Origin: Chlamydiota bacterium
GTDB taxonomy: Bacteria; Chlamydiota; Chlamydiia; Chlamydiales; JABDDJ01
Assembly (NCBI GenBank): GCA_013287645.1
Contig: JABDDJ010000003.1
Location: forward strand, 509 to 64,508
Length of the DNA: 64,000 nt
Direction: 5' to 3'
Each line of letters opens with the position of its first letter. Positions within the stretch are counted from its first letter, which is position 1. The translations under genes were made by a program, and so were the position numbers. Under the pieces are notes generated by a model. That model was not told where the DNA came from and did no database searches. It worked only from the letters and a program-made list of their open reading frames with translations. Below are positions 1 to 64,000 of this stretch, in pieces.

Positions 1-1
1 C

Positions 2-499
2 TGGATCTCCGCTGCTATTCGCGGCCTGATGTCTCTTCCGATTAATCTCAAGCGCCGCATTTGGTTTTCCATTGATGAGCTACCTTCACTCCACAAAGTA
101 AAAGATCTTGATACGTTTCTCACGGAAGGGCGCAAATACGGTGGGTGTGGAATCCTCACCCTCCAAAGTCCGGCTCAGCTTGAAAATATCTATGGACGCG
201 ATGTGGCAAAAATCATCATCGGAAATACCGCAACAAAAGTTATTTTTAGAGAGAAGGATCCAGAAACGGCTGAACGGATTTCAAAGGCTTTTGGCGAAAG
301 AGAAGTCATGGAAATTCAAGAGGGGATTACCTATGGTGCTAACGAAGTTCGCGATGGCGTGAGCCTTTCCATGCAAAACAAAATCCGGCCGGTTGTCTCT
401 TCTACCCAAATTCTTGAACTTCCGATCAACACAGCCTACATCAAACTTGCAGAAGAGCCGCACGTATCTAAAATTACGCTCAATCTTTCAAAAAAATAA
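2..499 (+). CDS. C-terminal part of a TraD/VirD4-type type IV secretion (conjugative) coupling protein; the 5' end lies outside the window
   Basis: The reading frame is open from the window edge. Motifs IWFSIDELPSL (Walker-B-like DE), RKYGGCGILTLQSPAQLENIYG and IIGNTATKVIF resemble the conserved C-terminal half of T4CP ATPases. Confidence 0.6.
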   Translation, partial: WISAAIRGLMSLPINLKRRIWFSIDELPSLHKVKDLDTFLTEGRKYGGCGILTLQSPAQLENIYGRDVAKIIIGNTATKVIFREKDPETAERISKAFGEREVMEIQEGITYGANEVRDGVSLSMQNKIRPVVSSTQILELPINTAYIKLAEEPHVSKITLNLSKK

Positions 500-511
500 A
501 AGGAGACCAAC

Positions 512-1057
512 ATGAAAATAAAATTGCCAATTATGCTCATTACGTTAAGTTGCATCGTTGTTCTAACCTGTAGTTGGACCACGTCTTTATTTCCCTATAT
601 GAAAGGCATCACATGCTTAGAGAGCGGACAGGTTTCTGAAGCGATTAAGTATCTAAAAGAAGCCGTTGAATTAGAGCCACTGAAATCCCAAAACCAAGGA
701 ACACTTGCTGTTGCTTACATACAAGCAGGAGATTGGGCTAAAGCATGGTACCACGCCAGACAAGCAGTTCTTTGTGAGACATGTACTAATACTGATTTAA
801 AGGTCTTTATGCTCACCTATCAACATATGGTTGTGGATAAAGGCTTAAATAAAATAGGTACACCGTACACAGTCATTGAAGAGGCATTAGGGCTTCCCGA
901 TATATGGGGTCATCCCGTGAAAGAGAAACATCCCGATCATGCTGCATATGGCCTCTGTTTTATGACATTTACTGAAGGGAAACTCGATACGCTTGAAACG
1001 CCAGGTTTTCCTAAATTAGGCACAAACACAATTAAGCCCCAGATTTCAAGAGAATAA
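512..1057 (+). CDS. Hypothetical exported protein with a TPR-like helical segment
   Basis: ATG lies 7 nt after an AGGAGA RBS. The N-terminus is hydrophobic (MKIKLPIMLITLSCIVVLTC). A TPR-like stretch reads GQVSEAIKYLKEAVELEP...AGDWAKAWYHARQAV. Confidence 0.45.
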   Translation: MKIKLPIMLITLSCIVVLTCSWTTSLFPYMKGITCLESGQVSEAIKYLKEAVELEPLKSQNQGTLAVAYIQAGDWAKAWYHARQAVLCETCTNTDLKVFMLTYQHMVVDKGLNKIGTPYTVIEEALGLPDIWGHPVKEKHPDHAAYGLCFMTFTEGKLDTLETPGFPKLGTNTIKPQISRE

Positions 1058-1100
1058 AATATAAATTATCAAGACTGTAAAAAAATAAAGGAAAAAAACA

Positions 1101-2291
1101 ATGAATACATTCATTTGTACATTAATCACTAGTTTGATTTTTTGCTTTTCAATTGAAGCCTTAATTATGGGCGCTGGACGAATAGTGTCTAAACAAGATA
1201 GAGCAATTTCGTCTGAAGTGATTATGACAGATTATCCGAAGAAATCACTTTGGATGATCTTGAGCTCCGATCCAAAAGTAGAAAGGAACAGGGAGGGAAT
1301 CTGCACGATTGATCAATACGAAAGAAAAAAGTTTAATTTTGTTGTAACGCTTCAAAAAAACGCATTCACACTTAGTTTTCTTCGATCTGAAGAGGTTTTG
1401 TCATTCTATGTAGGACAGTGGTCTAATTGCCCCATATCTCCAGGGATTTTTAAAGAATCACGAAACCGATGTCCTTCCGAATCTTTTGTGAATTCTTATG
1501 TTGGCTTTTCTGTGAATTCTTGTGATGTCGGCTTTCATGATTTGGGCTCTTGGTCGGAATCAATAAAGGAAGAACATCTCAACATCTTGGAAATCACTTA
1601 TGATGAAAATGGGAATATTGAGTCTTTTGCTGCAAACGTTCTACATGAGGGGTTTGAATGGAACCTGCCGCCGATATTTATGGCTATTCGATACAACTCA
1701 CAGATCCCCGTTGAAGTCAATACTGTTCAATTATATGGAATCCATGAGACGCCAAAATCATTTATTTATTGCATTCGATATCCCGAAGCTCAATCTAGGA
1801 GAAAATCTAGAGAAGACAGCCACCTAGAAATGGTACCCATTGTCAATAATTTCACTAGTCCTATGGATTCCTGGTTTGACCGACATGAATCCCCCTCTAT
1901 TAAAGGAGATATTTTTAATACGACAAGCAATCATGCTCAATTTGATTGTCAGGTGTTTAAATCGTCGAAACACAAAAGACATCTGTCTTTCAAAATTCTC
2001 AACGACTATCACGACATAGAGTTATCTTTCAATCCTCCCAAAGACGAAAACTATGTAAAGGAATTTCATAAAAAATTGCGTAAGCGCAAAGATACCGTAT
2101 TTTATAGAGATGGAGAAGAGTCTTATTTTTTGAAAGAGTACAGAATAAGAGAATTGGAGATAGATGCTTCAGAGATAGTGAAGTTAGCAATTGATTTCAT
2201 TGGTGAAGCAGAAGATGGAAAAATCATAGAAGGCTCTTTACGTCACGAAACCGACATTCCTGTAAATTTAGAAAATCCGTACAACCGGTGA
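1101..2291 (+). CDS. Secreted hypothetical protein, tandem paralog A (unknown family)
   Basis: N-terminal signal-like segment. It shares two blocks with ORF 2537..3559: LNILEITYDENGNIESFAANVL...IRYNSQIPVEV, and the C-terminal block YFLKEYRIRELEIDASEIVKLAIDFIGEAEDGKIIEGSLRHETDIPVNLENPYN. Confidence 0.65.
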   Translation: MNTFICTLITSLIFCFSIEALIMGAGRIVSKQDRAISSEVIMTDYPKKSLWMILSSDPKVERNREGICTIDQYERKKFNFVVTLQKNAFTLSFLRSEEVLSFYVGQWSNCPISPGIFKESRNRCPSESFVNSYVGFSVNSCDVGFHDLGSWSESIKEEHLNILEITYDENGNIESFAANVLHEGFEWNLPPIFMAIRYNSQIPVEVNTVQLYGIHETPKSFIYCIRYPEAQSRRKSREDSHLEMVPIVNNFTSPMDSWFDRHESPSIKGDIFNTTSNHAQFDCQVFKSSKHKRHLSFKILNDYHDIELSFNPPKDENYVKEFHKKLRKRKDTVFYRDGEESYFLKEYRIRELEIDASEIVKLAIDFIGEAEDGKIIEGSLRHETDIPVNLENPYNR

Positions 2292-2300
2292 AACCATCAC

Positions 2301-2328
2301 GCAGGGGAGGCCTTAACGCCTTTCCTGC
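2301..2328 (+). terminator. Putative hairpin terminator after paralog A
   Basis: gcaggggaggc / gcctttcctgc form an 11-bp stem (two G-U pairs) 10 nt after the stop codon. It is homologous in position and sequence to the hairpin after paralog B. No strong T-run follows. Confidence 0.4.
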
Positions 2329-2536
2329 CGGGTGCAAATGCTCCTTAATATGTTACGAATGCCGTTGCACTTGTGCCTAGAAAGAGCCTTATTTAGACAG
2401 TATATAAGGCATTGAACAGAAATCTCTTAGTTCTACATATGTGGAGCTAATTGGTATCTTTTCAGTTCAAGTTGAGGAAAAATTTCTCTTCAGTGGCGAC
2501 TGAAAAAAATAAACAATAAAAAAGGAAAAAAATAAA

Positions 2537-3559
2537 ATGAAACAATTTATTTACAGATTGGTAGCTACCGTAATGTTATTTACAGCAGCTGAAACAGTTG
2601 CAACAGAAGGCTCAAAAGCAACATTTTTGATGCTAGTAAGTCCAAAAGCCAAGCGTGGTTGGGAATATATTGGACAAGGAAAAGCCCAACAATGTCGAGA
2701 AGATGATGGAACTTTTAGGTTATCACAACCTAAAATTAATGAAGTTGAATTACGCTATAATCCAAAAAAACAAATGAGTGGGATTTGGTGGGATTTTCGT
2801 TTTAGACAAGAAGCCGGCACACCAGTAACTTCTGGAATTTACACCGCATTGTCGCGTTATCCGTTTGGTCAGGGCGCCTGTGTCGATTTTGGTGGATCTG
2901 GACGCGGTTGCAATAACTTGATAGGCGATCTCAATATTTTGGATATTACGCATGATGAAGAAGGAAACATTCAATCATTTGCTGCAAACTTATTGCAGCA
3001 TTGCGAAACCATAAAACATGCCCCTCTCTTTGTGGGAATTCGGTATAACTCATCGATTCCAGTAATAGTAAAGCCAGAAGAGTTGTACAGTTCTCAACAT
3101 AAACCCGCGTCATTCATTCACTATCTCGAATGCCCAAGAACAGATGCAGAAACTCCTGACAGAAACGAGGTGTTTCATAACATCACAAGTAACCAAACCG
3201 ATTTTACAATCAAATGTAGCCAAATTGAAGATTTGAGTGGCTTCGGAAGAGGAATAGACATCAAAATTGCAAGTGAACCTTCTAACATATGGTTTACTCT
3301 TCCCGTTCCAAAAAAGAAATACCTCAAAGAATGGCGTCATTCAGTGCTTGCCATGTCTGACGATGCTGTGTTTTATACAGATGATTACTATTATCTGAAA
3401 GAATACAGAATAAGGGAATTAAAGCTAAATGACTCAAAGCAAGTCATCAAATTTGCCGTAGATTTTATTGCGGAAACAGAGGACGGCAAGATCATTCAAG
3501 GATCTCTTCGCCATAATTCTGATGTTGCGGTGAATTTGGAAAAACCTTACAACGATTAA
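2537..3559 (+). CDS. Secreted hypothetical protein, tandem paralog B (unknown family)
   Basis: Signal-like N-terminus MKQFIYRLVATVMLFTAAETVA. Conserved blocks LNILDITHDEEGNIQSFAANLL...IRYNSSIPVIV and YYLKEYRIRELKLNDSKQVIKFAVDFIAETEDGKIIQGSLRHNSDVAVNLEKPYND match ORF 1101..2291. Confidence 0.65.
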   Translation: MKQFIYRLVATVMLFTAAETVATEGSKATFLMLVSPKAKRGWEYIGQGKAQQCREDDGTFRLSQPKINEVELRYNPKKQMSGIWWDFRFRQEAGTPVTSGIYTALSRYPFGQGACVDFGGSGRGCNNLIGDLNILDITHDEEGNIQSFAANLLQHCETIKHAPLFVGIRYNSSIPVIVKPEELYSSQHKPASFIHYLECPRTDAETPDRNEVFHNITSNQTDFTIKCSQIEDLSGFGRGIDIKIASEPSNIWFTLPVPKKKYLKEWRHSVLAMSDDAVFYTDDYYYLKEYRIRELKLNDSKQVIKFAVDFIAETEDGKIIQGSLRHNSDVAVNLEKPYND

Positions 3560-3571
3560 AAGTTGTTGTGT

Positions 3572-3599
3572 GCAGGGAAGGCATTTATGTCTTCCCTGC
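3572..3599 (+). terminator. Putative hairpin terminator after paralog B
   Basis: Perfect 9-bp inverted repeat gcagggaag / cttccctgc with a 10-nt loop, 13 nt after the stop codon. Confidence 0.45.
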
Positions 3600-3795
3600 C
3601 GGGAGTAAGTACTCTATAATGTACTTGTACTTGGAAACGGTCTTATTTGTTAGACTGTTTTCGAATAAAAATCTGTTAGAGCTGCCTGTGTGGTATTGAT
3701 TTTATGGATATGTTGTAAGAACGAAAGTTATGATTTCTATGACTTTGGTGCATAATATTCTTGCACAAAAGTCATAAATATTATAACATTGGTGT

Positions 3796-4374
3796 ATGAG
3801 CAACAAAGATCAACTTTTCGAAATAGCCAACAGGCAACAGGGCTTTTTTATCACGAGGCAGGCAGAGGCCTGTGGTTTTTCGCGCTCAAACTTTCATTTA
3901 AAAATTCAATCGGGCGAATGGATTAAAGAGAGGAGAGGCATTTATCGTCTAGCCCACTATCCCATAACTGAAAGACCTGAGCTTGTTCTTTGGATTCTTT
4001 GGAGTTGTAACCGCAAAGGGGAACCTCAAGGTATTTGGTCACACGACACTGCTCTGGATATTCATGAGCTTAGTGATGTAATGCCTTCTAAAATGCATAT
4101 GTCTGTCCCTTCAAACTTTAGAAGAAGAACAGACATCCCTCGAGTGCTTAACCTACACTATATCGATATCCCCGAATCTGATACTGAAACACGGCAAGGC
4201 TATCGGGTAACAAAAACCCTTAGAACACTTATTGACGTTATTAATGAGGGTAAAATAGCCCCGAATCAAATTGCCCAAGCTCTTAAAGAAGCTCTTCAAC
4301 GAGGTCTTATTTCGAGAAGAGAAGTGGATTCAGAACCGAAACTGACAAAAATAAAGGAATCGAATGAAATTTAA
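3796..4374 (+). CDS. abiEi: AbiEi-family antitoxin / transcriptional regulator (type IV TA system)
   Basis: The N-terminus FEIANRQQGFFITRQAEACGFSRSNFHLKIQSGEWIKERRGIYRL matches the AbiEi winged-helix pattern (..G.vt...a...g.s...l..l...G.l.r..rGiY). Its stop overlaps the start of the downstream AbiEii-like ORF by 11 nt. Confidence 0.7.
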   Translation: MSNKDQLFEIANRQQGFFITRQAEACGFSRSNFHLKIQSGEWIKERRGIYRLAHYPITERPELVLWILWSCNRKGEPQGIWSHDTALDIHELSDVMPSKMHMSVPSNFRRRTDIPRVLNLHYIDIPESDTETRQGYRVTKTLRTLIDVINEGKIAPNQIAQALKEALQRGLISRREVDSEPKLTKIKESNEI

Positions 4375-5987
4375 GACAGCTACAGATTTTCGTAAGAGCT
4401 TGGAAACGAGAATTCAGGGTATTGCGGCCAAAACAGGTCAAGATTTGCAAAGCCTTAGAAGAAAAGTTGCTTTTGATCGATTGTTAGCAAGGATTTTTTC
4501 AGATAACAAGTCTAGCTTCTATTTAAAAGGCGGTTATGCAATGGAGTTGAGGGTGGCTGAAGCTCGTGCTACGAAAGACATTGATCTTACATGTATTCAA
4601 AGAGCGACTAATGAAAGTGAGCTTTGGAATGAAATCATTTTGGATGAGCTTCAGGAATTAGCAAGCCGCAATTTGAATGATTGGTAAAGCTCAATTAGAT
4701 TTAGATAATGCTCCTTATGGAGGAAGCCGATATCCAGTTTCCGCACTGATTGACGGTAAGCTCTTTGTTCGTTTTCAATTAGATGTAGGTGCCGATGTTG
4801 TCGTGGATGAAATAGAGCAAATTAAGGGCATTGATTGGTTAGAATTTTGTGGAGTAAAAGCCCCCATAATTCCGGCAATATCGATAGAACAACAACTATC
4901 AGAAAAGCTTCATGCTTACTCTATGCCTCGTGGCGATAGAATAAATTCTAGGGCAAAAGATCTTGTTGATATGGTGTTGTTGCTTAATATGAGAAAAATA
5001 GAAAAAGAGGAGTTTCAGAAAGTACTGGAGAAGGTATTCAAAGCTCGAAATACTCATCCACTTCCTAAATTTTTAGATCCACCTCCTTCGGAGTGGGAGA
5101 ATCAATTTAAAAAGATGGCCGCAGAATGTGGTATTACCCAAGACATGAGATTGAGTTTTGAAAAAATGTCCTTTTTTTACAGTCCAATTACACAGGAAGA
5201 ATGGCAAAACGCGAAACTAATTCTTGATGAATATGGCAGTCTAATTGCTCCCCATACGGTCATTCTAGCCTTCGATGAAAACGAATCTTATGGCACTGCA
5301 GTTCTTATCAACTACAAGAACAAAAAAGTTTTATTAACCGCTACCCATGTCGCTCGACAATTGAAAAAGGCTAAAAGAATTCGTCTTATTTCTCATTTTG
5401 ATGATAGACGCAGAGAATATCCTACCCGTGATCCGCGAGATTTTGAAGTTAAAGAATGGGATTTAAGCTTTGCTGATGAAATGCTTCAAGATGTATTGGA
5501 TTCAGTCCCCAAGGACTTAGCCGTTATTGAACCTTCTCCTCAAATTATTAATATGTTAGAAAATTATAAACAATTTTTTCTATTTACTGAACCTTTAAGT
5601 ATAACATCGAAAGATGCATTAGTTTTATTTGGAGGAATAGGGTCTGAGAAAACAGGTAATACATTTAATGGTAGGGTTTATTCGCTTGCTGTAGTTATGT
5701 CAAATTATGAAAATAAAATTGACAGTGATTACATTGTTTGTAATGTGAGCACTGAAACATTCGGAATAAAAAATCTTGGAGAAAAAATCATCCCAAATTT
5801 CCAAGGCTCAAGTGGTGGTGGCGTTTGGAAGATAGTCAATCAGAAACCTCAGTTGGTTGGTATAGCGATAGCCCAGGATTTGACAGACTATAAAACTGTC
5901 AACAAAGAAGGTCTGTTGTATTTTCATGGATCACAATCTATTTCAATGATGTTGAAATCTTTGGATGATGAATCAGAAAACATATAA
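4364..5987 (+). pseudogene. abiEii: AbiEii/AbiGii-family nucleotidyltransferase toxin, split by a frameshift at about 4677-4687 and fused to a C-terminal trypsin-like serine protease domain
   Basis: ORF 4364..4687 carries the family N-terminus (RKVAFDRLLARIF...FYLKGGYAMELRV..ARATKDIDL). ORF 4677..5987, in another frame, continues the family (GGSRYPVSALIDGKLFVRFQLDVGADV...SEKLHAY). It then adds about 260 aa with H-D-S order: LLTATHV (His codon 5346-5348), KDLAVIE (Asp 5514-5516), QGSSGGGVW (Ser 5811-5813). Confidence 0.6.
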
Positions 5988-6294
5988 AATCACTCCATGA
6001 TTAATAAATAATACAATTTATTCATGAAATAGTATGTGCATGTACTAATTATCTATAATAGAAAATAAAGTAAAAGTTATTACTTCAACAATTTTTTATA
6101 TATAAAAGCTATTTTTAAACTAGAAAACAAATTTATTTTGTTGATTTCTATCCATATATATTTGTATATTAACTACATGAACAAATTCTTGATGCAAAAC
6201 TAGTATATATTTTCGTTTCCTTCGCGGCCTTTCCGCGTATAATAGCGGCCGCTAATCTAGGGGGTGCAAGAAGACAACAGAAGTATTTTGTGTA

Positions 6295-6650
6295 TTGCAC
6301 ACTGCTGACTGGCATCTTGGCAAAATCCTTCACGATCAAGCCCGCGACGAGGAACACAACCACTTTCTGAATTTTCTACTACAAACAGTCAAGGACAAGA
6401 AGATAGATACTATCATCATCGTCGGGGATATCTTCGACTCGCCGCATCCCACTCACATAGCCCAACGACTCTACTATGACTTCCTCGCAGAGGTCAATCG
6501 CTCCACAAACTGTTCGGTCGTCATTACCTTGGGCAACCACGATTCACCGGTCAACCTGGAAGCTCCTAAAGACGTTTAAAAGAGATCAATACCCACGTCG
6601 TTGGCGATGTTCCGGAAAACCTTGACGAGGCATGAGGCTCAAAAACATCA
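6295..6650 (+). pseudogene. sbcD: Truncated and frameshifted sbcD (Mre11-type nuclease) N-terminal remnant
   Basis: TTG start, then HTADWHLGK, IIIVGDIFDS and LGNHDSP, which are calcineurin-like phosphoesterase motifs I-III of SbcD. A stop at 6579 is followed in another frame by EINTHVVGDVPENLDEA. No further homolog-like sequence follows; a full-length SbcD would be about 400 aa. Confidence 0.65.
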
Positions 6651-6971
6651 CGGAAGGGAATAAAATCTGTAATCAAAAATGGAAATTTGACTTGATGATT
6701 TTCTTTTGATCTGTACGATTCATATGTACACCAATGTTTGTTGACTGAGGCCGATCTCCTGGCAGCTTGCCTGGATTTCGGTCTCAAATTTTTCTCTCAT
6801 TTTTAACACTAGTGTCAGATTAAGTCTAGACTATTACACTTGAAGATGTTATGCGTCGGCTCGTGTTACATAATTCTTTGAAACTCCACGAACTTCTGCC
6901 AGATCAATGGGTTGATGATCGCAAAAAAAGTGCTGCCTAATTTCTGCAATACCCCTAAATTTGACGCTTAC

Positions 6972-7002
6972 CCTGGAATACGCGCGAAGCGCGCATTCCA
7001 GG
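6972..7002. repeat. GC-rich imperfect palindrome / hairpin (possible bidirectional terminator or IS-associated element)
   Basis: cctggaatacgcgc gaa gcgcgcattccagg gives 8+5 bp of stem with one mismatch and a GAA loop. It lies between a transposase-like 3' remnant (ends 6940, + strand) and the stop of ORF 7047..7319 (- strand). Confidence 0.35.
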
Positions 7003-7046
7003 ACCTTGATGCACCTAGACGTGAATAGTTACTTTGATTTTAGATT

Positions 7047-7319
7047 TTAAAATGAATTATATTCCGTTTGCAGTGTTTGTTGCCTTACTTTGTCTACACG
7101 AATTGTTGTCTCAAGTTTAGCTACGGCATCTTTTAGTTCAGCGGTAGCTTTATCATAACCAGGGTTATTAGGAAAGCTCTTTGCCACCTCCAAATGTCTA
7201 CGAAGCTTAACTTTTGCTTGGCTTAATTCAGATTCTAAAGATGTTAGTTTATTGTCAAGATCCTTTAGTTCACGTTCTACTTGACCCTTGTGTGAATGAG
7301 CTGTATATACATAAGTCAT
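7047..7319 (-). CDS. Small coiled-coil hypothetical protein
   Basis: 90-aa ORF with heptad-like charged sequence (ERELKDLDNKLTSLESELSQAKVKLRR...). An AGGAGA-like RBS (tcaaaggagaattttt) precedes the ATG on the minus strand. Confidence 0.4.
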   Translation of the reverse strand: MTYVYTAHSHKGQVERELKDLDNKLTSLESELSQAKVKLRRHLEVAKSFPNNPGYDKATAELKDAVAKLETTIRVDKVRQQTLQTEYNSF

Positions 7320-7483
7320 AAAAATTCTCCTTTGAGTATATGTTTTTTTGAAGTGCTCCCCAAGTGTTGGACAGAAAAAAAGAGGGAATAAGGTTATAAA
7401 CCACGCTTTTTCTTGTTTTTCAAAGGCATCCCAGGAATTCCTGAGAGTATCCTCGAATTTTCTTTGTTTTCCCCGCCAACAAT

Positions 7484-8130
7484 TTATTCACCCACCGTTT
7501 TAATTTCAATAATTTTATATTTGCCCTCATGATACACCTCAGGTGGTGTCTTGTACCCAATAGACTGATGTGGACGCTCTTTATTATAGAATCTTATGTA
7601 TCTTGAAATGCCCTCAAATGTCTCTTGAACGCTCTCATAACTTTTTGGATACACTTCTTCATATTTTAAAGATCGCCATAATCTTTCAATAAACACATTG
7701 TCTAATGCTCTTCCTTTTCCATCCCAGCTTATGCTTGTTCCAGAGCCCATCAAAGCGCTTGTAAACCTGTCTACAGTAAACTGTGATCCTTGATCTGAGT
7801 TAAAGATTTCTGGTCTACCCGCTACTAATGCCCTCTCCAATACTTGTAGGCAAAATATTTCATCAAGTGTCGTTGAAAGCTCCCAGGCCAGTACACAGCG
7901 ACTGTACCAGTCCATTATCCCAACGAGATACACAAACCCCCTTTTCATTGGTATATAAGTGATATCTGTACTCCACACATGGTTGCAATGATCTATCGTC
8001 ATACCTCGGAGAAGGAGGGGTATTTAACTCCTCTTTCCTTTATCTTGCTGAGGTTTGGTTTTGGATAGATTGCCGATATCCCCATAATCTGCATTAGTCT
8101 CCTGGCGCGTTTTTCATTAATAACCCATCC
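7484..8130 (-). mobile_element. IS3-family transposase OrfB (rve integrase core) remnant, N-terminally degraded
   Basis: VWSTDITYIPMKRGFVYLVGIMDWYSRCVLAWELS, FNSDQGSQFT and FYNKERPHQSIGYKTPPEVY are DDE/rve motifs. Upstream minus-strand sequence reads RRLMQIMGISAIYPKPNLSK but is interrupted by stops. No orfA is present. Confidence 0.75.
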
Positions 8131-8150
8131 TTCCCTTTTAAGAGGAAAAA

Positions 8151-8762
8151 CAATCTCATGGCGAGATTGAAACAGAGCACCCTGGATACCTTTTATCCCA
8201 AGATACGTACTATGTAGGAACGATTAAAGGCGTGGGGAGGATTTATCAACAAACGGTCATCGACACATATACCAAGGTGGCATTCACTAAACTGTATGGC
8301 AGAAAGAATGTGCTCATAGCAGCGGACATTCTTAATGATCAAGTCATACCCTGGTTTGAAAACCAAGATATCCGAGTTCTTAGAGTACTCACAGACAGAG
8401 GGACAGAATACTGTGGAGCTAGAGAAGATCATGCTTATCAACTCTACCTAGCGCTCGAAGATATCGATCACAGCAAAACAAAAGCAAAGCATCCGCAAAC
8501 TAACGAAATATGCGAGCGATTTCATCTAACGGTGAAGACTGAGTTTTATCAAGTGGCGTTTAGGAAGAAAGTGTATAAAGGCCTTGACGAATTACAGGAG
8601 GATTTGAATAGTTGGATTCGTGAGTATAATGAGTCTAGGACGCATTCAGGAAAGTACTGTTTTGGCAGAACGCGTTTACAAACGTTCTTGGAGGCAAAAC
8701 ATCTAGCACAGGAAAAAGTGCTAGATAAACAGTATCTGACAGGTTCTAACGTTGTCGGGTAG
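8151..8762 (+). mobile_element. IS481-like transposase C-terminal fragment abutting the IS3 remnant
   Basis: The in-frame stretch ETEHPGYLLSQDTYYVGTIKGVGRIYQQTVIDTYTKV, LTDRGTEYCG, HPQTNEICERFH and YNESRTHSG matches the IS481-type rve core. The N-terminal HTH portion is missing. Confidence 0.7.
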
Positions 8763-9226
8763 GTAGTGTGCGTCAGATCAAGTTATGTTTAGGACATCTA
8801 AGTTGGACCTAACAAGGGGGCAAGGTCAGGAATTCTCTTTACGAGCCTAAAAGGTTGCCCATTTTCGCAACCATAGATCTGTATATCTGTGCGTATGTAT
8901 GTACAGACGATACAGCAAATCACAAAAATGTACTTTCAAATATGAACCTTCACTAATTCGCGATAGCCCGTTAAGTAAGATTTGGATACGATAGCTTTTA
9001 TTCGACGGATGAGAAATCATTGTATCAAACTATTACCTAACGGAATAGTGCGAATTCTAATAAATAATAATTTTATTTTAAAAAAATGTATAAATAAATG
9101 GGGCTAATGCAGAACCCTCTGCTAGAAATATCAAGCAACCTATTAGTAACAAAATGATAATTAGAGGAGCAAGCCAAATTTTTTTTCTTGCCCTCATAAA
9201 CGCACAAAGCTCAAAGATAGTCTCTA

Positions 9227-10411
9227 TCATAAATTACTCCGATTGCTTTTTTTCACAATTTCGAGAACGTCATTCGCAATTTTTCTTCCAAGGATCTCGT
9301 TACCTAGTTCATCAATATGGAAATAATCGATATAAAATGGGCGTTGGTATCCGGAGAGAATTTCTGAGAGATCGTGAAAATCGTTTTCTTTGATATTGGA
9401 GATAAGTTTTCTGAGTTGTACGAAGATTGATTTTCCATGAAAATATGATTCGCCTACAGATGCGATATGGCTTTCATAAGGCGTATAATCGTCTTTTGTG
9501 AGAATAATTGGTTGCCAATAGAATAGGGTCTTAAATCCGTAAAACTTGGAAATAGACCGAATTATGTTTAGATTTTGTAGGTATATTTGATAAATATCCG
9601 TTGCTATTTTTTGTTGTTGATTTTCATCTAAATTTTTGGTTTCGTTTGGTTCATTTTTTCTTAAAATCTTGGAAATATAGTAATATACAGGGGAGTAAGC
9701 CGCGTAAGAGGTCGCTATCCTTTGTAAAACACTCAATTTTTCTTGGTGAAATGCTGTTTTCCTGTCTAATTCCCCCCAAGATACCCCGGCTTGACCTACT
9801 TGACCGGCTCGTAGCGCACTAAATATTTCATTAAGGCCATCGTAAAAGATAACTAAATCTGGGATATTGTTGTTTTGAATTTCCATCATAAAACGGATAA
9901 GTTCTTGAGTACTGACGTAACCAACCTCACCAAAATTTATAATTTCTGCATCTACTCCATATTCATTAAATAAAATTTTGTTGATTATCGAAGGGATTGT
10001 GAAATCGTCGCGCGCACCCCATCCCCACATAGTACTTCCACCAAAGACGAATATTTTAAATTTTTGAGTTTTTCCTATCCTATTTGGACTCCAAGTTTTC
10101 CTAATCGATCGTTCATCAATATTAAGGTACTTACCTTTATACGCGTGTGTGCTCCAATATACATAAGGTTTCCATGAAATATTTGGTATTGCTTCAAGAC
10201 ACTCTTTAACATAACCCTCATACCAATTCGTTTCTAAATAACTTTCTGGGGTAGGTGCACCCTCCAGTAGAGAAAGAGGCTCTTCGTTCTGACTCTCAAA
10301 AATGTGAAAATGTTTAAATGGATATAATACAGCCTCGGTTATGAGGAGCATTCCGATTGCAATGGCTAATGAGTTCCATCCGTGTTGTAAATTTAAGAAA
10401 ATATTCTTCAA
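9227..10411 (-). CDS. Membrane-anchored SGNH/GDSL-type hydrolase (esterase/acyl-hydrolase)
   Basis: N-terminal TM segment (WNSLAIAIGMLLITEAVLY). Block I FVFGGSTMWG, block III FYDGLNE and block V DYFHIDELGNE fit the SGNH pattern. Confidence 0.55.
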   Translation of the reverse strand: MKNIFLNLQHGWNSLAIAIGMLLITEAVLYPFKHFHIFESQNEEPLSLLEGAPTPESYLETNWYEGYVKECLEAIPNISWKPYVYWSTHAYKGKYLNIDERSIRKTWSPNRIGKTQKFKIFVFGGSTMWGWGARDDFTIPSIINKILFNEYGVDAEIINFGEVGYVSTQELIRFMMEIQNNNIPDLVIFYDGLNEIFSALRAGQVGQAGVSWGELDRKTAFHQEKLSVLQRIATSYAAYSPVYYYISKILRKNEPNETKNLDENQQQKIATDIYQIYLQNLNIIRSISKFYGFKTLFYWQPIILTKDDYTPYESHIASVGESYFHGKSIFVQLRKLISNIKENDFHDLSEILSGYQRPFYIDYFHIDELGNEILGRKIANDVLEIVKKSNRSNL

Positions 10412-10469
10412 ATGGCACCTATTTTCAAATTCGTATTTATCAGCTAATTATGAAAAATGTTTTTACTTT

Positions 10470-11939
10470 TTAATAAAACACAAACAGTATTAATTTAATT
10501 GCGAATTTGTCATGAATAATGTTCGGGTCTACATTTTCAATGTCTTTTCTACCGTCTCTATAAATAATTTCTTCAACAGGTGTAATAGACAAATCCTTTA
10601 GTTTATCGCCCGTAAGTGTCACGGCCATGTTCAAAGGAAATGGATAAAGTTGAATCCATGGTAGTCCTTGTTTAGTGAAGTCTTCTGCAATTGGAAAATG
10701 GCAATAGTCTGGCGGGATTTTAGATCTATTTACGATGACAACAGTTGCATCTGCCGGAATATTGAGCGATTCTTCATTGCATAGAAAATTGCTAAATCCG
10801 CCGTCTTTTTTGGTAAGTTCCAATATTCTTACGGCTCCTGGCTGATAGTCTAGACTGAATGTGTCTTTTAATGATTTGATTAACTCAACTGAATTTTGAG
10901 ATAGTCTTTCGTAAACTTCCACATTTTGCATATCTGGCAATCGACGGACAACACTAAGTTGTGAATCAGGTTGAAGATTTATCTCCTTAAATAAAAGACC
11001 GTTTGGATAAGTTCGAGTTTGCTGGTTTTCAGCATTGAACGTAATTTGTGGGTAGTTGACATCAAGATGTTGACATTTGTTTGCAAACTCATCCATTTCC
11101 TGTTTTGTAACTAATCCTCTTATCGAAATACTTACGCGTTTTCCTTTCGCAGATCCCGGTGTTAAATCGCCTAATCTATCTATAGGTGCTATCGGACAAT
11201 GCGGGGGTAATGTATTTGCTCCTGGGTATTCAGGTGCTATATTTGGTCCAAGATAGATTGCAGGCTCGGTATATACAGTACATGCTATTTGGGTATCAAA
11301 TATTGGGAAAATAAAGCGATCTCCTGTCTCTTCATCTTGAAGTATTGTTCCTGTAAATGTTCCTTTTGCCATTTCCCAATCAACCAATGTTAAATCTTGG
11401 ACAAGAATATACTCTGGAATAGGAAGTGTATGTTCTTTTAAAAATTTGTATTGAGTGACAAATTGATCTTGATGAAACCTATTAGCATCAAAATTTATTA
11501 TCAAGCTGAGGTCTTTGGATAGTCCGTAAAAGTGGACTTTCCAATGGTTTTCTATCATGCGTTTCACATGTTGAGCATGATTTTCAAATACTGCCATCCC
11601 CTTCGTATCTGCATAGATTGGTTGATTATTTTCATCATAACCGATTGGATCTGTCATTATTGTGCATATCGGTGTTACTTCGTTAATAGGGAAATCAAGC
11701 TCAGCTGTTACAATGCCATGCTGCATATTTTCTTGAATGTCTATCATGAAATTTTTTGCCATTTCATGTTTTTCGGGAGTCATGTAAAAAAACAAACGGT
11801 TTTTTCCAAACTGGGCGGTTGCTATCTCAGAACTCCCTAATCGTCCAGGTACGGGCAAAGTTTCGGCGGAAGATAAAGCATAATTAAATATAAACAGAAA
11901 TAACACAAATGTTGTTATGTTTTTCATTTTAATCACCAT
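10470..11939 (-). CDS. Secreted protein of unknown family, paralog 1 of 3
   Basis: Signal-like N-terminus. Blocks shared with ORFs 11949..13418 and 35849..37261: LPVPGRLG, FFYMTPEK, QDLTLVDWEMAKGTFTGT..QD..GDRF, GSAKGKRVSISIRGLV, KKDGGFSNF, QGLPWIQLY, ITPVEE. Confidence 0.7.
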   Translation of the reverse strand: MVIKMKNITTFVLFLFIFNYALSSAETLPVPGRLGSSEIATAQFGKNRLFFYMTPEKHEMAKNFMIDIQENMQHGIVTAELDFPINEVTPICTIMTDPIGYDENNQPIYADTKGMAVFENHAQHVKRMIENHWKVHFYGLSKDLSLIINFDANRFHQDQFVTQYKFLKEHTLPIPEYILVQDLTLVDWEMAKGTFTGTILQDEETGDRFIFPIFDTQIACTVYTEPAIYLGPNIAPEYPGANTLPPHCPIAPIDRLGDLTPGSAKGKRVSISIRGLVTKQEMDEFANKCQHLDVNYPQITFNAENQQTRTYPNGLLFKEINLQPDSQLSVVRRLPDMQNVEVYERLSQNSVELIKSLKDTFSLDYQPGAVRILELTKKDGGFSNFLCNEESLNIPADATVVIVNRSKIPPDYCHFPIAEDFTKQGLPWIQLYPFPLNMAVTLTGDKLKDLSITPVEEIIYRDGRKDIENVDPNIIHDKFAIKLILFVFY

Positions 11940-11948
11940 AAAAAATAG

Positions 11949-13418
11949 TTAATTTATAACAAATAAAATCAATTCGCAAACTAATTTCTCTGTAAGAACG
12001 GAATCGTATGCATTTTCTTCATCGATTTGCGCATTTCTGAAGAATAACTCTTCTAGTGGTGTCATTGAAAGTTGTCTGAAAACTCTTCCAGATACGATCA
12101 TTGCTTGATGAGGGGAGAAATTAAAAAGTTGTATCCACGGTAACCCTTGATCGGTCCATATTTTCGAAATCGTATAGTATTTATAATTTTCTGGAAGCTT
12201 AGATTTATTCAATATGACGACTGTTGAATTTTCCGGAATCTCTAAATCTAACTTAGAAAATCGACTGAAGCCTCCGTCTCTTTTAATTAGATGGAATATT
12301 TTGACGTTAGACCCTCGCACACCTAAATTTTTTTTTAGATAGGAAATTGTGGTTGAAAAATCTTGAGGAGACGACTCTAAAATTGTTAGATTTTCTTGAT
12401 CAGGCAATTTGTGTTGAAGGGAATTATTCTCGTTGGCTAATTTTTGGGAGATATCTTGTATTTTAATTGTGTCAGGATATTCAAAAAGTCTTAAATTATC
12501 CTTCTCAATTGTTATTGTGGGGCGGTTGATTGGAAGAAAGGTCGCATTCTTCGCTGCTAAAATGATCTCTTCTTCTTGTACAACTCCTCGAGTGCTAGTG
12601 CTGATTCTTTTGCCTTTCCAAGATCCCACTGTTGTACTTCCATCAAAGTCTGTAGGAGCCACGGAACTATGGTATGGAAAACTAATGCGTCCTGGATATA
12701 CGATTACAGAGTTTTTGTCTTTAGAAACGCAAGGTTCTGTGTAAACTGTGCCAACGATTTCTCCAGGAAAAACAGCCATTATGAAACGGTCGCCATCAGA
12801 ACCATCTTGAACCAATGTCCCTGCAAAAGTTCCTTTTGCCATTTGCCAATCCATAAGAGTTAAATCTTGAAATAAATAATACGTCTTAACTGGCGGAGGA
12901 AGCGAGCTTAGGTATTGATATTGGTCGGAGAACGAATCACGATGAATTTTTAGCGCATCGTAGTTAGGATTAAAGTTAAGATGACCTGATAATCCCTCCA
13001 TTTTTGTACCTAATACGCTATACACAATTTCAGCAACTTTACTTCTATATGTTGAGAACAAGTTGTGACCTTCAGAATCAGGATAGATGTTGTTACCATC
13101 CTTATCTTCTCCAATAGGGTCGGGATATTTTTCATTCCAAGCAAGAATTTCGATAACAGGACAGGGTGCTGAAGCATTTCCAAATGAAAGGATAGTTTTT
13201 TCATTGATGTCCCGGATTAGTTGTCGAGCTAACATGTCTTTCTCAGGTGTCATGTAAAAAAAAATGTAAGTTTTTCCAAAACGGGTGAAATAGACACTAT
13301 TGTTGCCAATACGCCCAGGGAGAGGTGTGTGTTGTTCCAAGATGGAGTAGGATTGTAATTTGTGGGGGGCACTTACAATCAACAATAAGAAAATCGTGGT
13401 AAAGATACGTGATATCAA
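11949..13418 (-). CDS. Secreted protein of unknown family, paralog 2 of 3
   Basis: Same block order: PLPGRIG, FFYMTPEK, QDLTLMDWQMAKGTFAGT, GSWKGKRISTSTRGVV, KRDGGFSRF, QGLPWIQLF, MTPLEE. It lies 9 nt upstream of paralog 1 on the same strand. Confidence 0.7.
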   Translation of the reverse strand: MISRIFTTIFLLLIVSAPHKLQSYSILEQHTPLPGRIGNNSVYFTRFGKTYIFFYMTPEKDMLARQLIRDINEKTILSFGNASAPCPVIEILAWNEKYPDPIGEDKDGNNIYPDSEGHNLFSTYRSKVAEIVYSVLGTKMEGLSGHLNFNPNYDALKIHRDSFSDQYQYLSSLPPPVKTYYLFQDLTLMDWQMAKGTFAGTLVQDGSDGDRFIMAVFPGEIVGTVYTEPCVSKDKNSVIVYPGRISFPYHSSVAPTDFDGSTTVGSWKGKRISTSTRGVVQEEEIILAAKNATFLPINRPTITIEKDNLRLFEYPDTIKIQDISQKLANENNSLQHKLPDQENLTILESSPQDFSTTISYLKKNLGVRGSNVKIFHLIKRDGGFSRFSKLDLEIPENSTVVILNKSKLPENYKYYTISKIWTDQGLPWIQLFNFSPHQAMIVSGRVFRQLSMTPLEELFFRNAQIDEENAYDSVLTEKLVCELILFVIN

Positions 13419-13741
13419 GATGGTTCCTCCCTAAAGTTTAGTGTGACATTTCAAGTCCTGAAGCTATTTCAACCCGTTTGTTTCTCATCAGAGGTCTAAT
13501 GGAAAAACTGGATTCCAAAAAAACCGTAGCAAAAAATTGAAATTAGTGGTAGCTTTTTTTTAGTTTTAACCTTGGCTTGGTGCTTAATGAGCCTTTAAAT
13601 TTGACTGTTGTGTTCATGGGTCATCGATTGGCCTTTTTAACAACGGTTGACTGGAAAAATAAATTTTGCATTCGAAAACTATTAAGGGAAAACATGTTAG
13701 ATAACGATCGATACTTTTCAGCAGGTTAGGAGTTTTATTTT

Positions 13742-15817
13742 ATGGAAGCAGTAGCAGTGATTGGGCTTGCTGGTTCATTTCCAGCTTCTTCGTCGATTGA
13801 AGAGTTTTGGGCCAATTTATGTAAAGGAAAGGAGCTTATTTCTTTTTTAGACGTTCAAGAATTGTTACAGGAGGGGTTGGACCCGAAAATTCTAAACAAT
13901 CCTCAATATGTTAGAGCTAAAGCTATTTTGCCAGAAGCAGATTGTTTTGATGCTTCATTTTTTGGATACAGTGCCCGTGAAGCTGCATACATCGATCCGC
14001 AGCAAAGAGTCCTTCTTGAGTGTGCTTGGAGTGCTTTGGAACATTCTGGTTATGATCCTGAGCAGTACAAGGGCTTGATAGGAGTGTTTGCTGGGTGCAG
14101 TTTTAGCAGCTATTTCTGCTACAATTTGTTGCCACATTTGAATGGTGCTGAGAATTTGATGCAAGACGAAATGTTAATGGTTATGGGGACTGAAAAGGAT
14201 TTTCTAGCGACGCGCATTTCTTATAAACTCAATCTGACAGGACCGAGTAAGTGCATTCAGACTGCTTGTTCGTCTTCTTTGGTTGCAGTACACGATGCTT
14301 GTCAAAGTCTGCTCAATTATGAGTGTGATATAGCCTTAGCAGGCGGGGTCTCGATTACTTCCCCCCTCCGACATGGATATCTATACACAAAAGAAGGTAT
14401 TAATTCACCGGATGGACATTGTCGAGCTTTCGACCATCGTGCGGCAGGTACTGTCATGGGTAATGGTACAGGGATTGTGGTTTTAAAGAGATTAAATGAA
14501 GCTTTGGCTGATCGGGACACAATTCATGCTTTAATTCGCGGGTCTGCCATAAATAACGATGGGGCAAGGAAAGTTGGATATACTGCACCTAGTATTGAAG
14601 GACAAGCACAAGTTATTATTGCTGCTCAAGCAGCCGCAGAGGCGACTCCTGAAGACATTACTTATATAGAAGCTCATGGGACAGGAACAATTCTTGGGGA
14701 TCCAGTTGAAATCAATGCGCTGACTCGTGCGTTTCGAGAAAAAACGAATGCAAAACAGTTTTGTAAAATCGGTTCTGTGAAAACGAACATTGGTCATTTG
14801 GATGCTGCAGCCGGGATTGCAGGCTTGATTAAAACCATTCTTACTGTACAGCATCGCGTTGTTCCACCCTCGTTGCACTTTGAAAAACCTAATGAGTCCA
14901 TCGCATTTTCTGAATCTCCATTTATCGTAAATGATAAATTAACATCCATGGATAGCAAGAATGGAGTAAATTTGGCCGGTGTAAGCTCGTTTGGTATCGG
15001 AGGTACTAATGCTCATGTCATTGTTGAGAATGCTCCTCAACATAAGGTACACCCTTCAAAACGGCATTTTCATCTTTTTCCATTTTCTGGAACAAATGTT
15101 TTTTCGCTTAGAAAGGTTCTCCAGCGGTTTCTCGAGCATTTTGCTTTGCAGAATTTTTCATTAGCTGACGTTGCTTACACCTTGCAAGTAGGTAGAAAAA
15201 GATTAGAATACCGCGTCTGTTTTATCAGTGATAATAAGGAAACACTGATAAATCAAATCAATCAATACCTTACCCATGGTCTTACGAATTTAGAACTCAT
15301 AGACGTTTCTGTTCAAGGTGACGAGCTCGACAAACTCAGAAAAATGGGAAGAGATTGGTTGAGCGGCTTGGATTGTTTGTGGAAGTCTTATTATTCTGAT
15401 GAGAGCAGAAGCCGTATACCACTCCCCACCTATCCATTTGAAAGGGTACGCCATTGGATACTTCCAAAATCATGTGCTTCAGTAGACAGTAAAGAAGCTC
15501 AGGAATCAAAAAGTGATTTATTAATTAATTTAGGCTCTGCCTCAAAATCAATACAATCCGAGGTCGTTGATATTTGGAAAAAAAGTTTGAATGTTGCACA
15601 TATCGATATTCAGGATGATTTTTTTGCTTTAGGTGGTGACTCTCTTTTAGCATTGGAAATTCTGGATGAGCTGAGAAAAAGGTTTGCGGTGGATTTAACA
15701 CTAAGTCAAATACTAGAAAAAAGAACTGTAGAACAATTAGCAAATGTCGTTGAAGAAATTATAATAAAAAATATTTCTTCATTGTCAGAAGAAGAAGCTA
15801 CTTCACTCATAAATTAA
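13742..15817 (+). CDS. Stand-alone PKS module: ketosynthase, short linker, carrier protein (no AT)
   Basis: KS Cys-His-His: IQTACSSSLV (Cys codon 14267-14269), EAHGTGT, NIGHLDAAAG. The post-linker motif PLPTYPFERVRHW (~15417-15455) comes only about 130 aa after the KS, too short for an AT domain. Carrier motif FFALGGDSLLALE (Ser codon 15641-15643). Confidence 0.85.
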   Translation: MEAVAVIGLAGSFPASSSIEEFWANLCKGKELISFLDVQELLQEGLDPKILNNPQYVRAKAILPEADCFDASFFGYSAREAAYIDPQQRVLLECAWSALEHSGYDPEQYKGLIGVFAGCSFSSYFCYNLLPHLNGAENLMQDEMLMVMGTEKDFLATRISYKLNLTGPSKCIQTACSSSLVAVHDACQSLLNYECDIALAGGVSITSPLRHGYLYTKEGINSPDGHCRAFDHRAAGTVMGNGTGIVVLKRLNEALADRDTIHALIRGSAINNDGARKVGYTAPSIEGQAQVIIAAQAAAEATPEDITYIEAHGTGTILGDPVEINALTRAFREKTNAKQFCKIGSVKTNIGHLDAAAGIAGLIKTILTVQHRVVPPSLHFEKPNESIAFSESPFIVNDKLTSMDSKNGVNLAGVSSFGIGGTNAHVIVENAPQHKVHPSKRHFHLFPFSGTNVFSLRKVLQRFLEHFALQNFSLADVAYTLQVGRKRLEYRVCFISDNKETLINQINQYLTHGLTNLELIDVSVQGDELDKLRKMGRDWLSGLDCLWKSYYSDESRSRIPLPTYPFERVRHWILPKSCASVDSKEAQESKSDLLINLGSASKSIQSEVVDIWKKSLNVAHIDIQDDFFALGGDSLLALEILDELRKRFAVDLTLSQILEKRTVEQLANVVEEIIIKNISSLSEEEATSLIN

Positions 15818-15834
15818 ACATTTTTAGGTAATGT

Positions 15835-18800
15835 ATGTCACAATTAGACAATTTGACCGAATCCCATAAAAAATTATTCGAACAGATGCTTTCTAGGAAG
15901 ATAGAACAAAAAAATAGAATGTTCCAACAGGATGTTCCATTTGTCACTGTCTTACCTAAGCAAAAATATTATGCAGCATCTACTATTCAAAAGCGAATGT
16001 TTTACTTACAAGAATTGGACAAGCATTCAACGGCATACAATTTACCCGTTGCATTTTCCATAGGTGGTGATCTTTGTGTCCAAAGCCTGAGAAATGCATT
16101 TCATAACCTTTTAAAAAGGCATGAAAGTTTAAGAACAGGGATCTATTTTCACGAAGGCGAAGTTGTCCAGGCTGTTTACGATGATGTCAATTTCGAGATA
16201 GAATTTGTTCAAGATTCTAACGTAGATATCAAAAATACATTTGAGAGTTTTATCAGGCCATTCGATTTGGATAAACCTCCATTAATCAGAGTAAAATTAA
16301 TCAAAATAAGTGATCAAAACCATTTATTGTTTTTAGACATGCATCATGCAATTTCTGATGGGAAGTCAATGAGTCTTTTACTAAAAGAACTTGCAAGTCT
16401 TTACGAAGGTCACACTTTGAACGTTTTACCTATTCAGTATAAAGAGTATGCTGACTGGAATGCTCGTTTTCTAAATACACCTATATCTCGCATAAATTAC
16501 GAATATTGGAAGTCGCAGTTTTCAGAGGAAATTCCTCAAATTGCTTTTCCGAGTGATATTATGAGCCAAAATGCTCTCGCATATCAGGGATCTCAACATT
16601 ATTTTTCTATGGATGTGTCCTTGTCAGAACAAATAAAGGCTGCCGCAGTTAAGGAAGGGGTTACTTTACATACCTTTTTGTTGGGAATCTATTATGTGTT
16701 GCTGGGAAAATATACTCAGCAGGAAGATATTATAGTGGGTTCCTCGGGTGAAGGGAGACCTTTTCCCGAGTTTCAACAAGTCATTGGTGCGTTTGTTACG
16801 GCTTTACCACTAAGATGTAAACCTAATGGAATAAAATCATTTAAGAACTTTTTGGAAGAAGTTCAGTCATGCATTGTAAGGGCTTCTGACCATCAATATT
16901 TTTCGTTAGAGGAATTAGTCCAATTTCTTAAAAAAGAACAGTATATTCAAGACAATAATCTTTATGATGTATGGTTTGAATTGCACTATGATCGATCGAT
17001 TCTCAAGAAATTTTCAAATTTAACTATAGAACCTTTACAAGTCACTCATCACGCTTCAAAATTTAAGCTATCGTTAGAAATCGTTGACCGAGAACAATCG
17101 CTAAATTGTCATTTTGAATATAGTTCTGCGATCTTCCAAGAAAGGACAATCGTTCGTATGGCAAAACAATTCGAACGAATAGCAGCACAAGTTGTAGGTA
17201 CTCCTAACATATTGATTGGAGATCTTGATTTTATTCCAGATGAAGAGAAGGATTATCTTGTTAGGGAATTGAATATTCCGGCCGTTCCTTTTGCAGCGCC
17301 AACACTGTCATTTTGTGAAATTTTCAATCAGCAAGTTAGTTTGCGCGTTGATGCAGTTGCTGCCACATGTAATGGTGTACATTTAACATATAAAGAACTA
17401 GACAACGCCAGTACGCATTTAGCTAATCACTTTGCTGCCCTTCGTCGGCCAGAAGAACAGTATATTACCTTCCTTATGGAAAGAGGGTTACCATTATTGA
17501 TCGGACTAATAGCGACCTTGAAAGCACAAATGATTTATACCCCAATAGATCCGGGAGCACCGGTCGATCGGATTTTGAATCTTATTGATGATGCTGCTCC
17601 TGTTTTAGTAATCACTGACAATAGTGCTGAGTGGATCGAAAAATTTTTGCCGGGAAAAAATAATGTTCGAAATTTTTACGAGATATTTGGATCTCCTGCT
17701 TCATCTGCCCCCCAAGAACCGCTATTTTCTTCTGATCATCTTGCATATATGATCTTCACTTCGGGTTCCACAGGGAAACCAAAAGGAGCAATGGTAGAAC
17801 ATAAAGGCATGATGAACCATCTTTTTTGTAAGATCCATGAGCTGGAATTGAACGAAAATGATGTTGTTGCTCAAACGTCTTCACAAACGTTTGACGTGTC
17901 TGTTTTTCAATTGCTGATTGCCTTGTTAGTAGGAGCTAAGGTTACAATTTTTTCTCATGAAAAGGCTTGGGATCCAGAACTTCTTTTGAACGCATTGGAA
18001 GACGAAAAAGTGACGGTTTTCGAAACTGTACCATCTCACATGTACCTGATCATGGAGGAACTTGAACATAGCCTTGTTTTAAACAGTCTTAAAGAGGGTG
18101 AAGCTGATCCATATGATAAATTTTTCAAAGGAAAACCCCTTGCCTTCTGTCATTTTCGTTGGCTGATCCTGAATGGTGAGCCTCTACTTGGACCACTATG
18201 TGAGAGATGGCAACGCATTTACCCTCACGTTCCTATTATTAACGCCTATGGTCCTACAGAATGTTCAGATGATGTCATTCACTATCATGTGCCATTGGCA
18301 TTATCACCACTTCCTCCTCGTATTCCAATCGGGACTGTCATATCGAATATGAAGATTTATTTTCTCGACAATTACATGTCTTTGGTGACTTTAGGTGGTT
18401 ATGGAGAAGTTTATATTGAAGGAATTGGTGTCGGGCGTGGGTATATCAATGATCCAGAAAAAACAGCAAATGCATTTCGTCCTTCTCCGTTTTCTTCTAA
18501 AAATGAACCTGGCAAGCGAGCTTATTATACTGGAGATCTTGCTCGTTATCTGCCAAGTGGGGACATCGATTTTCTGGGAAGAAGGGACAGTCAGGTTAAA
18601 ATTAGAGGGCAACGCATTGAGTTAGGAGAGATAGAAGTAACTCTAAATCGATCCGATATGGTTTTACAAGGGGTGGTTGAAGTTAAAAAAGATAATCAGA
18701 ATGAGCTTCAGCTGGTTGCTTATATTGTTAAAAAAGATATAAATATTCCTGACAATGAATGTATCGAACGGCTCAATCAGTATTTAATCCAGTATTTATC

Positions 18801-21800
18801 AAGGCATATGGTTCCTAACCTCTTTGTAGTACTTCCTGAAATGCCTCTTCTGTCAAATGGGAAGGTAAATAGGAAAGCGCTGCCTCCGCCGAATTTTGTT
18901 GTATCTGAAAATGAATATCTTCCGCCCCGAACTGCTACAGAGATTGAATTGGCAACGATTTGGTGTGATCTTTTAAAACTTTCAAAAATTAGCCGTTCTG
19001 ATCATTTTTTTCGTTTGGGGGGGCATTCTTTGCTTGCAACACAACTGAGTGCGCGGGTTTCGAGGACTTTTGACATCAAATTCCCGCTTAAAAACCTGTT
19101 TTCTTATCCGACTCTTGAATCTCTAGCGAATGAAATAGATAAATTAAAGCAAAAAAAACAAGCAGTGGTTTCAAAAGAACAATTACCCTCGATCGTATCG
19201 GATATTGAAAGCCGTTATGAAGAGTTTCCTCTCACGGATATTCAACAAGCTTATTGGTTAGGAAGAAAAGGGTTGTTTGCTTTAGGCAATGTCAGTGTTC
19301 ACATGTATTGCGAATATGAATGCGACAATCTGGATATCAATCGCTTAGAACAATCATGGAACCAAATGATTCAACGCCATGAAGCGTTGAGACTAGTTTT
19401 TACTCCGGGTGGAAATCAAAGGATTTTAAAAGAGGTTCCTTATTATTCAATCCATGTTGAAGATTTTTCAAATCGAACCGAAAAAGAGTGTGAAACTGAG
19501 TTCAATAGATTACGACAACTGCACTCTCATGAAGTGTTTTCATCCGAAACATGGCCGCTTTTTTTGATCAAAGCCGTCAAGCTTAAAGACAACAAAACTC
19601 GATTATATTTAAGTTTTGATGCGTTGCTTCTAGACGGGTGGAGTGTAGATATTATCTTCGGCGAGTGGGTACAGCTATATAAAAATGAACAAACAAAATT
19701 CGAGCTTCTTGAGCTTTCGTTTAGGGATTATATTCTTTCTTTGAATAAATGCCGCATGCACCCTTTATTTGTAGAACATCGGGACTATTGGTTAAGCAGA
19801 TTAGAAAATTTCCCGAATAAACCAGAATTACCTCTATTGAAATCTTCACAAGAGATTAAAAATCAAAAATTTGATCGAGTTAGCAGCATTTTGTCCAAAC
19901 AACAATGGCAGTTGATTCAAGATCAGCTATTAGCTAAACATTTTTCTCCGACAGGTTTTCTTGCGGCTATTTTTGCTGAAGTGCTTAGTCGATATGCTAA
20001 TAGCAGCCATTTTGCAATCAATTTGACTTTGTTCGATAGAATTCCTTTGCATTCTCAGATCAATCAAATTGCTGGGGATTTCACTTCTTTAAATTTACTA
20101 GAAATTGATTATAGAAAAAAGGGGTCAACGTTTGCAGATCGAGCTAAAAGAGTGCAAGAACAGCTATGGCAAGATTTAGATCATCATTTCTTTAGTGGCG
20201 TAGAATTTTCTCGAGAACTTGCAAAAAAACGATCCAAGCAAGGGGATGAGCCATTATTTCCAGTCGTATTTACATCGGTTTTAGGACTAGATAACAAATT
20301 CAATGATGATGTTCTAGAGATGTTGGGTAAAGAGGTTTTTAGCATTACTCAAACCCCTCAAGTTTGGTTAGACTATAAGGCGTATGAGGTAGATGGTAAT
20401 TTGATTTTGGAGTGGGATTATGTTGAGGAATTGTTTGCTCCTGGCTTTATTCAAGAGATGCATGAAGCCTATGTTGCTATTCTTAAAAAACTGGTGAATC
20501 AACCATCCGCATGGAACGTGCAAGAATTTCAAGATTTGATTTCTTCAAAACAAGAAGAGCGATTTTCAAACTACAACAATACCCATGATATAGCTCCTCC
20601 GGCTTTGCTACACGGGTTATTTTACGATCAAGTTAAACTCAATCCAAAACAGTTAGCAATCATTGGACCTACGGATTCTTATACCTATGAAGAACTATAC
20701 AGATCTTCAAATCAGTTAGGACATTTTCTTAGATTCAAGGGTGCAAAGCCAAATCAGTTGATTGCTGTAATTATGGAAAAGGGGAGTAGGCAGGTTGTAG
20801 GTTGCTTGGGGATTCTAAATTCAGGTGCCGCATATCTTCCTATAGACCTGTCTCTCCCAACTAAGCGGATTGAACAGATTTTGTCTATAGGTGACGTTTC
20901 TTTAATTGTGACAGAACAAAATGCGGTCGATAAGTTGAAATCAATTGGATACGTTAATCAACTACCAGCCGATCGTATTATCTCTTTAGATGATCAAAAC
21001 GCTCAATATAGGCACTATTCAGATCAGAAGCTCGATAACATTCAAAAAACTGACGACTTGGCTTACGTCATTTTTACTTCGGGTTCCACAGGAATTCCGA
21101 AAGGGGTCATGATAGAGCATGGTGCGGTATCTAATACTATTTTAGATTTAAATAAACGATATCAAATTCGATCATCAGATCGGGTATTAGCTTTATCAAG
21201 TCTGACGTTTGATTTGTCAGTTTACGATATTTTTGGAATGTTAGCTGCAGGAGGTTCGATTGTTTTTCCTGAGTCTTCTTTAATAAAGGACCCGAATCAT
21301 TGGTTAGAACTTCTCACTACTCATGAGGTTACTGTTTGGAATACTGTTCCTATGTTTATGCAGATGTTAACGACTGTGCAACAAAAAACGACAGAACGGG
21401 ATATTAATATAAGGCTTCGCTTGATATTACTTAGCGGAGACTGGATTCCAATTGACCTCCCTAACCAAATTATTCAATTTTTTGGAAAAAAGGATTGTCA
21501 AATCGTTTCTCTAGGCGGTGCAACAGAAGCTTCAATTTGGTCAATTTATTATGACATCAAGCGCGACGAATACTTTAAAAAAAGCATTCCATATGGACGA
21601 CCTTTGACGAATCAACAGTTTTATGTTCTTGGTGAAGGTCTTGAACATTGTCCAGAATGGGTTGTTGGAGATTTATATATCGGAGGTATTGGCCTTGCAA
21701 GAGGGTATTGGTCGGATCCAGAAAAAACCGCTACCAGTTTTACTATTCATCCAAGATTTGGTCGCATATATAAAACAGGAGATTTAGGGAGGCTATTACC

Positions 21801-38355: not shown

Positions 38356-38442
38356 CACTCGCCAGAGCTTACAGTATTGGTGATGATGCCTTCAGAGATA
38401 TCAGGGCGAATTTCCATATCTTCACTTCTTATAGTAAGTCTT

Positions 38443-39378
38443 TCATATTTTATGTGAAATATTTCGAATTAATGGAAATAAAATTGATACCTGTGTTTTA
38501 AATGGTTTAATCAAGCATTTGAGCAACTCGGTTAAATGAGGAAAACAATTAAAATTGTCGTGTAAAGTCTGCATTAAGCACAGCAAATCACCCAAAGAAT
38601 CTCTAGAATATTCATTTAGATAATTTTTAATTTCTTTAGTTTCTGATAAATAAATAAATAATTGAATTTCATCGATCAATTCTTCTTTGAATTTTACATC
38701 TAATTGATCGAAGTGATAAAAACAGAGCTCTTCTTTGATAAAATCCATTGGGTTGTCCAATTCACGGTGGAATTCTAGAACATCAGCATCGTGAATGGCT
38801 TGCTGCTCAGGTGAAACAAAATTCCTGTTTTCGGGATCTTTTTGAGATATTGCATTAAAGTAGAGATCTACCTGTTTTTTTTCTAGGTTTTGTTGTGATA
38901 AGTAATTTTTTACCCAAAGCGCGCTATCAAAATCCCAAAAATCTTCTCCTTCATCTTGTCTAGCAATATCATGAGCTGCTCCTGCTAACGCTAGGAATAA
39001 ACGATGATATGTCCACTCCTTATTTGCTAGTTCATGCAATTCTATGAAAAGCTGTGTCCATATTGCCGTACGTGTCGCATGTAATACCCCATGAATATTT
39101 CGCTGCGAAATTTCTTTTCTGCTTATCCTGTCTAAATAATCATGATATGAATGAATTCCATAACCCCAAAACGGATTATCATGAGTTTTTTGTTGACCTG
39201 TAGATATATCTACGTAGGAAGGGTTGCTGGGAAAATATTGCCGATAGTGAGGTAGTACATCACTTTCTAGAATAGAAGAAAGTTCGACTGGAAAATTGTC
39301 TTGATCACATAATTTTGCATTAAGTTCTATGGGAACATTCCCTAACCTAATGCAGCACAAAATAATTGCTATTTTCAT
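38443..39378 (-). CDS. Hypothetical protein with possible HD-type metal-binding motifs
   Basis: HGVLHATRTAIW, GAAHDIARQDEGED and AIHDADVLEF are spaced like H...HD...D. There is no other recognisable family signature. Its start overlaps the upstream stop by 4 nt. Confidence 0.35.
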   Translation of the reverse strand: MKIAIILCCIRLGNVPIELNAKLCDQDNFPVELSSILESDVLPHYRQYFPSNPSYVDISTGQQKTHDNPFWGYGIHSYHDYLDRISRKEISQRNIHGVLHATRTAIWTQLFIELHELANKEWTYHRLFLALAGAAHDIARQDEGEDFWDFDSALWVKNYLSQQNLEKKQVDLYFNAISQKDPENRNFVSPEQQAIHDADVLEFHRELDNPMDFIKEELCFYHFDQLDVKFKEELIDEIQLFIYLSETKEIKNYLNEYSRDSLGDLLCLMQTLHDNFNCFPHLTELLKCLIKPFKTQVSILFPLIRNISHKI

Positions 39379-40925
39379 ATTTTACCCATGTGTTTTAAGA
39401 CATATTGATGATCGTTTATAAAGTTTCGGTCAATTTGATCGTTTTTAAAACCAATAACATTTTTGTTATATTTTAATATTTTAGCGTTTTTACAAGACAA
39501 AGAATATAAATCAATAACAATTTCAATAGATTTTTTAAATGGATTCAAAATAAATCCATGATGATCTTTAAAAAATTGTCCGTGGAGTTTATATGTTGTT
39601 TCTGGATTGTCGAAAGGTGGTATTGAGATTCCCAAACGACTGTGAGCATGATGCCATTCTCCGTCCGCTACCATATCAGCTAATGGGCTCAACGGTGGAA
39701 CCAGAAATAGTGTTTCTTCATCCCTTAGATTGATTTTATCTAGACTTAAAACATGAAAAGCATAAGGTTCAATATCGGAATAAGAATATCGTGCAGCGCA
39801 TGTGTAAACTGAGAAAAAAATACCTCCTAAAAATGAATTTCCATATGATAAAGAAAATGATTCACAATTTTCATGTAATCTTAAAATTTTTTCAGATTTA
39901 TCCTTCTCTATCAAAAACGGCAAAAACAGTAAATCTATACGATTGTCGTCAATAAAAGAAATAGATTCTATTGGTGCGCCGCGAAAAATCAAGGCCCTAT
40001 TCATTTTCCTTGCAGCTACTTCTTCTTCAATGATTCGACTAATCAATCGTTCTGAGAGTTTAGCCCTCATCAATTCTTGATTGAAAACTTCCACAATCCC
40101 AACCATATGAAATTCAAATTCTGGATGGTCCTTACTATGAAATGAGAAAGGAAATCCTAACGTTCTCCATTCGTCGACACTTCGCGGAAACATTTCTATC
40201 CAGGGTAAGTAATCTAACAACAGAAATTCATTAAGACAATTCGAATCTAGTATTTTACTGTTTTTTTTAATAAAATTGACAAAATCATTGCTTAATTTTA
40301 AAAAATATTTACAGATATCTGGATTGTGATTGTATTTATTGTATTCAGCGTAAAGGTCTTCTTTTGTTTTTTGAGGGTTTTCTAAGATTGCGAGAATTTT
40401 ATCGTCGATATCAGGAAAGAAAATGCTGTCAGAATTGTTTGATGCGGTTGGCTTATGTTCACCGAGCTTGTCTGCTGTTTTATCATACATTCCGCAAGAG
40501 TTTCCGATTTGATTAACATATTCCCTAAACTCGTCGTTCGAAAAATAATTGTATAATACAAACAATTCCCATAATGTCGTGGGAATCCATAGGCATCTCA
40601 AGTTAGGGTGAATTTCTTTCAGTTCCTTGTTGATTAGTTTATCGACTAAGTCGGAGTCAGAGCCAAACAAATCGTCATATATTTTTTCTTTTGGTAGAGC
40701 TAAACACTGAGGATAATCGTACTTCATAAGAACATCATGATACGCTCGCTCCTGAAGATCGATAGAAAGGAAGTTCTTAACAGCACCTATTTGCTGATAC
40801 TCATTCTCGAATACGAGAATATATACAGCATGGAGTGAAAAATTGATGAACATCTGAAAAAATAGGAAAGATAGGCTGTATGCACAAATATTATTTAGCC
40901 TGGCTCGAATCATAGATTTTCTCAA
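39375..40925 (-). CDS. Hypothetical protein (516 aa) with an N-terminal hydrophobic segment
   Basis: Long uninterrupted ORF, translationally coupled to ORF 38443..39378. No motif recognised. Confidence 0.45.
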   Translation of the reverse strand: MRKSMIRARLNNICAYSLSFLFFQMFINFSLHAVYILVFENEYQQIGAVKNFLSIDLQERAYHDVLMKYDYPQCLALPKEKIYDDLFGSDSDLVDKLINKELKEIHPNLRCLWIPTTLWELFVLYNYFSNDEFREYVNQIGNSCGMYDKTADKLGEHKPTASNNSDSIFFPDIDDKILAILENPQKTKEDLYAEYNKYNHNPDICKYFLKLSNDFVNFIKKNSKILDSNCLNEFLLLDYLPWIEMFPRSVDEWRTLGFPFSFHSKDHPEFEFHMVGIVEVFNQELMRAKLSERLISRIIEEEVAARKMNRALIFRGAPIESISFIDDNRIDLLFLPFLIEKDKSEKILRLHENCESFSLSYGNSFLGGIFFSVYTCAARYSYSDIEPYAFHVLSLDKINLRDEETLFLVPPLSPLADMVADGEWHHAHSRLGISIPPFDNPETTYKLHGQFFKDHHGFILNPFKKSIEIVIDLYSLSCKNAKILKYNKNVIGFKNDQIDRNFINDHQYVLKHMGKI

Positions 40926-41167
40926 ATCGAGATAATGTCTGCTTTTTCACTTCAAAAACACTACGGGTTGGTAGAACTACGTCTCCAGAATCAGGTATAT
41001 AGCACTATTATTTTTGTATCGCCACCATTTTTGTGGACACAAATTTGCTTAAATTAATTTCTTTACATTCCTTTTAGATTCTTCCTTTCTCTTTATACAC
41101 ATACGCACGTATACGCGCACTCGCGGGGGGGCAGGCCACGTCTAAACCACCCTTATACCCGACCCCT

Positions 41168-42039
41168 CTAGCTCCTGCATGTTCCCTCAAATTGCAAAAT
41201 ATGCCTCTCTTCTCTTGCCAGAACAAAGTAGCCGTGCTCCTTTCCTAACTCAGGAGACGCCGTTGAAATTTTAGGTAACTTCTGTACGTTTTTCCCTTCC
41301 TCGAATAGTCTTCGAGCCTGATAAGGTGAATGATAGTCCAATTTTTCAAGCAGCCAGTATTCGTTATATTTTGAGACGAAGGATGAGACTGCTGCACGGA
41401 AGTCAAGAACACTGTGGTACTGTCTTCCATGCACAATCTGCTCCTTAAATGTCCTGTGGAACCTTTCTATAACTCCATTTGTTTCTGGCTCTCGCACGAA
41501 CCCTTTGCTTATCCCTAGGCCACAGTAACGAGCCTGATTTACAAACCCATCTGAGAGGAACTGAGAGCCATGTCAACTCTTACCAAGACACCTCTTGCAA
41601 CTCAATGACAAGTACTCTTAAACGTATTTTCAACAGATTGATTCAATGCCTCTATGGCTGCAAAACGGTTACTTCTCTTGGTCACATGCCAACCCAAACA
41701 TTCCGCGTTCCGATGCTCAATCACTCCAAAGAACCAGACCCACCCATCTTCAAGTGTGAAAACTTTAGCGGCATCTGTCCCCCACATGATATTTGGAGCC
41801 TCTGTTGTGGTTCGACCATTATGGGGATTTTCCAAGCCCTTTTTGAAGCGATATGGTGAGAGAAGGTTATTCACCCTCATTACTTCTAGAACACGTCGAC
41901 TAACGGGTTGAGTTCTAGACTTCCTAAGTCTTGCATGTATTTTCCTGTGACCTTTTCCTTGAAAATGGTTTGCTTTTATGTCCTTCTCTATCGCCTCGAG
42001 AAGTTCTTTGTCTGAGATACTAGGGCTTTTGCCCCCTAT
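41168..42039 (-). mobile_element. Decayed rve (DDE integrase-core) transposase gene
   Basis: Minus-strand pieces read IGGKSPSISDKELLEAIEK..GHRKIHARLR, IMWGTDAAKV, HGSQFLSDGF and EPETNGVIERFHRTFK in at least two frames, with the break at about 41575-41600. A perfect AAGGAGG RBS (42047-42053, minus strand) is followed 6 nt later by ATA (42037-42039) where a start codon is expected. Confidence 0.7.
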
Positions 42040-42135
42040 TCTTAGCCTCCTTAGTTAAGTATGTCAGCCGTTGTACCCGTGCAGCGGCTAACGTTGAATC
42101 AATTACGGGTTTCAAAGCCAGTCAAGAGGATACAG

Positions 42136-42572
42136 ATGATCGTTATTCAAGTTGCCGGCAGGCTAGGAAGGGTCCTGAGTCGCGTTTTACAGCATCTGGC
42201 CAAAAAGTGACCTCGTTGTCATTGGCCACAACCATTAAGAGAAGCGGAAAAGAGGAGACCGTGTAGTGGCGCATCACCCCATGGGGCGACCGTTTTGATA
42301 AGCTGTTACCGCATTTGAAAAAGGGTTCAGCCCTCATCGTAATTGGTGAAATGGGCCGTCCTCCAGAAATTTATACAGACAAAGAACGGGAGCAGTAAGT
42401 TTCTCTAGAGCTGACAGCCGAAATCGTCAGATTCAGTCCATTTGGTGGAGGGCAAGAGCGTCCCGCTCAACAAGAGAATCAGCAAGCACAAACAAGCCCA
42501 ACAGGCTTTGCAGAAGTATCGCCTGCTGCAATAGAAAGCTCGTACTCAAATTAGGATGAAATGCCTTTCTAA
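42136..42572 (+). pseudogene. ssb: Single-stranded DNA-binding protein gene with frameshifts and an internal stop
   Basis: MIVIQVAGRLGR, then in a shifted frame PESRFTASGQKVTSLSLATTIKRSGKEETV(stop)WRITPWGDRFDKLLPHLKKGSALIVIGEM. Another shift gives LELTAEIVRF...GGGQERPAQQENQQ, and the terminal DEMPF tail is in yet another frame. Confidence 0.7.
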
Positions 42573-42595
42573 AGGATAGGAGTTTCAAAACATAG

Positions 42596-42645
42596 GCAAA
42601 GGGAAGAGGGCTTTTTCTAGCCATGAAAAGCCCTCTTCCCTTTGC
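42596..42645. terminator. Strong hairpin downstream of the ssb remnant
   Basis: Perfect 20-bp inverted repeat gcaaagggaagagggctttt / aaaagccctcttccctttgc with a 10-nt loop. Confidence 0.55.
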
Positions 42646-42731
42646 TAAAGAACGAACTTAAATAAATCTTGCAAAAATTGAAGGAGATCTATATATTCTG
42701 AATTTCACCTTAACCTAAAAAATGGGGGGTT

Positions 42732-44249
42732 ATGACAGCATCTATAAGGCCGAAAGTTCAGATCTATATTAACCCTCACGAGCCCATTTGCTCTGATCAG
42801 CAGTGTGCAACGTCTTCTGACGTTGTTGCTAAAAGATTCGCAGAAACAGTTAAAGAAGTCTATGAATTCTTCTTTAAACACTTTGGTATTAACGGTATCG
42901 ATGGTCAAGGCAAATACCCTCTTTTTCGTACTGAATGGGATCAACAGAATGCGACTTGGACCTGTACATCTATACATAAGCCGAGCTGTTCTTTAAGATT
43001 TCATGATTGTTATGCTTTCCAAAAAGAGGTTGTGGCTCATGAATACACACACGCCATCTTGGATCATTTTACACGTCTTAAAAATACGGGAGAGGCAGGA
43101 GCCCTACACGAATCTATAGCGGATGTTATGGCGATCGTTTTTAAGCACACTATTCTGAGAAAAAAAGATTGGAAAATTGGAAATCTACGTGACTTGGGTG
43201 AACGCGTGACAATGCAGAATTTACTAAGGACCGATCCTCACGAGCCCGACAATGGTCATGTCCACGATAACAGTCGCATCCCTAGCCATGCTTTTTATAT
43301 AACTATTGATAGTCTGTCTGCGTGGGAAGACCGGGAGCGTATCATACATATATGGCTGGCTGTTGCTCTGCGTTTGCCTGCGGATGCAACGTTTCAGGGC
43401 TTTGCGTGTGGAATCCTTACAAATGCACGGGGCAGAAACGAACCAAAGCATGTCCTGAATATGCTACGTTACTCCTGGACACAAGTAGGCATTCCTTATT
43501 TCTTACAAGATCAAATGACTCAAGAATGCGTCCCTCGATCAATGAACAGGGGAATATTGTCCAATGAAAAAGATAAATTGGGCGATTTAAAAACAATAGC
43601 CGTTTCTGTATCTTTTGATCGAACAAGCCATTTATCCACAAATTCTAGAGTCGAAGATGCAAGTCAGGCATTAACCCTTTCACAAGCGAATGTAGGGATT
43701 GCGCAAAGCGAGATTGATGCACAGATAGACACGGTCTCACATCAACAACCTATTTCCTTACAAAATCAAATGACCCAAGAGGATAACCATCGATTAACGA
43801 GTTTGACAACACTGCCCAAACATCCTATCTATAAAACTGAGAATGGAAGGGAATTTTATAATCCTAACGTTACGATCTCTCAATTATATAACCACTTTTC
43901 CCCTTATCTTGAGGAATTGGGCTTTAGTAGTGGTATTTATATAGCTGAAAGAATGGATAAGTTTTATTCTATGCCGGTCGACGGACACTTATTTACGGCG
44001 TTATTTTTCAAAAAAAACCATACACACAAAGGGTTTCAACTCCTAGAAAGAGCTTTGAAAACTTTGAGTTATTTTGCTAATGGTCATGTAGATGGAGATG
44101 TTAAAGACTGCCTTCGAAAGCTAATATCACCTACACTTCATAAATGGGGTTTTGAACTCGAGCATATAGGAAATGTCAAAGAATATGACCCTAATTCTGA
44201 ATATGAAATTTTTATATTATTATTTTACAAAGAAAAACAAATGAGGTAA
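42732..44249 (+). CDS. Thermolysin-like (M4-type) zinc metalloprotease domain protein with an uncharacterised C-terminal half
   Basis: VVAHEYTHAILDH (HExxH, 43038-43052) is followed 19 residues later by GALHESIADVMA, resembling the M4 third-ligand motif (ExxxD). No signal peptide is evident. Confidence 0.5.
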   Translation: MTASIRPKVQIYINPHEPICSDQQCATSSDVVAKRFAETVKEVYEFFFKHFGINGIDGQGKYPLFRTEWDQQNATWTCTSIHKPSCSLRFHDCYAFQKEVVAHEYTHAILDHFTRLKNTGEAGALHESIADVMAIVFKHTILRKKDWKIGNLRDLGERVTMQNLLRTDPHEPDNGHVHDNSRIPSHAFYITIDSLSAWEDRERIIHIWLAVALRLPADATFQGFACGILTNARGRNEPKHVLNMLRYSWTQVGIPYFLQDQMTQECVPRSMNRGILSNEKDKLGDLKTIAVSVSFDRTSHLSTNSRVEDASQALTLSQANVGIAQSEIDAQIDTVSHQQPISLQNQMTQEDNHRLTSLTTLPKHPIYKTENGREFYNPNVTISQLYNHFSPYLEELGFSSGIYIAERMDKFYSMPVDGHLFTALFFKKNHTHKGFQLLERALKTLSYFANGHVDGDVKDCLRKLISPTLHKWGFELEHIGNVKEYDPNSEYEIFILLFYKEKQMR

Positions 44250-44255
44250 TCAAAT

Positions 44256-45368
44256 ATGACGTCTTCGATAACCCCACTATTACGACAAAGCAGTTCCCCA
44301 ACTGTTGAAGTTTCTCAAGGACATAACTCAGTGAGTCGCTTTAATCTGAGGGGAGAAATTTTAAGTTGCGCAGAGTTGACGAATGAAATTAAAAAGAGGG
44401 TTGAGGGAGTGTACTCTGTAGATTCGGTGACGGTTAATGATGTTTATATGTCTCTTGGTGGTACAATTGATCCTATGACTAATAGAGCGAGAAGTGTGCT
44501 AGCGAGAGAGATAAAAATAATAAGGACTTGGTGTTTTTATGATCTTGTTCCGCTTGGAGTATTTTTGCCTACTTTAGTTAACACAAATAGTATTTACAGG
44601 AAAACGCTAGAGACTTCTCTATTAGGAGATTATTTACTTAACGCTAAACCCACTGAAAGTGATATAGATCCCATTTTTAGAAATACTGAAGCTGAGGTCG
44701 CAACTAACCCAAAACATCGTGTTGCAATTAGGGAATTTATTATGAAAAAATATCATGATGATTCTGAATTTACTGTTACTCCAGAAGAACTAGAAAGTCA
44801 TTCACGCGAGTTCAATAGCCAGTATGCTCTTTTTCTGCAAAAGTTTAGAAGTCTTTACGAAGGATTTCGTGCCCAAAAGAGAACTCAACTTGAAAACGCT
44901 AAACCCACTGAAAGTGATATAGATCTCATTTTTAGAAATACTGAAGTTGAGGTCACAACTAACCCAATACATATTGCTGCAATTAGGGGATTTATTATGA
45001 AAAAATATCATGATGATTCTGAATTTACTGTTACTCCAGAAGAACTAGAAAGTCATTCACGCGAGTTCAATAGCCAGCTTGCTCTCTTTCTGCAAAGATT
45101 TAGAAGTCTTTATGAAAAATATCTTGCCCAAGGGAGAATTCAACTTGAAATTGCTTATGCCAAATCTAAGTCAATTACCATTAAAATTCCTGTTGAACTT
45201 TATGACCCTGTTGAAAGAAGACAATTAGCTGCATATATTGAAGCACCAGAAGACTCTGGTTTTGCAACAAAACTTGCAATTAGTATTGCTGTTTCTTTAA
45301 GAAGTGGAAAAAGAACTACCATTAGCAGCTCATCTGCCGATCAACCAACAGACTCTAAATTTGAGTGA
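44256..45368 (+). CDS. Hypothetical protein containing an 85-aa tandem duplication
   Basis: Two consecutive copies of NAKPTESDID.IFRNTE.EV.TNP.H..AIR.FIMKKYHDDSEFTVTPEELESHSREFNSQ.ALFLQ.FRSLYE......R.QLE. Confidence 0.55.
   Translation: MTSSITPLLRQSSSPTVEVSQGHNSVSRFNLRGEILSCAELTNEIKKRVEGVYSVDSVTVNDVYMSLGGTIDPMTNRARSVLAREIKIIRTWCFYDLVPLGVFLPTLVNTNSIYRKTLETSLLGDYLLNAKPTESDIDPIFRNTEAEVATNPKHRVAIREFIMKKYHDDSEFTVTPEELESHSREFNSQYALFLQKFRSLYEGFRAQKRTQLENAKPTESDIDLIFRNTEVEVTTNPIHIAAIRGFIMKKYHDDSEFTVTPEELESHSREFNSQLALFLQRFRSLYEKYLAQGRIQLEIAYAKSKSITIKIPVELYDPVERRQLAAYIEAPEDSGFATKLAISIAVSLRSGKRTTISSSSADQPTDSKFE
44640..45149 (+). repeat. Two tandem 255-bp direct repeats inside CDS 44256..45368
   Basis: Unit 1 is 44640-44894 and unit 2 is 44895-45149. 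They include a long identical run (tttattatgaaaaaatatcatgatgattctgaatttactgttactccagaagaactagaaagtcattcacgcgagttcaatagccag). The period is a multiple of 3. Confidence 0.85.
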
Positions 45369-45421
45369 TAAATAAAAACTTCAACATTTTTTAAATCAAT
45401 TTAATTAACTGTGGATTTAAG

Positions 45422-48400
45422 ATGAATACTAGTAGTGCTAGCAGTTCAACTACAATACCATCAGCAAGTTACGATGGACGACTAGTACTTCATAATTATC
45501 AACAACGTTTTTCGAGCTCCAAGCCACTAAGTCAGTATCAATTACAACAGATTTTTTCAAACGCAAATTTTTTTAAGGAAGATAGTCATTCTCACATGTC
45601 TTTAGTTGAGTTTGATAAATATAGTTTTTCATTTATTAAAAATCTACTACAATCTGATGAGCTTCACGATTGTAGTGAGTTTCTTGGAGCTATTTTTAAT
45701 AAACGTCTTTCAGACAAACAAGTAAGTAGACATTTAGGTAATTTACTCACTTTTTTATATTTATTCGGTTGCAATGATGTATTTAAGTTACCAATAGATC
45801 TGTACGGAACACAGATCAATCGCGTTAAAATTATTGCTGCTCAGATCTCTTTTTTGTCCACTTCAACCTTAATGAATGCAGCAAAATGGGCGGAAGGGGA
45901 ACACGACAACAGTTTTTTGCCCCATCTGTGGAGTTTCCTTGAGCTAGAAGAGGAGAGAATGGATGCATTAGAATGCAGACCACGAAATAGCGGAAGATTT
46001 GATTCATTTAGAGAAGTGCGCAATTGGATGGTAAGTGACGCGATCCTGAGTCAAGAGACTCCCAACTCGATTTTTGAGGCCCAATCTGTTAATGAGTCAA
46101 TATTAATGAAATATGTGCAAATTCCTAGTACGATGGCATTTGCCGTGGCGCTGGCGCTTTCAGGTGCAGGTCCATATGCTCTTTTGTGTTTTGCTCTAGC
46201 ACCATTAGTTGAGTTAGCTAAAAAAATTTATGTAGCATCTTTAGACGCTCCGCTTTGTGTGGAACCTTTGTCTGATTCAAGGAAGCTAGACCTTGCTTCC
46301 TCAAAATTTTTCTTTGGAAGAGATGATATTATCAAAGAGATTGAAGCTATTTGGAAGGAAAAAAAACATCCTCTTTTAGTAGGGGTTCCAGGAGTGGGAA
46401 AAACGACAATCATGGAGGCAATCTCCCGCAAGATTGCTTCAGGAGCTATTCCCGAATTTTCCGGTAAAGTTGTATTTATGGGTTCTGCAGCTGAGTTAAC
46501 AGCGCCTAATACGATGGGAACTCCTCATTTCCAAAGAGTAGTAAGGGCCATTCAGCCTTACAAAGACAACGTGGTTTTAGCGCTTGATGAGTTTCACGCC
46601 TTGTTCCAAGCAACCGATAGGACGATTATAACGCTTGCGAGATCTATCTTGGATGGTTCTCAAAGAAGCCTACCCTATTGCCTCTTTGCTACAACGTTGG
46701 AAGACTATAATGAACATATAAAAAAGGATGAGTCTCTAGGGAGAAGAGTGAAGGTTATTATTGTCAATCCATTAAGACGAGATCATATGCTCAATATGTT
46801 GCATATGGATGCTAAGGATATCTCTCCTTTTCTTACTATAAGCCCTGAGGCAATGGAACTGATCTATGAACAAGCGCAGGGTAAGCAGAATGAATCGAAG
46901 CTGTTATTGCGGGAAGTTATAAAAGCCGCAGATGCTGTCAATACCACGCATCCTTGCTATGACCAACGAGATTTAAAGAAGGCTGAAATTGAGAAATATA
47001 AGTCTTTGCGTCGCGATCCAAACTACTCCCTAATAGATTTGAACCTGTTTTCTGATCAGATATCAAAGGCGAATCAGGAGCTCGAAAAAATTGAGGCAAA
47101 ATGCAGTGATCAGGAAAAAATGAGGAGTAAATTTATCGAAATGAAGAAATACCTTATTGCGTCTTCGAAAGAGCTTAACCTGATCTCCAAACAAATCTAT
47201 GGATTTGTCATTCAGTATGTGGGAAAGGACGCTAAGGAAACTGCTAAAATAAATGCATTAAAGGATACCAATTTTGCCAACATGTACAACGACCCGCTTA
47301 AAAGAATGGTATTTCTTCGTTATTTCGAACTTTCTAACATGGTGCGTTTTGTGAGAAATTATGCCTCGATATTTGACTTAATAAACGTTGTCGACGCTGA
47401 CTTTATTCGTAAACACCAGTTACTAAATCTGGTTTCACGGCCGAAAATTGCTAATACAAAAATGGGGAAGTATTTAGAAGAAGATAAGAAAGATTTATCA
47501 CTCGATTCCGTTACACCAGTTCATTCGAAAGAAACTTTTTTACCTCCAGTCCCTATAAAAGGGATACAGGTGGGATTAAAAAATTTCGGGAATAGTTGTT
47601 GGTTGAATGCGACCCTTAAGTTCATTGCATCCACAACATATTACGATGAAATGTTAGGAGGAGATCCTCCCAAGGGAGTGGAGAGATTGCATGGTTTCTT
47701 AAAAGATATGATTTTTCATCTTCGCACTGGGGAGCAAGTTCCAGAAACAAGTTACTTAGCATTTATGAGAGAGCTTCGAAAAGCTACTCAAAAGTTTGAA
47801 AAAGGGCAGCAGCACGACGCCGTAGAATTCCTGGAGATCTTGTGTGAGCAACTGAAGTGGGCACCCACTGTTATATTAGATGAAGAGGCTATGCGACTAC
47901 TCAACGACTCAAAAAAGTATCCTAGAACCGCCAGTGAATATGTGCATGCACCGAGGGTTGGACACGAGTCGGAAGATGCCCTTCCAAGTGGATGGGGAAA
48001 AAAGGTCTTTCATGAGAACTCCCGTTGGGTAATAGAGGTAAATATTTCTTTACAAAGCACAGCGCTAGATATTTCTCAGCAGTTAGAGAAACCGGAGCTA
48101 GTATCTGTTCAGCTTGACAGGCTTACCGATATTGAGCCAGCAAGTGACAAGGTAGATAATGTCTCCTTTCCATTTGAAGTAATTGCTCACTTTACTTGTC
48201 TACCAGATGTCGTAATGATTCATCTTAAGCGTTTTCATCAGGATGGCAACGTAGAGAGAAGAATCGACGCCCCCATTGAACTTGAAGAAAATGAGTTTAT
48301 TACTTTGAATAGATATGAAATCGAGAGCAAAATTATCGGTGGAGTTTCTATGCAAGAAATGAAACTAAAAGAAAGATGTCGCTATCGAATTGGAGCAGCC

Positions 48401-64000: not shown

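Follow-up and report, generated by a model that had tools for sequence, protein, structure and literature searches.

A disrupted AbiE-type toxin–antitoxin locus with a predicted trypsin-like protease module, and its relatives in Chlamydiota

The window, a 64,000-nucleotide stretch of a contig from a Chlamydiota bacterium, carries three overlapping open reading frames on the forward strand at 3796–4374 (192 aa), 4364–4687 (107 aa) and 4677–5987 (436 aa) (Table 1). The first encodes an AbiEi antitoxin with the N-terminal winged-helix domain (PF13338/COG5340) of this family. It matches PF13338 above the Pfam cut-off at 1.5e-9 and the PADLOC AbiEi model at 7.7e-64, the latter spanning residues 3–188, and shares 83% identity with its counterpart in the related locus L005 and 52–58% with the AbiEi part of the type B fusions described below. 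The overlap between abiEi and the abiEii fragment that follows is 11 nt (4364–4374). With palindromes upstream, to which AbiEi is predicted to bind, the window thus shows the antitoxin-first bicistronic layout of AbiE loci. The original prediction of an AbiE locus is borne out by the matches of both the AbiEi and AbiEii profiles in Pfam and PADLOC. NCBIfam has no family for any of the three reading frames. No second copy of any of the three modules occurs elsewhere in the window, and there is no compositional anomaly at the locus, the GC content (0.37–0.38) being like that of its surroundings. The reading frames immediately upstream in the window match no Pfam family. Other decayed genes lie nearby, comprising an SbcD-like fragment and two transposase fragments. 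The fusion described here was not found in a plasmid collection, where the sole match was one of 205 nt (71%) to the AbiEi gene of a Simkania negevensis plasmid.

Table 1 Features of the AbiE locus in the window
Feature	Position	Strand	Basis and remarks
Distal imperfect palindrome of the candidate AbiEi operator	3721..3752	+	One arm of a 32-nt inverted repeat, 81% complementary
Proximal candidate operator palindrome, CACAAAAGTCATAA-ata-TTATAACATTGGTG	3764..3794	+	Ends 1 nt ahead of the abiEi ATG
abiEi antitoxin/repressor gene, intact, 192 aa	3796..4374	+	Pfam AbiEi_4 and PADLOC AbiEi
N-terminal abiEii fragment, 107 codons, motifs I and II	4364..4687	+	PF08843 positions 1–61; PADLOC AbiEii 1.5e-32
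C-terminal part of the abiEii nucleotidyltransferase, shifted frame	4677..5171	+	PF08843 positions 82–224 at 1.4e-14; PADLOC AbiEii 3.7e-42
Junction of 17-nt deletion, frame shift +1	4679..4680	+	DNA alignment with L001 and L004
Protease module (N-terminal helix and chymotrypsin-fold domain), then stop codon	5187..5987	+	AlphaFold2, Foldseek, PADLOC, catalytic triad

The candidate operator is shared with the relatives of the locus. A half-site consensus, CACAAATGTTATAA/TTATAACATTTGTG, is found 5′ of abiEi in nearly all of the 25 loci examined, and its density is 22.7 per kb upstream of abiEi compared with 0.16 per kb elsewhere, an enrichment of ~140-fold that extends to types A and B alike. 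The layout of the distal palindrome in the window resembles the double palindrome 5′ of abiEi in five related loci (L005, L010, L011, L013 and L019). Comparable inverted repeats are bound by the AbiEi of Streptococcus agalactiae (PMC3985639). A promoter scan returned one weak site (9/12 matches) at 3705–3734, with fewer sites than in shuffled sequence.

All four motifs of the AbiEii nucleotidyltransferase (NTase), as defined in PMC3985639, are present in the window, divided between two reading frames. Motif I (GG, 4526–4531) and motif II (4565–4585, with R68, T70, D72 and D74) are on the 107-aa fragment, and motif III (K77, 4905–4907) and motif IV (KDLVD, 4956–4970) are on the 436-aa reading frame, where PF08843 positions 82–224 fall on residues 13–152. 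The R-x-T-x-D spacing of motif II is that of R63/T65/D67 in S. agalactiae AbiEii, of which T65 is the phospho-acceptor. A DUF1814/AbiEii NTase on an intact single polypeptide is absent from the window and is present in two relatives, P0025 and L005. P0025 matches PF08843 positions 1–226 at 4.4e-29, and its residues 112–275 are 91% identical to the product of 4677–5171.

The original prediction had placed a frameshift within 4677–4687 and offered inactivation, sequencing error or recoding to account for it. The frameshift does lie there and its cause is a 17-nt deletion relative to two related loci, L001 and L004, in which the missing codons are present. The sequence lost between 4679 and 4680 is ACTTCTTTTCTTATCAA or similar, encoding codons D-F-F-S-Y-Q, and at this position the intact P0025 reads DLSDFFSYQIGKAQLDLD; frame 0 meets a stop at 4674–4676 and frame 2 at 4685–4687. 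The missing codons are kept in the intact relatives of 546–549 aa, that is, in P0025 and four cluster members (546–548 aa) and in L005, which holds the whole fusion in one 549-aa reading frame. Logan contig L030, assembled independently from SRR8433209, agrees with the window at every position over 3601–6100, break included. Since the relatives carry the missing codons, the NTase motifs are split and the independent assembly shows the same break, we are confident that the window copy is a pseudogene through a genuine deletion. Its toxin is dead, while abiEi and the candidate operator are still intact.

Of the three accounts of the break, only inactivation therefore stands. That it is an artefact of sequencing or assembly, the gene of the organism being intact, is very improbable: the single-base frameshifts in the related long-read contigs L001 and L004 could be errors, but the lesion in the window removes 17 nt cleanly from a non-repetitive stretch and is no homopolymer slip, a second assembly has the identical sequence, and decayed SbcD-like and transposase fragments lie nearby. 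A programmed +1 recoding site giving the full-length fusion has a negligible chance of being correct. Its one favourable observation is the 11-nt overlap of the frames (4677–4687), and it was rejected because in the relatives one frame encodes the whole fusion and 17 more nucleotides are present at exactly this spot; moreover, a read-through product would still be without six core residues and no slippery motif is conserved. There is a small chance that the 436-aa reading frame, which comprises about two-thirds of the NTase (its C-terminal part) and the protease, is still translated from the ATG at 4677, protease function having been kept after loss of the toxin. The ATG is located at the frame junction, the reading frame is free of further lesions across 1.3 kb with its triad intact, and protease-only and AbiEi-protease forms occur elsewhere. 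However, there is no obvious ribosome-binding site ahead of 4677, and a recent pseudogene would equally show a single lesion.

Beyond the NTase, the 436-aa reading frame continues with no stop into an extra domain of ~265 aa (residues ~170–436). The AlphaFold2 model of this C-terminal domain has a pLDDT of 82 and a pTM of 0.86, and predicts the two-barrel fold of PA-clan proteases. A Foldseek search of the PDB with the model gave 454 matches at E ≤ 1e-3; the best 50 of the 454, DegQ, DegP, elastase, chymotrypsin and FAM111A among them, are all chymotrypsin-fold or viral 3C-type proteases, with a probability of 1.00 and TM scores of 0.5–0.66. The putative triad, His224 (5346–5348), Asp280 (5514–5516) and Ser379 (5811–5813), occupies the canonical positions relative to the strands of the model. 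All three residues are invariant in our narrower and broader alignments (A2 and A4), the 22-sequence family alignment reaching down to 18% identity. With the broader profile, A4, the triad falls on the catalytic residues of exfoliative toxin B (His, Asp and Ser) and, for His and Asp alone, on those of proteinase 3, both alignments being weak (E 0.011). The prediction that the NTase region runs on into a trypsin-like serine protease with His, Asp and Ser in this order is therefore upheld by the predicted structure, the Foldseek matches and the invariant triad, both a peptidase-like fold and an alignment to catalytic positions having been found.

At the level of sequence, the similarity to known proteases is marginal. 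The nearest profile is the PADLOC LmuA model PDLC03855, matched at ~1e-11 by 12/12 family members tested over profile positions 7–171 of 425. This model carries no description, and the region matched is probably its protease module, judging from the positions and from the published work on LmuA. The Pfam Trypsin match (0.005–0.009) is below the cut-off. Among PDB sequences the narrow profile A2 found nothing relevant, known proteases being reached weakly and by the broader A4 only, and hhalign of A2 against bovine trypsin aligned only the His region (probability 0.2). In comparison with HtrA, DegP, DegQ and other PA-clan serine proteases, the module has the same double β-barrel, the same order and spacing of His, Asp and Ser, and a C-terminal helix; it differs in being without a PDZ domain and without a signal peptide.

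The NTase-protease architecture is rare, with 100 matches among 1.84 billion representative proteins. The AbiE-linked copies are found solely in metagenome-assembled genomes (MAGs) labelled as, or resembling, Chlamydiota, a group of obligate intracellular bacteria; nearly all of the relatives come from MAGs or metagenome contigs, and errors of long-read sequencing may account for the frameshifts of L001 and L004. Two arrangements can be distinguished. In type A (the window, L001, L004, L005 and P0025) the protease is at the C-terminus of AbiEii, and in the commoner type B (~22 loci) it is at the C-terminus of AbiEi, giving [AbiEi-protease][AbiEii]. Thus, the protease is a component of the whole system and not just of the toxin. 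An intact type A operon lies at 3214–5431 of contig JBDHQC010000116 (L005), and OY970065 (the L002/L008 locus) carries a type B operon. The pairwise identities of the three modules correlate with r = 0.92–0.94, and in each of the three module trees the type A sequences form a single clade. Values of dN/dS, taken only from pairs with dS below ~1.4 as more distant pairs are saturated (dS undefined), are 0.16–0.23 for the protease, 0.10–0.13 for AbiEi and 0.11–0.21 for the NTase, which indicates at the sequence level that the protease (~0.2) is under purifying selection. No family besides the three modules recurs beside the 28 loci compared, so that there is no conserved fourth gene, and the neighbour tables of three related loci contain no MBL-fold gene. 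An intact AbiEi-protease gene stands without AbiEii in 5 of the 25 genome loci, and at least three of these five losses look independent. Stand-alone homologues of the protease (260–290 aa) also exist without AbiE neighbours, so that the module is able to function in other contexts. We consider that in this AbiE clade the protease very probably serves as an integral functional module.

An AbiE variant with a fused trypsin-like protease is apparently undescribed. A literature search found no description of a protease fused to AbiEi or AbiEii, of DUF1814 with a trypsin-like domain, or of such a fusion in AbiE of chlamydiae. The genes are currently annotated as 'hypothetical protein' or plainly as 'AbiEi domain-containing protein'. 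The NTase-protease fusion itself is a 'hypothetical protein' in the sources consulted, and no paper was found that pairs DUF1814 with a trypsin-like domain. The suggestion that this architecture was new has thus survived the search, the fusion being neither common nor already annotated.

The systems to be compared are, on the one hand, AbiE of Lactococcus lactis and S. agalactiae together with mycobacterial MenA/MenT, formerly classed as type IV and now proposed as type VII. The clade shares with them the COG5340/AbiEi antitoxin with its N-terminal winged helix, the DUF1814 NTase with motifs I–IV, the R-x-T-x-D context of the phospho-acceptor, overlapping bicistronic genes and inverted repeats at the promoter. 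The canonical toxins and antitoxins stand alone, whereas here one of the two carries a fused serine-protease module of ~265 aa; in the window the NTase is disrupted in addition. On the other hand, fusion of a trypsin-like protease to a component of a conflict system is also seen in HamA (Hachiman), Avs1a (AVAST), LmuA (Lamassu) and DRT. Experiments have demonstrated that the proteases fused to Hachiman and AVAST proteins cleave and thereby activate a co-encoded pro-nuclease, and the same has been proposed for Lamassu (PMC12799240, Science 2025). Such fused defence proteases are N-terminal, and an MBL nuclease gene invariably lies upstream of them, whereas the module described here is always C-terminal, on AbiEii or AbiEi, its partners are a toxin–antitoxin pair and neither a nuclease nor any other fourth gene is conserved. 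A third comparison is with SanaTA, in which Lon-dependent loss of the antitoxin activates the DUF1814 toxin SanaT. The logic proposed below is similar, the toxin being freed when the antitoxin is lost to proteolysis, but in SanaTA and those other DUF1814 systems whose antitoxin is removed by Lon the protease is a housekeeping enzyme of the cell, whereas here a dedicated protease is encoded within the operon.

Fusion of a protease to either toxin or antitoxin suggests a built-in proteolytic step. In S. agalactiae, AbiEi and AbiEii associate as a heterodimer, and within this complex AbiEi drives self-phosphorylation of the toxin and so silences it (bioRxiv 10.64898/2026.01.19.700257). The recent work on this organism found AbiEi to be stable, judged it a poor target for housekeeping proteases, and invoked a phosphatase or DNA sequestration for activation of the toxin. 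In the intact chlamydial systems, AbiEi would act as a winged-helix repressor and antitoxin, binding the conserved double palindrome at its own promoter, and AbiEii as a DUF1814 NTase toxin, with the serine protease module on the C-terminus of one or the other. Because the S. agalactiae proteins form a heterodimer, a protease on either partner would be tethered to the same AbiEi:AbiEii complex. Upon a trigger, the protease would cleave AbiEi or an inhibitory part of AbiEii, and unphosphorylated NTase would then accumulate and arrest translation.

Our confidence in this scheme differs between its parts. The locus probably represents a three-module AbiE toxin–antitoxin system of environmental chlamydiae in a copy that was inactivated recently, with the protease as the proposed switch in its intact relatives. 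That the role of the protease is that of a switch or activator, rather than some other, we put forward tentatively by analogy with the fused proteases above. Still more tentative is the possibility that each intact member is a self-contained switch of the kind 'type VII TA plus protease', in which the protease would be the missing step of AbiE activation, cleaving the stable AbiEi or the phospho-silenced toxin on a trigger. Were this so, the move of the module from antitoxin to toxin would be a Rosetta-stone record of a three-way interaction. Several observations count against an activator. A pure activator of the toxin should turn useless once the toxin has gone, and yet orphan AbiEi-protease genes exist; stand-alone homologues occur away from AbiE genes; and the known fused defence proteases are N-terminal and act on a separate MBL nuclease, while here the module is C-terminal and there is none.

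The same orphan genes, intact without the NTase, could mean that the protease acts as a toxic effector in its own right, a second one beside the NTase, restrained by AbiEi and AbiEii (or by AbiEi alone) and degrading cellular or phage proteins once released, in the way assumed of other defence-system effector domains. Stand-alone homologues adjoin defence or mobile-element genes (methylase/Vsr, Mrr-helicase, prophage genes), and LmuA protease domains have been counted among effectors in reviews. Nevertheless we regard this as rather unlikely: where such fused trypsin-like proteases have been studied best, they activate a nuclease and are not themselves the killers, the NTase already supplies a toxin, and nothing here points to broad-specificity proteolysis. 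Persistence of the orphans would also fit a regulatory protease that does not kill, whether AbiEi-protease were a self-cleaving or signal-cleaved repressor that derepresses the operon by a LexA-like logic, or had a chlamydia-specific role outside conflict with phages and plasmids. The AbiEi part has a DNA-binding domain, the conserved candidate operator abuts the start codon, and the AbiE-linked clade is confined to MAGs labelled as, or resembling, the obligately intracellular Chlamydiota. In type A, however, the protease is on the toxin and not on the repressor, and the nearest profile is that of a defence-system model, so that a regulatory role is less likely still.

As a pseudogene, the copy in the window has only limited biological interest. 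The clade to which it belongs addresses a standing question, how toxins of the AbiE/MenAT type are switched on, in a setting, that of obligate intracellular bacteria, where such systems have been little studied. It extends the theme of trypsin-like proteases recruited by unrelated conflict systems to a new carrier, a toxin–antitoxin pair, with the protease at the C-terminus and without a nuclease partner. The clade also offers a natural model, compact in its genetics, in which control of a type VII toxin–antitoxin system by proteolysis could be tested.

The locus that carries the protease belongs to the AbiE family of toxin–antitoxin (TA) systems by its antitoxin, the motifs of its nucleotidyltransferase (NTase), its gene order and its operator; the intact toxin that also marks the family is lacking in the window copy. 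The original prediction placed AbiEi at 3796–4374 with an AbiEii-like NTase after it, and the Pfam and PADLOC matches bear this out. The two genes overlap by 11 nt (4364–4374), and the AbiEii/DUF1814 profile PF08843 is split over ORFs of 107 and 436 residues, with the PADLOC AbiEii models concurring.

Features of the window and of related loci on other contigs (positions in the L loci are those of the respective locus)
Feature	Position	Strand	Details
TrwB/TraD/TraG type IV secretion coupling protein, C-terminal part	29–499	+	PF10412 1e-48; gene runs past window start
Paralogous ORFs, 396 and 340 aa	1101–2291; 2537–3559	+	Signal-peptide-like N-termini; C-termini nearly identical
Operator-like palindrome, more degenerate copy	3721–3752		
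Operator-like palindrome	3764–3794		Motif kept
abiEi, 192 aa	3796–4374	+	Pfam AbiEi_4 1.5e-9; PADLOC AbiEi 7.7e-64, nearly full length
abiEii N-terminal ORF, 107 aa	4364–4687	+	PF08843 positions 1–61; PADLOC AbiEii 1.5e-32
NTase C-terminal part and protease, 436 aa	4677–5987	+	PF08843 positions 82–224 at residues 13–152; PADLOC AbiEii 3.7e-42
SbcD/Mre11-like metallophosphoesterase, N-terminal fragment, 94 aa	6295–6579	+	
Integrase-core (rve) transposase fragments	7484–8002; 8232–8762	−; +	
Tandem paralogues, 489 aa each	10470–11939; 11949–13418	−	Signal-like N-termini
Hybrid PKS/NRPS genes	13742–25774; 58647–63965	+; −	
Beta-lactamase-family protein	27845–29305	+	
ATP-grasp (L-amino-acid-ligase-like) and Lyase_1 fusion, 912 aa	30050–32788	−	
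Thermolysin-like M4 peptidase	42732–44249	+	
STAND/AAA NTPase with eukaryote-type UCH deubiquitinase domain, 1061 aa	45422–48607	+	PF00443 1e-25
L002 (protease on AbiEi), AbiEii of 339 aa	7410–8429		Exceeds the ~272-aa NTases of other loci by ~55 residues (tblastn alignment)
Orphan AbiEi–protease genes (L010, L016, L019, L026, L029)	~4380–5810 in each		
Stand-alone protease homologues, 263–268 aa	L032 4001–4792; L034 4001–4807; L031 4001–4792		

The stops that close frame 0 (TGA, 4674–4676) and frame 2 (TAA, 4685–4687) require the shift to fall within 4677–4687, confirming the predicted position of the break. Alignment of the window DNA with two related loci, L001 and L004, places 17 extra nucleotides in both of these between window positions 4679 and 4680 (ACTTTTTTTTCTATCAA in L001, ACTTCTTTTCTTATCAA in L004), with no further length difference near this point among the three. 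The intact relative P0025 (546 aa) has 88–91% identity to the window over the NTase and 80% over the protease; at the site of the break it reads ...DLSDFFSYQIGKAQLDLD..., as against NLND in the window, followed by W and a stop in one frame and by (M)IGKAQLDLD in the other. The window has thus lost six codons (D-F-F-S-Y-Q) as well as the frame. Four more members of the 90% cluster of P0025 are 546–548 aa long, and in L005, a Parachlamydiales MAG contig, one unbroken frame encodes the fusion (549 aa). Of the four AbiEii motifs defined by Dy et al. (PMC3985639), the break parts motif I (GG) and motif II (R68, T70, D72 and D74) from motif III (K77, in the second ORF) and motif IV (KDLVD).

The Logan assembly of run SRR8433209 is identical over window 3601–6100 and gives the same gene calls of 107 and 436 aa. 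Inactivation, sequencing error and recoding had all been proposed for the break. A clean 17-nt gap in non-repetitive sequence, on which a second assembler agrees, does not look like a sequencing error, and recoding is rejected because the relatives encode the fusion in one frame; inactivation is the favoured option. The toxin gene is very probably a pseudogene, and a recent one since other lesions are absent from the remaining 1.6 kb; judged from its sequence, the toxin in the window is dead. The abiEi gene and its operator probably persist as an orphan repressor, and the 436-aa ORF may be silent or may still be expressed.

More decayed genes, the SbcD-like fragment and the two integrase-core fragments, directly adjoin the broken toxin gene. 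With conjugative-transfer genes ~3 kb away, the AbiE locus may belong to a genomic island or an integrated element. Neither the 396- and 340-aa paralogues, which share the C-terminus ...YFLKEYRIRELxxxxSxxVxKxAxDFIxExEDGKIIxGSLRHxxDxxVNLExPYN, nor the 489-aa pair gave a Pfam match. The PKS/NRPS genes, which include KS-ACP proteins (691 and 703 aa) either side of a 2611-aa two-module NRPS and another NRPS of 1772 aa, are a considerable set of secondary-metabolite genes for a genome of chlamydia-like type. The combination of STAND/AAA NTPase and UCH domains is typical of amoeba-associated bacterial effectors.

The C-terminal domain of the fusion is, by its modelled structure, a chymotrypsin-fold serine protease. 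In the AlphaFold2 model, built from a 23-sequence alignment (mean pLDDT 82, pTM 0.86), two beta-barrels lie between a helix at the N-terminus and another at the C-terminus. Foldseek gave 454 matches in the PDB at E ≤ 1e-3, and every one of the best 50 is a protease of the chymotrypsin fold or the viral 3C type (probability 1.00, TM 0.5–0.66), with DegQ, DegP, FAM111A, elastase and chymotrypsin at the top. In the 436-aa ORF, the His, Asp and Ser motifs of the original prediction are His224, Asp280 and Ser379. Close relatives keep all three, and none of them varies among 22 aligned sequences of the wider family, where identity falls as low as 18%, in support of the predicted triad. The wider-family profile matched only chymotrypsin-fold proteases in the PDB, at weak E-values (0.011); at that level LTAaHV, gkDlAli and GvSGGG fall on the His, Asp and Ser of the catalytic triad in exfoliative toxin B, with the first two aligning to proteinase 3 as well. 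Profile searches recovered AbiEi_4 and AbiEii as proposed, and Pfam Trypsin only below threshold (0.005–0.009). The best profile match, at ~1e-11 in 12 of 12 members tested, is to positions 7–171 of 425 in the PADLOC LmuA model PDLC03855. LmuA carries N-terminal effector domains, among them a protease accompanied by a hydrolase (Lamassu and nuclease–protease papers), and we infer that the matched stretch is the LmuA protease.

The protease family is rare. A word-indexed search with the domain returned just 23 proteins, and when 1.84 billion representative proteins were searched exhaustively with a profile, 100 passed E ≤ 1e-3 and 16 passed E ≤ 1e-30. Scanning a single genome for each species gave 25 loci, all in MAGs and nearly all labelled Chlamydiota (Parachlamydiales, Rhabdochlamydiaceae and Waddliaceae among them), the remaining labels being Verrucomicrobiae (two) and 'uncultured bacterium' (three). 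When the three modules were placed on each locus by tblastn, two arrangements emerged: type A, AbiEi followed by AbiEii–protease (the window, L001, L004, L005 and the P0025 cluster), and type B, AbiEi–protease (~470 aa) followed by AbiEii (~270–340 aa), in ~22 loci, for example with overlapping genes on the 2.13-Mb chromosome OY970065. The proposed survey for AbiEii–protease fusions finds the architecture, rare and in two forms, annotated at source as 'hypothetical protein' or 'AbiEi family antitoxin domain-containing protein'; no description of a DUF1814–protease or AbiEi–protease fusion was found in the literature searched. Besides the window, broken type A copies are L001, whose protease has an insertion of 1 nt, and L004, which has several frameshifts and a fragmented AbiEi as well. 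Their 'contig_N' names suggest long-read assemblies, so their single-base lesions may be errors. Another relative, P0003, is short at its N-terminus, and Asp replaces its catalytic His.

Several observations mark the protease as probably an integral part of the system. In the 17 loci that have AbiEi, NTase and protease together, pairwise identities rise and fall in step between the modules (r = 0.92–0.94). Type A forms a clade in each of the three trees. L006, a type B locus from Rhabdochlamydia, branches as its sister in those of AbiEi and NTase and groups with type B in that of the protease, a placement that fits one relocation of the protease module on the branch to type A. Where dS was unsaturated, the pairs gave dN/dS of 0.16–0.23 for the protease, 0.10–0.13 for AbiEi and 0.11–0.21 for the NTase. 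Types A and B share an operator-like palindrome, CACAAATGTTATAA-N3-TTATAACATTTGTG, often in two copies, which abuts the abiEi start and occurs at 22.7 per kb upstream as against 0.16 per kb elsewhere. Clustering of the flanking ORFs of 28 loci gave no recurrent fourth gene and no MBL nuclease.

Five loci have an intact AbiEi–protease gene (463–477 aa) with AbiEii absent or a remnant; in L010 the following gene is on the opposite strand. Since the nearest relative is a complete locus in three of the five, the toxin appears to have been lost independently at least three times while the fusion ORF stayed open. Stand-alone homologues of 260–290 aa, consisting of helix and protease, are found without AbiE genes; their neighbours are DNA methylase, Vsr and RNase_H_2 genes in one case, a 1440-aa Mrr_cat_2-helicase and prophage-like genes in another, and a nearby PT-HINT protein in one.

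AbiEii-type NTases stop translation, and MenT toxins modify tRNA acceptor stems (PMC7450476). In Streptococcus agalactiae, AbiEi forms a heterodimer with AbiEii and silences it by inducing T65 autophosphorylation; this AbiEi is stable and was judged an improbable substrate of housekeeping proteases (bioRxiv 10.64898/2026.01.19.700257). In SanaTA, a related system, removal of the antitoxin by Lon leads to activation. In Hachiman and AVAST, fused trypsin-like proteases cleave a co-encoded pro-nuclease into its active form, and the same has been proposed for Lamassu (PMC12799240). The AbiE-linked protease resembles these defence-associated fused proteases, but it lacks two features that define them: they sit at the N-terminus and are paired with an MBL nuclease.

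A protease on either partner would end in one and the same AbiEi:AbiEii heterodimer, and an interchangeable position would be expected if the protease acted on, or was controlled by, that complex. Our preferred reading, held tentatively, is a built-in proteolytic switch in which the protease would cut away either AbiEi or some inhibitory portion of AbiEii. The main rival, that the protease is a second toxic effector, draws on the orphan AbiEi–protease genes and the stand-alone forms and seems to us rather unlikely; a regulatory role, or a self-cleaving repressor, would be more improbable still. The value of the locus is tempered by the window copy being a pseudogene, the relatives all metagenomic and the mechanism inferred. 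The intact AbiE–protease systems would give a naturally occurring model in which to study control by proteolysis in type VII TA systems.

Follow-up and report, generated by a model that had tools for sequence, protein, structure and literature searches.

Gene organization of the window

Three related genes, here called parA, parB and parC, were found around an NRPS-PKS gene cluster in the window, the 64,000-nt stretch of Chlamydiota DNA analyzed in this work. The features considered below are:

9227..10411, minus strand: gene for a 394-aa protein, following parA after 58 nt
10470..11939, minus strand: parA, 489-aa ORF of clade A, 9 nt 3′ of parB
11949..13418, minus strand: parB, 489-aa ORF of clade B with a TTG start
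13419..13741, no strand: divergent intergenic region of 323 bp between parB and the first KS-CP gene (13742)
13742..30063, plus strand: core biosynthetic operon, assigned by Pfam annotation and peptidase architecture
30050..34554, minus strand: rest of the parC operon, encoding an ATP-grasp/argininosuccinate-lyase fusion (PRK02186), an SbnA-like PLP enzyme and a PPTase
34541..35839, minus strand: PAD_porph (agmatine-deiminase-like) gene, Pfam E 7e-59, 9 nt downstream of parC
35849..37261, minus strand: parC, 470-aa ORF of clade C, first in its minus-strand operon

An ORF check bore out the layout described in an earlier note on this DNA, including the coordinates and 9-nt spacing of the two 489-aa ORFs, the third copy heading the minus-strand operon, and the 323-bp divergent region ahead of the first KS gene. 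parB leads an operon in which parA and then the 394-aa gene follow, transcribed divergently from the KS-CP gene. Its TTG start at 13418 has a Shine-Dalgarno sequence, GGGAGGA, 6 nt upstream. In public gene calls parB is a 434-aa protein starting at a downstream ATG, which leaves its PGRIG and FFY blocks upstream of the start; because of these blocks and the Shine-Dalgarno sequence before the TTG, the 489-aa ORF is the better call. The 323-bp region presumably holds the promoters of both operons; a sigma-70 consensus and promoter-terminator scan of 13419..13741 returned matches that were not enriched relative to shuffled sequences, and no promoter was assigned. The 394-aa protein has a single N-terminal TM segment (residues 14-32) and only sub-threshold Pfam matches to GDSL/SGNH domains (E 0.056, below cutoff). 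Its gene has no homolog in loci L001-L009 or L013-L022 and is specific to the window.

The parC operon is tightly packed on the minus strand in the order parC, PAD, PPTase, PALP and ATP-grasp/lyase fusion, with neighboring genes at most 12 nt apart or overlapping by up to 14 nt, and with a strong Shine-Dalgarno sequence before parC (GGAAGGAG). A signal-like N-terminus with a hydrophobic stretch is present in the PAD_porph protein. The core operon encodes a KS-CP protein, a 2611-aa NRPS (C-A-T-C-A-T), a second KS-CP protein, MbtH, a 391-aa protein of unknown function, an S12 peptidase and a thioesterase. The S12 peptidase displays the layout of ClbP, consisting of a signal peptide, an S12 domain and three TM segments. 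Its identity as ClbP is no more than a possible lead: the architecture fits, yet the best sequence match is not ClbP. Debris of mobile elements and a TA pair border the cluster, and a deubiquitinase-type effector-like gene lies near it.

A rare family linked to a biosynthetic cluster

BLASTP comparison of parA with parB (E = 3e-110) and with parC (E = 3e-105) gave 37-39% identity over nearly the full length, and parB matched the family HMM with an E of 2e-190. The three-member family proposed earlier is thereby confirmed as a set of true paralogs with similarity far beyond chance, and every conserved block that the earlier note had named was found in the alignment. Synonymous sites are saturated at such protein identity, and conservation across the whole family was used in place of dN/dS among the three copies. 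The family is rare and previously unannotated, having 66 representatives among the 1.84 billion proteins searched. No Pfam match was obtained in single-protein searches and none in NCBIfam; none of 46 family members matched Pfam at E<=10, and no Pfam domain was detected in the N-terminal extensions of the long family forms (about 745 aa). A sequence/profile search of the PDB yielded three sub-threshold matches (best E 0.46), none of them to a 2OG oxygenase. The earlier note had asked whether homologs would turn out to be widespread and to belong to a characterized family; with so few representatives, all uncharacterized, this did not prove to be the case.

Clades A, B and C each have orthologs in other genomes, and the three are ancient lineages rather than local duplicates. 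The tandem order B then A recurs in loci L014 and L019, and a PAD gene follows the C-type copy in L004 and L005 as well.

The cluster-linked role suspected earlier gained support from the neighborhoods of other family members. All 13 informative Chlamydiota-type loci, meaning those with usable flanks, drawn from diverse MAGs, have homologs of this cluster's genes next to the family members, and 11 of them carry an NRPS and/or KS-CP gene within 10 kb. No informative locus held a member outside such biosynthetic contexts, and the link of the family to the cluster is conserved. Genes for the formation of Dap, DABA or beta-lysine are found near family members: a KamA-type aminomutase adjoins the family in L002, L003, L020, L006, L007, L009, L013, L021 and L022, and SbnA-like and OCD enzymes and EctB/EctC-like genes are present in other family loci.

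A sister subfamily without signal peptides occurs in Actinomycetota and Bacteroidota, where the family gene is one of three in a cassette, the others encoding a lysine-2,3-aminomutase-like enzyme and an ATP-grasp ligase; three of the five loci of this subfamily have no NRPS gene nearby. The hosts of this cytoplasmic cassette are cultivable strains of Streptomyces, Glycomyces, Saccharothrix, Nocardia and Spirosoma. Negamycin contains hydroxy-beta-lysine. In the neg2 locus of Kitasatospora purpeofusca, a 'hypothetical protein' (8073, WP_266272325.1) adjoins a lysine-2,3-aminomutase-like protein (8074) with a PGM1-type ATP-grasp protein (8071) nearby, and the passages and Table S2 rows consulted annotate no hydroxylase or dioxygenase (bioRxiv 10.1101/2025.07.31.667836). 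The 8073/8074/8071 arrangement resembles the cytoplasmic cassette. Membership of 8073 in the family is currently unsupported, as no Kitasatospora homolog was among the matches of the family searches.

The N-termini of parA, parB and parC were inspected by hydropathy and by eye for a positive n-region, a hydrophobic core of 10-15 residues and a small-x-small cleavage site. All three begin with positive charges and continue with a hydrophobic stretch, with a small-residue cleavage-like site in parA (SSA/E) and parC (CIA/N) and a less canonical one in parB. By the same heuristic inspection, signal-like N-termini were found in 56 of 79 members, those without one being mostly truncated gene calls or of the cytoplasmic type. 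On this heuristic reading the three copies look exported by putative Sec signal peptides, in line with the secretion proposed in the earlier note, and these signal peptides suggest that they may act in the periplasm.

Predicted fold and candidate metal/2OG site

parA was modeled with AF2 using 46 sequences, giving two beta-rich domains (pLDDT 91.8, pTM 0.90). The top three matches of this model in a Foldseek search of the PDB were OGFOD1 entries (E 4e-7 to 1e-6, prob 1.00), making human OGFOD1, one of the OGFOD1/Tpa1/Ofd1 group of two-domain Fe(II)/2OG oxygenases of the prolyl-hydroxylase type (PDB 4nhy, 4nhx; E 4e-7), its best whole-protein structural match. The alignment spans about 510 columns, but with TM 0.24-0.27 and an rmsd of about 17 A. 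OGFOD1 and the parA model have in common an N-terminal double-stranded beta-helix with HxD...H and a basic residue placed for 2OG binding, followed by a second beta-rich domain. They differ in domain packing, as indicated by the whole-chain TM of about 0.25, and share no detectable sequence similarity, the family matching neither 2OG-FeII_Oxy_4 nor Ofd1_CTDD in Pfam. OGFOD1 is, moreover, a cytosolic/nuclear enzyme that acts on a ribosomal protein as a hydroxylase, whereas the members of the present family look exported or are bound to a cassette and associate with secondary metabolism.

Domain-level Foldseek matches of parA included AlkB homologs, PolD, P3H1 and 6n1f (prob 0.9-0.98). When the N-terminal domain was modeled alone (pLDDT 90.5), it matched AlkB, PHD2, FTO and PolD with prob 0.98-0.99, the best E being only 1e-3, with domain TM-scores of 0.3-0.45 and capsid proteins intermixed. 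In AlkB, PHD2, FTO and PolD the HxD, distal His and Arg occupy the same strand positions as in the model, and PolD is itself a natural-product tailoring enzyme, as is proposed below for parA/B/C. Unlike AlkB-type enzymes, the family has long insertions, namely a helix following HxD and a loop of 20 residues ahead of strand VIII, and its C-terminal domain is obligatory. In a viral structure library, the informatively named matches at prob 0.95-1.00 were 2OG oxygenases or AlkB-like proteins, and several further high-probability matches were unnamed or polyproteins. An hhalign comparison of the N-domain profile with E. coli AlkB (sequence verified against the PDB) was uninformative (prob 1%), and no sequence link of the family to any 2OG oxygenase emerged from Pfam, NCBIfam, PDB or this hhalign comparison. 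The N-terminal domain is predicted, with modest TM-scores, to form a double-stranded beta-helix (jelly-roll) core of the 2OG-oxygenase type. Since the TM-scores are modest and viral capsid jelly-rolls score against this domain like 2OG oxygenases, the fold alone cannot tell an enzyme from a plain jelly-roll.

The candidate site of parA comprises H156-x-D158, H247 and R268-x-S270. Six strands follow H156-x-D158 in the model, of which the fifth begins with H247 and the sixth (strand 267-278) has R268 as its second residue, placing H156-x-D158, H247 and R268 on predicted strands II, VII and VIII of a canonical double-stranded beta-helix. As judged from sequence and predicted topology, the HxD...H facial triad of the 2OG superfamily is thus apparently present, and R268-x-S270 provides the basic strand-VIII residue as a putative contact to the 2OG C5 carboxylate.

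Of 79 full-length members, 59 retain the whole H-D-H-R set, the three copies in the window among them (in parB the serine is kept too), as do all 31 further cytoplasmic-subfamily members; the complete HxD...H...RxS set is strictly kept in 90 of the 110 full-length members examined. Among 16 members lacking H156, 15 also lack R268 and 13 lack H247, with unconstrained replacement residues; these counts carry no correction for phylogeny, and the motif-less copies come from three to four deep clades, to which they are restricted. Its position on the canonical strands, strict conservation and loss as a unit give the motif the pattern of an active site. About a dozen residues are invariant even in the motif-less copies (D187, W188, D207, D254, K265-G-K267, Y311, K377, G381 and N404), so part of the family's function is probably independent of the motif. 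Such copies persist in tandem with intact ones.

The earlier note had recognized no family or catalytic signature in these proteins, a statement that is superseded by the OGFOD1-like predicted fold and the conserved HxD...H...RxS on canonical strands. Its guess at a role in binding, maturation, immunity or export is borne out as to linkage with the cluster; for the same two reasons, an enzyme now seems likelier than a protein devoted purely to binding, immunity or export.

Proposed function and alternative explanations

We propose, with moderate confidence, that parA, parB and parC are Fe(II)/2OG-oxygenase-like tailoring enzymes of a new family that act on the cluster product and are exported in intracellular bacteria. 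The N-terminal double-stranded beta-helix would carry the Fe(II)/2OG site, its metal triad formed by H156-x-D158 together with H247 and the 2OG carboxylate held by R268-x-S270, in a two-domain layout like that of OGFOD1/Tpa1. Metal binding, 2OG binding and oxygenase chemistry would all follow from this assignment. The proteins would tailor the peptide/polyketide product by oxidation, hydroxylation being the simplest case, and the substrate may be a residue whose precursor is a diamino or basic amino acid, a class to which the neighboring genes point. Sec would export them in Chlamydiota and in other Gram-negative bacteria that live inside cells, and they would work in the periplasm on the exported metabolite, beside the exported PAD-type deiminase and the peptidase of ClbP architecture. 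The three copies would represent old, functionally separated lineages, with B and A retained as a tandem pair.

Maturation outside the cytoplasm has precedents: pyoverdine (PvdM/N/O/P/Q) and colibactin (ClbP) are exported non-ribosomal peptides that are finished in the periplasm, and this cluster resembles that logic in its ClbP-layout protein and exported PAD. To our knowledge, no periplasmic maturation enzyme is a 2OG oxygenase or has the parA-type fold, and export of a 2OG oxygenase by Sec is uncommon among bacteria; such an enzyme would need Fe(II) and 2OG to be supplied in the periplasm. The proposed chemistry, 2OG oxidation of a basic or diamino moiety, is generally known from NRPS-pathway hydroxylases such as VioC, AsnO, SyrP/TauD-type enzymes and EctD. 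These are single-domain, cytoplasmic enzymes of the CAS/TauD or PhyH families, and none of this type gave a sequence match or a top structural match to parA/B/C. A bolder version, which we consider rather unlikely, has Sec-exported Fe(II)/2OG oxygenases finishing the product in the periplasm of obligate intracellular bacteria with host 2-oxoglutarate, dead paralogs serving as partner or binding subunits, and the cytoplasmic branch forming an 'aminomutase + ATP-grasp + oxygenase' cassette that is portable and supplies building blocks of the hydroxylated beta- or diamino-acid type.

Export, and the frequency of jelly-rolls among binding proteins and capsids, would equally suit non-catalytic periplasmic proteins that bind, chaperone, sequester (for self-protection) or take up the metabolite through a jelly-roll pocket, with the His, Asp and Arg contacting the ligand or a structural metal. 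The dozen residues kept without HxD...H...R, suggestive of a motif-independent binding function, and the survival of motif-less copies next to intact ones also speak for this explanation. We nevertheless judge it unlikely, given that a motif on canonical strands, kept in most members and lost as a block, is the pattern of an active site, that a binder has no obvious role between the aminomutase and ATP-grasp enzymes of the cytoplasmic cassettes, and that the high-probability structural matches are enzymes. Improbable to a greater degree is a metal-dependent isomerase, epimerase, decarboxylase, hydrolase or cyclase on a cupin-like scaffold, acting on the metabolite or on a diamino-acid precursor and consuming no 2OG. 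Such an enzyme would need no periplasmic 2OG and would be consistent with the missing sequence match to known 2OG families; bicupins and cupin-domain proteins do occur among the Foldseek matches of parA, with bicupin TM of only 0.10-0.14. However, the alignments of 46 and 79 sequences show neither classical cupin motif (GX5HXHX3-4EX6G, GX5PXGX2HX3N) among their invariant and near-invariant columns, the Arg-x-Ser opening strand VIII is typical of 2OG binding, and 2OG oxygenases provide both the best whole-protein match and the highest-probability ones.

We see very little chance that the three proteins are secreted host-directed effectors or adhesins that came to lie beside the cluster by chance on a mobile island. 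Signal peptides, an intracellular host lineage, mobile-element debris and a TA pair at the cluster flanks, a nearby deubiquitinase-type effector-like gene and the action of OGFOD1-type enzymes on proteins would all be compatible with it. Chance proximity is countered by cluster linkage throughout the 13 loci, with micro-synteny kept (B then A; C then PAD) and no member elsewhere in any informative locus, and a host-directed role by the relatives without signal peptides in biosynthetic cassettes of free-living actinomycetes and a Spirosoma.

Chlamydial secondary metabolism is one for which we know of no product or tailoring logic. It has so far been noted only as antiSMASH counts (PMC9666466). 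The oxygenase-like reading bears on it in several ways. parA/B/C represent a signature accessory family of one widespread type of chlamydial NRPS-PKS cluster, and their export suggests that part of the pathway lies outside the cytoplasm. Fe/2OG oxidation is a testable chemistry for the family, with candidate residues named, and the cultivable hosts of the cytoplasmic cassette offer an experimentally tractable route to its function, unlike the uncultured chlamydiae. If the proteins are oxygenases, they would add to the 2OG superfamily a sequence-orphan clade wholly missed by current HMM libraries, and genome-mining tools would be able to recognize the clusters and cassettes that carry this family.

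The three paralogs and their gene neighbourhoods

The three paralogs of the unannotated family, parA, parB and parC, were found around the NRPS/KS-CP cluster exactly where the earlier note had placed the ORFs, and the features of the window discussed here are as follows.

Features of the window around parA, parB and parC
10470-11939, minus strand: parA, 489 aa, starting 9 nt downstream of parB
11949-13418, minus strand: parB, 489 aa
13742 (start), plus strand: first KS-CP gene, 323 bp away from parB
26673-27848, plus strand: 391-aa protein, directly after the MbtH-like gene
27845-29305, plus strand: S12 (beta-lactamase-fold) protein with a signal peptide and three C-terminal TM segments
34541-35839, minus strand: PAD_porph/agmatine-deiminase-like protein (PAD) with a signal-like N-terminus, 9 nt after parC
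35849-37261, minus strand: parC, 470 aa
38443-40925, minus strand: two genes of 311 and 516 aa without Pfam match, adjoining the Acetyltransf_8 gene
49240-63965: second cluster-type block (DUF6790, 727-aa class-III aminotransferase fusion, carbamoyltransferase, CarA, CarB, second NRPS)
58647-63965, minus strand: second NRPS

The three proteins are 37-39% identical over full-length alignments (BLASTP E = 3e-110 for parA and parB, 3e-105 for parA and parC), and all the conserved blocks quoted in the earlier note recur in the three-way alignment. The coordinates bear out the 323-bp gap that it gave between parB and the first KS-CP gene, and parC, with a strong Shine-Dalgarno sequence, indeed heads a biosynthetic minus-strand operon of compact order (parC, PAD, PPTase, PALP and an ATP-grasp/lyase fusion). 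The public parB call (P0003) has only 434 aa, beginning at an internal ATG inside the conserved FFYMTPEK block. The TTG at 13418 is preceded, at a distance of 6 nt, by a GGGAGGA Shine-Dalgarno sequence, and PGRIG and FFY, both conserved blocks, are upstream of the ATG chosen in public parB calls. On both counts the 489-aa parB, which takes in the signal-like segment, is preferred.

The par proteins had no sequence match in Pfam, NCBIfam or the PDB, and 46 family members gave no recurrent match to a Pfam family even at E<=10. Searches recovered 46 relatives from 5.8 billion clusters (word-indexed search) and 66 members from 1.84 billion representatives at 50% identity (exhaustive HMM scan). Named sources are Chlamydiota MAGs, one Verrucomicrobia-labelled MAG and Candidatus Megaera venefica (Rickettsiales), and a separate branch comes from Streptomyces, Glycomyces, Saccharothrix, Nocardia and Spirosoma; every named member is annotated as 'hypothetical protein'. 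The closest relatives of the window's own proteins place it in Chlamydiota.

Thirteen loci of the Chlamydiota type had usable flanks (the window itself, L001-L005, and L014-L020). Family members adjoin homologs of window-cluster genes in all 13, with an NRPS and/or KS-CP gene within 10 kb in 11 of them, supporting a cluster-linked role. Within reach, L017 and L018 show accessory genes only (MbtH, the 391-aa protein, PALP, PPTase, S12 peptidase, DUF6790, TE and a long aminotransferase). Loci carry one to four copies. In a neighbour-joining tree parA, parB and parC belong to separate deep clades, and all three clades contain orthologs from further genomes. The tandem order B then A is seen again in L014 and L019, and a C-type copy followed by PAD in L004 and L005; in L001 a B-type copy and an A-type copy are also present, on opposite strands and about 4.7 kb from each other. 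These clades and recurring gene orders show three ancient, separately retained lineages. L005 (JAFEGK010000002.1) is the Verrucomicrobia-labelled MAG and has a chlamydial-type cluster, its NRPS being 38% identical to the window's 2611-aa NRPS and its order of C-copy, PAD and aminotransferase that of the window type; horizontal transfer within the PVC group or a binning or label error could explain this oddity.

The 391-aa protein, which matches nothing in Pfam or NCBIfam and shares 59-60% identity with its counterparts in L016 and L017, is another conserved orphan of this cluster type, and the 311- and 516-aa genes, with homologs at the equivalent position in L014, are probably further ones. 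Because DUF6790 and aminotransferase homologs lie within the cluster in L004, L005, L017 and L019, the window cluster appears to be split into at least two blocks. Immediately past the parB-parA operon are two rve integrase fragments and a toxin-antitoxin pair, AbiEi/AbiEii (3796-5987 and 7484-8762), and the cluster border looks like mobile-element debris. The window also encodes an M4 peptidase (42732-44249) and a 1061-aa protein with a STAND/AAA NTPase and a UCH-type ubiquitin hydrolase domain (45422-48607, plus strand), the latter looking like a candidate eukaryote-directed effector.

Predicted fold and putative active site

The AlphaFold2 model of parA, built from a 46-sequence alignment (pLDDT 91.8, pTM 0.90), consists of an N-terminal helix, which is the signal-like segment, and two beta-rich domains. 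Foldseek returned human OGFOD1, an Fe(II)/2-oxoglutarate (2OG) oxygenase of two domains, as the top three PDB matches (E 4e-7 to 1e-6, prob 1.00), bicupins ranking next, and domain-level matches to AlkBH2/3/5/7, PolD, P3H1 and a Burkholderia 2OG oxygenase. The N-domain modelled alone (pLDDT 90.5) matched AlkB, PHD2, FTO and PolD at prob 0.98-0.99 and TM-scores of only 0.3-0.45, with viral capsid jelly-rolls interspersed among its matches. In the viral library, informatively named matches at prob 0.95-1.00 were 2OG oxygenases or AlkB-like proteins, and several further high-probability matches were unnamed or plant-virus polyproteins. With confident models and 2OG-oxygenase-type matches, a predicted double-stranded beta-helix (DSBH) is well supported, a fold that alone is no proof of an enzyme.

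The near-invariant residues of the family (parA numbering) include H156-x-D158, H247 and R268-x-S270. In the model H156 lies in a short strand after strand 138-148 and is followed by six more strands, H247 being the first residue of the fifth strand after H156 and R268 the second of the sixth. Canonical 2OG oxygenases carry HxD on strand II, the distal His on VII and the 2OG-binding Arg on VIII, to which we take H156-x-D158, H247 and R268 to correspond. The OGFOD1-like predicted fold and this HxD...H...RxS motif run counter to the earlier note, which recognised no catalytic signature; its reading of the proteins as cluster-linked and exported is supported.

H156, D158, H247 and R268 are all kept in 59 of 79 full-length members, all three window copies included, and H-D-H-R-S in 31/31 further members of the cytoplasmic subfamily. 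H156 is missing in 16 of the 79, of which 15 also lack R268 and 13 H247, with unconstrained replacement residues. Fisher p for this co-loss is 1e-7 to 1e-12, a value that overstates independence, the motif-less copies falling in only 3-4 deep clades; all the same, active enzymes and their pseudo-enzyme relatives usually show such a pattern. Roughly twelve residues are invariant even without the motif (D187, W188, D207, D254, K265-G-K267, Y311, K377, G381 and N404), which we read as a possible shared ligand pocket or subunit interface. Motif-intact and motif-less copies form two tandem pairs in L015 (8250-11356; 17746-20670) and one in L017 (8645-11455), the motif-less partner having lost all four residues each time, and long forms of both kinds lie one gene apart in L018 (2869-8795) with an S12 peptidase gene between them. 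These pairings suggest catalytic plus pseudo-enzyme partnerships; in the window's parB-parA pair both motifs are intact.

Predicted export and companion enzymes

Near the N-terminus, 56 of 79 members carry a charged n-region and a hydrophobic core, as a rule with an AXA-like site; among them are the Ca. Megaera and L008 copies and every exported-branch member seemingly called full length, consistent with the claim that the family is secreted. The 394-aa gene downstream of parA encodes an N-terminal TM segment. An exported guanidino-modifying enzyme, as PAD may be, is unusual within an NRPS cluster. The prodrug peptidase ClbP has a signal peptide, an S12 domain and three C-terminal TM segments, a layout common to the window S12 protein, which matches ClbP at E 3e-13 across the whole peptidase domain, though better sequence matches than ClbP exist. 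By this analogy the S12 protein, with homologs in L001, L017 and L018, hints at a prodrug or periplasmic activation step. Taken together, the par, PAD, 394-aa and S12 proteins are suggestive of a maturation branch outside the cytoplasm, though no proof of one.

The cytoplasmic branch was sampled in five loci (Glycomyces, Saccharothrix, Streptomyces CNQ-509, Spirosoma and a JGI contig), its members having an 85-115 aa non-hydrophobic N-terminal extension in place of the signal peptide. All five loci contain a cassette with a KamA/EpmB-type amino-acid 2,3-aminomutase and a Ddl-like ATP-grasp ligase, followed in Glycomyces and Streptomyces CNQ-509 by a stand-alone T-A protein and a C-domain protein, and accompanied in L013 and Spirosoma (L022) by EctB-like, EctC-like, glycosyltransferase and PseudoU_synth_2 genes. 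The Spirosoma cassette is surrounded by genes for conjugation (relaxase, TraG, TrwC) and so could be carried by a mobile element. A KamA/EpmB-class aminomutase also adjoins exported members in the Chlamydiota loci L002, L003 and L020 and in Ca. Megaera, and these members form the sister clade of the cytoplasmic branch in the neighbour-joining tree. Across loci the companions comprise beta-lysine-type aminomutases, an SbnA-like PLP enzyme with or without an OCD enzyme (Dap) and an EctB-like aminotransferase (DABA), and the recurring companions are thus enzymes making diamino or beta-amino acids. The window has arginine-type chemistry: the ATP-grasp/argininosuccinate-lyase fusion (PRK02186, above cutoff), the agmatine-deiminase-like PAD, and carbamoyl-phosphate and carbamoyl-transfer genes.

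Proposed function and alternatives

Our proposal is that the three par proteins are tailoring enzymes of the Fe(II)/2OG-oxygenase type, in which H156, D158 and H247 would bind iron and R268 and S270 2OG, while the invariant residues with acidic or basic side chains in the barrel and C-terminal domain would hold an amino-group-rich substrate. After Sec export they would oxidize, most simply hydroxylate, an exported peptide or polyketide in the periplasm, each lineage possibly acting at a different site or step and B and A possibly working as a pair. Relatives lacking the motif, found in other genomes, would act as binders or partners without catalytic activity of their own. The analysis establishes the predicted fold class, the motif, the cluster linkage and the history of the paralogs; metal and 2OG binding, the chemistry, the class of substrate and action in the periplasm are inferred. 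The chief weakness of the proposal is cofactor supply, since a 2OG oxygenase working in the periplasm must find both Fe(II) and 2OG there; for an intracellular bacterium a supply from surrounding host metabolites is conceivable.

Motif-less copies that keep the invariant residues would also fit non-catalytic binding or immunity proteins, a reading that we consider unlikely but not negligible for a family in which most full-length members retain the motif. Non-oxygenase metal enzymes on a cupin-like scaffold, to which the bicupin matches ranking below OGFOD1 would correspond, are less probable again, and host-directed effectors or adhesins merely adjacent to the cluster, which signal-like N-termini would allow, are highly improbable beside the recurrent cluster linkage.

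For the oxygenase reading, OGFOD1/Tpa1 two-domain oxygenases are nearest in predicted architecture and natural-product amino-acid hydroxylases in proposed role. Every sequence-based test of membership in these families failed, and the structural and motif tests for 2OG oxygenases place the par family among them at the level of prediction only. The negamycin neg2 locus offers a tempting analogy to the cytoplasmic cassette; no homolog from the negamycin producer Kitasatospora purpeofusca was among the search results. In the literature, chlamydial biosynthetic clusters appear as antiSMASH counts only (PMC9666466), and Simkania-like NRPS genes are mentioned in one paper for the MAG of L002 (PMC13229535); no description of the par family was found in this literature on chlamydial clusters. 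On the models we class the family as an exported branch of the 2OG-oxygenase/DSBH superfamily, orphan in sequence and with several paralogs, whose catalysis is putative. On this reading an orphan family that serves as a marker for an entire class of chlamydial biosynthetic clusters would gain a concrete, testable function, and its cultivable actinomycete homologs are open to experiment.
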